DNA of 64,000 nt, taken from IMG/VR virus record IMGVR_UViG_3300020213_000018. One strand, written 5' to 3'. This document shows positions 1 through 64,000 of the stretch, in pieces. The position numbers were made by a program, and so were the translations under genes. Numbering within the stretch: the first letter of the stretch is position 1; each line of letters begins with the position of its first letter. The notes under the pieces were generated by a model, which had not been told where the DNA came from, made no database searches, and saw only the letters and a list, made by a program, of their open reading frames with translations. Source of the stretch: an uncultured virus (IMG/VR IMGVR_UViG_3300020213_000018) (Duplodnaviria > Heunggongvirae > Uroviricota > Caudoviricetes).

Positions 1-228
1 TCTAAGTTTTTTATTAAAGATAAAAAGTGTTTTTTAGAATTAGAAAAATCGGATTTATGGTGCGATTACGATAATATTTGGTCAGTTTTTGAATCGCAAT
101 TTGACATGAACTACAAGCAAATACAAGGCTTTATAAAGGATATGGTGAAAGAACATCTTAATATGAAGGGGGTAACACCCGAGTTCTTTGAACCAGCCTC
201 GGTTATATATGGTGAAAGAACATCTTAA
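1..228 (+). CDS. Partial (5' truncated) hypothetical protein ending ...DMVKEHLNMKGVTPEFFEPASVIYGERTS
   Basis: Frame 1 is open from the window edge to TAA at 226-228 (my translation; not in the ORF track). Confidence 0.6.
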   Translation, partial: SKFFIKDKKCFLELEKSDLWCDYDNIWSVFESQFDMNYKQIQGFIKDMVKEHLNMKGVTPEFFEPASVIYGERTS

Positions 229-289
229 TATGAAGGGGGTAACACCAATAAGGATGGAGTTCAGGAAAAAGTATGAATGAGGTAACACC
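140..289 (+). repeat. 40-bp direct repeat x2 (140-179, 207-246) plus partial GGTAACACC (281-289)
   Basis: ATATGGTGAAAGAACATCTTAATATGAAGGGGGTAACACC is seen twice, 27 bp apart. Confidence 0.9.
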
Positions 290-331
290 AACCATCGAAT
301 AATAATAATTTAAAAAAATAAAAATAAAAAA

Positions 332-646
332 ATGAAAACAACCACATATAAAGAATTGACCTTTAAAAGCGGTGATGTTATTCCCGCTAATACAGAGGTA
401 GAAGTTTTACCGTTAAGGCATAAAACTGAAAATAAAAGCCACCCTACTAAATGCAGATTGTTTTATAATGACAAAGAGTATGGATGTAACTATACTTCTG
501 TTTTTGAACAACCTTCTGAAAGTGAAATACAATCAATGGTATTCGATAGTAATTGCCCGTCAGTAGGTGGGCAATACGATATTGAGCCTGACGGATTCGA
601 CCCCGAAGGTTTCCCTTCATGGTTACAAGCATTAGGAATTGTTTAA
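332..646 (+). CDS. Hypothetical phage protein (C-terminal IEPDG...PSWL motif)
   Basis: 104 aa ORF with A-rich leader, same strand as neighbours. Confidence 0.75.
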   Translation: MKTTTYKELTFKSGDVIPANTEVEVLPLRHKTENKSHPTKCRLFYNDKEYGCNYTSVFEQPSESEIQSMVFDSNCPSVGGQYDIEPDGFDPEGFPSWLQALGIV

Positions 647-674
647 TCAAAAAAAAACTAAAAAAAAACATAAG

Positions 675-1379
675 ATGGAAAAATATTCAGGATTCCCTAA
701 AACTAAAGAAGAAGCTCAGTTACGTGCCGATGCTCTTTGTGAAAATTTAAAACAAACTATTGGTGGCGAATGGATAACCCGTGTATGGTTTAACTCATGG
801 TGGTGCTACGATGTTAAGTTGGGTACTATGAGTGTTGACTACTCATCAAATAATGAAAAATTCGGATGTTTAATTTCAGATGAAAAATTCGGATGTTTAA
901 TTTCAGATAAAGCAAACACAGCTACATTCGGTGCTATTGTTTGGACTTTAGGAAACAGAAATAATACTTTTGATACTGCCAAAGAAGCGGTTGATGCAGC
1001 ATTTAAAACGGCTAAAGATATTACCGAAAATCTTACTGCAATAATTAATAGCAACGATGCTTTAATTAGCAGTAAAAAAACTTTTATAAAAGTAAAAAAC
1101 AAATTGCGTGTTTCTCACTTTGCACAATTACCATGCAAACCTTTTATTATTGATGTAACCGATGAAATTGAAGCAAAAAAGATGCGTGACACTTTAGCTA
1201 ACCAACATTTATTTCTTTTTGAAAATAAAATAATTCCTGACTACTCAAATGCAATATGTATTGAGATGTGGGATGAAAACAATGACGGTGAAGGTAATGC
1301 AGATTGGTGTGACTACTTCAACGAAGAAGAAGGAATGGACTTCGATGAACTTGAAAAAACTTATTTAGAAATTAATTGA
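675..1379 (+). CDS. Protein with C-terminal P22 Gp17-like (superinfection exclusion) domain
   Basis: LRVSHFAQLPCKPF...DTLANQHLF..EN.IIPDYSN resembles the Gp17 family; likely start MEKYS at 675 rather than 639. Confidence 0.55.
   Translation: MEKYSGFPKTKEEAQLRADALCENLKQTIGGEWITRVWFNSWWCYDVKLGTMSVDYSSNNEKFGCLISDEKFGCLISDKANTATFGAIVWTLGNRNNTFDTAKEAVDAAFKTAKDITENLTAIINSNDALISSKKTFIKVKNKLRVSHFAQLPCKPFIIDVTDEIEAKKMRDTLANQHLFLFENKIIPDYSNAICIEMWDENNDGEGNADWCDYFNEEEGMDFDELEKTYLEIN
853..908 (+). repeat. 27-bp in-frame tandem duplication (EKFGCLISD x2)
   Basis: ATGAAAAATTCGGATGTTTAATTTCAG occurs twice back to back. Confidence 0.9.
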
Positions 1380-1530
1380 TTAAACACTATTTTTATGGAT
1401 AAAAAACAATCAACACTACAATACCTAATACAACAAATTAATATAAACATAACAGGAATGATAAGCGTTATTAATAACCATTTGAGGATGATGTCGCATA
1501 CGCAGATTAACAATTAAAAAAACTAAAAAA

Positions 1531-1812
1531 ATGATTTCATCAGATTTTAGCACCAAAGATAATACCTTCCATGTAGTCTTAGACAACAAGGTTAAGCTAT
1601 CAGGTACATTTAAAGTGGTTGTTGTAAAAAGCATTGCTTTATGTTCCGTTAACATTATTGCCGAGTGTAATAAGCATGAACCACCTGCTGATAATGATTT
1701 AATACAAGTATTTAATTTTATTACAGCTAAACGTGAAATAGAAAGCCGTTTATCAAATTTTATGCTACTTAGAGTAAGTGGTTCTTTTCCGAATCACGAA
1801 ATACAAAAATAA
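1531..1812 (+). CDS. Hypothetical protein
   Basis: 93 aa ORF preceded by AAAAACTAAAAAA. Confidence 0.65.
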   Translation: MISSDFSTKDNTFHVVLDNKVKLSGTFKVVVVKSIALCSVNIIAECNKHEPPADNDLIQVFNFITAKREIESRLSNFMLLRVSGSFPNHEIQK

Positions 1813-1834
1813 TTGAACTAAAAAAAACAAAAAC

Positions 1835-2464
1835 ATGAGCCAAGATAATAATGATGAAGGTGTTGAAAATAATTCAAACATTAATACCAACGAGAAAAAA
1901 GAATTAAAAAACGTAAGTAAATCTAAAGAAAGAGAAGCACCGTTTTACGCACCTAAACGTAATATTCAGTTATTAAGATTTTTCAAAAATATATTTCCTA
2001 ATAATGAAATAAGACTTGTTGGAAATGAAAATAATCCTGCTGTTGTAATTGATTTTGAAACTAAATTATCATGCTATGTATCTAACTTCGATGTTAGATT
2101 CAACAACAAAAACATTAAAGGAGATGTGTTATTTGAAGTAAAGTTGAAAGAAAAATTTGAAGATATTAAAGTATCAACAAAAAAAGTAGGTGATGTTGTT
2201 ACTGAAATTAAATTCGATAAATTATTGATAGATGATTGGTACAAAAATAATCAGCATGGAAAAATGTTTAGAGTTTATTTGGAGTGTGAAAGCACACAAT
2301 CACCTTTATACCTTGTAGGTTGGAATTATAAAAACAAAGTAACTAAGCAAGGTAAGTATCCTATATTTGCTGAATATGAACCATTCGTTTATTTCACAAA
2401 ACAAAAACCTTTAGAGATTCAGGAAGAACTAATACAAATGGGGTATAACGTAATTGTGATTTAA
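1835..2464 (+). CDS. Hypothetical protein
   Basis: 209 aa ORF, operon packing. Confidence 0.8.
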   Translation: MSQDNNDEGVENNSNINTNEKKELKNVSKSKEREAPFYAPKRNIQLLRFFKNIFPNNEIRLVGNENNPAVVIDFETKLSCYVSNFDVRFNNKNIKGDVLFEVKLKEKFEDIKVSTKKVGDVVTEIKFDKLLIDDWYKNNQHGKMFRVYLECESTQSPLYLVGWNYKNKVTKQGKYPIFAEYEPFVYFTKQKPLEIQEELIQMGYNVIVI

Positions 2465-2467
2465 TTT

Positions 2468-2839
2468 ATGGTTCGTAATATTTCATTTGTAAAACAATTA
2501 CAAAAAAAACACCAAACATTTCAATCTGAAAACAATATTGCTGAAATTGATTATAACAGCGTTAAGTTTTTAGATGCTGACCTGCGAAACATTAACCGTA
2601 AAAAAAACCGAGTTATAGTTTACATCTGTAATGAAGTTAAAACTAAAAAAAAGATTGTGTTCGGTAAATACTTCTCAAAGAACGCTGATTGTGATAATGT
2701 AATATCCGATATAATGGATGAACTTTTAGCATTAGGTTATCGTATGCGTAAAGCAAAACAAACAACCTGTAAATTATTAGACCTGCATAACAATAACATT
2801 AACACAGACATAATTAAAGAAAAAAATAAATTAATTTAA
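2468..2839 (+). CDS. Hypothetical protein
   Basis: 123 aa ORF, operon packing. Confidence 0.7.
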   Translation: MVRNISFVKQLQKKHQTFQSENNIAEIDYNSVKFLDADLRNINRKKNRVIVYICNEVKTKKKIVFGKYFSKNADCDNVISDIMDELLALGYRMRKAKQTTCKLLDLHNNNINTDIIKEKNKLI

Positions 2840-2845
2840 ATTAAA

Positions 2846-3364
2846 ATGGAAAATACATTAAGGAAAATAAATGGTAAGGAAGTTAATCCTATATCTGACT
2901 TAATCATTGTAGAAAAACTTGATTGGTCAAAATTAAACGGAATGTTAAATGAATATTTACATGAACGTTTCCCTGAACGGGCGGATGAAGAATTTTATTT
3001 CGATGAACAATATTCAGGTTTTATTGAAATAGATAAATCTACTTGCTTATTGATTACCCGTGAGGCTATTGGTATTGAACCTGAAATATTAAATTTGAAA
3101 AACGGAATAATTGGATTCATTATCGGTGTAATGGTTCAATCAAAAATTAAAGGTGTAATAAATGTTATGCCTGAGTTTGATTTTTCACTTAAAATTACTA
3201 AACTACCAAAAATGCAAACGGGTGATAAATTAAAACTACCTGATTTCATGGGCAGCAGATACAAATACAATCCCCGTGTTGCAAGTAATGAAACTCAAAT
3301 TATTGATTTCCTTGAAAAATGTAATTACAAACTATTTCCGAAAAAAATAAAAACAAATAATTAA
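2846..3364 (+). CDS. Hypothetical protein
   Basis: 172 aa ORF. Confidence 0.8.
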   Translation: MENTLRKINGKEVNPISDLIIVEKLDWSKLNGMLNEYLHERFPERADEEFYFDEQYSGFIEIDKSTCLLITREAIGIEPEILNLKNGIIGFIIGVMVQSKIKGVINVMPEFDFSLKITKLPKMQTGDKLKLPDFMGSRYKYNPRVASNETQIIDFLEKCNYKLFPKKIKTNN

Positions 3365-3408
3365 ATAACCACAAAAAACCAAAAACCAAAAACCAAAAAA
3401 AAGCAATT

Positions 3409-4017
3409 ATGAAAATCAACATTTCAAAAATGAACAAAGCCATTGTATTAATGGTATTGTACAACGAAAGTAAATCACAAGGCAATAGTTTTCTCGGTGG
3501 AAACGGTGCTGACATGAACCAAGAAGAAGCTACTAAGCGACTTGAATCACAAACCGATTTCGATTACCTTAATGGTAAGGTGATGAAAATTAATTTGAAG
3601 CCTGATGCGCTTGAAACGTGGTTATATGACAGAGATAACGGTGATGGTGCTGCTTTAAAAGCAATTCAGTCGGTTTATCCTGATGCTATTGCAATTACCG
3701 AAGAAGAAGTGATAGAGGATGTTGTTATTAAGACTGAGCCTCTTATTGTAAGTAAAGTACAAGCCAAAGGTAGAATGGAAAGAACAGGGCAAACAAAACC
3801 TATTTACACATATATTTCAACAGGTAAAATATTGAAATTTAAAAAACGTAAAACAAATAAGTCTGTTTCTAAAATTGAATACAGTAAAGGTTTCTTTACC
3901 GTGAACGGAGAAATTCGCAAAGAAACAAAAGCTAAGAAAGCGGGTAGAGTTATTGAAACTGTTGCTGCACTATCGGATAAATTCGGTAAAGTGAAACACG
4001 AAAGTAAAAAGAAATAA
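3409..4017 (+). CDS. Hypothetical phage protein (N-terminal FDYLNGKVMK...LYDRDNG domain, basic C-terminus)
   Basis: 202 aa ORF. Confidence 0.8.
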   Translation: MKINISKMNKAIVLMVLYNESKSQGNSFLGGNGADMNQEEATKRLESQTDFDYLNGKVMKINLKPDALETWLYDRDNGDGAALKAIQSVYPDAIAITEEEVIEDVVIKTEPLIVSKVQAKGRMERTGQTKPIYTYISTGKILKFKKRKTNKSVSKIEYSKGFFTVNGEIRKETKAKKAGRVIETVAALSDKFGKVKHESKKK

Positions 4018-4037
4018 ATTAAAAAAAAACAAATACT

Positions 4038-4064
4038 AAGCGCAGGGATAAGCTCTGCGCTTTT
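4038..4064 (+). terminator. Rho-independent terminator
   Basis: AAGCGCAGGG-ATAAG-CTCTGCGCTT stem followed by T residues. Confidence 0.75.
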
Positions 4065-4152
4065 AAATATTTTATTCTAATTACTGATGCTAAAAATAAA
4101 ACATTATATTATCTACAAAAATAATTTCAACTATTTAAAAAACTAAAACAAA

Positions 4153-4524
4153 ATGGACTTCATTAAAAAATCACCTTGCCAAAATTGCCCGTACAGATGC
4201 GATGCACCTTTGTCTTTATGGAGTGCTAAAGAGTTTATTAATTTATTAAAAAATGAACGTTCACAATTTGGTGCGGTTTACAGTTGTCATAAAAAAGATG
4301 GTGGCGTTTGTGTAGGATGGTTGATGAATCAGGATGAAAACAGGATTCCAAGTATAGCGTTACGTTTAATGCTAAGTCAAAAAGGAATTACTCGTAAATA
4401 TTTGGATTCATTAAATTGCAAGTCTAAAAGATTTGAAACTATTGAAGAAATGATTGTCGCAAATTTTCCTGAACTAAAAACATTTGTTGAAAAATTAAAT
4501 AATAATAATAATCATGGAAAATAA
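4153..4524 (+). CDS. Cys/His metal-binding protein, DUF6283-like
   Basis: PCQNCPYR...YSCHK...CVGW motifs. Confidence 0.6.
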   Translation: MDFIKKSPCQNCPYRCDAPLSLWSAKEFINLLKNERSQFGAVYSCHKKDGGVCVGWLMNQDENRIPSIALRLMLSQKGITRKYLDSLNCKSKRFETIEEMIVANFPELKTFVEKLNNNNNHGK

Positions 4525-4536
4525 AAAAATACGAAA

Positions 4537-4695
4537 ATGGCTAAAAGCAGAAAAGGTTTAGGAAAAAAGCACGGAGATGATTTCAAGAAGAATCAAGTCT
4601 GTGATTCAAAACACCGAGTTTATTCAGGAAAAGGTACTGATAAAGATTTCGATGTTGTGTTTAGTGAGTTCAGTAAAAAAAATAAAACAACATAA
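4537..4695 (+). CDS. Small basic hypothetical protein (52 aa, MAKSRKGLGKKHG...)
   Basis: Own translation; fills the gap between flanking genes. Confidence 0.5.
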   Translation: MAKSRKGLGKKHGDDFKKNQVCDSKHRVYSGKGTDKDFDVVFSEFSKKNKTT

Positions 4696-4706
4696 AAAAT
4701 AAAAAA

Positions 4707-5198
4707 ATGGAATTAGAATTTATAACAACACCTGTTATTACAGGAGATTTCAAACCAAAATTTTATTGGACAGGAAATATTCTTATTGATGCGGAACGTA
4801 TCAACAGACCTCACATAAAAAAAGAAGGTGAGAAGGAAAACCGAATAAAGGAAACTATTGATATTTTAACCGACTTGGAAGGTTTATACAGATTCACACT
4901 TACTGACGCAATTAACATTCAAAACCGCTTATTAAAATCTAATAATTGGAGAGGGATTAAAGCAGGTCTTCGAGAACAGAATGTTAATTTAAGCATGGTT
5001 GACCACACCAAAGTACCTGAACTCATAAATAAGCTATTTCCCGTCGTTTCTATGAACGAAACACATTTATTGGAGTGGTTTCGTCAGGTACAGTTAATTC
5101 ATCCGTTATCCGACCTAAATGGACGTGTATTCGGGATTATCGTATCATTGATGAAGACTTATATTAAAACCCATCCTATCGTGGTAAATCTACCTTAA
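4707..5198 (+). CDS. Fic/Doc-like protein
   Basis: HPLSDLNGR resembles the Fic motif HPFxDGNGR. Confidence 0.7.
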   Translation: MELEFITTPVITGDFKPKFYWTGNILIDAERINRPHIKKEGEKENRIKETIDILTDLEGLYRFTLTDAINIQNRLLKSNNWRGIKAGLREQNVNLSMVDHTKVPELINKLFPVVSMNETHLLEWFRQVQLIHPLSDLNGRVFGIIVSLMKTYIKTHPIVVNLP

Positions 5199-5200
5199 AT

Positions 5201-5324
5201 TGTTGATAACCACCCATTTTAAAACCTTTAACTTAATGATAATCAATATATTAGTTTATTTAACAACTTTTGTATAAAAACACTTACATTTTTGTAAGTC
5301 AATCGAATTTTGTAAGTATATTTG
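5201..5324 (+). promoter_or_regulatory. Conserved promoter/operator module, copy 1
   Basis: TGTTGATAACC; TGATAATCA (5237); palindrome ACTTACA-TTTT-TGTAAGT (5282-5299); second TGTAAGT (5311) overlapping TATATTTG (5317-5324, Bacteroidota -7 box). Confidence 0.75.
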
Positions 5325-5360
5325 AGTAACAGTTAGTCTAAAATTTAAAACCTTAAAAAA

Positions 5361-6956
5361 ATGGAATCAATCACAGTAAAACACTTGTTGAACAAATATC
5401 GTTCCGATATTGACAAACAGTTAGAAGCCCTTGTACGTGTAGCAAAGCGTTTAAAGTTAACTCCCCCGACTTGGGAAATTAGCGAGGTTTACGACCACGA
5501 ATTTTCTATTGAAGTTGGTTTTGAAGATGAAAGCCACGATGTAGAAGTAGAAGTTTATATCGAGCCTTGTTTCGATATTATATTACACATTGCTGACACT
5601 TTAAAAATTGACGGTAATTGGATTTTTGCCTGTGCAATAGACCACCGTGCAAAAGCAATGATACAGGTTTATGAAGATGCAGTTATACCAATGCGTTATA
5701 ATCCTTCAAATGACTGCTGTGAGCATTGCGGTAAAAAATATCCGAGAGTTAAATCTTATGTCGTTCTTAATGAAAACACGAATGAATTTAAGCAGGTTGG
5801 TAAAGGTTGTTTAAAACAATTCTTAGGTATAAATCCTGCTTCTTATATTACAATGTTTGAAGCCATCAGTAAATTTTCTCCTATCATTGTTGGTTTCGGT
5901 AGAAAAAATCAAGGTGGAAGACTTGATAATTTAGCTTACGATGTAAAAGAAATGTTGCAATTCACAATTCACCAAGTAGGAAAAGACAAAGGTGTTTTTG
6001 TAAAAGCAGAGTGGGAAAAAGTACGTGTTATTAATTTTAGAGGTTATGAAGATTTTAAAAATGTTCGTACAAATGAAGGTCAAGCAACAATTGATAAAGT
6101 AAATATTAGGTTAGCTGCTATCGGTTATTTTCGTTTGAACCCGAACATGAGAAATGATAATACGACCATTGAGCAATTGAATGAACGTATGAAATATCAC
6201 CAAAATCGTTTGGAGCTATTCAATGGTGTTAACGTAAAAGAAAATAATTATGCTTATACACGAAAAGGTGAGATTGAATATTCAATCAGAGAAATTAAGC
6301 AACACATTCACGCTATCACTTTTAAAAATTTACTTGACGAAGAAATTTTGAATTACAGTTTCAAAATCGAAGCGGTAAAATCATTCGTGAGAGATTTAGT
6401 TATTCCTGTTATTGAAGAAGGTGATTATCTAAGTAGCTTTGACGAATACAAACAACTTTTGAAAACAGTATTTTTAAAAGACCGCACATTGCAATCGAAT
6501 TTAAAAAACATTGTATCAGGTTATGGCTTCTTTTTAAAGCAAGTTGAACGTGAGAAAGCGGATGCAATCAGAAAAGAAAATGCAAAACACTTACAGTACG
6601 TTGGTGTTGTTGGTGAAAAATCTGAATTGATTTTGAAAGTTATTGATGTTTCTTACGGTGAAGGTGCATACGGTACTTGGAAGCTGTGGAAGTTTGAAGA
6701 CGAACAAGGAAATAAATTTTCTAAGTTCGGTGAGCTACCTAAAAAATTCACTACTATTGAATCCGACAAAACTGAAACAGAAAGTAACCAACATGGTAGC
6801 TGTGATAATGGTGATACAAGTATCGGTTCAACCATAAGCGTTAATGCTATGATTAAAGAGCATAAAGAATATAGAGAAGAAAAAAGCACCATGTTAGGTA
6901 TTTTGAGTAAGGTTAAAAAATCAAATTATATTTACGAAACAAAAAAAGTAAAATAA
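5361..6956 (+). CDS. Phage protein with Zn-ribbon (CEHC...C) and C-terminal OB-fold-like domain
   Basis: CCEHCGK..R...QVGKGCL; C-terminal YVGVVGEK...YG...WKFED.QGN pattern. Confidence 0.7.
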   Translation: MESITVKHLLNKYRSDIDKQLEALVRVAKRLKLTPPTWEISEVYDHEFSIEVGFEDESHDVEVEVYIEPCFDIILHIADTLKIDGNWIFACAIDHRAKAMIQVYEDAVIPMRYNPSNDCCEHCGKKYPRVKSYVVLNENTNEFKQVGKGCLKQFLGINPASYITMFEAISKFSPIIVGFGRKNQGGRLDNLAYDVKEMLQFTIHQVGKDKGVFVKAEWEKVRVINFRGYEDFKNVRTNEGQATIDKVNIRLAAIGYFRLNPNMRNDNTTIEQLNERMKYHQNRLELFNGVNVKENNYAYTRKGEIEYSIREIKQHIHAITFKNLLDEEILNYSFKIEAVKSFVRDLVIPVIEEGDYLSSFDEYKQLLKTVFLKDRTLQSNLKNIVSGYGFFLKQVEREKADAIRKENAKHLQYVGVVGEKSELILKVIDVSYGEGAYGTWKLWKFEDEQGNKFSKFGELPKKFTTIESDKTETESNQHGSCDNGDTSIGSTISVNAMIKEHKEYREEKSTMLGILSKVKKSNYIYETKKVK

Positions 6957-6957
6957 A

Positions 6958-7731
6958 ATGAAAGTTAAAAAAAATAATCGTGTTGTTATGTTTGAAATTA
7001 GTGATAACAGCGAAAATCGTAAGTACGAATATAATCGTAATGGTAGTGGTAGTTATAAAAAACCGTTTGGTGATTTTATTGAATCGTTAGGATTTCAAGT
7101 AGTAATATCTGACCATATAGACAGGATAACAATAAACGGGCATAACTTCGACCTTAATCTCAATAACTCATCCTATATGTCAAAGAACGCTTGGAATCGG
7201 GAAGAAAATGTAAGGAAACCAATAAACAGATTTATTTCTATCATGGCAGGACACGATACTACTCTGATTAAAATTCATTTCAATAAAGAATACGATGGAG
7301 ATAAGTTATGTGAAAAAATAAATGCTGCTATTAAAAGTATAATTGATATTGAACAATATCGTATTGACAAGGATAATAAAAATAAAATAAACACAATAGC
7401 TATTGCGGAACACTTTATGAATTTAGGTAATTTCAAAGATATTGTTGAGTATATCAAAATACATAAAGGAAATATTCATTATACTATTGATGTAGCTTAC
7501 ATCGTTGTTACAACAAAAGGTGAATTAGTTAGTTTTGATACTCGTAAAACAGAAGTAAAAAATGAAGCTGATTTATCTGATTTATTTTACAAACTATCTA
7601 CACTGAAAGAAAGAACTGAAAAAATATTATACATTGTAAAACAAAATCCAATTAATGAAAATTTAATTTCATGGGCGGAAAACGCATACAATAGTGATTA
7701 CAATGTTAAGGAAATAAATTATCAAGATTAA
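6958..7731 (+). CDS. Hypothetical protein
   Basis: 257 aa ORF. Confidence 0.8.
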   Translation: MKVKKNNRVVMFEISDNSENRKYEYNRNGSGSYKKPFGDFIESLGFQVVISDHIDRITINGHNFDLNLNNSSYMSKNAWNREENVRKPINRFISIMAGHDTTLIKIHFNKEYDGDKLCEKINAAIKSIIDIEQYRIDKDNKNKINTIAIAEHFMNLGNFKDIVEYIKIHKGNIHYTIDVAYIVVTTKGELVSFDTRKTEVKNEADLSDLFYKLSTLKERTEKILYIVKQNPINENLISWAENAYNSDYNVKEINYQD

Positions 7732-7793
7732 TAATAATAATAATAATAAATAGTTAGTCAACAATATTAAAACAAAATAAAACAAAATAAAAC

Positions 7794-9512
7794 ATGGAAG
7801 CAACAAAAATACAAAAAGGCGAAGTTAAAACTTTACACTTCACTGTTACAGGTGAAGGTATGACAAATACAATTCGTGATAGTTGGGTTAGCGATATGCC
7901 TAAACACGCATTAGCGATTTGCGAAAGTTTAAGCATGAATACTGAACAAGCCTTAGAGGTTATAACAGGTAAGAAAAGATTAACGGGTGATACCCGTGTT
8001 GATGAAGGACTTGATTGGGAGGATGATAACACAACAGAAGTAAGCGGTATTAAACTTGATGTTCAAACAATGGTTGACCGTCTTGAAAAAAAATACATTG
8101 ATGCTTCTGAGGGTTTAAATTTACTTAATGGTAATTATGAAGTTCTTAACAATCTCATATACAATTTCAGAGGTAACATTAGAGATGATGAAGATATGGA
8201 AGACAACGAAAAAAGTCTTGGTTATTACAAATCAATAATTTCAAGTGCTTTAGAACAATTAGAAGTTGTTTATCCTCTTGTTGGTAAATCAATGAAAGAC
8301 CTGCCTATAAATAAAGTTCGCTCTGCTTCAAAAATAATTCAGGAAGCAAAAAAACAACAAACTAAAGAAGATTTTGAAGAACGTAAAAATAATACTGAAA
8401 ACATTTTTCAAGAAAATTTAAGCCTTGTTATGAAAACTGAGTTGAAAAACATGAATCAAGAAGAAACGGAGGAATCGGAAGAACAAGAAATTGAATTAAC
8501 AAAAGAAGAAAAGAGGGATAAAGTTTTCTACACTAATATGATGTCAGGGAGTAATCCATTTTATATCGTTAATTGCTCCGTTGAAAAATGTAAAGACGAA
8601 AATTTATACTCAGGTTTCTTGTTGCCTGATGGAACATTTTTTGGTGGTCGTGGTATATGGATACACAGATGTATTCTTGATGAATTAGCTGAGTATGATT
8701 TCTTCAAGGATAAAGATTATACAAACGACGAAGATAGTGTTCAGGATAAAGGTGGTTGGATTAAAGTATCGGGTGGCGATTGGATGATATGGGAGCATAA
8801 GCACAAACCAACAAAAGAACAAATTGAATTTATTATTTCTTTTACTACTGAGGTTCGTGAAACTGCCTTTATATCAATAAACTCGTTTAATAAAATACAT
8901 ATTCAGGTTTTTGCTGAATTATTAAACGGTAGAGAGTTTGAATCTTTCAAAATGGCAGAAGAAAGTAAAGAACTGCCTGAACTTGAAAAAGAAAATAACA
9001 ATTTCCCTTCATTGGATGATATTGAAAAAATGGATGTGATGTGTTCAATATTTTTTCAGCCTGACAACACTTTCATTAAATGGTTGGTGGAATATGCCAA
9101 CGGACGTGTTATAATTGATTGTGGAGCAGGTACAGGTTACACAACAGCATTAATAAACCGTAATGGTGGAAAAGCTATTGCCATAGAGCCAACGTGGACA
9201 ATTGAGCGTAAAATGTTTTGGATTAAAAATGATATTAATTTCCATGTATTCCCTGAAAAAGCGGAAACTTGTAGTATGATAAAAGATTTGGGCGGTGATA
9301 AAGCTGTATTATTGTTTGCTCGTCCTTGTCATAGTGGTTTTGTTGAAGCTACAATTAACATTATGCCTAAAGGAATGGAAGCATTGTATATTAGCCATAC
9401 TCAAGAAAATGTATTAATTGATTTGGGTAGCAGTAAACAAATTAAACGTACAAAATTAGAGCATCGTGGTACTTCAAAAGGTAAAGAATTTGTTTTATCA
9501 ATTAAAAAATAA
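7794..9512 (+). CDS. Multidomain protein with C-terminal class I SAM-dependent methyltransferase-like domain
   Basis: VIIDCGAGTGY...AIAIE motifs; central GFLLPDGTF domain. Confidence 0.65.
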   Translation: MEATKIQKGEVKTLHFTVTGEGMTNTIRDSWVSDMPKHALAICESLSMNTEQALEVITGKKRLTGDTRVDEGLDWEDDNTTEVSGIKLDVQTMVDRLEKKYIDASEGLNLLNGNYEVLNNLIYNFRGNIRDDEDMEDNEKSLGYYKSIISSALEQLEVVYPLVGKSMKDLPINKVRSASKIIQEAKKQQTKEDFEERKNNTENIFQENLSLVMKTELKNMNQEETEESEEQEIELTKEEKRDKVFYTNMMSGSNPFYIVNCSVEKCKDENLYSGFLLPDGTFFGGRGIWIHRCILDELAEYDFFKDKDYTNDEDSVQDKGGWIKVSGGDWMIWEHKHKPTKEQIEFIISFTTEVRETAFISINSFNKIHIQVFAELLNGREFESFKMAEESKELPELEKENNNFPSLDDIEKMDVMCSIFFQPDNTFIKWLVEYANGRVIIDCGAGTGYTTALINRNGGKAIAIEPTWTIERKMFWIKNDINFHVFPEKAETCSMIKDLGGDKAVLLFARPCHSGFVEATINIMPKGMEALYISHTQENVLIDLGSSKQIKRTKLEHRGTSKGKEFVLSIKK

Positions 9513-9517
9513 TAAAA

Positions 9518-9696
9518 TGAAAACAACAACTAAAATAATCAAAGGTGGGCGAAGTTACCGTTATGATATTTTCTATGACATACACGGAGATACGGCAACC
9601 GCAACTGTTATTGGAAAAAACATTACTGATGCGAAAAAGAGATTTAAGAAAATATACGGTGGATGGAAAATTACTCACCATCAAAAGTTGAAGTAA
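9518..9696 (+). CDS. Small hypothetical protein (MKTTTKIIKGG...)
   Basis: ORF track 9466-9696; start probably the internal ATG near 9518 (approximate). Confidence 0.55.
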
Positions 9697-9705
9697 TTGT
9701 GACAA

Positions 9706-10191
9706 ATGGTAGTAATTAAACAATTTAAAAATAAAATTATGAAATTAATAAACATATATAGATTAATTTACTATAACAAGGTAAGCATTTGGCAGTTAAT
9801 TTCAATTCCATTTGTTATTTTGCATTTAAGATATATTCAATGGAAATATAAATACATTACCATTAACAATAATGGCAACCAAACAAGTAGCAATCTTGCA
9901 AGGTTAGGTATTTTACAAGCGTGGGAAGAATACTACAAGAAACAATTTGATAGTTGGGGGAAATATCATTACAGATTTAGTTATGAAGATAAAACTAATA
10001 AAATACATAAAGATAACATGAAGTGGTTATTTCCTGAGAAAAATTTTAAAGAATGGGATATTATTATTTGGCATTGTTACGAAGCAGTAACATATTATCA
10101 TAATAAAATTTATAGACTTAATAATGATGTTTCAACACATTATTCTACTGATATAAAAAAACAAATTAAAGAGTGGAATAAAGAAAAATAA
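9706..10191 (+). CDS. Hypothetical protein
   Basis: 161 aa ORF. Confidence 0.65.
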   Translation: MVVIKQFKNKIMKLINIYRLIYYNKVSIWQLISIPFVILHLRYIQWKYKYITINNNGNQTSSNLARLGILQAWEEYYKKQFDSWGKYHYRFSYEDKTNKIHKDNMKWLFPEKNFKEWDIIIWHCYEAVTYYHNKIYRLNNDVSTHYSTDIKKQIKEWNKEK

Positions 10192-10211
10192 TATTCAAAT
10201 AAAAACTAATT

Positions 10212-10358
10212 ATGATTCAAAACGAAAAATACCAATTATTATTTTATATAATTATACCAATTTTCATATTAGCTGTTTTTGCAATGTGGTTTATAATTAA
10301 ATCAGCCGATAAATTTTTCAGTGAAGCGGATGAAGAAATTAAAAATGAAAAAAACTAA
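10212..10358 (+). CDS. Small membrane protein (48 aa, MIQNEKYQLLFYIIIPIFILAVFAMWFII...)
   Basis: Own translation; one hydrophobic helix. Confidence 0.5.
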   Translation: MIQNEKYQLLFYIIIPIFILAVFAMWFIIKSADKFFSEADEEIKNEKN

Positions 10359-10362
10359 AAAA

Positions 10363-10590
10363 ATGAAAAAATTAAATTTTAAAAAAACAAGTAGCCATAA
10401 TCCATCTATTGTAAACCGAGATTGCAAAGATGTGGCAAAAGAACTTAATCCAAATGACTTTAATGGGATAATTAGCCAAAATCCATACGGAATTATCATC
10501 AATGGAACAGAGATAACGAAAATATCAAAAACCCTCTTTAAAACGGCTAAAAACAACCAAATAACCCATACAAACAATGGTAATACATAG
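10363..10590 (+). CDS. Hypothetical protein
   Basis: ATG after AAAAACTAAAAAA inside the tracked 10321-10590 ORF. Confidence 0.55.
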   Translation: MKKLNFKKTSSHNPSIVNRDCKDVAKELNPNDFNGIISQNPYGIIINGTEITKISKTLFKTAKNNQITHTNNGNT

Positions 10591-10596
10591 GGGTAG

Positions 10597-10717
10597 TGTT
10601 AACAACCAAAGCAATAACAATATAACTAATTGATAATCATTGCTTTAAATAGTTACAAACATTTACATAAATTAACTTACATTTTTGTAAGTGGTTACGT
10701 TTTTGTAAGTATATTTG
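10597..10717 (+). promoter_or_regulatory. Conserved promoter/operator module, copy 2
   Basis: TGTTAACAACC; TGATAATCA (10631); ACTTACA-TTTT-TGTAAGT (10675-10692); TGTAAGT (10704) with TATATTTG (10710-10717); core spacing as in copy 1. Confidence 0.75.
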
Positions 10718-10728
10718 AACATAATTAA

Positions 10729-11112
10729 TTGGCAAAAACTAAAAAAATCATTATGATAACAAAAGAAAAATTTGAGAAGGCTTATGATATTTGTATTAAG
10801 TACAGGGTTCAGTTATTAAATCAGCAAAGTGTATTAAAAGTTGATTTTAATAAAATCAATAACCTTCAAAGAACAAATGAATATTCCTTAGAAACAAAGG
10901 TAAATGATATAGACTGGTCTGAATTTGAAGAAAATAATTTAGGGGTTAGGGTTAGGATATTAAACTGCCTAAAAGCAGAAGACATAGAAACATTAGGTGA
11001 GCTTTTGTCTTACAAAAAAAAAGATTTATTACGCCTTAGAAATTTCGGTAAGTCTTCGTTACAACTTATAGAAAGGACTTTAAATGAGTTAGGAATAAAA
11101 AATTGGAATTAA
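10729..11112 (+). CDS. RNA polymerase alpha-subunit C-terminal domain protein
   Basis: VRILNCLKAEDIETLGELLSYKKKDLLRLRNFGKSSLQLI matches the alpha-CTD HhH pattern. Confidence 0.85.
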   Translation: MAKTKKIIMITKEKFEKAYDICIKYRVQLLNQQSVLKVDFNKINNLQRTNEYSLETKVNDIDWSEFEENNLGVRVRILNCLKAEDIETLGELLSYKKKDLLRLRNFGKSSLQLIERTLNELGIKNWN

Positions 11113-11451
11113 ATGGAAACAAAAGAAAGAGAAGAAATATTATCAAATATAAATACTATACTAGATAGAGTTGAGGTTATTACCAAAGAACGTGAAACAC
11201 TCATTGAGCAATTAAAATCAATTTTTCCTACAAAGGAAGGAGATAAGGTAAGTATCGTATTTAATTTAATAGATGCAGAATCAAAACACGTCCGTTTCGC
11301 TTTCGTAAATAAAATAGAAATAAAACTTATTGGAAATGAAAGAAAAGCAAAGATAATATTTGATTTGCAAAAGTGTAAAGCAGACGGGTCGGTATCACAA
11401 TACTCTGACTATCTTAAACACAACGAGTTCGTAACTAAAATAAAATCGTAA
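11113..11451 (+). CDS. Hypothetical protein
   Basis: 112 aa ORF. Confidence 0.75.
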   Translation: METKEREEILSNINTILDRVEVITKERETLIEQLKSIFPTKEGDKVSIVFNLIDAESKHVRFAFVNKIEIKLIGNERKAKIIFDLQKCKADGSVSQYSDYLKHNEFVTKIKS

Positions 11452-11455
11452 CATC

Positions 11456-13330
11456 ATGTCGTATCACAATCCAATACAAATTTTATTAGCTTATGCCAAC
11501 GGAAAGGGCTTCGATATTATTGACGGTGGCGGTGCTTGTCTTGATTACATCAACATTCACACGTTCCTTAAAATAATTGATAACTGCCACTATGTAGCTA
11601 TTGATGAAAAAAATCAGGAAATTATTGACTTGTGCAAAAAGACTAATGAAGAAATTAACGTAGTTCTTAAAGATATTTCGGCATTGAGTAAATCATACGG
11701 TCAGGGTAAAGAAGCACAGGAGAAAGTAGAAAAAATAATTCAGGATTTGCCATTAAAAAAATTGCAATCAATATTAAAATCAAAAAAAGGACGTGATGAT
11801 GCACGTTATTTATCGGATAATCTTTACGATAAAGACAAAGCATCACTTGCCTTTATTGGTCTTCACGAAAATTTAAAAATTGTTGCACAGATACAAGGTC
11901 AAGCTGAGCGTGATGGTCTTACCGAAGTTGTAGATTTAGCTAAAAAACTAGAAGATGCTTTTGAAGATATTTCTAAAATAGCTTGGAAAGGTAGGATAGA
12001 CGATACAAAACTATTAAAAAAATATTCACATAATATTTCAAAAGTGATTAAACCAAACGAAATGATTGTTACACTTGATTCCGCATTGATAGAAGAAAGT
12101 GTTGAAAAAGGTTATGCAGGTAAAAACTTTATTGGTAACAAAGGAGCTAACTTAGTTGAAATGCACAAACTCGGTGTAAGAGTTCCTGACAGTTTATTTT
12201 TGACAACAGTTGCGTGTAAATCAATTCACGAGCAACAGGAAATTTCTTTCATGCCATTACTCAAAAATATTTTGTATATGTTTAAAACAAACAAAATTGC
12301 CATACGCAGTAGCGGTGTTGTTTCTATGGCAGGAATGATGGACACGGTTTTAGATATTGATAAAACCGATGTAAAGGCTGTTACAAAGGCTATAATGGAC
12401 GTGGTTAACTCTTGGGATAGCGATAGAGCAAAATCATTCAGAAAGGTTTGTAAGATGTCCGACGAAGTAAAAATAGCGATTGTTATTCAACCTATGATAC
12501 GTGGTGATGAAGGTTGTTCAGGTATTGTATTTTCACGTAACCCTAATAACGGTTTAAATGAATTGACAGGTGAGTTTGTTGATAAATCACTCGGAGATAA
12601 ATTAGCAAGTGGTAACATAACTCCTTTAGATATTAATAAACTTAATGTAAATATCAAAACAGAACTATTAGATGTTTCTAATAAACTTGAAAAACATTTT
12701 AAGCACATTCAGGATATTGAATTTGTTTATGACAACAAAGACTTATTTTTAGTTCAGACCCGTAATGCAAAACTTTCTCAATTAGCAGAAATCAAAACAC
12801 TAATTGATTTTTACAACGAGGGGTTAATTACACTTGATGAATTTAAGAATAGATATAATGCTGATAAACACAAACAGGTAATTGGTTACGATGTGTTTGG
12901 TGGCACAGGTCATTTGTTTCGTGGTACTCCTGCTGTTAACGGTGTATTCACGGGTAAAGTTACTTTTGTGAGAGAAACAGCCACAGAAGAAAATATTTTA
13001 ATAGTTGATAGCACTTCCCCTAATGATATGCCGTACTTAAATAAAATCGGTGCGTTGATTACAAAGATTGGAGGAATGACCTCACATCCTGCGGTAGTTT
13101 GTCGTGAATTAAAAAAACCATGTGTTGTTGGTGTATCTGAATTAAACTTCAACAAGAGCGTACAATATTTATCGGTTTATATCAATGACGGTAAAGGCGA
13201 AAAAGAAATTTGCGAAGGTGATGTTATTACTGTGGTTGGTGATACAGGTGATGTTTACGAAGGTAGTTGCGAAGTAAAATATAAACAATTGTTCGTTGAT
13301 GAAGTAAACGAAATTTTAAACAGTAATTAA
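11456..13330 (+). CDS. PPDK/PEP-synthase-like phosphotransferase (ATP-grasp + His swivel domain, no pyruvate barrel)
   Basis: IGNKGANL, IRSSGVVSMAGMMDT, QDIEF, VQTR and GGMTSHPAVVCRE motifs. Confidence 0.85.
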   Translation: MSYHNPIQILLAYANGKGFDIIDGGGACLDYINIHTFLKIIDNCHYVAIDEKNQEIIDLCKKTNEEINVVLKDISALSKSYGQGKEAQEKVEKIIQDLPLKKLQSILKSKKGRDDARYLSDNLYDKDKASLAFIGLHENLKIVAQIQGQAERDGLTEVVDLAKKLEDAFEDISKIAWKGRIDDTKLLKKYSHNISKVIKPNEMIVTLDSALIEESVEKGYAGKNFIGNKGANLVEMHKLGVRVPDSLFLTTVACKSIHEQQEISFMPLLKNILYMFKTNKIAIRSSGVVSMAGMMDTVLDIDKTDVKAVTKAIMDVVNSWDSDRAKSFRKVCKMSDEVKIAIVIQPMIRGDEGCSGIVFSRNPNNGLNELTGEFVDKSLGDKLASGNITPLDINKLNVNIKTELLDVSNKLEKHFKHIQDIEFVYDNKDLFLVQTRNAKLSQLAEIKTLIDFYNEGLITLDEFKNRYNADKHKQVIGYDVFGGTGHLFRGTPAVNGVFTGKVTFVRETATEENILIVDSTSPNDMPYLNKIGALITKIGGMTSHPAVVCRELKKPCVVGVSELNFNKSVQYLSVYINDGKGEKEICEGDVITVVGDTGDVYEGSCEVKYKQLFVDEVNEILNSN

Positions 13331-13825
13331 ATGGCAAAACTAATCACAACAGAAGACCTTAATAAGATTAAGGAATCAAACATAGAGTTAATGAAAGTTA
13401 ATTTCAAAAGAGATGGTAATTTATTTCCCGTTGTTATGATTATTGCTCCCGATGGAGGAATGACAATTATCGGTACTCCATATACTTCTAACAAACAAAA
13501 AACTAAAATGATGAATGAGGTTAAAGATATGTGTAAAAAAATTGATGCCATATCTGTAATAATAATCAATGAGGCTTGGATGAAATCGGTTAAGAAAGAA
13601 GATTATGATAAATATGTAAATGAAATGAAAGTAACAGGAAAAAGGGTTTCTGATTATTCCGATAAAAAAGAATGTGCTATTGTAATTTTTGAAACAAAGT
13701 TTACAAACGAATGTGTTACGTTTGATATTGACCGCATAAATAACGAATTAATTAACAGAAATAGTCAAATGTTAGCGGGAGGTGATTTTGCCAACATACT
13801 TTGTCCTGTTATTCAAAAAAACTAA
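13331..13825 (+). CDS. Hypothetical protein (NEAWM motif)
   Basis: 164 aa ORF. Confidence 0.8.
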   Translation: MAKLITTEDLNKIKESNIELMKVNFKRDGNLFPVVMIIAPDGGMTIIGTPYTSNKQKTKMMNEVKDMCKKIDAISVIIINEAWMKSVKKEDYDKYVNEMKVTGKRVSDYSDKKECAIVIFETKFTNECVTFDIDRINNELINRNSQMLAGGDFANILCPVIQKN

Positions 13826-13839
13826 AAAAAAATAAAACC

Positions 13840-14838
13840 ATGCAAAAAGAAAACATAACCACAAAAAACATTTGGGAATTTACAAAAGATGATACTATTT
13901 ATATTTCTAAAACAATTAAATCAACAGGAAATAAGCATACTTTTTTATGCCAATTCGTAATGCTTGTACGAAACAGAGTTCATGGAATAGTATTAGAAAT
14001 TGATAAAGCTACATCTTGGGATGGTATTAAGGTTGGTGATGAAATTCATGCTGATTTCAAAAGCTGTGGTTTATACGGTAAAGCAGGTAATGATAGTAAC
14101 ACTAATTACCATTGGTTTAACACTATGGGTTATGCCCACAAAGATATTGGTGAAGAAGTAACTGAAAAGGTTATTAAACATCCTTCATACGGCTTAATTG
14201 GTGTTAATCGTACATCAAGTAGTGGCTCTACCTTATTCGGTAGTAACATTCAGCATAAAAACACATTTACGATAATAATTAAACGAGCAGAACATCACCG
14301 ACACTTAAATAACGATTGGATGCACGGTACTGAGCAATTAATTGAAATTGAATTGTCAGGTTCTCAATTTATAGAAATGATGACATCTATGAACGCAGGA
14401 GATGGTATTCCTTGCACTATCCGTCAAGTAGGAAGCCAAATGTACCCTGACCCGCCTTATGAAAACCCTTTAGATACTTTTCAAAGGGAGTTTGAAGCTA
14501 AGTTAAAGAACTTAGGTAAGCAATGTGAATCGGTTGTTGAAGATGCCGTTAAGATGTTGAAAGAAAAGACCAATATAAATAAAGCAGACCGTGATTTTTT
14601 ACTATCAGCCATTCATTCTATTGTTCAACAAGTGAGTTCAAATATTCCTTTCGTTAATCAACAATTTAATGAGAGTGTTGAGAAATCGGTTCAACAAGCT
14701 AAAAACGAAATTGAAACATTCTTTAATCACAGAATAACATCTCTTGGTCTTGATGCTGCTAAATTAAAACCTGAGTTGTTGTTAGGTAATATTAGTAATG
14801 ATACTAAAGAAATAACAGGTAACGAACATAACGAGTAA
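13840..14838 (+). CDS. Hypothetical phage protein
   Basis: ORF 13801-14838; likely start MQKEN at 13840. Confidence 0.8.
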   Translation: MQKENITTKNIWEFTKDDTIYISKTIKSTGNKHTFLCQFVMLVRNRVHGIVLEIDKATSWDGIKVGDEIHADFKSCGLYGKAGNDSNTNYHWFNTMGYAHKDIGEEVTEKVIKHPSYGLIGVNRTSSSGSTLFGSNIQHKNTFTIIIKRAEHHRHLNNDWMHGTEQLIEIELSGSQFIEMMTSMNAGDGIPCTIRQVGSQMYPDPPYENPLDTFQREFEAKLKNLGKQCESVVEDAVKMLKEKTNINKADRDFLLSAIHSIVQQVSSNIPFVNQQFNESVEKSVQQAKNEIETFFNHRITSLGLDAAKLKPELLLGNISNDTKEITGNEHNE

Positions 14839-14861
14839 AAAATAATTTAAAAAATAAAATT

Positions 14862-15098
14862 ATGAAAAAAATACTTTGGAAATTATTAAGCATTGTTGAT
14901 AACAATTGGGGTTACACAACTCCATTACAAAAAAGATTTCAAATTAATGATAAGTGTAAGATAAGCATCTTTAAACAAATATGCACAAAATACAGCGTAG
15001 GTGATGAGGTTACTATCATTGAAACGGGACGACACGATTATTTAGTTTCGGATAAAAATGGAGTTAAAGAAATCGTACTTCAAATTGAATTAGTTTAA
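14862..15098 (+). CDS. Hypothetical protein
   Basis: 78 aa ORF. Confidence 0.6.
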   Translation: MKKILWKLLSIVDNNWGYTTPLQKRFQINDKCKISIFKQICTKYSVGDEVTIIETGRHDYLVSDKNGVKEIVLQIELV

Positions 15099-15116
15099 TT
15101 AAAAAAAATCAGCATA

Positions 15117-15503
15117 ATGGCAAAAATATTCATAGATGATTGGCGTTTGCCAAATAGTAAACATAATACTCCTGATTGGATATTATGTAAATCGTATAAA
15201 AATTTCGATAAGGTACTAAACGAATTAATTGAAAAGAAGGAGCATATATCAGAAATATCTTTTGATTATATGTTAGGACACCGTCATTACGATGGTTCGC
15301 ATTGTTTTAAATTGTTCGCTCAAAAAACAGAGGAACATAAATTAAAACTTCCTGAAAATATTTATATACATTCTGAATACCCTAACGCTGAAACTCATTT
15401 TAAAAGCGTTTCTATGTGGTTATCGTACACTTATGATGTGGATGTAGATATGATTAAAATACACGAAAACGGAACTCAAACAATTATTAAAGCATTTGAA
15501 TAA
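15117..15503 (+). CDS. Cyclic-phosphate-processing receiver domain protein
   Basis: IFIDDWRLP...ISFDYMLG...IYIHS matches the [LI]DDxR / SFDHDLG / HS pattern. Confidence 0.7.
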   Translation: MAKIFIDDWRLPNSKHNTPDWILCKSYKNFDKVLNELIEKKEHISEISFDYMLGHRHYDGSHCFKLFAQKTEEHKLKLPENIYIHSEYPNAETHFKSVSMWLSYTYDVDVDMIKIHENGTQTIIKAFE

Positions 15504-15535
15504 ATAATAAATTAACGAATGAAAAAAACAAAGTA

Positions 15536-16090
15536 ATGAACGAAAAACAAATATACGGTGGTAATAAGTTAATTGCCGAACTTTTAAAAATTACACCTTC
15601 AAACGTAGAAGAAATCGGTGAGCTAACACTTAACAAAGGTTTGGTTAACGGTTATTATAGACCATACCCTATTACGGAATTATTCTCGGATAATTTCTGT
15701 AAAGAAAACCCACACGTTGAATTTCAGTTCAACGCATCTTGTAGTACGTGTAGTAATTGTAGCGGTTATACGTGTGGTGGTTATATTTTAAAAGATATGT
15801 CGATTGATACATTCAATCAATACAAGAACATTAAAGAAACTTTTGGCGACCCGATTTATCCGAGTTATAATAGTGATTGGAATTTATTTGTTCCCGCTTT
15901 CAATAAAATTCATAAAATACATTTTGATAAAGAAATGTGTGAATTGATAGGTTGTCACATTCGTTTCAATGATAACTTAAATGCTTTCAAAACATTAATA
16001 AATTACATCGAAGACCGTATTCTAAAATTAGAATATTTTGATAAAAATAAAGTTTGGAATAAATACAAAAGTGATAAAGAAGTAAAATGA
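15536..16090 (+). CDS. Hypothetical protein (Cys cluster)
   Basis: 184 aa ORF with CSTCSNCSGYTC. Confidence 0.75.
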   Translation: MNEKQIYGGNKLIAELLKITPSNVEEIGELTLNKGLVNGYYRPYPITELFSDNFCKENPHVEFQFNASCSTCSNCSGYTCGGYILKDMSIDTFNQYKNIKETFGDPIYPSYNSDWNLFVPAFNKIHKIHFDKEMCELIGCHIRFNDNLNAFKTLINYIEDRILKLEYFDKNKVWNKYKSDKEVK

Positions 16091-16899
16091 AAATATCACC
16101 TGATAAAGAAATGGGATTAAATTTCCCTGCATGGTTTCAAAAGAAAGTAATGGTTGAGCGTAGCAATGAAATAATGGCTAACAAGGAAACGCCTGACTTT
16201 CAAAAAAAGAAAGCAGTTCAAGAGATTATTGATGTTGTATCTGATGAAAGAAATAAATATTATTTATTTACTGATGCAGCCTATAAAATATCTCAAAGTT
16301 TAAAGTTTGATGCTGAAAAGTTTGAAGCTAACTTCCTTTCTATTATACCTGATGGTAAAAAGATAACTTACTTAATGGGTGATTTTTTCTACCGTTGGCA
16401 TAAACAAGGTAACAGGGTAATGGTATTCGGTTGTCATCAAAAAGAATTGACACCTGAAATTATTGACTATTATAAAACACAATTAAAAAGGGATATTGAG
16501 TATGATGTTAAGTGGTATTTCTTTGCTGTAAATTTAGATGATAGCACTTATGCAATACCGCCAAAACCAGTAGAACCATTTACAGATGATACTTGGATTG
16601 AATTTATAAAGATGCTCATATTTACGGAGCTTTCAGAATTAGAAACTGTGGTGTTAGAACCAAACCAAAAAACAGGTACAAGGAAAAAAGGTAATTTTTT
16701 AAATGGAAGTAAATCACGAGTAATCATTGTAGATTCTGCTTGGAGCAAGACATTAATTAAGTCGGATGGGTTTTTAGTGTCAGGTCATTGTCGTCTGCAA
16801 AGATACGGAGTGGGAAATAAATTAGCTAAATACATTTGGATAGATACATTTGAAAAAGAAGGATACATACGAACATCAAAAATGCTTAAAAATAAATAA
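16087..16899 (+). CDS. Hypothetical phage protein (VSGHCRLQ...KYIWI C-terminal motif)
   Basis: 270 aa ORF, ATGA overlap. Confidence 0.8.
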   Translation: MKISPDKEMGLNFPAWFQKKVMVERSNEIMANKETPDFQKKKAVQEIIDVVSDERNKYYLFTDAAYKISQSLKFDAEKFEANFLSIIPDGKKITYLMGDFFYRWHKQGNRVMVFGCHQKELTPEIIDYYKTQLKRDIEYDVKWYFFAVNLDDSTYAIPPKPVEPFTDDTWIEFIKMLIFTELSELETVVLEPNQKTGTRKKGNFLNGSKSRVIIVDSAWSKTLIKSDGFLVSGHCRLQRYGVGNKLAKYIWIDTFEKEGYIRTSKMLKNK

Positions 16900-16920
16900 A
16901 TAATTTAAAAATAAAATAAA

Positions 16921-17283
16921 ATGAAAATAGAAATAGAAAAAGGTAAAATAGCAGTAAAAGACGAAAACGTTTTTATTGAAGTTGATGGGAAAAATATTCC
17001 TGTAAACAAAATTTCTTTGAGTAACAAAGAATATAATGTTGGAGAAGAAGTGCAAGGTGTTATTCAAGAAGAAAAATTCAATATCTGCCGTGATTATGAC
17101 CATAGCCGTAAAGGTAAATTATTTGGTTTCATATCAGATGATGAATTGAATGATGATTTCATTACCATTACTGTGATGGCTGATTTCAGACCAAAACTTA
17201 TGTCAACTATGGGATTAAATAAAAGTGAGTATGAAGTTGGTGAAATAATCAGAGTTCGTCGTGAACTAATAAATAACTATTAA
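16921..17283 (+). CDS. Hypothetical protein
   Basis: 120 aa ORF. Confidence 0.75.
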   Translation: MKIEIEKGKIAVKDENVFIEVDGKNIPVNKISLSNKEYNVGEEVQGVIQEEKFNICRDYDHSRKGKLFGFISDDELNDDFITITVMADFRPKLMSTMGLNKSEYEVGEIIRVRRELINNY

Positions 17284-17293
17284 TTTTTTTGAT

Positions 17294-17713
17294 ATGACAA
17301 GTGTAGAAACAAAAACAAACTATAAGGAATCTGAATTTGGTAAACAACATTGGAGTTTACTTGCGTTTATTGAAACTCAGGTTGTAGATAAGTCTTTTCC
17401 GCTCGACTTTCGTAGAATGAGTTGCAATAACATAAAGAGGCATCCATTAAATAACGGTGCGCCTTTTGGTTGGGATGATAAATACAGCACAGAAAATATG
17501 AACGGTAAGCAATTAGTTTTAGGACACGATGATATTGATTGCTTTGACGAACTTGAACAAGAAGGGTACGTAAAAAATCAAGGAACGTTACTTAATATGT
17601 ACCCTAATATTACTGATAAGGGTTGGAGAGCTTGTGCTGAATTAAGAAAGTTTAAAGGAAACGGTGGTAACTTTAAAGAATTTGTGTTTTCTGAAATAAA
17701 AAAATTTATGTAA
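17294..17713 (+). CDS. Hypothetical phage protein
   Basis: 139 aa ORF; FGKQHWS and HDDIDC motifs. Confidence 0.75.
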   Translation: MTSVETKTNYKESEFGKQHWSLLAFIETQVVDKSFPLDFRRMSCNNIKRHPLNNGAPFGWDDKYSTENMNGKQLVLGHDDIDCFDELEQEGYVKNQGTLLNMYPNITDKGWRACAELRKFKGNGGNFKEFVFSEIKKFM

Positions 17714-17729
17714 GTAAAAAAATAAAAAA

Positions 17730-18104
17730 ATGAATAGACAAGAAAAAATAAAAACAATAATTGAACTTCATAATTTTTTCACTATTGAATTTGGGAAACA
17801 AATGGAGTTAGATAACTCGGATAATATTTGGAATATTCAATTACTTGAAGTAAAACCTGACAGATATTATTTGGTTGAAAGTTTAAGTGAGGTCATAATA
17901 AAAAATAACGATAACTATGACGACAACAAAACTTACAAACCTTCAACAGAGGTTCGTTATTTATTGAGAAGTAAAGAGGCTGCAAAATATGGCGACAAAC
18001 ATAAGGCTTTTTATGACCGTTACTTAAATACCATAGCTATTAAAAACGAATACCTAACAAATCCACAGGGTTTTAAAGATGAAGTACTTAAACGGGCAAA
18101 ATAA
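17730..18104 (+). CDS. Hypothetical protein
   Basis: 124 aa ORF. Confidence 0.75.
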   Translation: MNRQEKIKTIIELHNFFTIEFGKQMELDNSDNIWNIQLLEVKPDRYYLVESLSEVIIKNNDNYDDNKTYKPSTEVRYLLRSKEAAKYGDKHKAFYDRYLNTIAIKNEYLTNPQGFKDEVLKRAK

Positions 18105-18135
18105 TTATTTAATAAAAAAATAAAATAAAATATTT

Positions 18136-18699
18136 ATGAAAAATTTAGCAGGAGTACAAGATGCCGACAAATCTATTTTAGAAGAATTGTATTTGGCGGG
18201 AATAAAAGCGGTAAAAACTGAAACATCAAAAAGTGAAGTTCCGTTTTCTTATGTTGGTAAAGTTGGTAATTGGACTTTCAAAAGACTTTGGTATTATTGG
18301 TCGGCATCCGTTGAAGATAGAGCAGACGGAGTTCTGTTAGAAGATGCTATGGAACTTAACAACAGAAAACATCCTACTGATGAAACTACAACACTTGGAA
18401 AAACAATCAGGGCAGGTGGTCATGGAGGTGGAATTTCACCTGATGATTATGTTGGAGAACCAATATACAATTCGGAATTATCTGCTGAATGTAAAGCGTT
18501 AGGAATCGAAACACAAACTCAAAAATCTATGGGTTTTGGAGATGACGAAACCGAATACCCTAAATTGAATCGTGGTGAAATGGCTAAACTTTGTAATGAA
18601 GGAAAAATAAAAGCAAAAAGATACGTTGATGCGTACCATATTGATGACCAAATAGGATTAAATGAATTTGCAAAGTTTATTAAATCAAAAAGTAATTAA
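18136..18699 (+). CDS. Hypothetical phage protein
   Basis: 187 aa ORF. Confidence 0.8.
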   Translation: MKNLAGVQDADKSILEELYLAGIKAVKTETSKSEVPFSYVGKVGNWTFKRLWYYWSASVEDRADGVLLEDAMELNNRKHPTDETTTLGKTIRAGGHGGGISPDDYVGEPIYNSELSAECKALGIETQTQKSMGFGDDETEYPKLNRGEMAKLCNEGKIKAKRYVDAYHIDDQIGLNEFAKFIKSKSN

Positions 18700-18702
18700 A
18701 AA

Positions 18703-19062
18703 ATGAAAACAACAACAGTAGTACACTTATCAGAATATAAAAAACTTAGTACGTTTGAAAAAAAGATGGTTAGGTTTTTTAAAAATAAATCTTGGTTATT
18801 TTTCCTTATACCAATATCATTTTATGGTGCTATTTATTTAAGTGTTTGGCAACATACGTTTTGGTACATTGGTTTATATGTTTTAATTTCCTTTTTTACT
18901 GCATTAGCATTGTTAGAAAAATACTGTAAAGTATCTGATACAACAAACCACTGTGATGAGTGTAATTCACGGTTAAAGTATTTGGGTAAAGATTATTATT
19001 CTGACTTTTACTGCTGTGATAATTGTAATTGTAAAGAGTACAAAAAAGATATTGAGTATTAA
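18703..19062 (+). CDS. Two-TM membrane protein with C-terminal Zn finger
   Basis: Two hydrophobic segments; CDEC...CDNC. Confidence 0.7.
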   Translation: MKTTTVVHLSEYKKLSTFEKKMVRFFKNKSWLFFLIPISFYGAIYLSVWQHTFWYIGLYVLISFFTALALLEKYCKVSDTTNHCDECNSRLKYLGKDYYSDFYCCDNCNCKEYKKDIEY

Positions 19063-19079
19063 ACTAAAAAAATAATTTT

Positions 19080-20354
19080 ATGCCAAAAACAATCGAACAG
19101 GAAAATAAGAATAAGGATATTGAAAAACAGAATAAAATAAACATGAAACCAATTAAAATTTTCGGAAAAGAAGTGATTGATGACAAATGCATTTATCAAC
19201 TTCAAAACTGTATCGGTGAAAACGATATTGGAGTATTAACAGCAGATGCTCACTATGGTTACGCCCATCCCATAGGTGGTGCTATTGCGTACAAGAATCA
19301 AATTTCATTATCGGGAGTTGGTTTTGATATTGCTTGTGGTAACTATGCAGTAAGAACAAACATCAAGGCTGATGATATTGAAATTTCTAAAGTGATGGAT
19401 GAAATCTTCAAACGTATTTCATTCGGTGTAGGAAGACCAAACGACGAACCTGTTGACCATGCTATTTTTGATAAAATAAGAAATGCAAACTTTTTACCTC
19501 AACGTGAACTTTTGAATTTAGCCATGCCACAACTCGGTACAGTAGGTTCAGGAAATCATTACGTGGATTTATTTCGTGATAACGATGGTATTCTTTGGAT
19601 TGGAGTTCACTTTGGTTCTCGTGGGTTTGGTCATAGAACCGCTATGGGTTTTATTGCATTATCGCAAGGTTTAAAATTCGGAGATAAAGCTAAAGAAGGT
19701 GGAATGGATAAGCCACCAATTCTTTTTGATATTAATTCTGAAATAGGTCAATCTTATATTGAAGCGATGCGCCTTGCGGGTGAATATGCCTATGCAGGTA
19801 GAGAAACTGTTGTTGAAAAAGTATTGGAAATACTAGGAGCAGAAAAAAACTTTGAAGTACACAACCACCATAACTTCGCTTGGCTTGAAGAACATTTTGG
19901 GGAAAAATATTGGGTGGTACGTAAAGGATGTACACCTGCCTTCCCTAATCAATTAGGATTCATTGGAGCTAATATGTTAGACACCTCAGTAATTATTGAG
20001 GGTGTTGATAGTGTAGAATCAAAAGAAGGATTATATTCAACCGTACACGGTGCAGGTAGAGTGATGTCGAGGACGGAAGCTGCGGGTAAAAAGAAATGGA
20101 TTAAAGACGAAAACGGAAGAAAACGTCCTGTTGTAGTTGGTAAAGGTAAAGTTGATTTTGATGCAGTAAGACAAAATATGAAGAATAAAAATATTCAACT
20201 TCGTGGAGCAGGAGCAGATGAAGCTCCCGAGTGTTATAAATCACTTAAAGAAGTTTTATCTTATCAGGGTAATACAATTAAAATTTTGCATGAGTTACAC
20301 CCGATAGGTGTGGCTATGGCAGGAGAACATGAGTACGACCCTTACGCTTTTTGA
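19080..20354 (+). CDS. rtcB: RtcB family RNA ligase
   Basis: DAHYGY, GVGFDIACG, LGTVGSGNHY, HFGSRG, HNHHN, VRKG, HGAGR and DEAPECYK motifs. Confidence 0.95.
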   Translation: MPKTIEQENKNKDIEKQNKINMKPIKIFGKEVIDDKCIYQLQNCIGENDIGVLTADAHYGYAHPIGGAIAYKNQISLSGVGFDIACGNYAVRTNIKADDIEISKVMDEIFKRISFGVGRPNDEPVDHAIFDKIRNANFLPQRELLNLAMPQLGTVGSGNHYVDLFRDNDGILWIGVHFGSRGFGHRTAMGFIALSQGLKFGDKAKEGGMDKPPILFDINSEIGQSYIEAMRLAGEYAYAGRETVVEKVLEILGAEKNFEVHNHHNFAWLEEHFGEKYWVVRKGCTPAFPNQLGFIGANMLDTSVIIEGVDSVESKEGLYSTVHGAGRVMSRTEAAGKKKWIKDENGRKRPVVVGKGKVDFDAVRQNMKNKNIQLRGAGADEAPECYKSLKEVLSYQGNTIKILHELHPIGVAMAGEHEYDPYAF

Positions 20355-21559
20355 GCGTAAAGCCCCTCGCCTTTAGGCAGGGGATATAAGCGACTGTTTT
20401 ATTATTATATTTGAAATTAAATTATGCTAACTTATAAACGAAAATTAAAACTAAATAAACAACAAGAAAACCGACTGAATAGTTGGATTGGTGCTTGTCG
20501 TGTGGTTTATAATTTAGGTTTGGAAATTAGAATTGAAGCATATAAAAATAAGCAGATTAGCGTTTCTGCGTATGATTTAATGAAACAGCTAACCGACATC
20601 AAACATATTGATTGGATTGCGGATGTGCCTTCGCAATCACTACAAAATTCATTGGAGCGTTTGGATAAATCGTACAAAACATTTTTTAGAACTTGTAAAT
20701 CAGGCGGTGGATTTCCAAAATTCAAATCAAAAAGAAACTATAAATCAATACTTTTTAAATCGGCAGAATTAAATAATAAAAATAAAATAAAACTTCCTAA
20801 GATTGGTGAACTAAAATTTTTCAAGGACAAATCACCCATAGTAGGAAAAATAAAAACGGCACAAATAGTAATTGAACCCACAGGTTTTTTTATCTGTATT
20901 GTTTGTGATGAAGTGAGTAAAAATATATCAAACCCTAACGAGAGCCAAGTTATAGGAATAGATATGGGAGTAAATCATTTCGTTGCAGACAGCAATGATA
21001 ACTTTATTGAAAATCCAAGACATTTTTTAAAACACGAAAAAAAACTACGTATTGAAAATAGAAGTTTGTCAAGGAAAAATAAAGGAAGTTCTCGTTGGAA
21101 AAAACAGGTAAAAAAACTAAGTCTATTGCATCACACAATAGCAAATGTTAGAAAAGATTTTTTGCATAAAGAATCTACAATGTTATCTAAACAATACCAC
21201 ACGGTATATTTAGAGGATTTGAGTATAAAAAATATGTCAAAGAATAAAAATCTTTCAAAACACATATTAGATTGCGGTTGGGGAATGTTTAGAACAATGC
21301 TTGAATACAAAACAAATGTATTTGCAGTAAATCCGAAATACACAAGCCAAACCTGTAACGAATGTGGTAAAAAAGATGCAAAGAACAGATTATCACAAAG
21401 TGAGTTTGTTTGTATTAGTTGCGGTCATGTCAGTAATGCTGATACAAACGCTGCGAAAAATATTTTGAGCAAGGGCATTGCTCTCAATCGCAAAAGTAAT
21501 CCGTTAGGATATGCTTTGGTTGAAGAACCTCGTTTCCTTTAGGGACGAGAGTATGTCAG
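20346..21559 (+). mobile_element. Non-autonomous IS200/IS605-family (IS1341-like) element
   Basis: Follows TTAC; left-end hairpin CCCCTCGCC-TTTA-GGCAGGGG; right-end hairpin CTCGTTTCC-TTTA-GGGACGAG ending GTATGTCAG; removing it restores rtcB ...DPYKD*. Confidence 0.85.
20424..21542 (+). CDS. tnpB: RNA-guided endonuclease TnpB
   Basis: N-terminal HTH; RuvC residues IGIDMG, YLEDL, NADTNAA; Zn finger CNEC/CISC; YTSQTC. Confidence 0.95.
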   Translation: MLTYKRKLKLNKQQENRLNSWIGACRVVYNLGLEIRIEAYKNKQISVSAYDLMKQLTDIKHIDWIADVPSQSLQNSLERLDKSYKTFFRTCKSGGGFPKFKSKRNYKSILFKSAELNNKNKIKLPKIGELKFFKDKSPIVGKIKTAQIVIEPTGFFICIVCDEVSKNISNPNESQVIGIDMGVNHFVADSNDNFIENPRHFLKHEKKLRIENRSLSRKNKGSSRWKKQVKKLSLLHHTIANVRKDFLHKESTMLSKQYHTVYLEDLSIKNMSKNKNLSKHILDCGWGMFRTMLEYKTNVFAVNPKYTSQTCNECGKKDAKNRLSQSEFVCISCGHVSNADTNAAKNILSKGIALNRKSNPLGYALVEEPRFL

Positions 21560-21623
21560 AAAGATTAAAAAATAATCAGATGTCTAAAAATTATTGTTAA
21601 TAACTCAATTTTTTAGACGTACA

Positions 21624-21649
21624 AATTACATTTTTATAACTTATATTTG
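21624..21649 (+). promoter_or_regulatory. Bacteroidota-type -7 box with a degenerate copy of the operator palindrome
   Basis: AATTACA-TTTT-TATAACT followed by TATATTTG (21642-21649). Confidence 0.5.
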
Positions 21650-21848
21650 TTGTCCAAATAAAAATACGGTCAAAGAATTTTTTACGGAATTATTAAAAAA
21701 AACTAAAAAAATGATTAAACGTCAGGTGGAACTCACTGAATTAGTTAACGAATTACAAAAAGAAAACTTGCAGAAGAAAGATGGTAGTTTCATCTTCCTG
21801 TATTTCAATAATATAACATAATATCAATAATAATTAAAAATAAATAAA

Positions 21849-22238
21849 ATGGAAACAAAAGTAAAAAACATGATAACAAGTTACGTAAGAATCGGATGGT
21901 TTGTTTTAATAGTAATAGTTTTAGTAATGTGGGGATGTCCTAATTACAGAGTGTTCTCAGCGCAAAAAGATGGTGAGGCAATATTAGCTCATGCACAATC
22001 TAGTAGAGAAGTAGCAGTGGCAGAAGCAAAAGCTAAAATGGAAAGTTCAAGTTTATTATCACGAGCCGATACAATAAGGGCGCATGGAATAGCAAGGAGT
22101 AATAAGATTATAGGATTATCATTGACACCTTCCTATTTACATTGGTTTTGGATTGATAATATTGATAAAAGCAACAATGTTATTTATGTTCCTACTGAGG
22201 CAAATTTACCTATCTTAGAAGCGAATAGATTTAAATAA
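21849..22238 (+). CDS. Membrane protein, SPFH/band-7 C-terminal-like
   Basis: N-terminal TM helix, AEAKAK coiled coil, IYVPTEANLPILEA tail. Confidence 0.65.
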   Translation: METKVKNMITSYVRIGWFVLIVIVLVMWGCPNYRVFSAQKDGEAILAHAQSSREVAVAEAKAKMESSSLLSRADTIRAHGIARSNKIIGLSLTPSYLHWFWIDNIDKSNNVIYVPTEANLPILEANRFK

Positions 22239-22250
22239 GTAAAAAAAATA

Positions 22251-22279
22251 AAGGCGGGAGTGAAACCGCCTTTTATTTT
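22251..22279 (+). terminator. Rho-independent terminator
   Basis: AAGGCGG-GAGTGAAA-CCGCCTT followed by T-tract. Confidence 0.8.
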
Positions 22280-22426
22280 CGCTTCACACCAAAAACCAAT
22301 TTAATATGAAACACAACAGCATAACAAATTTAGGTATAACATACGGATTTCCTGAAACTTTATTCGGAATTATACTGTCGTAAATTTAGTGTCAGATTTG
22401 TAAAGTATAACAAAAACTAAAAAAAT

Positions 22427-23371
22427 ATGTTAGAAGAAATAAAAAAAGTAAAGATAACTCAATCCATGATGAAGGAGTTTTACGACTATATTCATGGCGA
22501 CCAATGCGGATTAGTATTTCACGAGAAGTATATCAAAAAAAATTATGAATTATTTCCCGCATCCCCTGCACAATCGACAGGAAATTGGTTTGAATATATG
22601 GCTATTGGTGCAACTACAAAGAGTAGCAAAGTTCCACAACCTGAAAAAACACAAAAGGGCGAATTAACCGCTCCTTATAAACGTATGCAAACACATTTAC
22701 AAAATTTTAAAAATTTCATGTCAGCATACAGTATAAAACAAATTGGAGTACAGGATAAATGGGAGGTTGGTGAAACTGTTTTAGAACTACAAGGAGATAA
22801 TGGAAATGTAATTGAATATACAGTTGATGGACTTGAAGGTACTTTAGATTTAGAGTGTCTTGCTGAGAAAGACATTACAGCAAACTTCATTGTAAAAAAT
22901 GATATTGGTAAAGTTATAAGAGTGGATAAACAAATTGCTATCCGTGCGGGTCAAAAATTTATTTTAGACATCAAGACGACGGGATTATTGGATGACCGAT
23001 TCTCTCCTTATGGATGGGACTTAAATACATTACACAATAAAGATAGAATTATCCGCCAACCTATTCATTATAAATTTTTAAGTAAATTAAAACACGGAGA
23101 GAGTTTTCCTTTCTTATTTTTATTATTCAGTCAAACAAATGATTATGATTATCGTTCAATCATATTTAATATTGATGATGATGCACAATTTGAAGAACAC
23201 AAAAGATTTATTGTGTGGACTGATAAAGGTGTAAAACTTCATCTAAAAAAAGGATTTGAAGCAAAGCCTGATTTTTTAAGATGCCAAGATTGCCCTATGA
23301 GAATTGGATGCAAATATTTTATGGCTGTTCCTGAAATCACAAATTATTTTTATCAACCACAAACAACATAA
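22427..23371 (+). CDS. PD-(D/E)xK (Cas4/RecB-like) exonuclease
   Basis: GTLD...ILDIKTTG...Q..HY; C-terminal CQDCPMRIGC; next to RecT-like gene. Confidence 0.75.
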   Translation: MLEEIKKVKITQSMMKEFYDYIHGDQCGLVFHEKYIKKNYELFPASPAQSTGNWFEYMAIGATTKSSKVPQPEKTQKGELTAPYKRMQTHLQNFKNFMSAYSIKQIGVQDKWEVGETVLELQGDNGNVIEYTVDGLEGTLDLECLAEKDITANFIVKNDIGKVIRVDKQIAIRAGQKFILDIKTTGLLDDRFSPYGWDLNTLHNKDRIIRQPIHYKFLSKLKHGESFPFLFLLFSQTNDYDYRSIIFNIDDDAQFEEHKRFIVWTDKGVKLHLKKGFEAKPDFLRCQDCPMRIGCKYFMAVPEITNYFYQPQTT

Positions 23372-23382
23372 TACAAATTAAT

Positions 23383-24720
23383 ATGAAAAATCAAAAAGAA
23401 AATTTATTTACAAGTGGATTCGATATAGAAGGTCAGGATAATAATAACAATAATATTGTTAATGAAAATAATATTAGTGATGATGATTGTCCATTCTTAC
23501 CCGACCCGCCAAAAGAAGAAGTAAAAATAAACTCAAAATCCGTTGAATCAATTTCAGTCAGTAGTGAGTTAGCAAAAGAAATTAGTGCTGATACATTTGT
23601 TTATGATGAATTTGAAAAACAAGTTAGTGAGTTGTACAAGCTATCAAAAAAGATAGCTGTAATTGATAATGATTTTGATAATCAATCCGCTCGTGATTTA
23701 GCAAAACAACTTACCTCAATAAAAACTAAAGTTGATAATTTACGTAAAGAATGGAACACCCCGCATCAAACAAAAATTGACAACAACAACGATAAGGCTA
23801 AAACGATAGTTCAACCTTTAGAAAAAGAAGTTGAACGCCTGAAACAATCCGTTACTTTTTATGAAAGTGAAAAGGAACGTAAACGATTGGAAGAAAAGAA
23901 AAAGTTAGAAGCTGAGTTAAAAGAGAAAGAAGAAAAAGAAAAAAAAGAATCTGAGCGTAAAATTAAAATACGTTCTGAGATTGACCGTTTAAGAAGTGAT
24001 GGTCAGTCAAAAGTTAATGAATGTAAGAATACTAAAGAAGTAAATGACTTAGAAGTAAAATTGAAAGGTTGGAAGTTAAAGCCTGAATTTTTCATGGAGT
24101 TTATTGACGAGGTTGAAAAAGTTAAGTCAGATATTATTGAATCGTTATCTAAACGCAAACCATTAATCATTGAACTTGAAGAAAAAAAGGCAGAAGCTGA
24201 AAAGTTACAAGGTGAACAACGTGAACAAGCTGAAAAAGAAACTAAAGCAAAGCAAGATTTAATTGATGCTGAGAACGCACGTATCTCAGAAGAAAATAAA
24301 AATAAAAAATTGCAGGAAGAAAACGATGAGCTTTCTGCGAAGCAAGATTTATTAATTATGATTGCCTCTTTTGGTATAAAATATAATGTTGAAGATTATT
24401 TAAACAGTATTATTAAAAAATACGGAAACTGTCGTCAGGCTATTTCTGAACGTGATAAGGTAGTTGAAGATTACAAACAATCATTATATGATAAATCACG
24501 AATGAATACTATTGAATCCGAAAAAGTAAAGAACGTTAGATTGACTTTTGAATTTAATATTGTTGATGAAAGTTTAATTCCACGAGAGTTTTTATCTATT
24601 GACGAAGTGAAAATAAGAAAAGCTCTTGTTGATAACCGAAAGGATTTGGAAGCTGATATTAATGGATTCAAGATTGATGGTTTAATAATTTATCCTAAGA
24701 AAAGCACCATTGCTAAATAA
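23383..24720 (+). CDS. Coiled-coil phage protein associated with the recombination module
   Basis: Long E/K coiled coil; C-terminal IPREFLSIDEVKIRKA...IDG. Confidence 0.7.
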   Translation: MKNQKENLFTSGFDIEGQDNNNNNIVNENNISDDDCPFLPDPPKEEVKINSKSVESISVSSELAKEISADTFVYDEFEKQVSELYKLSKKIAVIDNDFDNQSARDLAKQLTSIKTKVDNLRKEWNTPHQTKIDNNNDKAKTIVQPLEKEVERLKQSVTFYESEKERKRLEEKKKLEAELKEKEEKEKKESERKIKIRSEIDRLRSDGQSKVNECKNTKEVNDLEVKLKGWKLKPEFFMEFIDEVEKVKSDIIESLSKRKPLIIELEEKKAEAEKLQGEQREQAEKETKAKQDLIDAENARISEENKNKKLQEENDELSAKQDLLIMIASFGIKYNVEDYLNSIIKKYGNCRQAISERDKVVEDYKQSLYDKSRMNTIESEKVKNVRLTFEFNIVDESLIPREFLSIDEVKIRKALVDNRKDLEADINGFKIDGLIIYPKKSTIAK

Positions 24721-24830
24721 CATGAGCGAAGAAAAAACAAGTGAACTACCACCGCAGCAGAGCTGACGTGGTATTCTGACTGAAAAAATAAAAAAAAAGT
24801 AAAACTTAACTGAATAAAAAAACTAAAAAA

Positions 24831-25553
24831 ATGCATGAAAAAAAAGGAATATTAGTTCCAAAAAAATTACACGGTTTGCTACCTGAGATAAAACAGTATT
24901 CTCACGAAGATGTATTACAGATGTCTAACATATTTTATGAGAGTAAATTTCTACCTGACCATATAAAAAGCCCACAAGGAGCTTACGTAGCTATGAGATG
25001 GGCAATCGCAATCGGTTTAGACCCATTTTTAGGATTAAAAGATATTTATGTTATTGATAATATACCAACATTAAAAACGGAAGCTGCTTTAGCATTAGTA
25101 TTAAGTTCAGGATTCTGTGAGTGTATTGAGCAGTATTATGAAGGCGTGGAGGATACGGATGATTTCACAGCAATATGTAAAATTAAAAGAAAAGGTCAAA
25201 AGGAACATATTTCAAAGTTTAGTGTTAAAGATGCTAAAAACGCTAAACTTTGGATGAAAAAAACAAAAAGCGGGCAAGATACAGCTTGGGTTGGATACAG
25301 GCAACAAATGTTATTATACAGAGCGGTTGGATTTGCTTTAAGAAACATATTTCCCGATGCTCTCAGGGGTGCGAAGTTATACGAGGAAGTAATTGACTAT
25401 ACGCAATTTGAAATCGTTGAACAGACAACAGGTAGTGATGGTACAATAAACGCAACTGTTAAAAAAGCTCCCGATAAAAAGTCAGGTATGGGTAAGATTT
25501 CTTTAGATGATTTTTCGGATAATAATGATACCGATTTTGAAGAAGTGAAGTAA
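24831..25553 (+). CDS. RecT/Bet-like ssDNA annealing protein
   Basis: GLDPF...IYVI..IP; AKLW...W..Y.QQML.YRA...ALR..FPDAL.G..LYEE. Confidence 0.75.
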   Translation: MHEKKGILVPKKLHGLLPEIKQYSHEDVLQMSNIFYESKFLPDHIKSPQGAYVAMRWAIAIGLDPFLGLKDIYVIDNIPTLKTEAALALVLSSGFCECIEQYYEGVEDTDDFTAICKIKRKGQKEHISKFSVKDAKNAKLWMKKTKSGQDTAWVGYRQQMLLYRAVGFALRNIFPDALRGAKLYEEVIDYTQFEIVEQTTGSDGTINATVKKAPDKKSGMGKISLDDFSDNNDTDFEEVK

Positions 25554-25683
25554 AAATTTATTATATTTATTGCCCAACTCATTTTAAATTTTGTATAATA
25601 AAACGAAAACAAAACCTCGTAATTTATCAAGCAGAGGTAAAAATAAAAATAATTTAATAAAAAAAATGGAAGATTAGTTTATT

Positions 25684-26439
25684 ATGAAACGTTATGTAGA
25701 AATTGATAGGTGGCGGGACGATTTTTTCGTTGAACTACATCCAAATGCAAAACTTTTGCTTTCTTACTTATACGACAACTGCAATGATGCAGGATTTATT
25801 GACGTAAACTATAATATATTTTCAGCTCAGTTAAAAATGCAAAAAGATTTTATCATCACAAGTCTTAAAGCATTACAAAGTTTATTGTTAAGTGATAAAA
25901 AGAAGAAATTATTTATTATTGATTTTTTAAAACATCAAAAAAAATTACCGCTAATAAAAGGTAGTGAGGAAAATGATTGGATTATTACTAAATTAGAAAG
26001 TAATTTATCAAAGTTCAATGATGCCCCTGCAATAAAAAAGATTTTGGATTCTATTATTGACCAAAAGAAACTTGACGAAGAACAAGAAGAAGATAACAAA
26101 AATAAAAAATCAAGTAAAAAAAAAGTAAACTTTAAAGTTCCCGATTACGAAACATTCAAAGAGTATTACTTAACTCAGAAAATAAATCCTGACGAAGACG
26201 ATATAAAAGGTTTGTACGACCATTATGTTACTGTTGGTTGGGTGTACGGTAGAAACAAAACACCAATTAAAGATTGGGAATCCGCAATCAGAGGCTCAGT
26301 AAGACGAAAGGAAGAAGATAAAAAAAATAACGTTGTAGGTTCAGGATACAAAGTAAATTACAATGGTGAAAATAAAAAAAGTAGGACAGAAACTACTTTA
26401 AGTGTAGTTGAAGAATTGACAAAGAAGAAAAAGGATTAA
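25684..26439 (+). CDS. Putative replication initiation protein
   Basis: N-terminal wHTH-like region; C-terminal YDHY...GW.YG...IKDWESAIR. Confidence 0.65.
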   Translation: MKRYVEIDRWRDDFFVELHPNAKLLLSYLYDNCNDAGFIDVNYNIFSAQLKMQKDFIITSLKALQSLLLSDKKKKLFIIDFLKHQKKLPLIKGSEENDWIITKLESNLSKFNDAPAIKKILDSIIDQKKLDEEQEEDNKNKKSSKKKVNFKVPDYETFKEYYLTQKINPDEDDIKGLYDHYVTVGWVYGRNKTPIKDWESAIRGSVRRKEEDKKNNVVGSGYKVNYNGENKKSRTETTLSVVEELTKKKKD

Positions 26440-27479
26440 TGAGTAAGGAACTACAAAATACAAACCAAAATAATAATAACGGTAATTATTCATCGTTATC
26501 ATTAACTCTTATAACCAAAAATCCATTATTATATTATCCTGATTTAAGAGATATAGATGTAATTAATTCAACCTTAATCGGAAAAGAGGACAAGCAAGTT
26601 ATATTAGCTTCTTTAAATTATCCAAAAATTAGAACCATAAATATTATTCGTGGAGATGATGATACCGATAATACTGCTGAATATGATGAGTTGGTTAAAA
26701 TTATAGCCAAAGCTATTTGGGATATGGGTATCACTGAAAAATCCATGACCAAAGAAGAACAATTAGCTTTCATTCCAATAGCTATTGAAGAAATAAAAGA
26801 GTTTGATAATCTGACTATCGAAGACATACGTATTTGTTTTAAAAAAGGTTCACGAAGAAAGTATGGTGATTTTTTTCAGATGAGTATAACAACAGTTAAT
26901 TGTTGGTTGACTGCTTATGTAGAAGAAACTAAACCTTCTGCTATGCAACTATTACCTCAATTAAAAAAGATTGAAGACCGAACTGTTTTACAAATAATTA
27001 AAGACGAAAATATTATTTTAACCAACGAGCAAGTCAAAAAAAGACATGATGATTGGTTATTATTTGTGTATAAATCATTTGATGATTTTAAAATAAGTGG
27101 TAATTATAATTTTTACGATTACAATAATAAATTTTTTTACTATTGTAAAAAATTGAAATTAATTTCTCTTAATGAAAAACAACAAGCTGATATTTGGGAT
27201 AGAGCAGTTAAACAACTTAAAGATGACTACCATCCAAAGAACGCAAAAAATTTTGGTCAGAGAATTGATTTAAAGGATATGTATGATAGACTTAAACACC
27301 CTGACGAAATTGACAAGAAGAGTGAAGAATTAATTATCACCCGTGCAAAGAAAATTACAGTTATGTATTTTTTTATGAAGCTGATTAAGAATAAAAAAGA
27401 ATTAAAAGAAGTTATTGAAGGTTCAGAAAAAAAAATAAATTCAAATGGAATTAAAACCGTTACCGATAAAAAGGATTGA
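26439..27479 (+). CDS. Hypothetical replication-associated protein
   Basis: 346 aa ORF coupled (TAATG) to the initiator gene. Confidence 0.6.
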   Translation: MSKELQNTNQNNNNGNYSSLSLTLITKNPLLYYPDLRDIDVINSTLIGKEDKQVILASLNYPKIRTINIIRGDDDTDNTAEYDELVKIIAKAIWDMGITEKSMTKEEQLAFIPIAIEEIKEFDNLTIEDIRICFKKGSRRKYGDFFQMSITTVNCWLTAYVEETKPSAMQLLPQLKKIEDRTVLQIIKDENIILTNEQVKKRHDDWLLFVYKSFDDFKISGNYNFYDYNNKFFYYCKKLKLISLNEKQQADIWDRAVKQLKDDYHPKNAKNFGQRIDLKDMYDRLKHPDEIDKKSEELIITRAKKITVMYFFMKLIKNKKELKEVIEGSEKKINSNGIKTVTDKKD

Positions 27480-27855
27480 AGCTGTTTGGATTAAAGACCT
27501 TAAAAAAGATTCTAATGATATAAATATGGAAAGGTTAAAATATAAAAATAAGTTAACCTTAGTTCCTTATCGTTACGAAAAAAATTGGTTAGTTAGTGAA
27601 GATGGTAAACTGACACTTGATGTAAAAAAATATTATAGATGCCATTATTGTGAAGAATGTAATTTCACCGATAAACAAATAACAAAAGACCATAAAGACC
27701 CTCAAAGCAAAGGAGGTAAAAATAACATTAAAAACATAGTTGCAGCCTGTTTAAAATGCAATCGTGATAAAGACGATACTCCATACGATGAGTATATCAA
27801 AGTATTAAAGGCGAGAGAAAAAATTAAATTAAATAAATTAAAACTAAAAAAATAA
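27445..27855 (+). CDS. HNH endonuclease
   Basis: CHYC...TKDHKDPQSKGG.N...N...ACLKCN. Confidence 0.9.
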   Translation: MELKPLPIKRIEAVWIKDLKKDSNDINMERLKYKNKLTLVPYRYEKNWLVSEDGKLTLDVKKYYRCHYCEECNFTDKQITKDHKDPQSKGGKNNIKNIVAACLKCNRDKDDTPYDEYIKVLKAREKIKLNKLKLKK

Positions 27856-29432
27856 TGACTAAAGTTTGGTTAAATTTCATAATGAAGGACGAATCGCAAG
27901 TTCTTTTAAGAATGTTATCATCAGTAAAACATATTATTGACGGATGTGTTTGCGTAGATACAGGTTCAACCGATGACAGTAAACAAATCGTGAAGGAATT
28001 TTTTGAAAAGGAAGGAAAGCCATGTGAAATTTATGACCATCCTTTCGTTAATTTTTCTGATGCTCGGAATTTTGCATTATCAAAATTAAAAGGCAAATGC
28101 GATTATGGTTTTCTGATTGATTGTGATGAGCAATTGATAATAAATCAGTCGGTTATAATGGATATAAATTCATTTAAAGAAAGTTTAAATTTAGACTTGC
28201 ATCATATAATAGTTACTTTGGGAGAAAATAGTTTTGCAAGAAGAAACTTTTTTAAAGTAGATAAATCATTTAGGTGGATTGGTGCAGTCCACGAAATACT
28301 TGAATGTGATGAACAGATAAGTATTGGAAATGTAAGCGATATAAAAATTTTCGTTAATAGGGACGGTAATTCTTGGTCGCAGGGTGTAACACAAAAATAT
28401 CTTAAACACGCTGAAATATTATTAGCAGAAGTTGAAAAAACAAACAGTCCCCGTGATGTGTTTTATTTAGCTCAGTCATATAAAGATGCTAGTGAAAATG
28501 AAAAAGCTATTGAGTGGTATAAAAAAAGAGTTACTATGCTTAATGGTTTTTATGAAGAAAGATATTACTCACAATTCATAATTGGTATCATTTATCAAAG
28601 AATGAACAAACCATTTCAAGAAACATTAATTGAATATTTTAAATGTTCTGAATTAGATACCATGAGAGCCGAACATATATTAAACTCTATAATTTTATTA
28701 CAAAGAGAAGGATTATGGCAAACAGCATACACATTAAGTAGTGATGCCGTAGAAAGATTCCATAATAAAAATCCGTATCCTAACAGGTTATTGTTTTTAG
28801 ATGTATTTACATATACTGAAAAATTATTAAACGCACATAACCTAAATAAAAACAATTTAAAAAAATATGATAAAATAAATGGTTATGAAATAAATGACTA
28901 CTCAAACCATATTCATTTTTTTACAAAATTATTTGAATACAAGAAGTTTAAATCTGTGTTTGAATACGGATGCGGATTAGGCTCTACACCTTTTTTCTTA
29001 GACAACTGTAAAAGAGTTGTATCAGTAGAAATGCAGGAAGAAGAATGGTATAATAAAGTAAAAAAAGAATTATTATCTCATAAGCACGGAAGAAAACTAA
29101 AACTACATTGTAAAATAAGTGATGATTCTTTTAATTTTATTAAATCAGAAAACGAAATGTTTGATTTAGTTTTTGTTGATGGTATATTCAGGGGTGACTG
29201 CATCAATGTGTGTCTTGAATTAGGATACAAATACATTGTAACGCACGATACCGAAGATAAAGTGTATCCTTATGGTTGGGATAAAATTAATTTACCTGAC
29301 GGATATTTAAGATATGATTTTAAACAGTACGGTAATTGGACTACTATATTTACCGATGACATTAGATTATACAATTACTTATTTGATTGGAAAAGTTTTG
29401 ATAATGAAAATATCAAACTTAAAATTATTTAA
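27855..29432 (+). CDS. GT2 glycosyltransferase + TPR + methyltransferase fusion
   Basis: VDTGSTD, NFSDARN, IDCDE, GAVHE; TPR-like FYLAQSY; FEYGCGLGST and VFVDG. Confidence 0.85.
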   Translation: MTKVWLNFIMKDESQVLLRMLSSVKHIIDGCVCVDTGSTDDSKQIVKEFFEKEGKPCEIYDHPFVNFSDARNFALSKLKGKCDYGFLIDCDEQLIINQSVIMDINSFKESLNLDLHHIIVTLGENSFARRNFFKVDKSFRWIGAVHEILECDEQISIGNVSDIKIFVNRDGNSWSQGVTQKYLKHAEILLAEVEKTNSPRDVFYLAQSYKDASENEKAIEWYKKRVTMLNGFYEERYYSQFIIGIIYQRMNKPFQETLIEYFKCSELDTMRAEHILNSIILLQREGLWQTAYTLSSDAVERFHNKNPYPNRLLFLDVFTYTEKLLNAHNLNKNNLKKYDKINGYEINDYSNHIHFFTKLFEYKKFKSVFEYGCGLGSTPFFLDNCKRVVSVEMQEEEWYNKVKKELLSHKHGRKLKLHCKISDDSFNFIKSENEMFDLVFVDGIFRGDCINVCLELGYKYIVTHDTEDKVYPYGWDKINLPDGYLRYDFKQYGNWTTIFTDDIRLYNYLFDWKSFDNENIKLKII

Positions 29433-29433
29433 T

Positions 29434-29466
29434 AAAAAAGGTGGGAAAAATAAACCCACCTTTTTT
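29434..29466. terminator. Bidirectional terminator between the convergent arms
   Basis: AAAAAAGGTGGG-n9-CCCACCTTTTTT. Confidence 0.9.
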
Positions 29467-29532
29467 ATATAAATTAAAAAAAACCTTAAAAACAGAACAA
29501 CAATATAGAACCAAGCAAAAAATTAAAATTAA

Positions 29533-30600
29533 TTATGCAATTCTCTTTAACGATAACGCCCTGTTAACACCTGCTTCTCCACCTAGCGGTACACTTGTAA
29601 CATCTACTTCATTAGTACCACTTAAAGTTCTATTACGTAAAGTTACACTATCACCCGCAGTTAAATTTATAAGTCCATTACCTACTACAAGTAGAATATC
29701 ACCTGCTGTTGCAGAGAAATTACTTCTAAATTCGTATGCAGGTGCATTTGTTGGGAAAGCAGCATTATTAACATAAATAGCGAATTGTAAAGATGTTCCT
29801 GTGCTAGGAACACCTGCAACTTGGAAATTAAATTCATAAACACCTGTTGTCGCAACAACGAAGGCTGTACCTCCTGCTGCTGGAACTGATGTAAATCCTG
29901 TATTAGCAAATGGGGTTGCACCTAAATCAAATATAACATTGGCATTTACATTGATTGTTGTGGTACTCTGACCAACGGCATATCCGTATGCTGTAAGACT
30001 TCCTCCACCTGCACCCGTTGCTCCTGTACCTCCTGTTGCGCCTGTTGCACCTGTTGCACCATCAGTAGCCGTTGCGCCTGTTGCGCCTGTTGCGCCTGTT
30101 GCGCCTGTTCCACCACCTCCATTAATAGTTACAATTGTTTTTCCTCCTGCGTTTGTAGCTGTAACACCCGCACCTACGAAATCAATAACAGGTTGTTGAG
30201 GTAATGGTGTGCCTTGATTTTGTGCAATGATATAACCTGAACCACCTGCGCCACCTGCGCTCAGTAATGCCATCCAACCTGTATTGCTTGATGGAATTAA
30301 AATACCTGATGTACCGTTGATGTTTATAATTAATGAAGTTGCTCCATTAATTAAATCACCCTCAGCAGGGAAGAATGTAATATTGTTTGTTCCTGCTAAA
30401 TTAGAAGCATCAATAAAACGAATCGCCTCTAATTCAAGATAAGCACCTAAACTATTTTTTCTGTAATCCATTAAATCGCTTACTTTCGGTAAATAAACTT
30501 GTACCGAACCGTTAGCAGTTATAATAGTCAAGTGATATTCACCACTTACATTAAGTAGTGTTACACCTGCTTGAACTGTTCTTGATGGAAAATTACTCAT
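29533..30600 (-). CDS. Collagen-like fibre protein with BclA/C1q-like C-terminal domain
   Basis: (GAT)n repeats; GVYEFNFQV...GLINLTAGDSVTLRN. Confidence 0.8.
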   Translation of the reverse strand: MSNFPSRTVQAGVTLLNVSGEYHLTIITANGSVQVYLPKVSDLMDYRKNSLGAYLELEAIRFIDASNLAGTNNITFFPAEGDLINGATSLIININGTSGILIPSSNTGWMALLSAGGAGGSGYIIAQNQGTPLPQQPVIDFVGAGVTATNAGGKTIVTINGGGGTGATGATGATGATATDGATGATGATGGTGATGAGGGSLTAYGYAVGQSTTTINVNANVIFDLGATPFANTGFTSVPAAGGTAFVVATTGVYEFNFQVAGVPSTGTSLQFAIYVNNAAFPTNAPAYEFRSNFSATAGDILLVVGNGLINLTAGDSVTLRNRTLSGTNEVDVTSVPLGGEAGVNRALSLKRIA

Positions 30601-30648
30601 GTTATATTTTTTTATAATGATTAAATTAAATATGATGGTTTAACATTA

Positions 30649-30656
30649 CAAATATA
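30649..30656 (-). promoter_or_regulatory. Bacteroidota -7 box TATATTTG
   Basis: Intergenic, ~50 bp upstream of 30600; similar boxes at 33359, 37461/37470, 46917 (-) and 61718 (+). Confidence 0.5.
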
Positions 30657-30742
30657 AATTAAATACACATTAAAAGATATTATTTATTCGGGCATAACCT
30701 GACGTAAATTACCGTAAATGATTTACAACGTTACGGGATTAT

Positions 30743-31507
30743 TTAAAACGAAATTAAGTTATAATTTAATGATGCGCCTATAAATGGTGAGGTGTGAACG
30801 GTGTTTTTATGTACTCCGATTCCATATCCAACTGAAAAACCAAATCCAAATCTTTTTGGTTTAGGTTTGTATGTGAACGCAGATAAATCAGATACGTGTA
30901 TGAATGGATTACTGTTTTTAACTTCGATAGACAACTGTTTCCCTAATTTAAGAAATCCAACTTTCTTTTCACCAACAATTATACTTGCTGTGTTTGGAAT
31001 AAACATACTATCTATGGTTAATCCCGTGTTTGCAATCGTTGCGTAGAAACGATAATTATTATCTAGTTTTATTGCGGGGAAAGGTTTAAAATTACAAGGA
31101 ATTACTTTATCAAAAGGAACTGCCACTTCTTTTATAATTGTTGTTTCTTTTATAATGCCACCAAATTTTATTTCTTTAAACTTTTTTATCCATGCCTTCA
31201 TGGTATCATTAGTCGATAAAATAGATTTGATTTGATTTTGAGTTTGAATCTGTATAGCTGAATTAGTAGCTATTATATTTCCAAACTTATCTTCGTAGTG
31301 AGTTGCCTTTGTTTTATATTGAGATAGTTCTGTTACTATTTTATCTTCGCTTTTTTGATACTGACATCTTTGTATGAAGAATATGCAAATTATTAAAATA
31401 ATTAAAATTCCTATTGCATAAATGTAACGACGGTGAAGTTTTGAAATATCAACACCATTCTTTAAATCATTAATACCCTTATTTATTTCATCACCTAATT
31501 CACTCAT
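30743..31507 (-). CDS. Membrane protein of the lysis cassette (spanin-like)
   Basis: N-terminal TM, coiled coil, C-terminal FGFGFSVGYG...FIGASLNYNL beta hairpin. Confidence 0.55.
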   Translation of the reverse strand: MSELGDEINKGINDLKNGVDISKLHRRYIYAIGILIILIICIFFIQRCQYQKSEDKIVTELSQYKTKATHYEDKFGNIIATNSAIQIQTQNQIKSILSTNDTMKAWIKKFKEIKFGGIIKETTIIKEVAVPFDKVIPCNFKPFPAIKLDNNYRFYATIANTGLTIDSMFIPNTASIIVGEKKVGFLKLGKQLSIEVKNSNPFIHVSDLSAFTYKPKPKRFGFGFSVGYGIGVHKNTVHTSPFIGASLNYNLISF

Positions 31508-31518
31508 AATTTTTTAAA

Positions 31519-32031
31519 TCAACCAATATCGCCTTCATCCTTTGGTTTATCTTTTTTCTCTTCACTTTCCTCAACAACATTTATAACAGTTGTAGTAGTA
31601 GTATTTTCGGGAGTAGTTGTAGTAGTTGTATTTGTTTTAGATGCGGTAGTTTGACTACTTGAATCACCATCATTAGTACCATTAAAATATTTTGATTTAG
31701 TAACCATCTTAATACCGTAAAGAGAAGCTATGTATGTCAATAAACTTATCAAATAGTATTCAGGAAGTAAATGGTCGGGGGTATAAACTATTGCAACAAG
31801 AGTAGCAAAAGCTATTAACTGAGAAAAAACAAATCCACTTAAACTTTTTCCTGATGCACGACCATCTTTTTCTTCAAAAGAAGCCATTAACCATTTACGA
31901 AGATTAGGGTCTTTAACAAACATACGATTAATATAAAGAAAAAGTCCGCAATAACCAATAAACATAGTCCATCTCATGTAGGGATGTAAAATGTCAATCC
32001 ATTCTTTTGCTTTATTTATATCAATGTTCAT
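31519..32031 (-). CDS. Putative holin (3 TM)
   Basis: Three hydrophobic helices; next to the amidase. Confidence 0.6.
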   Translation of the reverse strand: MNIDINKAKEWIDILHPYMRWTMFIGYCGLFLYINRMFVKDPNLRKWLMASFEEKDGRASGKSLSGFVFSQLIAFATLVAIVYTPDHLLPEYYLISLLTYIASLYGIKMVTKSKYFNGTNDGDSSSQTTASKTNTTTTTTPENTTTTTVINVVEESEEKKDKPKDEGDIG

Positions 32032-32043
32032 TTGACTTTTAAA

Positions 32044-32745
32044 TTAACAACCACTTTCAATATCCTGCAACATCTTAATTATTTTAGGTAAAGCAGGGAA
32101 ATCAGTTTTATCACTTCTAAATGAAGTGTGTGTCCAAATTCCATTCTCTCCATCCAAAGCCCTTGTGTTAATATCAAACATATCGGAATTGAATTTTTTT
32201 GAAATTTTATATTTGTCGCATAAATAAATTATAAGTTCTTTTAATGATGTTATTTGAGCATCTGTCAAATCCTGAAAATACTTAAATCCTCTAAATGGTG
32301 TAGGTAATTCTACAACCTCACTCGCAGGTACTATACCATTAACATAATTACGGAAATTTCCGTCTTTATCCTTAACTAAACATCCCCAATTACAAATCTC
32401 AATTCCAACTGATGCCTTTGCTACTTTTGTTTCTAAAATCTTACTACTATATTTTGATGGAACTTTATTTGAAGCTCCACTAAAAGCAATATGCCAAGCA
32501 TAATATTTTGAACCGAAAGCCTGATAAATAGCACCGTCTTTCTCAATTTTAGTTCCACGAGAAATAACAAAAGAAGTACCAACCCTCTCAGAATTAAATT
32601 GCCACCCATGAACCGTATTTACGGCACTTGGCGCACCTGCGGTGAAGTGTATAACTATTTGCTTTTTAATAGAAGAACAATCCTCTCTAAAATATTGGTC
32701 AGGCGTTAATTCGCTCTGATTTATTTTAGTAACGTCTAAAGCCAT
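32044..32745 (-). CDS. N-acetylmuramoyl-L-alanine amidase (endolysin)
   Basis: IVIHFTAG, AWH, SVGIEICNWG, WTHTSFRSDKTD. Confidence 0.9.
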   Translation of the reverse strand: MALDVTKINQSELTPDQYFREDCSSIKKQIVIHFTAGAPSAVNTVHGWQFNSERVGTSFVISRGTKIEKDGAIYQAFGSKYYAWHIAFSGASNKVPSKYSSKILETKVAKASVGIEICNWGCLVKDKDGNFRNYVNGIVPASEVVELPTPFRGFKYFQDLTDAQITSLKELIIYLCDKYKISKKFNSDMFDINTRALDGENGIWTHTSFRSDKTDFPALPKIIKMLQDIESGC

Positions 32746-32761
32746 GAGTATTTAGTTTAAA

Positions 32762-32959
32762 TTATATCTTACAAACATTTACTGCATTATCACCTTTTTT
32801 ACCTTGCTCAATATCGAAACTAACTCTTTCGTCTTTCCTAAGAATTTGTTTGTTTTTTATTCCTGAAACATGAACGAAAACTTCATTTTCACTTCCGTCT
32901 TCTACTATGAATCCAAATCCTTTTGTTTCATTGAAAAATTTTACTGTACCCTTGCTCAT
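32762..32959 (-). CDS. csp: Cold-shock domain protein
   Basis: GTVKFFNETKGFGFI (RNP1), VFVHVS (RNP2). Confidence 0.95.
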   Translation of the reverse strand: MSKGTVKFFNETKGFGFIVEDGSENEVFVHVSGIKNKQILRKDERVSFDIEQGKKGDNAVNVCKI

Positions 32960-32990
32960 AATTTTAATTGTTTTTTGCTTGTTGTTTATT

Positions 32991-33317
32991 TTATTTATTT
33001 ATTTCTTTTATTTGCATTAACACCCTAATAATTTCCTTCTGACCTTCTTCGATGTTATTTAATCGTTTTTCAAAAGCGATTTGCTGAACACTAGTCATAC
33101 CCATACCTAAATTATTTTTATTTATTTGCTCGGTATGAACCTCAATTGTTTTTTTCATCTCAACCTGACCTTCATTCAATTTATCAATTGAAGCATTTGT
33201 TTTATAGTAAAATGAAAATCCTGTTATTAAAGCAACTAAAAGCGAAGTAACCACAGAACCCACAATGGTTTTTATTACATGGCTTTGTAACTGTTTCAAA
33301 GATAAAGATTCTGACAT
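32991..33317 (-). CDS. Single-TM coiled-coil protein
   Basis: 108 aa; TM followed by heptad repeats. Confidence 0.75.
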   Translation of the reverse strand: MSESLSLKQLQSHVIKTIVGSVVTSLLVALITGFSFYYKTNASIDKLNEGQVEMKKTIEVHTEQINKNNLGMGMTSVQQIAFEKRLNNIEEGQKEIIRVLMQIKEINK

Positions 33318-33555
33318 ATTTTTTGTTTTTTGTTTATTTTATTTTTATCGTTATTAAACAAATTTAGTAATTATTTTTAAATTACAGAATAATCGGTTTT
33401 TATAAATAATAATATCGGTTTGTTTTTTTAAATTTTAATTTAACGTATAATCCAAAATTTTACCCGCTACGAGGGTAAATACCTCTCTTATTTTTTATTA
33501 TTAATAATTAATCCAATTATGTTTTCAACATTTAATAGTTAATAAATATTTAAAA

Positions 33556-34077
33556 TTACTTTTTAAAAGGTAGTCTTTCTAAGTTACCCCAAACAGAATT
33601 TGAAACAATTTCCTTTCCCTTATCAGGAATTAATGTAAGTCCGCCATTATTATAAGTGCCTTTAATTAAATTACCTTTCGATTCTTGACCAACCTTAAAT
33701 ATTGCAAAGCGATTATTAGAATAAAAAATAGCTAAGTTTTGATTTTTATTGAATATAGCAAAAACCTGATTGTTTTTTATCCTTGCACCTGCTCCAAGTT
33801 TACTTTTTACATCATTTATAATTGGAGATTCCTGAGTTGCAGTTGATGTTGTTGATATTGTTGATGTTGTTGACGTGGATGTTTTTGGTGTTTGTTGTGG
33901 TTGTGTTTGTGTTTGTGTATTAGTGGAACTAGTATCTTTAGGAGTTGGTATATCTTCACCACCCGAATTTTCTTCATCAGATGATGATTTTTTTAATGTA
34001 CTTTTGAAATACAAAATAGTTCCGCCAATAACAAGACCCGCAGAAATTAAACCTATTACAATAACTGATTTTTTCAT
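33556..34077 (-). CDS. N-terminally anchored membrane protein with Thr-rich linker
   Basis: Signal-anchor helix, T/Q-rich linker, beta domain. Confidence 0.8.
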   Translation of the reverse strand: MKKSVIVIGLISAGLVIGGTILYFKSTLKKSSSDEENSGGEDIPTPKDTSSTNTQTQTQPQQTPKTSTSTTSTISTTSTATQESPIINDVKSKLGAGARIKNNQVFAIFNKNQNLAIFYSNNRFAIFKVGQESKGNLIKGTYNNGGLTLIPDKGKEIVSNSVWGNLERLPFKK

Positions 34078-34189
34078 TTTATTTTATTTTATTTAAAAAA
34101 TATTTTTAATTATGTTTGTTAATATTATATTATTTGCTGTGTAATTCCCATAAACCCTTATCTTGAATTGGTTTTTTATTTTCGACATA

Positions 34190-35110
34190 TTAATTATATA
34201 ATTTATAAACTGACATTTTATCTATTCTAAAACTCATTGTAGTTAGTGGTACTAAAGTTGTACGATTTCCAACATAAAAAGTTGGTTGTAAAGATGCACC
34301 CACAGCAACGGGAATAGCACCCCTAACAGACATTGCAGGTACATTACTTAAATCTGTAAGAGTTGTGAGTATAGTATTATTTCTTATTACTCTTACATTA
34401 TTATTTTGGTTGTCTGCAATAATACTCCAATTATTCCAACCGATAGAATCAGGTAAAATACCCAAATCAACAACCGTATTTGCTGCGGGTGCGCCATATA
34501 CCGCCCTTGCTAACAAAAATAAATTGGTTATTAATGTTGGATTATAACCCGAAATATTTGATGGGTCGTACATTACGCATAACGCATTACCCGATGCACC
34601 CGCAATACTAGCATTACTATTTATCCAACCTACTTGTGAGCAAGAGTTAGCCGTTGGTGGAACACTACCGTATCTCTGCCTCCAACTTATTTGAGTAAAG
34701 AAAGAATCTGTAAATCTATTCAAGTAATTAATGGCACTACTATATTGAATACCCGAACTACCACCTAATCCAATACCACTTTCAATTAAAGATATTCCAA
34801 TAACACCCGTTTCAGATGCTTGACTAAAATTAGTTGTACCCGTTCCGCTTGTAGCTTGATTCCAACCCGTAGGTAAAGCACCTGTATCAAAATCACTTAT
34901 TAATGAATATGTTTTTAATCCACCGTAAGGATTAATACCCGAAATATAATCAGTATCACCAACACCTATTTTTGTAAAAATACCACTACCATCAATAGCA
35001 GTACCATAAGAGCCAATAGGTGCATCTACCCCACCGCTTGTTACGGGATTAACGTCTAATGTAACAATCCAAACATCACCGTTTGTTATTATATCAAGTA
35101 TTACCGACAT
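34190..35110 (-). CDS. Putative spike/receptor-binding protein (beta-sandwich)
   Basis: 306 aa G/S/T/N-rich beta protein; DAPIGS motif. Confidence 0.6.
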   Translation of the reverse strand: MSVILDIITNGDVWIVTLDVNPVTSGGVDAPIGSYGTAIDGSGIFTKIGVGDTDYISGINPYGGLKTYSLISDFDTGALPTGWNQATSGTGTTNFSQASETGVIGISLIESGIGLGGSSGIQYSSAINYLNRFTDSFFTQISWRQRYGSVPPTANSCSQVGWINSNASIAGASGNALCVMYDPSNISGYNPTLITNLFLLARAVYGAPAANTVVDLGILPDSIGWNNWSIIADNQNNNVRVIRNNTILTTLTDLSNVPAMSVRGAIPVAVGASLQPTFYVGNRTTLVPLTTMSFRIDKMSVYKLYN

Positions 35111-35131
35111 CTATTTTTTAAAAAATAATAA

Positions 35132-35377
35132 TTATGTATTAGGATATGTCGCTGTAACATACGCTTGTACCTGTGCATCAATATAGGCAGGTTGCTGTGC
35201 TGATGTTGTTGTTGATGGAATATCAAACGCAGGTACTTGGTCAGTTTGAATAAACTTTCCTATTGGTGAACCAACTATTGTTATTTGAGCAATTACACCC
35301 GTTGCTTTAATACTACCATCTAAATTTGCTGTGAATATAGCGTTTCTTGTGATTGTGTTTAATAATGTGAAGTTCAT
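35132..35377 (-). CDS. Small structural/fibre-associated protein
   Basis: 81 aa ORF between fibre genes. Confidence 0.6.
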   Translation of the reverse strand: MNFTLLNTITRNAIFTANLDGSIKATGVIAQITIVGSPIGKFIQTDQVPAFDIPSTTTSAQQPAYIDAQVQAYVTATYPNT

Positions 35378-35408
35378 TTTTTTATTTTTAAATTGATTGT
35401 TTTATTTT

Positions 35409-36680
35409 TTAGGAAACTTTATATGTTTTTGTTATTACGTTCCAAGTTACTGTATTTGCATTATCACCTGTTACTCTTGCGAGTACATCTGTTCCACTTA
35501 CTGTTAAATTAACATCATAAGCAACATTATCCTCACTTGTAAAGTCTGATTGCACCGCACCGATAGTTACAACACCACCAACATTTTTTGCTTTTACTGT
35601 ACGCATATACCCATTGCCATCACCAACTATTCCTAAACCTCCACCACTAACAATTGTTAATCGTGAAGTGAAATTACAAACAATTAATAAAACAGTATCT
35701 AATGGTATTGCTATTGTTTGTATTGTAGTTATAGTATTATTTATTGTAGATATTGTTGCACCGTTTGTATCTTCTGTAACACCCGCAACAGGTTCAAGTC
35801 TTTGATTTATTAATGTCGTAGCATCAATGCCCTGAACATGAATTTTTGCAGTCGGAGTAATTACACCAATACCAACATTACCTGCGGTATTAATCCGCAT
35901 TGTTTCATTTGCAGGACTTCCTGAAAAAAACACAGTATTTCTAGGCGTTCCTGAAATACCTGAAAGAATGAATATATCAGAATCTACCGCTCCAAAAACT
36001 GCTGAATTTGGAAATAGGCTATGTACAGAACTTGATGCTCCCATAATGAGAGTAACTGTATCTGATTGAGCTACCCATGCAGCAGAAGCATCTGCTGTTG
36101 GAGAATAATTTGATATAAATCCATTAGTGAATGAATTTTGAGTTCTCTCTGCATGAATAAATTGACCTGATGAATTTGTAGTACCTAAAACAAATTCACC
36201 TGTTGTTGTAATTCTTGCTTTTTCTGTTCCATTCGTGTAAATAGGAAAATCAAAAGCATCATTAGTACCAATATATTTTACCGAACCATTTGTATTTCCA
36301 TCGAGTAACCATTCAGACGTTGCAGTTGAATCAATACTTTGCCAAATAACACCATCAAAATAATTGAATAATGAAGTATTTATATTATAAATTAATAATG
36401 ACGTTGCAGGTGTTCCAATTGCATTACGTTGAACGGTTGTCATTCTTGGAGTAAGAAGTCCTTGTGTTGAAGAAGTTAAATCTAATATTGCCGAAACATC
36501 AGGTGTTATCGTACCAATACCAACACTAACACCATTATCAAAAAGTTGAGAATCATCTATGTTAGTTCCGTTAGGATTAAATTTAGAAATAAAATTAAGT
36601 GTACCACCACCACCGATAGTACCGCCACCACCACCACCTGTGTTACCACCACTAAAACCAAAACTTGAATTACCTAACAT
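35409..36680 (-). CDS. Fibre/spike protein
   Basis: VGIGTITP, SAILDL.S..QGLL.PRMT and MRINTAGNVGIG motifs typical of Bacteroidota phage fibres. Confidence 0.75.
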   Translation of the reverse strand: MLGNSSFGFSGGNTGGGGGGTIGGGGTLNFISKFNPNGTNIDDSQLFDNGVSVGIGTITPDVSAILDLTSSTQGLLTPRMTTVQRNAIGTPATSLLIYNINTSLFNYFDGVIWQSIDSTATSEWLLDGNTNGSVKYIGTNDAFDFPIYTNGTEKARITTTGEFVLGTTNSSGQFIHAERTQNSFTNGFISNYSPTADASAAWVAQSDTVTLIMGASSSVHSLFPNSAVFGAVDSDIFILSGISGTPRNTVFFSGSPANETMRINTAGNVGIGVITPTAKIHVQGIDATTLINQRLEPVAGVTEDTNGATISTINNTITTIQTIAIPLDTVLLIVCNFTSRLTIVSGGGLGIVGDGNGYMRTVKAKNVGGVVTIGAVQSDFTSEDNVAYDVNLTVSGTDVLARVTGDNANTVTWNVITKTYKVS

Positions 36681-36704
36681 TTCTTTTCAATTTAATTAAT
36701 TTAA

Positions 36705-36971
36705 TTATCTTCCTGTAATAACCAATGCTTGACCTGACGTTGTATCAATAGTATATCCATCAATAGGAAAATCAAAAGACACATTTAACGGTGGAGATGT
36801 TATACCTAATGTAATAGTATCACTAACTCTTGCCCCTAATTTCATAACTCCTTTTACCGTTATTGTACCCGAAATACATAATACAGAAATATTACGAACT
36901 CCCCATTCTTTAATGATAGTTATTGTTTCTGCATTTAATAAAAATGTACCTACGTTTTCTTTAATATTCAT
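36705..36971 (-). CDS. Small beta-rich structural protein
   Basis: 88 aa of alternating hydrophobic strands, upstream of the fibre gene. Confidence 0.6.
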   Translation of the reverse strand: MNIKENVGTFLLNAETITIIKEWGVRNISVLCISGTITVKGVMKLGARVSDTITLGITSPPLNVSFDFPIDGYTIDTTSGQALVITGR

Positions 36972-36983
36972 TTTTTATTTTTT

Positions 36984-37382
36984 TTAATTATCGCTACTTG
37001 TTAGTTCTTCAACGGTAATCGGTTTAATTGCTTTACCCTGATTGTATAAATATACAAGTGGTAAATAATCATCCGACTTAGTATATATTCGTGCATTAAT
37101 ATCCTTGTCGGGAATATTATTTTTTTCCGCTAACTTTTTAAGCGTTCCACTTAAATAATTACTTACAAGTTTTGCTTGTAGAGGATTTAATCCGAGTAAA
37201 TTTCTTAGTTCAATATCATAAACAAAATCAGTTTTGTTTAACAATGAACATTTTACATCGTTTGCAATAAATCCTTTATCAATTACAATCTTGACACGAA
37301 TATCACGTTTATCAATACTACTATCCAAAGAACACTTCTCCAACGCTTGTTGGATTTTTTTAATAATTTCACTCGCTTCCAT
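36984..37382 (-). CDS. Hypothetical protein
   Basis: 132 aa ORF. Confidence 0.75.
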   Translation of the reverse strand: MEASEIIKKIQQALEKCSLDSSIDKRDIRVKIVIDKGFIANDVKCSLLNKTDFVYDIELRNLLGLNPLQAKLVSNYLSGTLKKLAEKNNIPDKDINARIYTKSDDYLPLVYLYNQGKAIKPITVEELTSSDN

Positions 37383-37502
37383 TTGCTGCTGTTTTTTTTA
37401 CTACGGTTTGTTAATAATTAAATAATTAATAAGTTGGTTTTGCGTATTAATTATAATTAACAAATATAACAAATATAAAAAAAAAATCTCAATAAGTTTT
37501 CA

Positions 37503-38012
37503 TTAAGTTGAAGGTGTATTTTTTAAATCAACTATTTCCTTCAAAGTATAAGACAATTCAAACGGCTGTTTAGCTGCTAAAACACCTGCTCTCCATTTAA
37601 AATAACCCTTTATACTAAACTTAACTTTACTCTTATCTGCGACAATGTTTGTCAGGTTATCTAATCCGATTTTAACTAATTCATTTAGTTTTAAATCAAC
37701 CTTCAAAGGTATTATTGATGTTTTATCAGCACCAACAAATACATTTTCCTTGTTATGTACCCTTGAAACTAATTTGTCATTAATGAAGACATCGTAATAT
37801 TGGTCGTTAACGTATGCCGATATATTTCCATTATTTGTAATTTTACTTATCAACGTGAAACTAATATTACTACCGCTAATATTAACATCTTTTACACCAT
37901 TAACTTTAAATGGGGCTTTAATTAATTTACTAACATTGTAATACAAGTAACCGCCTACACCCACAATAGCCACTCCGACTAATCCAATCCATAATTTTGT
38001 TGATTTTTCCAT
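37503..38012 (-). CDS. LEA-2/WHy-like membrane-anchored protein
   Basis: N-terminal TM; ITNNGN...YDVFIND...IPLKV pattern. Confidence 0.65.
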   Translation of the reverse strand: MEKSTKLWIGLVGVAIVGVGGYLYYNVSKLIKAPFKVNGVKDVNISGSNISFTLISKITNNGNISAYVNDQYYDVFINDKLVSRVHNKENVFVGADKTSIIPLKVDLKLNELVKIGLDNLTNIVADKSKVKFSIKGYFKWRAGVLAAKQPFELSYTLKEIVDLKNTPST

Positions 38013-38033
38013 TTTTTTATTTTTTTTATTTTT

Positions 38034-38606
38034 TTACACTACCGCTACTTGTTTGTTTGGAGTTTTAACATTAGCTAAAAGATATTGATTTCCTTTATTA
38101 GCTAATACAAATCCGCTTGATTTTAATTTATTAGATAATTGTGTTTTATATAATATTATAGCTAACATTTTATCTTTCTGAGAATCATTTAATTTTTTAC
38201 CCCTAACAAAATCAGTTGCTTTATTTACCTGTTTAATATACTTTGCTGAAATTAAAGCTGCTGAATCTTGACTAACTCTTGAACTTTTAAAGAAATTCTT
38301 AACACGATTCATTTCACCATACATTATGGTAACTAAATTATCAACAGCCTTTTCAGGAGATGGTTTAGGTTTATTTTCCATTGGAAGTGCATTGGGTTTT
38401 ACGCCAACAGGAACGGGGTTTTTAATATCCTTTACCTCTGTATCGGTTATGGGTTTATTTTCGTCGCCTGACTTTGATTCATCCTTTGGCTTTTCTTCAT
38501 CCTTTGATTCAGTTAATTTGCCTTTATTTTTTTTGTAGAAATAAATACCAACTCCTAATCCGACAACTAAGCCTGATACGATTAATACTTTTGTGATTGC
38601 TTTCAT
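38034..38606 (-). CDS. N-terminally anchored membrane protein
   Basis: Signal anchor and low-complexity linker. Confidence 0.8.
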   Translation of the reverse strand: MKAITKVLIVSGLVVGLGVGIYFYKKNKGKLTESKDEEKPKDESKSGDENKPITDTEVKDIKNPVPVGVKPNALPMENKPKPSPEKAVDNLVTIMYGEMNRVKNFFKSSRVSQDSAALISAKYIKQVNKATDFVRGKKLNDSQKDKMLAIILYKTQLSNKLKSSGFVLANKGNQYLLANVKTPNKQVAVV

Positions 38607-38626
38607 AACGTTATTTTTTTTATTAT

Positions 38627-39292
38627 TTATACTATGGTATCAAGTATCCCTTGCGTACCGATAAGTTTTTTTATGTAGTTAGCAGTTTCTTTTGGGACTA
38701 TCGCTAACATTTCTTCCGTACTTCCCTTGAATGGAATAATTTTTTTTGAGGACTTACTAAACCTACCCCCATTGTATATTGCAACAATTTTATCTAATCT
38801 TAGTTTTCCGTTTTCAGTAAACTCATTAATTAATTGACCAAGTAAAATTGTACCTATCAAAATATTTAGTTCAGGTTTTTTTAAATCATCATTAGTTATA
38901 AAAGTTTTACCGATAGATGTTTGTTTTGGTTTTACTTTTTCAATCAACGCATAACGAGTACCTAAATATTTTTTTAATAAAGCAGCCTCACCATCTTGTA
39001 ATCTACCCGCTCCTTTTTCTTTAACCAACGTGTCAGATGCCGTTGCGGGACTTAATTGCATTAAACCTGTGGCGTAAGGACTTTGTGCTTTTTCATTCCC
39101 CGCACTTTCAATGAATATAAATGATTCAATTAATAATACAGGAACACTCGATAATACAGAGATATTACCAATATATTTTCCATACTTAGGTCTAATCACA
39201 CTCTTAATTTTATCCTCATTTGCTTTTGCTGCAACAGGAGTATAGTAAGAATCTCTTATAGATGGTATGTTTATATTTAATACTCCTGCCAT
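38627..39292 (-). CDS. Lytic transglycosylase (SLT family)
   Basis: IESAG, ATGLMQL, NILIGT, YNGG and ETANYI motifs. Confidence 0.9.
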   Translation of the reverse strand: MAGVLNINIPSIRDSYYTPVAAKANEDKIKSVIRPKYGKYIGNISVLSSVPVLLIESFIFIESAGNEKAQSPYATGLMQLSPATASDTLVKEKGAGRLQDGEAALLKKYLGTRYALIEKVKPKQTSIGKTFITNDDLKKPELNILIGTILLGQLINEFTENGKLRLDKIVAIYNGGRFSKSSKKIIPFKGSTEEMLAIVPKETANYIKKLIGTQGILDTIV

Positions 39293-39450
39293 TATTTTTT
39301 ACGTGTAAATGTTATTTTAGCACCTTTTGTTTCTGCTGTTACTTCACCTTCACCATTATATTCTTTTTTACCTCTCATTAAAAAATAAACACCAACACTT
39401 GCACCCAAAACTGTCAATCCTATTAATGTATATTTTAAACCTTTATTCAT
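39292..39450 (-). CDS. Small membrane protein (52 aa, MNKGLKYTLIGLTVLGASVGVYFLMRGKK...)
   Basis: Own translation; TAATG coupling to the SLT gene. Confidence 0.75.
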   Translation of the reverse strand: MNKGLKYTLIGLTVLGASVGVYFLMRGKKEYNGEGEVTAETKGAKITFTRKK

Positions 39451-39461
39451 GTTTTAATTAA

Positions 39462-40103
39462 TTAGGCGTGTATTTTTTTTAATATGTTTGTTAAATACAT
39501 TCTTTTTTCGTCTGATAAATTAAAGTTTTTTGATGTAACTACATCATAAATATCAATAAGTTCATCCAAGCTAACTTTATTTTCAATATTTTTAATGTTT
39601 TTTATTCCTAATAAATCGTATCCAAAAAGTACAGTGTAATCAGAACAACCTATTGATTCATAAAATTCTTCAAAACTATTTATTTTATCACGATTAACAA
39701 CACAAATACTTTTTTCAATAGTCTTTGTCTGTGCTTGTTCTTTAGTTATTTTTTTTAAAGTCAACTCTTTATTTAACTTATAAATAGCGTTTTTAACTTT
39801 AATAAAATCAATTGGTAATATCCCTATATTATAATCTAAAACCTGTTTTGAATTTTCATCCATTAATTGATTTATGCTAATAAATTTAAAAGGTATATTT
39901 TGTGAGTTAATGTAATTTGAAATAGTCGTAGATATGTCTGTAACAAAAGGCAATCTTATACTGTAAAATTCCATATTTTTTTCATCAAAAGTTTTTAAAT
40001 TATTTTTAGATTTATTATTTTTCATATTTAAAAAATATAATAGAAAAACACCTGTACCTACAACAGTCAATCCTATTAATGTATATTTTAAACCTTTATT
40101 CAT
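39462..40103 (-). CDS. N-terminally anchored hypothetical protein
   Basis: 213 aa; same first 14 aa as the 52-aa neighbour. Confidence 0.75.
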   Translation of the reverse strand: MNKGLKYTLIGLTVVGTGVFLLYFLNMKNNKSKNNLKTFDEKNMEFYSIRLPFVTDISTTISNYINSQNIPFKFISINQLMDENSKQVLDYNIGILPIDFIKVKNAIYKLNKELTLKKITKEQAQTKTIEKSICVVNRDKINSFEEFYESIGCSDYTVLFGYDLLGIKNIKNIENKVSLDELIDIYDVVTSKNFNLSDEKRMYLTNILKKIHA

Positions 40104-40112
40104 ATTAAATTT

Positions 40113-40325
40113 CTATTTTTTTATAAATTTATTTAATAAAAAATGTGCGCTTACTGCTGTTAAAAAACCAATACCAAATGCTGATAACTTTTCTTCCTGA
40201 GTTGATTTTTCAGGCTTATTTCTATTAATTATTTCCAATACAATGAATATAACAGAAGTACCAACTAAACCAATCGCAAGTGATTCAAGGATTAATACAT
40301 CTTTATTACTACTACCTGCGCTCAT
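40113..40325 (-). CDS. Small two-TM protein
   Basis: 70 aa, two hydrophobic helices. Confidence 0.7.
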   Translation of the reverse strand: MSAGSSNKDVLILESLAIGLVGTSVIFIVLEIINRNKPEKSTQEEKLSAFGIGFLTAVSAHFLLNKFIKK

Positions 40326-40330
40326 AATAA

Positions 40331-41140
40331 TTATGTAATAATATTAGTTATCATTTTTGACTGACGATGTTTATAACCAACATAAATTAGTCCAACAACA
40401 CCTATACCTATCAATGCAATTGGCAACCAATTACGTTTTGTATATTGCAATGCCTCTTTTGATATTTCCTCAACGTTTTCTTTAGCCATAATTAATCCTT
40501 TTTGAAATCTATTTAATCTATCATCTATACCATTTTGACCACCATTTATAACCTGAGTTATCTTTTTTATAGTATCAGTATTATTTACTGATTTATTTAA
40601 AATTAATTTATCAGATAATTCATTTAAACTTTCATTATTTAATATAGAAGCCTTTGGAGTTATATTACCTACGTTATATTGTTTAAATTTTACATTTCTA
40701 CTTGGATATGTTCTTTTTTTAGTCCAATAATACAAAGCAGATAGTAGTGAATTTTTTAATTGTTCAGGAGTAGCTACTGTTGCATTTTTAGCCCCTAATA
40801 AATTTGGATTGTTTACAACATCAACTCCATATTTATTTTTAAAATCTTGATAATTTGCTCGACCTGTTGTTTGTATAAGACCTCTACCTTTAAATTTTGT
40901 GCCATCTCCTTTTACATTATTACCTAAATCGGAACGACCTTCATAAGCTGAACCACTTGCTCTTTCTTCTGTAAAATAAAGACCACCGCTTTCATGTCCT
41001 ACTTGTGATAAAAAAGAAGATATACGTTCCTTAGTAGTTAAACCATAATCAGGAAAATATTTCTGAAAATAAGGCAACCAAATTTTAGCAACATTTTCTC
41101 TTGCACCGCTTAATGATTGTATAGTTTTAACATCTAACAT
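40331..41140 (-). CDS. GH19 chitinase-like muramidase with C-terminal TM anchor
   Basis: FLSQVGHESGG..E, KGRGLIQTTGRANY, INGG.NG..DR; C-terminal hydrophobic helix. Confidence 0.9.
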   Translation of the reverse strand: MLDVKTIQSLSGARENVAKIWLPYFQKYFPDYGLTTKERISSFLSQVGHESGGLYFTEERASGSAYEGRSDLGNNVKGDGTKFKGRGLIQTTGRANYQDFKNKYGVDVVNNPNLLGAKNATVATPEQLKNSLLSALYYWTKKRTYPSRNVKFKQYNVGNITPKASILNNESLNELSDKLILNKSVNNTDTIKKITQVINGGQNGIDDRLNRFQKGLIMAKENVEEISKEALQYTKRNWLPIALIGIGVVGLIYVGYKHRQSKMITNIIT

Positions 41141-41853
41141 TATACTATATTAATTTTGTTTGAAGTTTGTTGTTGTAATATTTTGTGTGCCGATGCGTTA
41201 GCGTGTAAGTATCCGTCGGAAGAACTAAAATATTTTCTATCAGCAGTTATTTTATGGAAGTCAATTTTATAATCTGCGTTGTTATTTCCTTTAATCCAAT
41301 CAACCAAATCAAATAATGATTTTTGTTTTTGGTCTGTTTTTTTTGTATAAAAATCTTTATTAGGTGGCGTAATAGCTAATACTTTTGAACCACTATTACG
41401 TATCATTTTATACATTTCATCCAAATTTCTTTTTGCGGAATCATTTTTACCTAAAGCATAAATATCATTGCTTCCACCAAGTATAGCTACTAAATCATAC
41501 TTATTACCTGATTTTAACTCATCCGATAATTGTTTTTTCATCCAATCAGTCTTCTCACCTACTTTAGCAATTTTTTTAATTTTTAAATTAGGGAATTGTT
41601 TTCTTAGTTGGTCTGCATAACTCCAACTTGCAGCAGTATTACTATCACCTATAAATAGAATTGATTTAACCTTACCATCATCTTTAGTAGAATTATCTTT
41701 AGTGGAATTATCCTTAGTGAAAGTGTTTTTACTTTTATTTGGTTTAGTAAAATAATAAATTAATCCAACGGCAGATAAACCCGCTAAAACAATAATACCC
41801 GTTATTATATTCTGTTTTTTCAATTTATTTTTTTTCAACAATTTTAATTTCAC
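41140..41853 (-). CDS. SGNH/GDSL hydrolase with N-terminal TM anchor
   Basis: FIGDSNT, GGSND, DGYLH. Confidence 0.9.
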   Translation of the reverse strand: MKLKLLKKNKLKKQNIITGIIVLAGLSAVGLIYYFTKPNKSKNTFTKDNSTKDNSTKDDGKVKSILFIGDSNTAASWSYADQLRKQFPNLKIKKIAKVGEKTDWMKKQLSDELKSGNKYDLVAILGGSNDIYALGKNDSAKRNLDEMYKMIRNSGSKVLAITPPNKDFYTKKTDQKQKSLFDLVDWIKGNNNADYKIDFHKITADRKYFSSSDGYLHANASAHKILQQQTSNKINIV

Positions 41854-42079
41854 TATTTAACCCATCAACTATTGATTGAATTTTAGGTAAATCTTTTGGT
41901 AACATTTTTATATGAGTATCATCATTAGTACTATTAAGATTATTATTTTTTGCTTTATCCTTTTCTTTCTTCTTTTTATATTGTTTATGTAAGTACATAC
42001 CACCATAATAAGCACCAACTAAAACCGTAGGTACTAACACTATAATCGCAATGTTTTTTATCAACTTACCCTTATTCAT
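41825..42079 (-). CDS. Small N-anchored membrane protein
   Basis: 84 aa, TM followed by a basic stretch. Confidence 0.7.
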   Translation of the reverse strand: MNKGKLIKNIAIIVLVPTVLVGAYYGGMYLHKQYKKKKEKDKAKNNNLNSTNDDTHIKMLPKDLPKIQSIVDGLNSEIKIVEKK

Positions 42080-42088
42080 TTAAAATAT

Positions 42089-42586
42089 TTATTTATAAAT
42101 AGATTTTAATTTTTTGAAATCAGATTTTACTAACGCATCTAATTTTGGATTTGCTTTCATATCACGGATTAAATTAGTATAGAATTTGGATAAATTACAA
42201 TCATCATCACTAATTACCCTATTGCAATTTAATTTAAGATACTTACGGACAGCATCTCTCATTGTTGTACCATAACGACCATCAACGGTTATACCTGCAT
42301 TATATTTCCAATTAAGCCAAGTTTGAAACATACCAACTTGTGTGCCTTTTGCACCTACTTTTAAACCCGAAGTACTTGTTTCTTTTTCTGTACTCGTTGT
42401 TTCGTCAGATGTTATTGCTCCACCCGATTCAACACCACCACCGCTAGGTGTAGAGCCACCTCCTGAATTATCATCTCCGCCTTTTTTGTTTTTATTTTTA
42501 TTGTAAAAATAAATACCTGTCGCAGTACCACCAACCACAACAACACCTATAATTATCCCGATTATTATTTTAGTTTTTCTTTCCAT
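42089..42586 (-). CDS. N-anchored protein with peptidoglycan-binding-like domain
   Basis: LKVGAKG..V..FQTWLN...VDGRYG..M..AV. Confidence 0.7.
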   Translation of the reverse strand: MERKTKIIIGIIIGVVVVGGTATGIYFYNKNKNKKGGDDNSGGGSTPSGGGVESGGAITSDETTSTEKETSTSGLKVGAKGTQVGMFQTWLNWKYNAGITVDGRYGTTMRDAVRKYLKLNCNRVISDDDCNLSKFYTNLIRDMKANPKLDALVKSDFKKLKSIYK

Positions 42587-42600
42587 GTGATTTATTTTTA

Positions 42601-43122
42601 TTATTTAACTTTAGTAAAGGCTGATTTTTGAGCAATTATATCAGTAATTTTTTCTAATTCCCCTTTACTCATAACCTTATTTAATTGAAATAATAAGTTT
42701 AATCCACTATTAGCTGTAATATAAGATTGAGCTATTTGAGCAATGGCAACCTTATCTCTTAATCCATTAAACACGCCATAAATTTTATCTTCATCTTCCG
42801 TGAAACCTGTAATAGCTTCATCCAAATTTTTTCTAATTCTCGTAATAGCTTCTCTGTTTAATTTTATTATAGCATATCCATTTTTTTTTGCAATATCTTC
42901 AACTTTATTAACATAAGAATCACCATTGAAAACATCACCATAATCTCTAATATCACCATATACATTTATTCTATTTTCAAGAACATTACTTATAGCTATC
43001 ATTAAATTTTTATTTCTCCATTTACGGTATAAAAGAAATCCTGTACCACCAACAACTAAGGTAGAACCAAGCATGATAGCTACATTCCTTGTATTTAATT
43101 CTATTCCTAACAATTTTGCCAT
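42601..43122 (-). CDS. N-anchored protein with annexin-like repeat
   Basis: LDEAITGFTEDEDKIYGVF..LR...IAQSY...G.NL..QL. Confidence 0.55.
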   Translation of the reverse strand: MAKLLGIELNTRNVAIMLGSTLVVGGTGFLLYRKWRNKNLMIAISNVLENRINVYGDIRDYGDVFNGDSYVNKVEDIAKKNGYAIIKLNREAITRIRKNLDEAITGFTEDEDKIYGVFNGLRDKVAIAQIAQSYITANSGLNLLFQLNKVMSKGELEKITDIIAQKSAFTKVK

Positions 43123-43140
43123 TTGAATATTTTTTATAAA

Positions 43141-43569
43141 TTATTTAATCCCTGTTTTTAATGCTGAAACAGCACCAATAGATTTAATCGGATTTTTTAA
43201 TAATCCCCAAACTAACAATGCAAGTCCACCAACAAGTACACCTACTATTATTAAAAAAATCCATTTACCAATATTAAAAAAACCTCCAACAGAATCAATA
43301 ATATCTCCACCAAAATCAGTAACAGATTGAATTGTTGTTTTATCAAGCTCAACACCCTCACCCTTCATGTATTCACGTAAATCACCTGTTGAAGCACTAC
43401 TATTCTTACCACCACGTAAATCCCATGCCTTAATCCAAGTAATATTAGCGTTCTTTTTTCCTAAAGTACGTTTGAGTTTTATATGCCATTGCTTCCAAGC
43501 CTCACCCGAAGAAGACTTCGTTGGCATACTTGAAATAACAGGATGTTGTTTCCACTTTTCTAAATTCAT
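43141..43569 (-). CDS. C-terminally anchored membrane protein
   Basis: Trp-rich N-terminal domain, C-terminal TM. Confidence 0.8.
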   Translation of the reverse strand: MNLEKWKQHPVISSMPTKSSSGEAWKQWHIKLKRTLGKKNANITWIKAWDLRGGKNSSASTGDLREYMKGEGVELDKTTIQSVTDFGGDIIDSVGGFFNIGKWIFLIIVGVLVGGLALLVWGLLKNPIKSIGAVSALKTGIK

Positions 43570-43580
43570 TTCCTTGTTTA

Positions 43581-45089
43581 TTAAATTTGTTTATAATAAG
43601 GTCGCATAAAACATTTTTTATATTTCACGCCATCAAGTTTAACAATATCATCATCCCACCAATGTAATTTTCTACCAAGTGCTGTTTCAATAGTAGATAT
43701 TGAAATTTCTTCACCAAGATAACCTGTAAAATTTGTTTCTTTCATTGAACCGCCTTTAGCGTATGTACCCTTTGCGTGAAATTTAGCATCAATAACTGTT
43801 TGCATATTTTCTTTAGGGTAAATCCCTACATCAAAAGTTTTACCAACAAAATATTTTTTCGCTTCTTCTTCCGAAATAGAACCACTAACGTTTGTTGAGT
43901 AGTTATATTTTGGGTTTTTAAAAATGACATCAACCATACCTAAATTTTTGGTATAGTCATCCATTCCACCACCTTTGGCGTGTTTGTTATCCTTTTCTCT
44001 TAATAATTGTAGCACTTCATTAAAACGAGCAAGTTTAACTTCTCTTTCTTTTCTTAGTGCTTTTGCCTCATCTGATACATCACCCTCACGATAAGTTCCT
44101 AATCTACTACTATTCAAATCTCTTTGAAGTTTACGTAACTCTTTCTCTAAACTTTCAACCACACCGCCTGTGGAGTATCCGTTATCTTTTTTTAGATATT
44201 CAAAAACAATTACGTACCCATCATTTAGCTTATCATCTCCATCTCCATACTTTTTTATTTTCAAATTTCTGTATTCAACAGATTCAGAAGTTTTCATTAA
44301 ATTAAATCTGTTTGTTGCTTCTTTTTTTGTCTTAAACTTTATGGTAGTTCCTTTTCTCCATTCACCAACTACTCCACCTGTTTTCATTTCATCCCAATTA
44401 GTTGAGTTATCCAACCAATCTTTTTCTGATTTAGCATTAACGAACTCTAACCAACTATCCGAAATATGTTCACTTGCTGCATCTGTAACATCCAAATCAT
44501 ATAAAAAATCTTTCTTTTGTTTTTCACTTAATTGATTCCAAATATCTCTTGCCTCCTTATGGCTATCGGGGAACATGGCATACAAATCATTGTAGTCTTT
44601 ATTATTACTTGCGGTTGAACCATCGTTACCCCAATTATCAGAAATTATTTCACCACCTTTTTTATATTCATGCGTTTTACCAAATATATCCGCCATTCTT
44701 TTTTTGAATCCACCGCTTCTCCAAAAATCACTTGCTTCTTTTGAATTAGGATTAATACCTTTTTCTTCTACTTCTTTTTCAAAATCAGAATCTAATTCTG
44801 AAACTTTTTTTGTTTGCTCGGCAGTCCAAACATTACCGCCTTCATCAAACCTCATACCTCTTTTAGCAGATGCTTTTTTATCAGACCTCTCCAAACGATT
44901 CTCGTAATATATATCATCACGCTTACCGTCATGGAAATCTTCAATTTCTGATTGCGTAGGTCTTCCGAATTTATTATCCCCTTTATAGCGGTAGCCTACG
45001 GGTTTACTTTTACGTAACCCATCGGTATGTCTATTATCTCGGTAATCACGCCCCTTTATTATTCTACTTTTTTTCTTTGACATTAACAT
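43581..45089 (-). CDS. GG-delimited modular polyprotein A
   Basis: Six [FYMH]xxGG motifs; N-terminal YYENR..RSD; C-terminal KKCFMRPYY. Confidence 0.8.
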   Translation of the reverse strand: MLMSKKKSRIIKGRDYRDNRHTDGLRKSKPVGYRYKGDNKFGRPTQSEIEDFHDGKRDDIYYENRLERSDKKASAKRGMRFDEGGNVWTAEQTKKVSELDSDFEKEVEEKGINPNSKEASDFWRSGGFKKRMADIFGKTHEYKKGGEIISDNWGNDGSTASNNKDYNDLYAMFPDSHKEARDIWNQLSEKQKKDFLYDLDVTDAASEHISDSWLEFVNAKSEKDWLDNSTNWDEMKTGGVVGEWRKGTTIKFKTKKEATNRFNLMKTSESVEYRNLKIKKYGDGDDKLNDGYVIVFEYLKKDNGYSTGGVVESLEKELRKLQRDLNSSRLGTYREGDVSDEAKALRKEREVKLARFNEVLQLLREKDNKHAKGGGMDDYTKNLGMVDVIFKNPKYNYSTNVSGSISEEEAKKYFVGKTFDVGIYPKENMQTVIDAKFHAKGTYAKGGSMKETNFTGYLGEEISISTIETALGRKLHWWDDDIVKLDGVKYKKCFMRPYYKQI

Positions 45090-45210
45090 TTTTTGTTAAA
45101 AAATATACCCTATAAAAATACTCAAACTAACTGATTATCAGTAACATTTATACTTTACTATCCTGACATTATTAAGTGTAAAATTTAGTAAAGAGTAATT
45201 TTTTAGCTAA

Positions 45211-45393
45211 TTAAAGTTTGCCTTCTTTTACTAATAATGCACTTGCTTTTTTAATTGCAGCAGTCCATTCCATTTTAGGATTTGCTAAACGAAGTTCTTT
45301 TGCACGACCTGAAATAATTGTCATGCGATTTCCACTTCCTGACTTTGCTGATTTCTTTGCTACTACTTTTTTTACTGCTACTTTCTTTGCCAT
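45211..45393 (-). CDS. Small basic (histone-like) putative core protein
   Basis: 60 aa, K/A-rich. Confidence 0.7.
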   Translation of the reverse strand: MAKKVAVKKVVAKKSAKSGSGNRMTIISGRAKELRLANPKMEWTAAIKKASALLVKEGKL

Positions 45394-45415
45394 GATGTTT
45401 ATTTTTTTTTGTTAA

Positions 45416-46630
45416 TTAAATTATAATATTAATTATTTCGTAATATGGTTTCAAAAAACATTTTTTTAGTTTTATTGAACCTACTGTATGAATTGGATAA
45501 TCAAGTTTTTCACTACCTATAACTAATTTCAAATTACTTTCTGCAACTTCATTCTTTTCATTTGCATACTTACGAACTTCGTCTTCAATAGTAGGAGGTA
45601 ATTTTACAGGCTCTTGTAATTTATCATCATCATGTAATTTTTTAATATCACCACCATTTTCCATTTTATGTAAATTTCGATATAATTTTACACGTCGTTG
45701 CCAAAGTCCACCAAGTTGTTCTATCTTATGTAAATCTTCTTTTGTTAATTCTTCTTTACCGTCATTAAGCAAATTCATTTCTTTAGCTTTCCCTTTGATA
45801 TAACCACCTTGCTTATAAAGTTCCTCTGATTTAGGACTTAATAATAATTCATAGACAATATTTTCAGGTCTAATAAATTGCATTTCACCTTCCGTGTATT
45901 TATCTTCTGATATATTACCTGATAATTTTCCAATACCCTGAGTGCCTTGAACAACTTTATATTGAATCTTACCATTCTGCCATTCAGAAATTATTGATTG
46001 AGCATCCTGTTCGTTTTTTGCACCTTCGGTATAAATTGCGTAGTCTTCAATAAATATACCTGCGGTATAAGTATGTTCCCCTGTAACTTTATACAAATTA
46101 ATTACCTTGTACTTTTCTGTACCACTTGAAGATTGCCAACCAAAACCGATACGAATTAAATCAGTTATTATCATCGGAAATGATTTTAATAAATCTGATT
46201 CGGCTATTGTAATATTTTCTGCTTTATCTGAATCACTTTCAATATTACGGGAAAGACCATAAGTTATTTTAAAAACAAACTCGTATCTAACAATATATTC
46301 GTCTTTTTTATTTTTACCTTTTTGTAATTTTTTTATTTCCTGTTGTGCCTCATCATCAGAATTAAATTTTAAAACATTAAAATCCGAATAAGTAGCTTCA
46401 AACGATTTATTTTTTCTATCAATACAATATGGGATATAAAATTGACCTAAGTTAGTATATAAAAGTTCGTCAAATCTAACTCCATTATTATCTACAAATG
46501 TAATGTACGGATGTTTGTGTCTGCTAAAACCCATACCCGCTTCAATAAATCCCGCATTTTGGAAATCAAAACGTTGAGCTTGTTGTTTTTCAACAACAGG
46601 AGCATTATTATTATTATTATTTTCGTTCAC
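45416..46630 (-). CDS. GG-motif protein B
   Basis: YKQGG, MENGG; C-terminal KLKKCFLKPYY; GTG start. Confidence 0.8.
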   Translation of the reverse strand: MNENNNNNNAPVVEKQQAQRFDFQNAGFIEAGMGFSRHKHPYITFVDNNGVRFDELLYTNLGQFYIPYCIDRKNKSFEATYSDFNVLKFNSDDEAQQEIKKLQKGKNKKDEYIVRYEFVFKITYGLSRNIESDSDKAENITIAESDLLKSFPMIITDLIRIGFGWQSSSGTEKYKVINLYKVTGEHTYTAGIFIEDYAIYTEGAKNEQDAQSIISEWQNGKIQYKVVQGTQGIGKLSGNISEDKYTEGEMQFIRPENIVYELLLSPKSEELYKQGGYIKGKAKEMNLLNDGKEELTKEDLHKIEQLGGLWQRRVKLYRNLHKMENGGDIKKLHDDDKLQEPVKLPPTIEDEVRKYANEKNEVAESNLKLVIGSEKLDYPIHTVGSIKLKKCFLKPYYEIINIII

Positions 46631-46642
46631 TATAAATTATTA

Positions 46643-46840
46643 TTAATCTTTTAATAAACCCTTATCATCACTAGACAAACCTAATTGTCTTTTTAGTTTA
46701 AGTATTTCAAGTTTTGTTTTTTTCAAATCAAAATAATTTTTATAAGCAACGAAGACTACTCCAACTATTACCAAACCACCAACAACGGTAGCTGAAATAC
46801 CTATAACTTTCATTAGCGATTTAACTTCCTTGTCACCCAT
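46643..46840 (-). CDS. Small single-TM protein
   Basis: 65 aa. Confidence 0.7.
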   Translation of the reverse strand: MGDKEVKSLMKVIGISATVVGGLVIVGVVFVAYKNYFDLKKTKLEILKLKRQLGLSSDDKGLLKD

Positions 46841-46939
46841 TTTAAACAGTTTTATTTAACATTAAAATATTTTTAAACTTATTATTATACGAATCTTATC
46901 TTTTAACACAGCACATCAAATTTATTACCATTAATTTTT

Positions 46940-49177
46940 TTACGAATCTTTTAAACAACATTTATTAGAAAAACTTTCTAATGGAACTTTATGATAAATA
47001 ACATCAAATTCTTTTACCGATTTTTCATAAAATTTATCAAGTTTTTTTATAACATGATGTCCAATATTTTCAAAACATTCATTACAATCAGGAGAATCTA
47101 ACTTAAATTTTAAAGTAAATACTTCTTCGGGTATATTTATTTCAATAGGATTTACTACTGCATTAAATATAGGACGACCAAGTTCTTCAAAACAAGTATT
47201 ACAATCATCAATTAATTGATTACGGTCTTTAATCATAGAATTACTGAATGGTCTAATCCAATTAGGTCTTGTGTGAGGTCGTGGCGACATAAATTTAACT
47301 TGTTCCTCTGTACGACTATTACCATCACTACATTCAGTAGATTTATCTAATCTTCCACAAATAGTTTCTTTTGAAGTTAAAATATCAACTTTACTAATTT
47401 GCTTGTAATACATTATAAAAGTAACTTCTGAATTTGGAGCAATAGTATATTGATTAATAGTTGTAAGGCAATCAAGTATCATGTCCTTACATTCAAAATC
47501 AAGTGTTGAAATATTAGGTTGAAATTGGTCAGTAGATATTGTTATATTTGGTAAACGTGGATTAATACATAAATTACCATTAGCATCTTTAGTTTGTATT
47601 TCGAGTGGAACAGTAGTTTGAGCAACACTTTGAGTAAAAAACTGAATCTGTCTTACACAAATAGGATTATTTCTTAAATCCTGAATAAACTCATTGTAAT
47701 CTTGGCTACCAACAATGTAACACATACCTTGTGTACCACAGAGTTTTGATACATTGTCTTGAATCATAGAGCCATTATTATTTCTTGTTACCCAAACAGA
47801 ATTATTAAAACTATCATAGGCAAACGAACCATACTCTATTAAACTCACAACTGTTAATGTTACAGGAACAGTATTAGCAATCGTATTTGTAGCACAGTTA
47901 ATAATAATAATATTATTACCATTATAAAAATCATTGAAATAAATTATATTATAAATATCAATACACATCAATGAAGATGTATTAGAACAAGCTACGGCAT
48001 TTGAATAAGTAAATGAACTTAAAGTAAATTCAACAATATCCGTTCCTGCTGAATTAACATAATAAATAGAATTTTTTGTATCATTATAACAAATAGCACT
48101 TCCCCATAATGATGCAGTAGAAGGAGCAATATAATTTGATATAAGAGTATTTGTAGCAGCATTAATTAAACTAAAACTTGTAGATAATGAGTTAACTGCA
48201 AAAGAAAATGTATTTAAACCATCTACCCAAATAACTATACCTCTAACATCTCCTGCTAATGTAATATAAACCCCTCCTGTGTTTGTAGCACAATCTAACA
48301 CCTCAATATTACCATCAGAACCCATACCTAAATACATTGTATTATTAGTTGGATTAAAAGCAATACTTCTTATATTATTTCCTGATGTAGAACCAAAAGA
48401 ACCTACATAAGTTTCTGTTGCACAATCAATAATATCGAGTGAATTTCCAATAGGCAATAAAGGATTTTGTGTAATATACACTCTATTGTTTATTGGATTA
48501 TAAACAGCTTGACCACCACCTAAACTTATACTTGTTAAAGAAATAGTATTTACAACCGTGTTAGTGTTCGGGTTAATAATATTTAAAAATCTATCATCAA
48601 CAACATAAATTCTATCTGTTGAACTCACATATACGGTTGCGTTATTTAATGCTCCCAAAGGTGGAAAAGGCTGAGTTACAACAGCACACTCAAAAGAAGG
48701 ATAGGTTGTACCTGCCGATGGTGGAAAATTCATAATAGGACTACCTAATGGATTCAAAATAGGAACATAACCATTTGGTGTATTTGGTACAGGTATAATA
48801 GAAAATCCATCAAATAAATTAAATGAACATGGTAAGTTTGTTGGATTTACCATCTTAAATAAAACCGCATTAAATATTTTTTGTAGAGGAAGTTTTAATT
48901 TAAACCTTTTTTCTAAAGGTGGTTTTGGGTAATAAGGATGCCCTATGTTTTCAATACACTCGTTACAATCTACATCAGCCTGAGTATGATGTTCTTGTTT
49001 GTTTTTACGTTTATGTTTTTTTCTAACATTAACATCAACGTGAGTAGGTACAGGCTTAGTATTTGTTTTTGTAATTGTATTTGATTTTATTGGAAAAGGA
49101 GTTACATCACCATTATTAGTATTAATAGGATGAGTGGAATTATTGTTAATTTTATTTATTTTACGATTTTCATCCAT
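46940..49177 (-). CDS. Capsid-paralog protein with inserted YVTN-like beta-propeller (minor capsid/turret candidate)
   Basis: Repeats such as YNPINNRVY..IIDCAT.T; flanks align by eye to 60507-61262; three DCNxCxExxG motifs. Confidence 0.75.
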   Translation of the reverse strand: MDENRKINKINNNSTHPINTNNGDVTPFPIKSNTITKTNTKPVPTHVDVNVRKKHKRKNKQEHHTQADVDCNECIENIGHPYYPKPPLEKRFKLKLPLQKIFNAVLFKMVNPTNLPCSFNLFDGFSIIPVPNTPNGYVPILNPLGSPIMNFPPSAGTTYPSFECAVVTQPFPPLGALNNATVYVSSTDRIYVVDDRFLNIINPNTNTVVNTISLTSISLGGGQAVYNPINNRVYITQNPLLPIGNSLDIIDCATETYVGSFGSTSGNNIRSIAFNPTNNTMYLGMGSDGNIEVLDCATNTGGVYITLAGDVRGIVIWVDGLNTFSFAVNSLSTSFSLINAATNTLISNYIAPSTASLWGSAICYNDTKNSIYYVNSAGTDIVEFTLSSFTYSNAVACSNTSSLMCIDIYNIIYFNDFYNGNNIIIINCATNTIANTVPVTLTVVSLIEYGSFAYDSFNNSVWVTRNNNGSMIQDNVSKLCGTQGMCYIVGSQDYNEFIQDLRNNPICVRQIQFFTQSVAQTTVPLEIQTKDANGNLCINPRLPNITISTDQFQPNISTLDFECKDMILDCLTTINQYTIAPNSEVTFIMYYKQISKVDILTSKETICGRLDKSTECSDGNSRTEEQVKFMSPRPHTRPNWIRPFSNSMIKDRNQLIDDCNTCFEELGRPIFNAVVNPIEINIPEEVFTLKFKLDSPDCNECFENIGHHVIKKLDKFYEKSVKEFDVIYHKVPLESFSNKCCLKDS

Positions 49178-50022
49178 TATGTTTTTACAGGTGTAGAATC
49201 GGTTTTAACAAAACATTTTTGGACTTGTCCTTTTGAGAATTTATCAATAAAATCTTTAATAATTTTATATCGCTTATGATTAGATTTATTGTTAGCATCT
49301 TTGAATACATACAAAAATGCTTGATGCGCTTCTATATCAGGGAAATCTTGCGATAAATAAATCATTAATCCATTTATATCAGCACCACTTTCATAACTGA
49401 TAGGACGATTAATTTTTGGATTCATCCATTTATGAGAATACTCATGCAGTAAAATAATTATTCTCATCGGTACAGTATATTTCAAAAATGCTGATTTTGA
49501 AATTTCTATAACACCCGAACCATGACCAATCCTAGCAGGTGTGCTAACAAACCTACCTGTTTTTCTATCACGTATCTTGATATAATAATCAATAGTGAAT
49601 TGATTACTTTCATCTCTATAAATATGTGGGATTCTATCACCCGCAGTAAAATTTGAAGCGTTCTCTGCAAACTTTTTTGCAAATTTTAAAAATGCAACTG
49701 TTTCAGGCGACATCCATATTGGACAAACTCTTGATTTTTCAATTTGTATTTTAGTTACCTTAAAACTACGGTCTTCTCCATTCCTTTGTAGTCCGTTTGC
49801 TGCATTATAAACTGCAAGTAAAGTGTTTTTAGGACTAAGTGGCATTTTTACTTCGTAAGTTCTTTCTCCATTTAAAATATCTTTTCTGTTTTCATACATA
49901 GTTGGATAAATTTTTTGCTTATCCAAGTCTGATGCCACAATACGAATAACTTGTGGTGAATTTGTTTTCACAGAAATTTTTATTGTAACAGGTTTTTTAT
50001 TAGTTTTTATTGGCAGTATCAT
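49177..50022 (-). CDS. Zincin-like metalloprotease
   Basis: IILLHEYSH (HEXXH) followed by ESGAD. Confidence 0.75.
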   Translation of the reverse strand: MILPIKTNKKPVTIKISVKTNSPQVIRIVASDLDKQKIYPTMYENRKDILNGERTYEVKMPLSPKNTLLAVYNAANGLQRNGEDRSFKVTKIQIEKSRVCPIWMSPETVAFLKFAKKFAENASNFTAGDRIPHIYRDESNQFTIDYYIKIRDRKTGRFVSTPARIGHGSGVIEISKSAFLKYTVPMRIIILLHEYSHKWMNPKINRPISYESGADINGLMIYLSQDFPDIEAHQAFLYVFKDANNKSNHKRYKIIKDFIDKFSKGQVQKCFVKTDSTPVKT

Positions 50023-50046
50023 GGTGCGTTTTATTTTTTTTAAAAA

Positions 50047-50787
50047 TTATTTTGCTAATACTGCTGTTGGTTTTTTCATATACTTAAATACTAAAAAACC
50101 TCCTATGGCAATAACTCCAACTATCACTGTAATTCCTAATGGAGTTTTAAAAAAATTATTTTTTTCTATTGATGAAGATTCACCACCACCACCACCTGAC
50201 TGTTGTGTCACTTGTTCTTCTGTAATTTTATTTTGTTCTGCCATACACTTATCGTATTCCTGTCTTCTTTTACCTTTTCTTCTTACACCACGTTTCCCAC
50301 AAGCAGAAGTTGCTCTAGCTTCTCTCTTAGCTAAACGATTTGACAATAAAGCAGCACCCGCTTGTTTTAATTGTTCTTTTTGTTCGTCACTCAAATTAAA
50401 ATTAATTTTTTCTATTTCAGGCTTAGTTGATGAAGTTGATTTTGTAGATGAAGTTGATTTTGTAGATGAAGTTATTATAGGTCTATCATCTTGTCTTATT
50501 GAAGTAGAAGCACCTCTATCAGAAACACTTTTTAAATAAGATGTATAATCTTTCTTTCCCTTACTCCAAGCAGCACTTGTGTTTTTACCCCACTTACCAT
50601 CTACAACTAATTTTCCACCTTTGTTTTCATTATACCAAGATTGGAAATTTAATATTTCAGATGATTTACTTGAACCACTTATTGAAGAATATAATGGAAA
50701 ATACACATCATGCGGTACAAGAAATAAACGAACATCTTGCTTATCTAATAATTCATCAGGAGTATTTATTGGGTCGAAACTTATCAT
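50047..50787 (-). CDS. Tail-anchored protein with PG-binding-like and basic Cys-pair domains
   Basis: FQSWYN...VDGKWGKNT; ACGK...EYDKC; C-terminal TM. Confidence 0.8.
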   Translation of the reverse strand: MISFDPINTPDELLDKQDVRLFLVPHDVYFPLYSSISGSSKSSEILNFQSWYNENKGGKLVVDGKWGKNTSAAWSKGKKDYTSYLKSVSDRGASTSIRQDDRPIITSSTKSTSSTKSTSSTKPEIEKINFNLSDEQKEQLKQAGAALLSNRLAKREARATSACGKRGVRRKGKRRQEYDKCMAEQNKITEEQVTQQSGGGGGESSSIEKNNFFKTPLGITVIVGVIAIGGFLVFKYMKKPTAVLAK

Positions 50788-52026
50788 AATTTATTTATTT
50801 TAGTTTAATTTATATAATGTTATATTTTTTAATTTAATTTTTATGCAGATTTAACTTTCATTAGTTTTTTGATAATCAAAAATCCGCCAACTAATAATAA
50901 AGCACCACCTATATATACAACCGCAGGTGGAAGACCAAGAATTTTATTATCACCATCTAATTCGGGTTTTGTTTTGTCATCTAATGGTAAACCTTTAGCC
51001 TTATCTTCGGCAGCACCTTTTTCAGCATCTTGAATCGCTTTAGTTTCTTCGGGTGTGGGTTGTGGGGCATCAGTTCCATCAGTATCAAAACTTTTACCTT
51101 TTGGACTGTTTGGGTCGTATGGATTTTTTTTAGCACCTGATTTAACTATTATATCTGTTATTTTAAGTGCTACTCCTGTTGATGCTGTTATTATTGATGC
51201 TGTTATAACAGCGTCCATATTTGAATATTCTTCATCACCTATTCCATAATACTCACCATCAAAATTATATTCACCATCAATACTAGTAACTTTTTCTTTC
51301 TCTTTTCTCGCTTTAGCTTTTTTTGTATTAAGTACAGGTTTGTTGTGTGCGCCTTTAATTGGCTTATCCAAACGATTCGGGTCGCCTCCTACACGTATAT
51401 AAAATGCTTTTACTTTATCCAACGCTTTTCTTGCATTAGGTAAATTACTAACATCAAAGTTTTTTTCTTTCGCTTCTGATTCTGATAATAATGCGGGATA
51501 TAATCGGCTACTTATACCAAAAATATTAAATCTAAGTGCTGTTAAAAAAAGACCACGTAATCCAACAGCAGCAGGATTAAATTTCTGTAATTTTCTGCCT
51601 GATTTTCCTTTCTCAACTTTACCTTCAAGTAATGCCTTCCTAAATTCGTCATTACGAGTTTTCGCTAATTCTTTTTTATCTGAACGACTTTTTCCTTTAT
51701 CTTCTACTTTTGTTTCTTTAAGACACTCACGAAATTCTTTTCCTTTTAAACCTTTTGCTTTACAAAGTTTTCGTCTTCCTCCCAATAAAGCAATATTTGA
51801 ATATTCCTGTCCTGAGAAATTTTCAATTAGATTTTTATTTATAGGTTCAAAACTTCCTATTCCTTCATGCTCTTTTTTAGCATCTGAACGTTTTTTATTA
51901 CGTTCTTCTTTTGACATAATATTTGAAAAATACACATCATTCGGTACAAGAAATAAACGAACATCTTGCTTATCTAATAATTCATCAGGAGTATTTATTG
52001 GGTCGAAACTTATCATAATTTATTTA
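50698..52026 (-). repeat. 100-bp direct repeat (50698-50797 and 51927-52026, one mismatch) encoding a shared leader
   Basis: Both genes start MISFDPINTPDELLDKQDVRLFLVPxDVYF. Confidence 0.95.
50841..52016 (-). CDS. Basic tail-anchored putative virion protein
   Basis: Acidic leader, K-rich body, KILGL-TM-K tail. Confidence 0.8.
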   Translation of the reverse strand: MISFDPINTPDELLDKQDVRLFLVPNDVYFSNIMSKEERNKKRSDAKKEHEGIGSFEPINKNLIENFSGQEYSNIALLGGRRKLCKAKGLKGKEFRECLKETKVEDKGKSRSDKKELAKTRNDEFRKALLEGKVEKGKSGRKLQKFNPAAVGLRGLFLTALRFNIFGISSRLYPALLSESEAKEKNFDVSNLPNARKALDKVKAFYIRVGGDPNRLDKPIKGAHNKPVLNTKKAKARKEKEKVTSIDGEYNFDGEYYGIGDEEYSNMDAVITASIITASTGVALKITDIIVKSGAKKNPYDPNSPKGKSFDTDGTDAPQPTPEETKAIQDAEKGAAEDKAKGLPLDDKTKPELDGDNKILGLPPAVVYIGGALLLVGGFLIIKKLMKVKSA

Positions 52027-52036
52027 AAAAAATTAA

Positions 52037-52582
52037 TTAAGCAGTAGCAGTACTCACTCCCTTACCCTTCATCACGCTACGCACAACAAAGAAACCACCG
52101 ATAGCAACAACGGCAATACCAATAAAGAAAATGGGTTTTGATAAACCAAGAATTTTTCCACTTTCATCTCCACTACCTGAACCTGCTCCACTACCTGATG
52201 TATCTCCACCTTTATCATTACCACTATCACCCGAAGTTGCGGTTGCAGAAGCATCTTTTTTAACTGTTGTAGATGTAGAATCACTTGTAGGAGAAGGAGA
52301 TTCTGTTTGCCCTGCACCTGTTGATGTTTCTGCGTCTGTATTTTCTGTTGTGGTAGAATCAGTAGTAGCCACAGTATTAGTTCCACCACCTTTTTTAGTA
52401 GAACGTTTTTCTACACGAGCAGTTTTTTTATTGTCACGTTTTTCTACACGAGCAGTTTTTTTAGTAGAACGTTTTTCTTTACGGGTATCTTTTTTAGCTT
52501 TACGCTTACTTGATATATTTGAAAAACTATCGTCTAAAAAATTAGATGTTGACGGCTCAAATTCAATTTGATTTATTTCCAT
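52037..52582 (-). CDS. Basic-repeat tail-anchored protein (paralog of 52617-53522)
   Basis: MEINQIEFEP leader, ARVEKR repeats, KILGLSKPIFFIG tail. Confidence 0.85.
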   Translation of the reverse strand: MEINQIEFEPSTSNFLDDSFSNISSKRKAKKDTRKEKRSTKKTARVEKRDNKKTARVEKRSTKKGGGTNTVATTDSTTTENTDAETSTGAGQTESPSPTSDSTSTTVKKDASATATSGDSGNDKGGDTSGSGAGSGSGDESGKILGLSKPIFFIGIAVVAIGGFFVVRSVMKGKGVSTATA

Positions 52583-52616
52583 TTTTTTATTTTTTTAAAT
52601 TATTTAATTTAATTTA

Positions 52617-53522
52617 TTATGCAGCTTTAGCAGAACCTTTACCTTTCATTTTTTTAATAATAAAGAAACTAACAACGGCAATAACGGCAAGACCGATAAA
52701 AAATATAGGTTTTGACATACCGAGAATTTTTCCTTCTTCTTTACCTCCGCCACCTTCACCTTTTGCTTCGCCTTCTTTTTTAGAATCTGCTCCACCTTCT
52801 TCTCCTGCACCTTCTCCACCACCTTGTTTTGAACCTGAACCTGCTCCGCCACTTGAGGTTGAACCTCCACCACCAACATCACCACCACCAACTGTTCTTG
52901 GATTCCTACTCATCATATCACCACTTCCTGAATCACCACTTCCTGAATTGGTTGAAGACACATTACCTGATTCACCACCACCTTGCTCTTGTGATTCTTG
53001 TTGGTTTTGAGCTTCATCTTTTGGAGTTGGAGTTGAAGATGTTTCGTTTACAGGAGGCTTATCATCATCACCTTGTTGTAGTTGTTGTCCCTGTGGCTGA
53101 TTTTGTAATGAATCAGTTGTGTTAATAGTATCCGTTACAGGTAACTCACTTACACCTGTGTTTACTTTTCCTTTACCTTTACGTACTGCACGTTTTTCTA
53201 CACGAGTAGATTTTTTATCAGAACGTTTTTCTATACGGGTAGCTTTTTTATCTTGTCTTACAGCTTTTCTATCGTCACGTTTTTCTACACGAGCAATTTT
53301 TTTATCGGCACGTTTTTCTACACGAGCAATTTTTTTATCGTCACGTTTTTCTACACGAGCAATTTTTTTATCGGCACGTTTTTCTTGACGTTCAGATTTT
53401 TTAGAACCACCACCGCTTCCGCCTGATGATGATTTGTTTTTTGATTTTCCTCTAGCATTTGAAAAACTATCATCAAGAAAGTTTGACATTGCGGGTTCAA
53501 ATTCTATTTGGTTAATGTCCAT
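52617..53522 (-). CDS. Basic-repeat tail-anchored protein
   Basis: MDINQIEFEP leader, 11-aa KKIARVEKRxD repeats, G/S linker, KILGMSKPIFFIG tail. Confidence 0.85.
   Translation of the reverse strand: MDINQIEFEPAMSNFLDDSFSNARGKSKNKSSSGGSGGGSKKSERQEKRADKKIARVEKRDDKKIARVEKRADKKIARVEKRDDRKAVRQDKKATRIEKRSDKKSTRVEKRAVRKGKGKVNTGVSELPVTDTINTTDSLQNQPQGQQLQQGDDDKPPVNETSSTPTPKDEAQNQQESQEQGGGESGNVSSTNSGSGDSGSGDMMSRNPRTVGGGDVGGGGSTSSGGAGSGSKQGGGEGAGEEGGADSKKEGEAKGEGGGGKEEGKILGMSKPIFFIGLAVIAVVSFFIIKKMKGKGSAKAA
53190..53395 (-). repeat. 33-bp coding tandem repeat (~6 units)
   Basis: CGTTTTTCTACACGAGCAATTTTTTTATC recurs with 33-bp period; ends approximate. Confidence 0.85.
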
Positions 53523-53563
53523 TTTGTTTATTTTTTTAGGGTTTAATTTATATTTTAATTTAG

Positions 53564-54154
53564 TTATGTTAATGGTACAGCAGAAGGCGAAGGGCTAGAA
53601 GCACCTGCACTTTTTGCGAAAAACTTTTTGTAAATAAAAAATCCTGCTATCGCAACAACTCCAACAATAACAGGAATTGCAACTGATTTTGACATACCTA
53701 ATATTTTATCATCAGATTCTTTTTTAGGAGGTCTTTGTTCTGATTGTGGTTTATAAGATTGAGAACTTTCAGCAGGGGTTATAGTAGGATTTTTTGTTTT
53801 AACATATTCCTGAACGCATTTATCCCACTCAGCCCTCTTTCTTTTAAATAATGGTTTTTTACCACAAGCTGATTTATTGTCTTTCCTTTGTGATTTACGT
53901 GCTTGTTTAGCTTCATTTTGTTGGCGACTAGCAAGTGCCGTAGCTAGACCTGCTGTTACAGTTCCAGCTTGTACAATAGCATCAGCATCCACATTTGAAT
54001 AAATATCAACACGACGACGATAACTATTACGATGATTATCTTGACGACGACCAATATTATTTATTGCATTACGTGTATGTATTGATGATTCACCAACAAC
54101 ATTACTGTCAAGCAAGTTATTATTTGGGCAGTCTAATAAATCTGAATTAATCAT
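53564..54154 (-). CDS. Tail-anchored protein with basic Cys-pair domain
   Basis: YSNVDA; ACGKK...EWDKC; KILGMSK-TM. Confidence 0.8.
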   Translation of the reverse strand: MINSDLLDCPNNNLLDSNVVGESSIHTRNAINNIGRRQDNHRNSYRRRVDIYSNVDADAIVQAGTVTAGLATALASRQQNEAKQARKSQRKDNKSACGKKPLFKRKRAEWDKCVQEYVKTKNPTITPAESSQSYKPQSEQRPPKKESDDKILGMSKSVAIPVIVGVVAIAGFFIYKKFFAKSAGASSPSPSAVPLT

Positions 54155-54185
54155 GTTTTTTTTTAATTATTAAAAATGTAATGTA

Positions 54186-54563
54186 TTACGCTTTTTTCTC
54201 ATCCTTTTCTCCTTTAAGGATAACTTTTGCACCAAGACCTGCAACAGTACCGAATACGATTGAACCTAATAATCCATATCCGATGTATGCAAAAAATCCT
54301 TTTTTCTTAGAAAAGGCGTATCCTAAACCCGCAATTAAACCAACCGAACTTCCGAATGATGCGATGTTTACTATTTTTTTTGTACGTTTATCCATAATGT
54401 TTTTATCGAACTTAATAGCATCTTTAGGTGCTACTGTAACAGTTGTTTTTGTTTCAGTTTTTGTAGTTGAACCTGACGGTGATTGAACCGTAGTGTTTTC
54501 TTCTTTTACTGTTGATGTTTTTGTATCAGCAGGTTTAGTCGTTTTAATTGTTTCGTTTGACAT
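54186..54563 (-). CDS. Two-TM glycine-zipper membrane protein
   Basis: Likely start MSNETIK at 54563; GxxxG helices. Confidence 0.75.
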   Translation of the reverse strand: MSNETIKTTKPADTKTSTVKEENTTVQSPSGSTTKTETKTTVTVAPKDAIKFDKNIMDKRTKKIVNIASFGSSVGLIAGLGYAFSKKKGFFAYIGYGLLGSIVFGTVAGLGAKVILKGEKDEKKA

Positions 54564-54582
54564 GATTTTTTGTTTTAAGGGT

Positions 54583-54786
54583 TTATATTTTTTTTGTACG
54601 ATTAATAACATCATCAACAACAGACTTAACATTTTTAACTGTATCAGATAATAGTTTATTTTTATCAGCATCTTCTTTTAATGCAGCAATTTGTTTATCT
54701 TGCTTATTCATTTTATTTATTGCGTATGCAGCGAATCCTAAAAGACCTACACCTAACGCTAAATGAATTATGTTTTCTGTTTTCAT
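54583..54786 (-). CDS. Small single-TM protein
   Basis: 67 aa. Confidence 0.75.
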   Translation of the reverse strand: MKTENIIHLALGVGLLGFAAYAINKMNKQDKQIAALKEDADKNKLLSDTVKNVKSVVDDVINRTKKI

Positions 54787-54800
54787 GGTTTTATTTTTTT

Positions 54801-55310
54801 TTAGTTTAATATTAATTTTTTAGCACTTTTGTTTTTTAAAATCTTTACAGTAGCAGCTATTCCTACTAATGCGATAACAGCCATACAAGTATATCCGTAT
54901 AATGGTTTCATACCAAACACGGTTTTATTTTCTTCATATTTTTTACTACTACTTTTTTTTGTATCACTATTATTTTTGGTGTCAGGATTAATGTTATCTT
55001 TTTGCTGTTGTGGTTTAGTATTTCCACTACCAAAATTATTATCATCAGTAGCGTTTTGTACATTACTCTTAACTTCATTTTGTTGTTGAGTTTCAATTTC
55101 AGCTTTAACACCATCCGCAGATGATAAATCAAATTCATCATTTGAACTACCGTTAGTGCCAAGAATTTCAGAAACAACCTCACCATCTTCTTTTAAAGTA
55201 GTAACCTTAGTACGAATACTTTTTTTATTAGTACGACGACGATTCACGAAGTCATTATAGTCTTCGTGTTCGTTAATCGGTTTATCAATTATGTTTTCGT
55301 ATAATTCCAC
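54801..55310 (-). CDS. Tail-anchored protein
   Basis: LSSADG motif; KTVFGMKP-TM-K tail. Confidence 0.75.
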   Translation of the reverse strand: MELYENIIDKPINEHEDYNDFVNRRRTNKKSIRTKVTTLKEDGEVVSEILGTNGSSNDEFDLSSADGVKAEIETQQQNEVKSNVQNATDDNNFGSGNTKPQQQKDNINPDTKNNSDTKKSSSKKYEENKTVFGMKPLYGYTCMAVIALVGIAATVKILKNKSAKKLILN

Positions 55311-55316
55311 TTCTTA

Positions 55317-56558
55317 TTATATTTTTATGTAACAACCTCTTAAAAATTGTTTCTTTAATTTAGTGTTACCAACATGACAAACAGGATAGCAAGGTTTACG
55401 ACCAATAATGTTTTCAAAATCTGAACATAAAATTTCATTTTTACCATCTAACTTAGCTAACACTAAATCTTCTTCTGATTTTTTAACATCACCACCTTTA
55501 GCGTATTCTATTTTTTTACCAAATTTATCAGTAATCATATTTATTCCACTCTCAACACTCTCAAATCCTGCTTCTTTTTCAGCTTCATAAAGTGCGCTAT
55601 CTTCGTCTTTTGCAAAACCAACCCAATCGTGGCTTTTTCCATATTTACTGTTTATTGTTACTGCCCATTCAGGAATGTTTTTATTTTCACCAACCCCACC
55701 GCCTTTAGACATTTTAGATAAATCATAATTAGAAGCCCAATTATCAAATTCACGAATGGCATTTGTATTACCATATTTATCTTCTAAAAGTCTAACTTCT
55801 TTTTGACCAAAGTTTTCATAAAGACCTTTAGATTTTGCTTTTGAAATAAGCATTAATTTATATTTTTCTATGTCTTTTGATTCGTTACCAACCCCACCGC
55901 CTTTAGCAAATTTTTCAGAAACATAACCTTCTTCAATTAAAAATTTAGTTAAGTCTTCGGGTGAAAAATCTAAACCGTTAGGTTTAACATCATAATAACT
56001 ACCTCTCTCATCAAGTAAATATTGATAAGTTTCTTTTTCAAAATCATACCCTTTCTTTTTCAAGTAGGCTAAAAACTCTTTAAATTCTTTTGCTTCTTGA
56101 TTAGAAATTGCCTGATTATAAAATTCTTCCAAATCTTCATATTCTAATCCATCTTTAACGAATCCATCAGCAGGTTTTCCGAAAACAAATGCAGCTTCTC
56201 CATTATATCCTGTTGTTTCAGAAACGATATTTTTTGGATGATTTTTTTTGAAATAAGCTATTGAAACTTTATCTCCAAAATCACCTGCGTAATCCGAATA
56301 ACTAAATTGTATAACGGTATCATCTTCTTTTATTTTTGATTTTAATTTCTTCTTTAATGAAGCAGAACCAAAACTGTTGCCTATTTCATCATGCGAAACA
56401 ACTTCACCGCCTTTAGCAAATTTCTTTGTACGGTTTACATCAGAACGATTAGGTCTGTTTTCGTAATAAACATTTCCATCTTCCGATGTGCGTTTACCTG
56501 CGTGTAAAGCCTTTATTTTTTTATCTTTTTTTATAGATGCCTTAGTTCTTTTTGTCAT
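55317..56558 (-). CDS. GG-delimited modular polyprotein C
   Basis: FAKGG x2, MSKGG, YAKGG; N-terminal YYENRPNRSD; C-terminal KLKKQFLRGCY. Confidence 0.8.
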   Translation of the reverse strand: MTKRTKASIKKDKKIKALHAGKRTSEDGNVYYENRPNRSDVNRTKKFAKGGEVVSHDEIGNSFGSASLKKKLKSKIKEDDTVIQFSYSDYAGDFGDKVSIAYFKKNHPKNIVSETTGYNGEAAFVFGKPADGFVKDGLEYEDLEEFYNQAISNQEAKEFKEFLAYLKKKGYDFEKETYQYLLDERGSYYDVKPNGLDFSPEDLTKFLIEEGYVSEKFAKGGGVGNESKDIEKYKLMLISKAKSKGLYENFGQKEVRLLEDKYGNTNAIREFDNWASNYDLSKMSKGGGVGENKNIPEWAVTINSKYGKSHDWVGFAKDEDSALYEAEKEAGFESVESGINMITDKFGKKIEYAKGGDVKKSEEDLVLAKLDGKNEILCSDFENIIGRKPCYPVCHVGNTKLKKQFLRGCYIKI

Positions 56559-56583
56559 TTTATTTTATTTTTAAAATGATTAA

Positions 56584-58716
56584 TTATGTTGCAGGTATTA
56601 ATTTAGCTGCACCTTTACCTTTGTTTACATACCAAATAATTCCTATTACTGTAAGTCCAACAGCAGTTGCAACGATAGCAAAATTTATCGGGTGCATACC
56701 TAAAATAGTTTTCTCACCTTTAGGAGAATCACCACCTCTTGATATATCACCTTCACCTTCGGTAGAAGTTTCACCCGCAGCTTGTTTTGATTTTGCTTGT
56801 AAGAAAGCAGCACCAAATTGTGCTATTGAGTTCATTAAATTTTTAGCACCCTCAGATTTTGTCCACTCAGAAAATGGTTTTGTACTTCCGCTACTTTCGT
56901 AAACAGCTTTCATTTCATCTTCTGTGTAAACTACTTTATTTTTATCAGCTAATATAGCAGCTTGTTCTTTAGTTAGTGCCTTACTTTTTTTATTAGCTTT
57001 ATTTTCTGCTCTTTTTTCTTTACTAAAAACTCCTTTTGCCCAATCTCCAAAAGCGTTTGACATTTCTTCGCTTCCGTCGAAAGCTAACATATCACCACCA
57101 CCATGATAATCTTCTTCTAATGCACCACCATTAAATGATAAATTATCATTAAGACGACGATTAGTATTAACTTTCATTTCTCTACGTTGCATACGTGAAA
57201 AACCATCAGCACCTAAATCCATATTTTGATTAACATCAAGTGCGGGTCTTCTGCTTCCATTAAAACCTAAATCAAGATTTGTGTTTGATGTAAAATCACT
57301 TTCACCATCAGCACCTAAATCAAGATTTGTGTTTGATGTAAAATCACTTTCACCATCAGCACCTAAATCCATATTTTGAGTAATATCAAGTTCGGGTCTT
57401 CTGCTTCCATTAAAACCTAAATCCCAATTAATATTATTATTAGCATCAAACCCTAAATCAAGATTGTTTAGTGTAACATCCATTGCGGGTCTATTACGGC
57501 TTCCATCAGAACCTAAGTCAAGGTTTGTATTTCCGTCAAATCCTAAATCAAGATTAGTATTACCATCTAAAGAAGATTTTTTAATTCCTTTTTTAAGGCT
57601 ACGATTACGACCACGATTTACATAACGACGATTACGACGACGTGGATGTTTACGACGTGGACGTGATACTCTACCTCCCTGAACACTTAAATCAATATTT
57701 GTATTTCCGTCAAAAGATAAATCAAGGGTTGTATTTCCATCTAAAGAAGAAGTTGATTTTTTAATAGCTAAACGTTTTTTAATAATTGGTCTAACTGCAC
57801 CAATATGAACTAACATATTTGCCTTATTATTTTCTCCAATCTTAATAAAACCTGCTGATTTTGTTATTACTGATATAGCTTTTGTTTTTTTATCTTTCTT
57901 TCTGAACTTAAAATTACCTTTAGGTAAAATAGTTCCTGAAACTTTAGAACCTTTACCTAGTTTTCTTTTTGTAAAGTGAATAACACCTGTTGATTTATCC
58001 TGTGCAAATACTTTCGCTTGTGGTTTTACTACTCTGAATTTTTTAGAACCATCAGCACTTGAACTATCACCGTCAAATGATAAATCTAAAGATGTATTAC
58101 CATCGAATGATAAATCAAGATTTGTGTTTGAAGTGAAATCACTTTCACCATCAAATCCTAAATCCAAATCTGTATTACCATCAAAAGACACACTTACTTC
58201 TTTAATTTTTTTTTCAACTCCTTTAGCCCAAGTAATCTGTTCAGGACTAACACCATATTTTCCTTCATTTTTTAAAATGTATTGGTAATATGGTATTGCT
58301 TTTTCAGCATCAATATAATTGTACGGAGCATTTTTATCCATCTTCAACATTTTACGTAAAGTACCTTGATACTTAACGAATACTAAGTTGGCTCTTACTC
58401 TTGAAATACGACCAAGTGCTTTATCTTTTTGTTTAACAGGAACACCTTTTTGGCTATCAGGAACTTTATAATAATCGCTATCTTCTATAACCATCCAATC
58501 ATTATCGGGTGCTTGTAAAGTTTGAATACCTACCGATACGTTTGTAACAGGTCTTGGCTTTTTATCATAACAAGCATTTGTTTTTTCGTTAGCAACATTA
58601 GACTTGTCATTAGGTTGTATAATTATTTTATTATCATAATTACAAACCTGAATATTTTGTCCTTTTTTACCTTTAACGGGAACAGTTTTGAATATTTCAT
58701 TTTTATTGATAGCCAT
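56584..58716 (-). CDS. Large tail-anchored protein with NTNLDL[GS][FA]DG repeats
   Basis: About 15-20 motif copies interleaved with basic domains; KTILGM-TM tail. Confidence 0.85.
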   Translation of the reverse strand: MAINKNEIFKTVPVKGKKGQNIQVCNYDNKIIIQPNDKSNVANEKTNACYDKKPRPVTNVSVGIQTLQAPDNDWMVIEDSDYYKVPDSQKGVPVKQKDKALGRISRVRANLVFVKYQGTLRKMLKMDKNAPYNYIDAEKAIPYYQYILKNEGKYGVSPEQITWAKGVEKKIKEVSVSFDGNTDLDLGFDGESDFTSNTNLDLSFDGNTSLDLSFDGDSSSADGSKKFRVVKPQAKVFAQDKSTGVIHFTKRKLGKGSKVSGTILPKGNFKFRKKDKKTKAISVITKSAGFIKIGENNKANMLVHIGAVRPIIKKRLAIKKSTSSLDGNTTLDLSFDGNTNIDLSVQGGRVSRPRRKHPRRRNRRYVNRGRNRSLKKGIKKSSLDGNTNLDLGFDGNTNLDLGSDGSRNRPAMDVTLNNLDLGFDANNNINWDLGFNGSRRPELDITQNMDLGADGESDFTSNTNLDLGADGESDFTSNTNLDLGFNGSRRPALDVNQNMDLGADGFSRMQRREMKVNTNRRLNDNLSFNGGALEEDYHGGGDMLAFDGSEEMSNAFGDWAKGVFSKEKRAENKANKKSKALTKEQAAILADKNKVVYTEDEMKAVYESSGSTKPFSEWTKSEGAKNLMNSIAQFGAAFLQAKSKQAAGETSTEGEGDISRGGDSPKGEKTILGMHPINFAIVATAVGLTVIGIIWYVNKGKGAAKLIPAT
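57200..58190 (-). repeat. Coding repeat arrays (LDLG[FA]DG units, including a 48-bp tandem duplication near 57265-57370)
   Basis: ACCTAAATCAAGATTTGTGTTTGATGTAAAATCACTTTCACCATCAGC is repeated; ends approximate. Confidence 0.85.
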
Positions 58717-58745
58717 TTTATTTAGGTTTTAAGTTTAATTAGTAT

Positions 58746-59006
58746 TTATTTTCTTTTAAAATTAAATTCTTGTTTCTCTTGACTTGATGATATAATATTG
58801 TGTCCGATATACCCCCCTCCAACAATTCCAACAACTATACAAATAGGCATATTCCATTTAAAATAATATCCTGATAAAAGTCCTATTATTCCACCAACAA
58901 CTGCACCTTTAGTATATCCACCCGCTCTTTCTGAAATATTTTTACCATAAGTATTATTCTTTAATTCATTTGCATTTTTATTTATTTTATCGTCTTCAAT
59001 TGCCAT
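58746..59006 (-). CDS. Glycine-zipper two-TM protein
   Basis: GAVVGGIIG...GIVGGGYIG. Confidence 0.75.
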   Translation of the reverse strand: MAIEDDKINKNANELKNNTYGKNISERAGGYTKGAVVGGIIGLLSGYYFKWNMPICIVVGIVGGGYIGHNIISSSQEKQEFNFKRK

Positions 59007-59017
59007 TTATAAAAAAA

Positions 59018-59821
59018 CTATAATAAATTAGATGCGTTAGTATTCACATTCATTGCACTTGTATTAACATTCGATGCGCCAATATTAGGTGTTGACATCG
59101 GTGTTGGTGTTGAAATATTATTAATAGCATTAGCTGTTGGTATCGGTGTTGGTGTTACATTCATTATTGGCGGTGGTATTACTGTATTTGCATTTACTCC
59201 GCCCGTAGGAACTAAACTACCACCGTCTACTAATAACGATAATGCTTTCTTTGCCTTATTTTTTCTGTAAAAATAAATTCCTACTCCTATTGCTGTTAAA
59301 ACTAAAAGTCCACCAATAATATAATAAGCCTTTTTACTTTTTTTCTTTTTAGCTGCTTCGGGAACTACTTGTTTAAAAATAATTCTTTTATAATCTCCCT
59401 TAGAATCAGCTTTTGATTTAATCTGCTTCATTATATCATTCTTAATAGAACCACTTACGGTTGAATTTGTAAGTGATTTATCTAAAAGAATTTTATAAGT
59501 AGCACCCATGTTATCTACTTTTGTTTTCCAATCTTTATCTTTTTTAATGATGCCGTTCATTTCAGCAATTAGAAAACTTATACCTCTGTTTAATTGATTA
59601 TTGTTACCGATATTTGTAATAATACTTTCTACAATTTCTTCATCACTTACATTTTGTTCTGTTTTTATACCCGTCTTATTAAGTAAATCAATTACTTTAC
59701 CTGCATCAGACATAATTAAATCAGATACCTCATTTACCCAAAGGTCAAGTGTTAAGTCAACATCTCCTGACTTAACAGCACCTTCAAAGTTTGAGTAGTA
59801 ATCGTGATTTAAAAATTGCAT
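59018..59821 (-). CDS. Membrane protein with short YYSNFEG leader
   Basis: Helical domain, TM, P/T/N-rich tail. Confidence 0.8.
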   Translation of the reverse strand: MQFLNHDYYSNFEGAVKSGDVDLTLDLWVNEVSDLIMSDAGKVIDLLNKTGIKTEQNVSDEEIVESIITNIGNNNQLNRGISFLIAEMNGIIKKDKDWKTKVDNMGATYKILLDKSLTNSTVSGSIKNDIMKQIKSKADSKGDYKRIIFKQVVPEAAKKKKSKKAYYIIGGLLVLTAIGVGIYFYRKNKAKKALSLLVDGGSLVPTGGVNANTVIPPPIMNVTPTPIPTANAINNISTPTPMSTPNIGASNVNTSAMNVNTNASNLL

Positions 59822-59847
59822 TATATTTATTTTTTTAAAAAATTAAT

Positions 59848-60402
59848 TTAACTTTTAGCAATTACCGCAAAGGCAACTAAAGCAACAGCACCAACGATAA
59901 CTAAAGGCATCATTGATTCCATTTTATTTTCAGATTTTTCCTTTACAGGTTTTGATACTTGTTTAGATTCTTCTGTTTTTGTTTCAACAACAGGAGTTTC
60001 AGGTTTTTTATCACCTTCAACATTACTTGTTTTGTTGCAACTACATTTTTTACCATCACATCCACTTGTTTCTTCACCGTCCGCTCCTGAACATCCACAA
60101 GCGTTTGATGATTCCTCACTACCGTCGGCAGATGATTCACAACCACAAGCACCCGATTTCTTTTCAGTAGCAATAGTAGTAGTAGTAGAAACAGGTTTAA
60201 TAGTTGATAACAATAAACTTCTGTAAGGCGTATTAATAGAAGCAAAGTCTGTAACAGCAGTTTCACCATGTTTTTTCATAACGTGGTGCATCTTACGAAT
60301 TAAGTCAGACATATTTGCTGCCTTTACTCCATACTTTGCCAAAATAACTTGCGCTTCATTTGGATTATTTGTGGCTATGTAATGTTCAATAGTAACTTTC
60401 AT
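59848..60402 (-). CDS. Tail-anchored protein with Cys-rich xADG repeats
   Basis: ACGCESSADG, ACGCSGADG, SGCDG, SNVEG; C-terminal TM. Confidence 0.8.
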   Translation of the reverse strand: MKVTIEHYIATNNPNEAQVILAKYGVKAANMSDLIRKMHHVMKKHGETAVTDFASINTPYRSLLLSTIKPVSTTTTIATEKKSGACGCESSADGSEESSNACGCSGADGEETSGCDGKKCSCNKTSNVEGDKKPETPVVETKTEESKQVSKPVKEKSENKMESMMPLVIVGAVALVAFAVIAKS

Positions 60403-60438
60403 TTTAAAATAGTTTTAATAATTTTGAACTTTTTTAAG

Positions 60439-60484
60439 AAAAAAAGGCAAGGTAAAGCGTATTTGCTTCAAGCCTTGCCTTTTT
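60439..60484 (-). terminator. Strong terminator downstream of the capsid candidate
   Basis: AAAAAAAGGCAAGG...CCTTGCCTTTTT. Confidence 0.85.
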
Positions 60485-60506
60485 ATAAAACGTTTACCTA
60501 ACGATA

Positions 60507-61262
60507 TTACCCACCAATCTGACGTACTTTCGGACGCATAGAACGTGGAGCAACGTACACAGGCATTGCAGCAACAGCTACACTTGGAGAAGCGTATTGT
60601 TGTAATGCGCCTTGACCGTTAAGGTTACGACTAATATTGGCTTTCTCAGCAGGGAACATTGTTATAACTACTGTTGTAGAACCCAATACGGTAAATTGTA
60701 GGTTAGTGTTACCATCAATTTTTACAGCATAAGGCACATCTAAAATTCCACTTTGGAATTGATTAGCTGAGAAATAAGACTGCGTGATTAATGGAATTTG
60801 GCACAATTGACCGTTAGCATCTTTCGATGTAATGGTGATAATTTGAGTTATCTGTGCTGTGTTTGTTGATTGAATACGAATCAACGACGTTTCAAACGGT
60901 TGTGATGCCGATTGTTGTAGTAACTCTAAATAACTTACGTTAGTTTGAGAAGGGATTACTGTAATACCTACTGCCGAACCGAAGTTTGGTGTCAATAGAA
61001 ATTGGTTCATACCAAAAAGTGTTGCTGTTAACGGAGTAACAGTTGAGTTGGTAATAGACACCTGATAAGGTGAAGGTTGTTTACGAGCAACAGGAGCAAC
61101 ACTTCCACCTTCTACTTCATAATAATCACCGTCAGCACCATAATCACCATCGAATCCTAAGTCAAGGTTTGTATTTCCCTCGAACTCAGAATCCCCATCG
61201 AAGCCACTAAATTGTGCTTCTGCTTGACGCAAATATGCGTCAATGTCGAAATTGTTTTTCAT
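60507..61262 (-). CDS. Putative major capsid protein (beta-rich, jelly-roll candidate) with acidic repeat leader
   Basis: Heads the structural arm, has its own terminator, ~160 aa mostly beta-strand pattern, basic C-terminal tail, paralog at 46940; fold is inferred. Confidence 0.6.
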   Translation of the reverse strand: MKNNFDIDAYLRQAEAQFSGFDGDSEFEGNTNLDLGFDGDYGADGDYYEVEGGSVAPVARKQPSPYQVSITNSTVTPLTATLFGMNQFLLTPNFGSAVGITVIPSQTNVSYLELLQQSASQPFETSLIRIQSTNTAQITQIITITSKDANGQLCQIPLITQSYFSANQFQSGILDVPYAVKIDGNTNLQFTVLGSTTVVITMFPAEKANISRNLNGQGALQQYASPSVAVAAMPVYVAPRSMRPKVRQIGG

Positions 61263-61449
61263 TTTCCTTAATTTTTAAGGTTATATTAAAATTTGCTGAA
61301 CTTCACCTCATCTACGCTAATAGGATTGCACAGTACCATAAACAATTTTTGGGGTGTTATTTTGCGGTCTTTTCCTTGACCATAACTTATTTTTGTTTGA
61401 TAAAAAAAACAAGTAAAAAAAATGGGTATGTAATATAATGTCTAATTAA

Positions 61450-61563
61450 TTACGCTTTCTTTTTGAAAGAGAAACCGTTAGGCATATTATCACGAATTAC
61501 TAATACCATACCTATTACAAGTACGGTTAAACCCACATTGATTAACACTTCTTTATTCATCAT
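61450..61563 (-). CDS. 37-aa single-TM protein (MMNKEVLINVGLTVLVIGMVLVIRDNMPNGFSFKKKA)
   Basis: Own translation; first gene of the minus arm. Confidence 0.7.
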   Translation of the reverse strand: MMNKEVLINVGLTVLVIGMVLVIRDNMPNGFSFKKKA

Positions 61564-61807
61564 AGCTTTAAATTTTTAAATGGTTAAATTATTGTACAAT
61601 ATTATTGAGTATTAAGATGTTAACCAAAAGTTTATCATAACCTATATTTTACGTCAGGATAGTAAACTAACATAGCTTTGTTAATTAATAATTGACTTAC
61701 GTAGTTGTTTTTTTAGTTAAATTTGGTTTTAATTAACGTGTATTTTTATTAAAAAAATAAATTTAGCTTGGTGTTTTTTATGAAAAAAACTAAAAAAATA
61801 TTATTAA

Positions 61808-62212
61808 ATGAAAAAAAAGATTGATTTTTTAATATACAATGAGTGTAAGAAATGGGTAAAAGATAATTTGTCCGCCAATAACATTAATACACGATATGAT
61901 TGGAATAAAATTAAAAATGAGTTACCTGAATTTGTGCCGAAAAATCCGAAATCATTTTACATAGATTGCGGTTGGAGTAATTGGGATGATTTTTTAGATA
62001 TAAAACAAGTATATTTACCTTATGATAAAGCTAAATTATGGGTACATAATAACTTAGATATGACTTCCATAAACACAATACACAAATGGAAAGTAAATAC
62101 TTGGCAGCTCCCTGAATTTATACCAAAAGTACCTGATAGTTTTTATAAAAATACAGGGTGGATTGATTGGAATTATTGGTTATTAAAAAAAAATAAATAT
62201 GAAAGAGTTTAA
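61808..62212 (+). CDS. Protein made of two integrase-repeat-like (P..P..FY...GW..W) units
   Basis: PKNPKSFYIDCGWSNWDDFL and PKVPDSFYKNTGWIDWNYWL. Confidence 0.7.
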   Translation: MKKKIDFLIYNECKKWVKDNLSANNINTRYDWNKIKNELPEFVPKNPKSFYIDCGWSNWDDFLDIKQVYLPYDKAKLWVHNNLDMTSINTIHKWKVNTWQLPEFIPKVPDSFYKNTGWIDWNYWLLKKNKYERV

Positions 62213-62936
62213 AAAATTAAAAAAATTTAAGGTTCTTGTATGTGTCCCTCACTACGACGGTAAGAATTATTGCTTCGATGATTTTTTAAGTCGTGTCACA
62301 AATTTGACTTACAAAAATTATGACATCCTAATAGCTGATAATTCTAAAAACAGAAAAAACAAAAAGAAAATTATGAAGTCGGGGGTTCAGTCTATTTATG
62401 TAAACCCAAAACAAAAAGACAATCGTCAGTACATAGCAGATACACATGAAGCGTTACGTGTAGCTGCTTTAATAGGTAATTACGACTTTATGTTACACTT
62501 AGAAAGTGACGTTTTTCCACCATTAGATATTATTGAGCGTTTATTATCTCATCAAAAAATGGTTGTTGCTGCACCTTACTTCATTAACTTCGGGCATGAT
62601 AGTCATTTGATGGTACAACATATAGAAGGTGAAGGTGATTTAGTAAGACATACGGTTAACGTTGGTGGTGGATACGATATTCTTTTGATGGATGGAAAAT
62701 TAAAAAAAGTTCATCACGCAGGATTAGGTTGTATATTAATTCATAAATCTGTTTTACAAAAAATTAATTTCAGATGGATGAAGGGATTGGATAGCCACCC
62801 TGATGCTGTGTTTGCTGCGGATTGCAATGCTCAACAAATTCCAATTTTTTTAGATACAAGCATCTCAAATGTAGAACATAGAAATTCATCATGGTCGGAA
62901 GTTACAGATTCGTTTGATTTACACTTAAGCCAATAA
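62199..62936 (+). CDS. GT-A fold glycosyltransferase
   Basis: IADNS, HLESDV, AGLGCILI, HPDAVF. Confidence 0.8.
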   Translation: MKEFKKLKKFKVLVCVPHYDGKNYCFDDFLSRVTNLTYKNYDILIADNSKNRKNKKKIMKSGVQSIYVNPKQKDNRQYIADTHEALRVAALIGNYDFMLHLESDVFPPLDIIERLLSHQKMVVAAPYFINFGHDSHLMVQHIEGEGDLVRHTVNVGGGYDILLMDGKLKKVHHAGLGCILIHKSVLQKINFRWMKGLDSHPDAVFAADCNAQQIPIFLDTSISNVEHRNSSWSEVTDSFDLHLSQ

Positions 62937-62948
62937 TTAAATTACAGA

Positions 62949-63155
62949 ATGAGAAATAAAATCATAAATATCTTATGTTCTGTGCTTAAATTTTTAGGAT
63001 TAAAATTTGAAATAACTCAATATCGTTGTGGTAGAAAATTATTTAAAGGTAAATACTATTATATATTCCCGAAAGGATTAATAATGGGATGCTTTTGGAG
63101 CGACCAACAAATAACTTCGTGCCTATCTGAAACTTTAGAAATAGAAGAATATTAA
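62949..63155 (+). CDS. Hypothetical protein
   Basis: 68 aa ORF between two GT genes. Confidence 0.5.
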   Translation: MRNKIINILCSVLKFLGLKFEITQYRCGRKLFKGKYYYIFPKGLIMGCFWSDQQITSCLSETLEIEEY

Positions 63156-63211
63156 ATATCGGGGTTTTACGCTCAAATAGATAAATTTTAAAAAAAACAT
63201 AAAAAAATTGC

Positions 63212-63841
63212 ATGAGTAAAATTTCAATAGTAATGCCATCGCATCTTAATCCATACGTGGGTTCAGCATCACAAAGACGAGAAAAATTCCGAAGAGCAGT
63301 ACAATCTTTCTTACAACAAACATACGTTAACAAAGAATTAGTAGTAGTTTCTGACGACTGTAATGCCACAGAAGAAATAATACAAAAACATTTTCTTTCA
63401 CCACCAAACATTAAATTACTAAGGGTAAGTAAACAGCCTTTATTTTCGGGTAATGTTCGTGAAGTAGGTTTGAGGGCTGCGACAGGTGAAATAATTTGTT
63501 ACCTTGATAGCGATGACACCATAGGAGAGAACCATCTCAGTAACATTGTAAATAATTTTAATACAGAATATTTTGATTGGGTATTCTTTGATGACAAGAT
63601 ACGTTATCACCACTTGGAACACCTACCACTTGCTGAACGTGAAGTAAGTTTAACTGCGGGTATGGCAGGAACTTCTTGTATAGCTCATAAAAACTTACCA
63701 AACATCTCTTGGGATGGTGCAAACGGATACGGACACGATTGGACTTTTATTTCAAGATTGATGGCTCAATTCCCACGTTATACTAAAATAATTGGCGGGG
63801 AATATATCGTGTGCCATATACCAAATACCTGCGATAGTTAA
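63212..63841 (+). CDS. GT2 family glycosyltransferase
   Basis: ISIVMP, AVQSFLQQTY..KELVVVSDD, YLDSDD, GHDW. Confidence 0.9.
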   Translation: MSKISIVMPSHLNPYVGSASQRREKFRRAVQSFLQQTYVNKELVVVSDDCNATEEIIQKHFLSPPNIKLLRVSKQPLFSGNVREVGLRAATGEIICYLDSDDTIGENHLSNIVNNFNTEYFDWVFFDDKIRYHHLEHLPLAEREVSLTAGMAGTSCIAHKNLPNISWDGANGYGHDWTFISRLMAQFPRYTKIIGGEYIVCHIPNTCDS

Positions 63842-63999
63842 GTTATCTCCGAAAGTAAATAACCTGTTTTATTTTGAATCCTTAAATTAGGGTTATTGTT
63901 CTTTTGTCGGGAGTATTCACCGATACGATTAAAAGCTATTTCTGTCCTATTACACAAGTTATCTAACTTTAATGTAATCTTATTATCAATAACCTTGCA
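63838..63999 (-). CDS. Partial ORF, 3' end only (...CKVIDNKITLKLDNLCNRTE...LSEIT)
   Basis: Open frame from the window edge to a stop at 63838. Confidence 0.45.
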   Translation of the reverse strand, partial: CKVIDNKITLKLDNLCNRTEIAFNRIGEYSRQKNNNPNLRIQNKTGYLLSEIT

Positions 64000-64000
64000 T

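Follow-up and report, generated by a model that had tools for sequence, protein, structure and literature searches.

Gly-Gly-type motifs delimit exchangeable modules in probable virion cargo precursors of an uncultured virus

ASFV pp220 and pp62 are cut by pS273R and adenovirus precursors by adenain, in both cases at hydrophobic-x-GG sites. In phages, the sections of Iyer et al. 2017 (PMC5512222) covered here describe polyvalent proteins whose domains are predicted to be released by zincin peptidases, along with N4 vRNAP, ArdC and TraC1, which are delivered uncut; the word "glycine" has no occurrence in the main text, and no junction motif appears in those sections. Head maturation relies on terminal tags that direct packaging, as stated in parts of PMC5694885 and PMC10052503, and the T4 gp21-type protease family cuts after Glu (same part of PMC5694885). 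Tail proteins are also processed: T5 pb2 is cut after R1127 to yield pb2* and pb2C (PMC10038345, in part), and for lambda gpH neither the cut site nor its catalyst is known, according to the portion of PMC12617516 covered.

The window analysed here comprises 64,000 nucleotides of an uncultured virus (IMG/VR record IMGVR_UViG_3300020213_000018). Three minus-strand open reading frames, of 502, 404 and 413 aa, were confirmed with precisely the motifs named in a preliminary description; they sit within a putative virion gene block on the same strand. All window features given below are likewise on the minus strand. The 502-aa polyprotein (43581..45089) comprises seven modules and six motifs (FDEGG, YKKGG, MKTGG, YSTGG, HAKGG and YAKGG). 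It starts with a basic module (44835..45089, net charge +11) ending in YYENR..RSD, with FDEGG next, and finishes with copy 1 of a C-terminal module (43584..43748). Its acidic module (residues 147-239, 44373..44651) recurs at a different locus of a syntenic relative, G003, in a 3006-aa polyprotein, within which module 310-374 (43968..44162) is also found. Module 375-447 (43749..43967) has a homologue in a free 67-aa gene of Vibrio phage vB_CoeS_P1 (XTP71519.1; 37.7% over 90%, E 3e-6).

The 404-aa protein (45416..46630; YKQGG and MENGG) contains a 276-aa domain, a 51-aa module and copy 2 of the C-terminal module (45419..45649 with its linker), in an order shared by all 9 non-self homologues. The first of these exceeds the 50-170 aa proposed earlier for the modules. 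The 413-aa polyprotein (55317..56558) comprises five modules and four motifs (FAKGG twice, MSKGG and YAKGG): a basic module (56406..56558, net charge +10, FAKGG next); a 170-aa acidic module (55896..56405; 10 family members, with 7 neighbour families to the left and 10 to the right); the YENFGQKE module (55698..55895; 25 motif-flanked members, 22 neighbour families to the left and 19 to the right); module 288-356 (55491..55697; 19 family members); and copy 3 of the C-terminal module (55320..55490). Its syntenic orthologue in G003 has 330 aa, with the same ends but another middle. A single-sequence fold model of the 413-aa protein was unusable (pLDDT 36).

The motif [MFYH]xxGG was identified 12 times in the 1319 residues of the three proteins (mean of 1.22 and maximum of 7 in 5000 shuffles) and only 7 times in the 18,526 residues of the remaining ORFs of the window. 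In 189 related proteins with 1204 motifs the consensus extends to K-[YFML]-[AEK]-[KND]-G-G-x-[VIL], where the first hydrophobic position also accepts Leu (9% of the motifs) and His is rare. The recurrence of the motif-coding DNA, claimed before, was borne out: ACCGCCTTTAG, allowing at most one mismatch, has 6 matches where 0.45 are expected, and 5 of these lie on motif codons. Such DNA is present in 33 of 38 virus records bearing the zincin described below, including all 12 near-complete ones (301 matches; control 2).

Since this DNA is a near-identical 25-nt repeat, the motif could be an uncleaved flexible joint doubling as a recombination handle, with polyvalent proteins delivered whole, as N4 vRNAP, ArdC and TraC1 are, and the DNA repeat permitting swaps. 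GGC encodes the first Gly in 35% of motifs (78/221) and in 17% of other GG pairs (234/1409), sites that are not independent, and the four joints found within polyprotein genes in other samples all end 0-13 nt from motif codons, both consistent with such a handle. We consider this reading unlikely. The motif codons vary from genome to genome, and the motif is invariant even where module order is fixed: in the 404-aa family Y272, G275 and G276 as well as M323, G326 and G327 are conserved in 9/9 aligned sequences while the two middle residues vary, which indicates selection on the motif as protein. A fossil Shine-Dalgarno sequence (AAA GGA GGT), kept in frame after gene fusion, was also considered as the origin of K-G-G, given that AAGGAGG could encode A-K-G-G and that the modules are gene-sized. 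It was rejected as extremely improbable because GGA is under-used at the first Gly (0/11 in the window and 1/52 in G003 versus a background of 30%) and start codons seldom follow the motif; a Shine-Dalgarno-like word precedes only 4 of 68 window genes.

Homology among the 189 proteins breaks at the motifs. Of 16,062 alignment ends, 55.9% lie no more than 8 aa from a motif, versus 19.1% at random; after masking of both motifs and decoy sites, the values are 49.8% at motifs and 13.3% at decoys. A first test had given 61-70% versus 19%, with decoys at 2-5%, on a set that included 10 tail-fibre-like IGGG-repeat proteins; when these were dropped and the set enlarged the numbers became weaker yet remained clear. 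As anticipated, the motifs lie between domains: none of 18 Pfam domains tested holds one, and several are tightly bracketed by them. The first set (112 proteins, the 10 unrelated repeat proteins included) contained 721 modules in 399 families, 331 of them singletons. The proposed reassortment holds for modules with varied neighbours in relatives and fails for the fixed-order 404-aa protein. At the level of sequence, comparison shows that small proteins have been captured between motif copies and exchanged through recombination within the motif DNA or next to it.

The cargo identified in some relatives includes ArdA, ART-PolyVal, RadC, GNAT, topoisomerase IB, LPD1, LPD11 and PBECR5, and a 990-aa protein adjoining the polyproteins of G003 carries VCHELGH and LPD1. 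The suggestion of anti-defence cargo is thus supported by known conflict domains in relatives and not by the window's own modules, which gave no significant match in Pfam, PHROG or PADLOC. The YENFGQKE module was identified in 33 distinct proteins of other phages: 11 free genes, 20 ESVNE-type polyproteins and 2 others. The ESVNE sequence bounding it in T4-like phages is a prohead-protease-type site, and the ESVNE-type records tested (5/5) encode a T4 gp21-type protease. That the same module is bounded by Glu-ending sites in phages with such an enzyme argues against an uncleaved joint.

The C-termini of the three proteins align with one another, in agreement with the homologous domain proposed, and the module is strictly terminal in relatives, ending at most 7 aa from the C-terminus in 149 of the 150 representatives listed. 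It has 55 aa, and the model of copy 3 (pLDDT 87.7) comprises helix, strand, helix and three strands, with a weak likeness to winged helices (best Z 4.2, VIA, mostly winged helices). No Foldseek match to the PDB was found at E 0.001, a result that does not show a new fold. Topoisomerase IB, RadC and GNAT proteins of relatives carry the module as a fusion. It was not found on the contigs of two relatives, G001 and G005, and the similarity between a C-module protein of G003 lacking GG motifs and a membrane-anchored protein of G001 is not significant (E 0.065). At the other end, the two basic modules share YYENR..RSD as described, and a role as a dedicated N-terminal tag is contradicted by their placement: first in 10/38 and 8/34 members and last in 18/34.

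In this virus and its relatives, exchangeable small proteins joined by a signal resembling a known phage cut site are probably packed into the particle and cut apart. In the model that we favour as probable, the three genes would specify precursors of virion cargo for a large bacterial virus that probably contains a membrane and lacks a tail. Independent proteins of about 45-190 aa, some of them free genes elsewhere, would be inserted between copies of [FYML]-A-x-G-G-x-V, the basic modules probably binding DNA and the folded C-terminal module carrying unrelated cargo into the particle. During maturation or entry a protease would act on the motif, with the bond between its hydrophobic residue and Ala as the likeliest site, and the released proteins, starting with A-x-G-G, may act early in the host. 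The cut of T5 pb2 reads FVPR/AEGGMM (the slash marks the cut); its likeness to the motif suggests cleavage before Ala-x-Gly-Gly rather than after GG and speaks against an uncleaved joint. Unlike in T5 pb2, the residue preceding A[KDNE]GGx[VIML] here is never Arg (428 cases).

The best candidate for the protease is a zincin-like protein with HExxH+E encoded nearby (49177..50022), which may also trim the acidic leaders of capsid-like and membrane proteins at x/A-[DN]-G; this assignment is weaker than that of cleavage itself, at somewhat less than even probability. Residues H193, E194, H197 and E211 are invariant in 45 aligned sequences, and 130 of 132 matches keep HE[FY][SA]H; all three window polyproteins lack HExxH. 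The zincin had no match in Pfam or the PDB, and atlas leads point to metallopeptidases, all under 0.9. Neither the zincin nor the 413-aa protein had a match in a cultured phage. Viral contig searches with a single zincin sequence, or with a three-sequence C-module alignment, returned no match, and most relatives were reached with a zincin alignment, so the universality of the zincin is partly circular; those reached without it (the window, G001 and G002 only) contain it in 3/3 cases. An Ulp1/adenain-like protease, suggested earlier, was not borne out: models of Peptidase_C48 (Ulp1) and C5 (adenain), C57 and C63 being left out, gave no match on the virus contigs of 22 records, 12 of them near-complete, with about half of this virus lying outside the window, and two C48 matches fall on other contigs of one MAG.

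The motif also exists apart from the zincin: of 28 records retrieved through the motif only (3 near-complete), none contained the zincin, and the positive controls worked. Inspection by eye places their motifs in tailed phages, in tape-measure proteins and small basic ones. The presence of the motif in such unrelated viruses would be accounted for if it were a docking or export signal that a machine of the virion or host reads to load, unfold or thread the protein through the entry pore, or a host-protease site. Motifs often occur in tandem pairs spaced 6-10 aa apart, in keeping with this reading, and a 1973 title cited in the covered part of PMC10038345 refers to a host role in T5 tail-protein cleavage. 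We regard this reading as distinctly improbable, because the acidic leader of a capsid-like protein terminates in related sites, where maturation cuts usually lie, and no candidate reader was found.

The protein in question, a putative major capsid protein (60507..61262), has an acidic N-terminal leader with [FYM]-x-x-[AF]-[DNSE]-G sites, which differ in register from the cargo motif. Across 35 such proteins the N-terminal 75 aa contain 45 related sites, compared with 2 in 5844 other residues. The capsid-like protein had no PDB match (atlas leads under 0.9), and 1 of 35 family members weakly matches a PHROG head protein (E 0.0017). The block at 50047..60402, made up of putative virion genes whose products are mostly membrane-anchored, includes several with an N-terminal [FY]-S-N-[AFIV] site, at which the common leaders of two gene pairs end. 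A comparison with Varidnaviria-like non-tailed viruses covered an FtsK-HerA-type packaging ATPase, a jelly-roll major capsid protein, the lack of a terminase and a linear genome with inverted terminal repeats. Outside the window, in 63 loci including G001 and G003, a conserved P-loop gene neighbours the capsid gene and has weak matches to HerA/Zot (E 3e-4 to 4e-3). Terminase_6N was identified in 0/19 records, by a model that found only 2/5 comparison phage records, and inverted terminal repeats in 4/38. In the freely accessible literature no paper was found that deals with the virus family or the motif, and the covered part of Yutin 2018 (PMC5894146) contains neither "protease" nor "polyprotein".

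A broader proposal, which we hold as tentative and rather doubtful, is that undescribed membrane-containing bacterial viruses of 70 to perhaps 375 kb use a zinc maturation protease instead of a cysteine or serine one, that the same enzyme frees dozens of C-tagged effectors, and that an x/A-x-G-G code is shared with tailed phages, locating the lambda gpH cut. With the motif as divider, long hypothetical proteins resolve into small modules numbering several hundred; as the few that can be named include anti-restriction and host-modifying enzymes, the remainder offers a set of candidate early effectors with defined boundaries. Polyvalent protein processing, so far only predicted, gains a specific site and a candidate protease, both testable without virus culture, and the motif may bear on how tape-measure proteins are cut.

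The C-terminal part of lambda gpH, which matures to gpH* and gpHC, contains the same aromatic-A-x-G-G motif as this virus group (FATGG733 and YATGG778). Tape-measure maturation in tailed phages involves one known cut, whereas up to 26 motifs per protein were identified here. The tape-measure GE[FY]V joint domain of about 50 aa had no match here with a shallow 6-sequence HMM, and a look-alike starting proteins of G001, G005 and G003 reached a probability of 3% in hhalign with shallow profiles. ASFV and adenovirus, with FtsK-type packaging ATPase or jelly-roll capsid, likewise have Gly-Gly sites in polyproteins or precursors, although these are hydrophobic-x-GG rather than hydrophobic-x-x-GG, and the ASFV products form a conserved core shell whereas those here are variable cargo. 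The ASFV analogy drawn in the preliminary description does not hold in detail, given the lack of C48/C5 matches and the position of the T5 cut.

In T4 (gp21), phiKZ (gp175) and SPN3US (gp245) a single protease processes both the capsid leaders and the internal proteins, as proposed here, and phages of the gp21 type bear the same YENFGQKE module as the window. Those systems use cuts after Glu and N-terminal tags, in contrast to the Gly-Gly-type site, folded C-terminal tag and zincin candidate of this group. Polyvalent proteins, as described in the covered sections of Iyer et al., resemble the relatives in bringing unrelated conflict domains together in long virion-type proteins. They commonly embed a zincin (MPTase/assemblin, about 36%), whereas the zincin here is a separate core gene, most modules are without a Pfam match and a terminal tag is present. 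The probable precursors read as a variant of polyvalent or virion polyproteins, set apart by the junction site, the separate candidate zincin and the C-terminal tag.

The three putative polyprotein genes of the minus strand (502 aa, 43581-45089; 404 aa, 45416-46630; 413 aa, 55317-56558) carry 12 motifs of the form [FYMH]-x-x-G-G, as ORF positions and a motif listing agreed; across the wider family Leu also occurs at the first position. Shuffling yielded a mean of 1.22 motifs (maximum 7, 5000 trials), the remaining ORFs of the window contain 7 in 18,526 residues, and the feature is real. Alignment likewise bore out the homologous C-termini of all three proteins and the basic N-termini of two. 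Neither Pfam nor PADLOC gave a match to any of them, and a PHROG search gave two weak short matches only.

Apart from itself, the 413-aa protein has 76 homologues, 75 of them with the motif; one is aligned at 83% coverage and the others at 68% or less. Relatives extend to a length of 2368 aa and 26 motifs. The border test comprised 189 dereplicated proteins with 1204 motifs: 55.9% of internal alignment ends were located at most 8 aa from a motif versus 19.1% at random places, and masking both kinds of site, motif and decoy, left 49.8% at motifs and 13.3% at decoys. An earlier set of 112 proteins, including 10 tail-fibre repeat proteins later dropped, gave 61-70% at motifs and 2-5% at decoys. 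In 18 matches to Pfam domains no motif fell inside the domain; LPD11, DUF5661, DUF7028 and DUF7659 are each bracketed by motifs within about 15 residues.

The reassortment of modules proposed in the preliminary description was found in the relative G003 and in neighbour-family counts. In G003 the syntenic orthologue of the 413-aa gene keeps both ends but differs in the middle, an unrelated gene occupies the site of the 502-aa gene, and modules 147-239 and 310-374 of the 502-aa protein are found 60 kb away in a 3006-aa protein. The YENFGQKE module (55698..55895), with 25 members, has 22 neighbour families on the left and 19 on the right; 2 of the 15 window modules had no homologue in the data searched. 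Variable module order holds for the 413- and 502-aa proteins but not for the 404-aa protein, where of 9 homologues other than itself 8 are full-length, the ninth being a 75% piece; in this family the Tyr/Met and both glycines of the two motifs are invariant in 9 aligned proteins whereas the middle residues vary. At the level of sequence comparison, the polyproteins are modular. A hint of swapping at the motif comes from contigs of four other samples, where the four joints whose two ends both lie in a polyprotein gene all stop 0-13 nt from motif codons (chance per joint end 15-18%, short sides 24-39 nt, likeness set at 85, intervening letters not known). Separately, the central insert of a 745-aa capsid-paralogue-like protein (46940-49177) is swapped for 944 other letters in runs X10 and X11 (joint 47753-48683), which suggests an exchanged receptor-binding part.

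Modules also stand as independent proteins. For module 375-447 the match is a free-standing 67-aa gene in Vibrio phage vB_CoeS_P1. Of 33 distinct proteins with the YENFGQKE module in other phages, 11 are free genes of 70-97 aa and 20 have ESVNE-like words between modules. The T4 cleavage rule is (I/L)-x-E. A T4 gp21-type prohead protease was found in all five ESVNE-type records tested, the zincin in none; gp21-type enzymes cleave after Glu (PMC5694885). The same cargo would thus be fenced by the site of its own virus's protease, the strongest indirect argument for cleavage. Phages with gp21-type protease (L010-L036) also have cassette proteins of their own with ESVNE punctuation, up to 6 per protein.

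Both termini had been proposed as packaging tags, and this stood for the C-terminal one only. The C-module is last in all 24 clustered members and at most 7 aa from the end in all 45 rows, some of them duplicates, that a local search gave, and in 149 of 150 listed representatives, of 359; 99 of 103 carriers of at least 200 aa contain the motif. Its predicted fold (pLDDT 87.7) forms alone, with weak structural likeness to winged-helix proteins only. Its fusion partners are topoisomerase IB, RadC, GNAT proteins and one acidic GG-less protein, as expected of a loading tag, and comparative evidence points to a terminal tag; it was not found in the relatives G001 and G005. The basic modules turn up at the start, in the interior and at the end of proteins, and so look like repeated, putatively DNA-binding pieces and not a leader. 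In G001 (41855-44860, L056) an AAA_5/MoxR-like ATPase and an adjoining DUF7192 protein lie between polyprotein genes, a possible chaperone for cargo loading.

Around the polyprotein genes, a minus-strand block of 32 kb also encodes lysis enzymes (GH19, SLT), numerous short proteins with membrane anchors, a capsid-like protein of 251 aa (60507-61262, minus) and the HExxH zincin (49177-50022, minus). Glycosyltransferase-like genes, identified by eye at 61808-63841 and 27855-29432 and conserved in G003, border the virion block. By eye we take 20424-21542 to be an IS200/IS605-type TnpB gene, missing from G003, 19080-20354 an RtcB-like ligase and 11456-13330 a pyruvate phosphate dikinase-like gene. 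Contigs bearing the 413-aa protein reach 123 kb in the protein collection, hence the window is only about half of the virus. A 375-kb contig of G003 (C16, L187-L205), binned in a Bacteroidota MAG, is syntenic with nearly the entire window; it looks like a single virus of very large size that has some eight genes for capsid-protein paralogues and five giant polyproteins, plus another zincin copy without HExxH (22570-23361). The zincin alignment search gave 43 viral loci, the best 80 of 369 metagenomic loci and 6 genome loci. A Bacteroidota host fits, since Bacteroidota bins account for 4 of the 6 genome records and an SD-like word precedes only 4 of the window's 68 genes, a scarcity that accords with such hosts. 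Mat metagenome runs contain the window's DNA. The virus is probably tail-less and membrane-containing, its capsid protein being putative. A P-loop ATPase with weak HerA/Zot matches is conserved among relatives, Terminase_6N was found in none of 19 records (the model detected only 2 of 5 comparison phages) and 4 of 38 records have inverted terminal repeats.

A Ulp1/adenain-like protease had been anticipated by analogy with ASFV; among 22 records searched, none showed a C48 or C5 match on a virus contig, and the analogy was not borne out. The candidate is the zincin, whose H193, E194, H197 and E211 are kept in 45/45 and whose records contain the motif DNA in 33 of 38 cases. A related word, [FYM]-x-x-[AF]-[DNSE]-G, is concentrated at the acidic start of 35 capsid-like proteins, with 45 copies in residues 1-75 against two in the other 5844 residues; per 10,000 it reaches 10.6 in membrane proteins near the zincin versus 1.07 in non-virion regions. 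Against a one-to-one link, the zincin was found in none of 28 searchable records (3 near-complete) detected by motif alone, from 29 of at least 16 kb picked among 80 listed in that scan; 14 stretches of these appear by eye to be tape-measure-like or small basic proteins. The zincin as cutter is a somewhat doubtful assignment, weaker than cleavage itself. At L347-L355, where the zincin is absent, [MYF]AxGG recurs within small basic proteins of phages. A 710-aa membrane-anchored protein (56584-58716), with a close orthologue in G003, has many degenerate NTNLDL[GS]FDG/ADG repeats and is rich in the capsid-leader-type word. Two pairs of adjacent membrane-protein genes have common leaders (50695-50797 and 51924-52026; 52517-52615 and 53457-53555) of 98% and 74% DNA identity, ending at a [FY]-S-N site.

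Cleavage at the motif is rather probable on sequence grounds. A literature search covering the main text of PMC5512222 gave nothing on the virus family or the motif. In lambda gpH, FATGG and YATGG stand close to the C-terminus, the cleavage site and catalyst of this protein being not known (PMC12617516). T5 pb2 is cleaved after R1127 (PMC10038345) in the context FVPR|AEGGMM, in register with the hydrophobic|A-x-G-G-x-[VIML] of the window family, although the residue before the cut differs. From this one mapped site, the released products are predicted to begin A-x-G-G. The cargo probably serves early host or defence interference, and the system would work like the polyvalent proteins (PMC5512222) and like T4-type head cargo.

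What the first reader, a model, noticed from the sequence alone, without database searches (positions are those of the whole stretch)
46940..49177. Capsid paralog split by a beta-propeller insertion
Seen: the 745-aa protein aligns by eye to the capsid candidate in two pieces. The N part FKMVNPTNLPCSFNLF matches VSITNSTVTPLTATLF. The C part DYNEFIQ...QTKDANGNLCINP...STDQFQPNI...NSEVTFIMY matches SYLELLQ...TSKDANGQLCQIP...SANQFQSGI...STTVVITMF. About 350 aa with YVTN-like blades lie between them, and three DCNxCxExxG motifs sit in the termini. Inference: a minor capsid, penton or turret protein that displays a receptor-binding propeller from a capsid loop.
Basis: seen in the sequence. Interest (0 to 1): 0.82.

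Follow-up and report, generated by a model that had tools for sequence, protein, structure and literature searches.

The report
Virion beta-sandwich split by swappable propeller
A 745-residue protein of an uncultured huge Bacteroidota virus is a jelly-roll-like beta-sandwich, related to the virus's most conserved protein, with a whole seven-bladed beta-propeller inserted in one loop; relatives carry a different propeller or none, as host-binding modules often do.

Summary
The C part aligns with the 251-aa protein (BLASTP E 4e-8; hhalign E 2e-12). The N part is weak alone (E 0.039). An unsplit 221-aa paralogue in a related 375-kb contig supports it: it matches the 745-aa protein in two colinear pieces (96-135 and 487-631) and the 251-aa protein in one gapless piece. 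Residues 136-486 are therefore an insertion. AlphaFold2 folds them as a seven-bladed YVTN/YncE-like propeller. Of 151 family members, 31 are unsplit, 105 carry a stretch before the C part and 14 have 2-3 sandwich copies. Directly downstream of a conserved HExxH gene, four relatives carry a YVTN-type propeller and five carry a DUF5122 propeller, so the insert is swapped. The sandwich halves are more conserved than the propeller (about 69% against 46% identity). "Capsid" is not shown: the 251-aa model is only a generic jelly roll (best Z 5.9). However, no terminase, portal or HK97 capsid gene was found in the relatives, which do encode a conserved HerA/FtsK-type ATPase, and 27 of 37 neighbouring genes encode membrane-anchored proteins. 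Best reading: a virion-surface protein with a conserved anchor and an exchangeable binding propeller. Its place on the virion is unknown.

The parts
46940..49177 (-). Whole gene, 745 aa plus stop: a split beta-sandwich with an inserted propeller
   Evidence: ORF list and translation; 26 homologues at E <= 1e-3
48893..49177 (-). N-terminal extension, residues 1-95. Low-confidence and basic. Holds motif 1, DCNECIENIG, at 48941-48970.
   Evidence: pLDDT 26-38. Absent from the 8 shorter members of alignment A2. Motif found by regex.
48773..48892 (-). N part of the sandwich, residues 96-135 (two beta-strands, 101-111 and 117-121)
   Evidence: N111, T113 and F122 are invariant in A2, with the same spacing as the invariant N72, T74 and F83 of the 251-aa family. 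pLDDT 75-80.
47720..48772 (-). Insertion, residues 136-486: a seven-bladed YVTN/YncE-like beta-propeller (blades 180-481; strand 160-168 probably closes the ring)
   Evidence: The AF2 model has 27 strands in 180-481 plus strand 160-168, with pLDDT mostly 80-93. Foldseek: archaeal S-layer YVTN propeller 1l0q at E 7.5e-16; E. coli YncE at TM 0.79, rmsd 3.7. This stretch is missing from the unsplit paralogue.
47390..47719 (-). C part of the sandwich, residues 487-596
   Evidence: phmmer with this part found 159 cluster representatives at E <= 1e-3.
46943..47389 (-). C-terminal extension, residues 597-745. Low-confidence. Holds motif 2, DCNTCFEELG (47177-47206), and motif 3, DCNECFENIG (47060-47089).
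   Evidence: pLDDT 29-53; alignment A2
60507..61262 (-). First gene of the minus-strand block and the most conserved protein of the window.
   Evidence: 363 homologues at E <= 1e-3, the best 120 at 51-100% identity. 85% identical to its counterpart in the 375-kb relative, the highest among real ORFs. AF2 core pLDDT 85-93.
49177..50022 (-). Upstream neighbour, 281 aa, with an invariant HE[YF]SH motif (49432-49446). Its stop overlaps the start of the 745-aa gene.
   Evidence: The gene pair is adjacent in 4 of 4 YVTN-type loci (window, G001, G002, G003:C16) and in 5 DUF5122-type loci. No Pfam or PHROG match.

Best explanation
The 745-aa protein is a structural protein on the surface of the virion of an uncultured huge Bacteroidota virus.

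Its jelly-roll-like beta-sandwich (residues 96-135 plus 487-596) is the conserved part. This domain is shared with the virus's most conserved protein (251 aa). It most likely holds the protein in the particle, by taking the place of that protein or by binding beside it.

A complete seven-bladed propeller (within residues 136-486) is inserted in the loop between the second and third strand. It projects from the sandwich as the ligand-binding part, most likely recognising a structure on the host surface.

Evolution treats the propeller as a cassette. At the same locus, relatives carry a YVTN-type propeller, a DUF5122-type propeller or both genes in tandem. Other paralogues carry no insert or several sandwich copies.

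Shown: the homology, the insertion point, the propeller fold, the swapping, and the unequal conservation of the parts. Inferred: the location in the virion, the anchoring role of the sandwich, and the binding role of the propeller.
For: Homology and insertion point.

Secondary structure elements of the two AF2 models correspond one to one. In the 251-aa model: E66-72, E78-83, E100-104, H111-120, E123-132, H135-138, E142-147, E153-158, E173-176, E187-192, E196-208. In the 745-aa model: E101-111, E117-121, [insert], E487-490, H494-503, E506-515, H518-521, E525-530, E536-538, E556-560, E572-579, E583-593.

Propeller fold.

Family architectures among 151 sequences: 31 unsplit; 105 with 60 or more residues before the C part; 14 with 2-3 copies; 1 not matched. 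Of 127 stretches of 80 aa or more, 102 are YVTN-like, 9 DUF5122-like and 16 neither. Pfam DUF5122 matched 7 of 30 scanned proteins at E 5e-16 to 3e-98.

Same-locus swap: a YVTN-type gene follows the HExxH gene in 4 of 4 loci. A DUF5122-type gene follows it in 5 of the 39 metagenome loci fetched; L059 has both types in tandem.

Conservation among the 10 long members: sandwich halves 70% and 68%, propeller 46%. Against P0127-P0130 the sandwich is 62-77% identical and the propeller 32-35%.

Context: the gene lies in a 32-kb minus-strand block with fibre-like proteins, membrane-anchored cell-wall hydrolases and many membrane proteins; 27 of 37 ORFs have a hydrophobic segment. The 745-aa and 251-aa proteins have none.
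Against: No experiment or proteome places either protein in a particle.

The sandwich fold matches are weak and mixed: Foldseek against PDB gave nothing at E <= 1e-3, the best VIA Z is 5.9, and BFVD gave 6 rows at E <= 1e-3, of mixed kinds.

The tools returned no coordinates, so I could not check contacts between the N and C parts in the 745-aa model. That the flanks form one domain rests on the unsplit homologues, the matching secondary structure and the pLDDT of 75-80.

YVTN/lactonase-type propellers can also be enzymes, and some homologues give weak arylesterase, lactonase or SGL matches in Pfam. The conserved pairing with an HExxH protein could point to an enzymatic role instead.
Confidence: 0.6

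Rival explanations
1. The 251-aa protein is the major (single-jelly-roll) capsid protein of a tailless, membrane-containing virus. The 745-aa protein is a minor capsid, penton or turret paralogue that sits in the lattice and displays the propeller from a capsid loop.
For: The 251-aa protein is the most conserved protein and the first gene of the late block. Its best fold rows include jelly rolls of EhV-201, PBCV-1, PRD1 and FLiP capsid proteins and a 124-residue PR772 chain (Z 4.8-5.9).

No terminase, portal or HK97 capsid protein was found in two roughly 100-kb relatives or in the colinear 375-kb contig. That contig was covered only in part. Of its 107 ORFs of 250 aa or more, 69 went through Pfam; 6 of the 8 that span two loci went through PHROGs only; about 30 that are colinear with the window were not scanned themselves, only their window counterparts.

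The relatives encode a conserved 278-aa HerA/FtsK-type ATPase. 24 of 35 members match PF01935 and the best PDB hits are HerA. It occurs on contigs of the same lengths as the 251-aa family. 27 of 37 ORFs in the block have hydrophobic segments. Precedent: penton paralogues P1 and P1v1 of PBCV-1 differ by a large insertion (PMC9617893, passages read).
Against: Z <= 5.9 lies within the range the tool describes as a common arrangement. Nucleoplasmin, cement proteins, lectins and TNF/C1q-like heads score alike. As far as I recall, no single-jelly-roll capsid is known for genomes of 100-375 kb. Failure to detect divergent hallmark genes by Pfam or PHROGs is not absence. Small HerA-like ATPases also have other roles. 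Family members with 2-3 tandem sandwiches, and one of 3813 aa, fit fibres or spikes as well as a lattice.
Confidence: 0.3
2. It is a receptor-binding or fibre-associated protein of a tailed huge phage whose head genes are too divergent to detect. The sandwich is a trimerising or adaptor domain of the TNF/C1q-like or decoration type, not a capsid-shell protein.
For: Collagen-like and tail-fibre-like PHROG matches occur in the same block (phrog_30509 at 8e-7, phrog_9942 at 1.7e-6) and elsewhere in the 375-kb relative. Foldseek rows for the 251-aa model include PRD1 P5, exosporium ExsFA, BxpB and BclA, the Bc2L-C lectin, TL1A and a cyanophage short-tail-fibre domain. BFVD rows include collagen-repeat proteins and a tail fibre protein. 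Module exchange is typical of phage receptor-binding proteins (established knowledge).
Against: No sheath, tube, baseplate, tape-measure, portal or terminase match was found in the relatives. The fibre matches rest on Gly-rich repeats. The extreme conservation of the 251-aa protein is unusual for a fibre tip.
Confidence: 0.2
3. It is not structural. It is a propeller enzyme or binding protein that acts on the host envelope during infection or lysis, together with the adjacent HExxH protein. The sandwich is a carbohydrate-binding-type module.
For: The gene is paired with an HE[YF]SH protein in every locus examined where the upstream gene could be seen. Cell-wall enzymes are neighbours: amidase, SLT, GH19, a GDSL esterase and a PG-binding domain. 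Homologues give weak Pfam matches to lactonase, arylesterase and SGL. Fold rows for the sandwich include CBM-like and lectin domains.
Against: The propeller is the least conserved part and is replaced by an unrelated propeller family at the same locus. That is hard to reconcile with a fixed catalytic role. There is no signal peptide or membrane segment. No catalytic family reaches its threshold on the window protein.
Confidence: 0.12
4. The two-piece similarity is chance or compositional, and there is no real insertion.
For: The N part alone is weak: hhalign E 0.039, probability 1.3%. BLASTP misses it.
Against. 31 unsplit homologues have the N and C parts 10-20 residues apart. The invariant N-x-T-(8)-F spacing is shared by both families.
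Confidence: 0.01

Closest known systems
PBCV-1 penton protein P1 and its variant P1v1 (PMC9617893; passages found by term search were read)
   Same: Two paralogous virion proteins share one jelly roll at low sequence identity. One of them carries a much larger loop insertion that folds into extra domains on the outside of the particle.
   Different: In PBCV-1 the insertion lies in the DE loop and forms two beta-rich domains, not a propeller, and capsid membership is solved by cryo-EM. Here the insertion lies between the second and third predicted strand, is a complete seven-bladed propeller, is swapped between relatives, and the location in the particle is unknown.
Mavirus and Sputnik penton protein: single jelly roll with a 139-residue insertion domain between strands D and E (PMC6048507; passages read)
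   Same: A jelly roll with a variable domain nested in one loop, proposed to serve in recognition.
   Different: The virophage insert is a small beta-sandwich, and the proteins form solved pentamers of a DJR-capsid virus. There is no sequence relationship, and the fold match of the 251-aa model to the mavirus MCP is only Z 4.3.
YVTN beta-propeller of an archaeal S-layer protein (PDB 1l0q) and E. coli YncE (3vgz, 7seu)
   Same: The insert has the same seven-bladed propeller fold (Foldseek E 7.5e-16; YncE TM 0.79, rmsd 3.7 over 343 columns). Homologues P0159 and P0169 reach the Pfam Lactonase and YNCE models.
   Different: Those propellers are terminal or stand-alone domains, not nested in another domain. 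The window protein itself reaches no Pfam propeller threshold. Sequence identity is 14-16%.
PRD1-type vertex proteins (P31 penton, P5 spike, P2 receptor-binding protein). Their roles are recalled from memory. PRD1 P5 and a 124-residue PR772 chain do appear among the fold rows.
   Same: Jelly-roll modules reused in vertex and spike proteins of a membrane-containing phage that is packaged by an FtsK/HerA-type ATPase.
   Different: PRD1 has a 15-kb genome, a DJR major capsid protein and separate spike proteins rather than a propeller nested in a jelly roll. The fold matches are weak (E 6.5e-3; Z 5.5).
Modular receptor-binding proteins of tailed phages (general knowledge, recalled)
   Same: A conserved anchoring part with an exchangeable distal binding part, and tandem paralogues with different specificities.
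   Different: In those proteins the exchange is usually at the C-terminus. Here the exchanged module is nested inside the conserved domain, so both junctions must be preserved.

Membership tests
Split-sandwich family defined here (no Pfam or PHROG entry) | The N-part motif (V-x-F-x-x-V-N-P-T...F-x-L-F) followed, directly or after an insert, by the C part (Y-N-x-F...KDANGN...Q-F-Q...Y-Y-K-Q) | tested here: met
   HMMs built from A2: N part at 98-126 (4e-17) and C part at 486-596 (9e-56) in the window protein. The same order occurs in most of the 151 family members.
YVTN/YncE-type seven-bladed beta-propeller | Seven four-stranded blades closing into a ring | tested here: met
   The AF2 model has 27 strands in 180-481 plus strand 160-168. 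Foldseek: 1l0q at E 7.5e-16; YncE at TM 0.79.
YVTN/YncE-type seven-bladed beta-propeller | The Pfam model (PF10282 Lactonase or PF21783 YNCE) reaches its gathering score | tested here: inconclusive
   The window protein gives only PF25174 at E 0.088, far under its cut-off. Family members P0159 (29.3 bits) and P0169 (35.8 bits) pass PF10282, cut-off 21.7.
Viral single-jelly-roll capsid or penton proteins | A two-sheet jelly-roll fold that clearly superposes on solved capsid jelly rolls | tested here: inconclusive
   251-aa model: best Z 5.9 (EhV-201 MCP), 5.5 (PR772, PBCV-1), 5.2 (FLiP), mixed with non-capsid sandwiches. Foldseek against PDB found nothing at E <= 1e-3.
Viral single-jelly-roll capsid or penton proteins | Forms pentamers or hexamers in an icosahedral shell | not testable with these tools
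   This needs particles, cryo-EM or proteomics.
Viral single-jelly-roll capsid or penton proteins | Genome also encodes an FtsK/HerA-type packaging ATPase and lacks terminase, portal and HK97 capsid genes | tested here: inconclusive
   A conserved 278-aa HerA-like ATPase lies at G003:C16 96573-97409, outside the window. No caudoviral hallmark genes were detected in G001, G002 or C16. Coverage of C16 was partial, and sequence profiles can miss divergent genes.
Double jelly-roll major capsid proteins | Two jelly rolls in one chain | tested here: not met
   The window protein has one C-part match. 14 of 151 relatives have 2-3 copies, but none was shown to be a DJR MCP.
Penton proteins with an insertion domain (mavirus, Sputnik, PBCV-1) | Insertion between jelly-roll strands D and E | tested here: inconclusive
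   Here the insertion lies between the second and third predicted strand. I could not assign strand letters without coordinates.
TNF/C1q-like trimeric jelly-roll heads | Fold match and trimer formation | tested here: inconclusive
   Weak Foldseek rows only: PRD1 P5 at E 6.5e-3, plus ExsFA, BclA and TL1A. The oligomeric state was not established.

The most novel reading that the evidence does not exclude
The sandwich family comprises the shell and vertex proteins of an unrecognised lineage of huge (about 100 to at least 375 kb), tailless, membrane-containing viruses of Bacteroidota. These viruses would be built from single jelly rolls and packaged by a HerA/FtsK-type ATPase. The 745-aa protein would be their vertex or turret variant, displaying an exchangeable propeller as the receptor-binding device. 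That would be a bacterial counterpart of giant-virus penton variants, in a genome size class so far known in bacteria only for tailed phages.
Probability: 0.2. Interest if true: 0.92.

Novelty: new variant of a known kind. Interest (0 to 1): 0.68.

Why it matters
Domains nested in jelly-roll loops are known from penton proteins. Here a whole propeller is nested in a small sandwich and is exchanged between relatives at a fixed locus for an unrelated propeller family. This is a clean natural example of cassette exchange by domain insertion, where both junctions must be kept. It also offers a handle for predicting host-binding specificity in an abundant, uncultured virus group: 159 cluster representatives for this domain and 363 homologues for the 251-aa protein.

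The family also marks a virus lineage that shows no recognisable tailed-phage hallmark genes across 375 kb but does have a conserved HerA-type ATPase, jelly-roll paralogues and an unusually membrane-rich late block. If these are shell proteins, the lineage would change what kinds of particles are thought to carry very large bacterial virus genomes.

Tried and rejected
- Pfam and PHROGs on the 745-aa and 251-aa proteins gave nothing usable.
- tblastn of both proteins against 50,697 phage records found no match.
- No whole genome is held for the window, and earlier findings were not open.
- The ESM Atlas gave only unnamed viral clusters for the 251-aa protein and for a 530-aa neighbour of the ATPase.
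- Complex prediction with two copies of the 251-aa core plus residues 95-600 of the 745-aa protein returned 'no answer' (score 0.00, controls not run). It counts neither for nor against binding.
- phmmer of the ATPase and of the 530-aa protein against PDB sequences found nothing significant.
- tblastn of three other proteins, looking for a cultured relative, found only scattered hits. The best was one gene of a 462-kb uncultured phage and of Cellulophaga phages. None of these records holds the 251-aa or 745-aa family.
- P0143 was not found in viral contigs.
- Alignment A2 was too divergent for a pattern scan of metagenome contigs.
- Stop-codon recoding, as a reason for missing hallmark genes, was rejected. 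Coverage of the 375-kb contig by frames of 100 aa or more is 86% under code 11, and 88% or 90% with TAG or TGA read through, with no region rescued.
- The CxxC motif as a general virion signal was rejected. It occurs only in the window's 745-aa protein, not in C16, G002, L048 or L059.
- Three literature searches found no description of this family. That does not show it is unpublished.
Full report
**What is at the coordinates**

Window 46940-49177 holds a single ORF of 745 aa on the minus strand. It lies in a 32-kb block of minus-strand genes (29.5-61.3 kb). GC content is about 30% throughout. Neither protein matches a Pfam or PHROG family; the only row is PF25174 at E 0.088. Neither has a tblastn match in 50,697 phage records.

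**Is the two-piece similarity real?**

- C part. BLASTP aligns residues 494-590 with 111-203 of the 251-aa protein (30% identity, E 4e-8). I built family alignments: A1, 38 sequences drawn from 363 homologues, and A2, 18 of 26 homologues. hhalign of A1 against A2 gives probability 97.7 and E 2.2e-12 over 95 columns.
- N part. After residues 136-482 were deleted from A2 in a script, the alignment becomes continuous over 133 columns at E 7.1e-16.
- Unsplit paralogue. A 221-aa protein in a related 375-kb contig settles the question. It matches the 745-aa protein in two colinear pieces: 96-135 to 12-55 (E 7e-7) and 487-631 to 59-201 (E 3e-39). It matches the 251-aa protein in one gapless piece, 67-181 to 22-136 (E 1e-11).
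- Conclusion. Residues 136-486 (351 aa) are an insertion into a domain that is contiguous elsewhere.
- Invariant residues. Both families keep N-x-T-(8)-F at the same spacing: N72/T74/F83 and N111/T113/F122.

**Folds**

- The 251-aa model has a confident core (pLDDT 85-93 over about 61-140 and 181-210).
- The 745-aa model has a confident propeller (180-481, mostly 80-93) and a moderately confident sandwich (75-83).
- The strands and helices of the two sandwiches correspond one to one, with the insert between the second and third strand.
- The insert has 27 strands plus strand 160-168, which makes seven four-stranded blades. It matches the archaeal S-layer YVTN propeller (E 7.5e-16) and YncE (TM 0.79).
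- The sandwich is only a generic jelly roll. Foldseek against PDB finds nothing at E <= 1e-3. The exhaustive VIA search tops out at Z 5.9, with capsid jelly rolls (EhV-201, GFLV, PR772, PBCV-1, FLiP, PRD1) mixed with nucleoplasmin, cement proteins, lectins and CBMs. BFVD gives 6 weak rows of mixed kinds.
- The tools return no coordinates, so I could not inspect N-C contacts directly.

**The family**

phmmer with the C part alone (residues 480-610) against 1.84 billion cluster representatives found 159 proteins at E <= 1e-3 and 88 at E <= 1e-10. I mapped N-part and C-part HMMs on the 150 listed proteins plus the window protein, 151 in all.

| Architecture | Count of 151 |
|---|---|
| Unsplit (N part at about 10-40, C part at about 50-165) | 31 |
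| One sandwich with 60 or more residues before the C part (typically N at 10-40, C at 350-480; some are 5'-truncated fragments) | 105 |
| 2-3 sandwich copies | 14 |
| Not matched by my C-part HMM (P0242, 3813 aa, 7 stretches) | 1 |

Of 127 intervening stretches of 80 aa or more:

- 102 match a YVTN-type HMM.
- 9 match a DUF5122-type HMM.
- 16 match neither. Twelve of these are 81-89-aa spacers of tandem forms; the other four are stretches of 384, 428, 131 and 98 aa.

Pfam confirms DUF5122 (PF17164) in 7 of 30 scanned proteins at E 5e-16 to 3e-98.

**Swapping at one locus**

- In the window, in two IMG/VR contigs (G001, G002) and in the 375-kb contig G003:C16, the gene directly follows a 281-aa gene with an invariant HE[YF]SH motif. 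That is 4 of 4 loci, all with YVTN-type inserts.
- I fetched 39 metagenome loci with the DUF5122-type protein P0143. In 5 of them (L048, L051, L053, L059, L062) a homologue of the same HExxH gene (E about 1e-102) sits directly upstream of an ORF with the N part followed by DUF5122 repeats.
- In L048, L051 and L059 that ORF is complete and ends in the C part. Three more loci (L049, L050, L052) are 5'-truncated ORFs with DUF5122 plus the C part.
- L048 and L059 also hold a homologue of the 251-aa protein 6 kb upstream.
- L059 has a second, YVTN-type split-sandwich gene directly downstream.
- The remaining loci hold DUF5122 proteins without sandwich parts.

**Conservation**

Among the 10 long members of A2, mean pairwise identity is:

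| Region | Identity |
|---|---|
| Sandwich N part | 70% |
| Sandwich C part | 68% |
| Propeller | 46% |
| N-terminal extension | 33% |
| C-terminal extension | 42% |

Against P0127-P0130 the sandwich is 62-77% identical and the propeller 32-35%.

**Termini and motifs**

- Residues 1-95 and 597-745 are low-confidence. They are absent from the 8 shorter family members in A2.
- The three DCNxCxExxG motifs (residues 70-79, 658-667, 697-706) occur only in this protein within the window.
- They do not occur in C16, G002, L048 or L059. In more distant long homologues the cysteines are partly lost.
- Their role (metal bridging, docking or processing) is unknown.

**What kind of virus?**

- The window is colinear with 110-204 kb of G003:C16. 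This is a 375,071-bp contig binned with a Bacteroidota MAG, with about 31% GC throughout. The other four genome hits are also in Bacteroidota MAGs.
- Against C16, the 251-aa protein is the most conserved real ORF, at 85% identity.
- Hallmark genes. I found no terminase, portal, HK97 capsid, sheath or baseplate match:
  - G002: Pfam on 91 ORFs and PHROGs on 69.
  - G001, G002 and G003: six-frame family searches.
  - C16: coverage was partial. Of its 107 ORFs of 250 aa or more, 69 went through Pfam. Of the 8 that span two loci, 6 were scanned with PHROGs only. About 30 ORFs colinear with the window were not scanned themselves; I relied on their window counterparts. PHROGs covered 25 + 29 proteins of C16.
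  - Window.
- Sequence profiles can miss divergent genes, and the window's own genome is not held.
- Recoding does not explain the absence.
- C16 encodes a 278-aa P-loop ATPase (Walker A GTKGVGKT). It has 214 conserved homologues. 24 of 35 sampled match the HerA central domain and 10 of 35 match Zot. The best PDB sequence hits are HerA at E 0.0065. A weak PHROG row is labelled 'terminase large subunit' (4.5e-5).
- In the window block, 27 of 37 ORFs have a hydrophobic 19-mer (mean Kyte-Doolittle value of 1.6 or more). These include anchored cell-wall enzymes: GH19, SLT and a GDSL esterase.
- These features fit a membrane-containing, non-tailed particle but do not prove one. A tailed huge phage with undetectable head genes remains possible.

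**Comparison with what is known**

- The closest analogues are penton proteins with nested domains. Mavirus and Sputnik have a single jelly roll with a 139-residue insertion domain (PMC6048507, passages read). PBCV-1 has P1 and its paralogue P1v1, whose much larger DE insertion forms two domains at the unique vertex (PMC9617893, passages read).
- This case differs in four ways: the insert is a complete propeller; it lies in a different loop, by strand order; it is exchanged between relatives; and capsid membership is unproven.
- Three literature searches found no description of this family.

**Verdict**

The 'capsid, penton or turret' and 'receptor-binding' halves remain inference. I rate the general reading, a virion-surface protein with a conserved anchor and an exchangeable binding propeller, at 0.6. 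The strict capsid-lattice version is at 0.3.

Noticed in passing
whole window; G003:C16 (L023-L041): The window is colinear with 110-204 kb of a 375-kb, 31%-GC contig from a Bacteroidota MAG. That contig carries phage-like genes: homing endonucleases, RecT, RNA ligase, thymidylate synthase, a tRNA synthetase fragment, NAD-salvage enzymes and polyvalent proteins of up to 3006 aa. No terminase, portal or HK97 capsid match was found by Pfam or PHROGs in the ORFs scanned.
   Followed up: partly
G003:C16 96573-97409 (L027:16573-17409), outside the window: A 278-aa P-loop ATPase of the HerA/FtsK type. It is as conserved as the 251-aa protein (214 homologues) and is found on contigs of the same lengths. 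It is a possible packaging ATPase of the kind used by tailless jelly-roll viruses.
   Followed up: partly
window 29533-61262 (-): 27 of 37 ORFs in the block have a hydrophobic segment. Six proteins share an [IV][LF]G[ML] motif just before a C-terminal anchor. The GH19, SLT, GDSL-esterase and PG-binding proteins are themselves anchored.
   Followed up: partly
window 56584-58716 (-) and 60507-61262 (-): An acidic motif, N-L-D-L-G-F-D-G, occurs 10 times in the 710-aa membrane-anchored protein and once in the disordered N-terminus of the 251-aa protein. It may be a shared docking motif.
   Followed up: no
window 43581-45089, 45416-46630, 55317-56558 (-): Three paralogous proteins (502, 404 and 413 aa) with repeated K-G-G / N-G-G motifs all end in K[LY]KK[CQ]F[LM][KR]. 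They have no family match.
   Followed up: no
window 49177-50022 (-): A 281-aa protein with an invariant HE[YF]SH motif (a possible zinc peptidase). It always lies directly upstream of the split-sandwich gene and overlaps its start codon.
   Followed up: partly
L059:9998-14136: One relative carries two split-sandwich genes in tandem, the first with a DUF5122 propeller and the second with a YVTN propeller.
   Followed up: partly
G003:C16 101645-102442 (L028:1645-2442) and 350410-351075 (L020:1327-1992): Two further paralogues in the 375-kb relative: a 265-aa copy of the 251-aa type with an N-terminal membrane helix, and the unsplit 221-aa copy of the 745-aa type, far from the late block.
   Followed up: partly
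P0242: A 3813-aa protein matched the C part in 7 stretches by phmmer but was not matched by my C-part HMM. It may be a giant multi-sandwich protein.
   Followed up: no
window 19080-21542 (+) and 11456-13330 (+): An RtcB RNA ligase, a TnpB/IS605 OrfB-type gene and a PEP-utilising (PPDK-like) enzyme lie in the plus-strand early region. A P22 gp17-like superinfection-exclusion domain lies at 639-1379.
   Followed up: no
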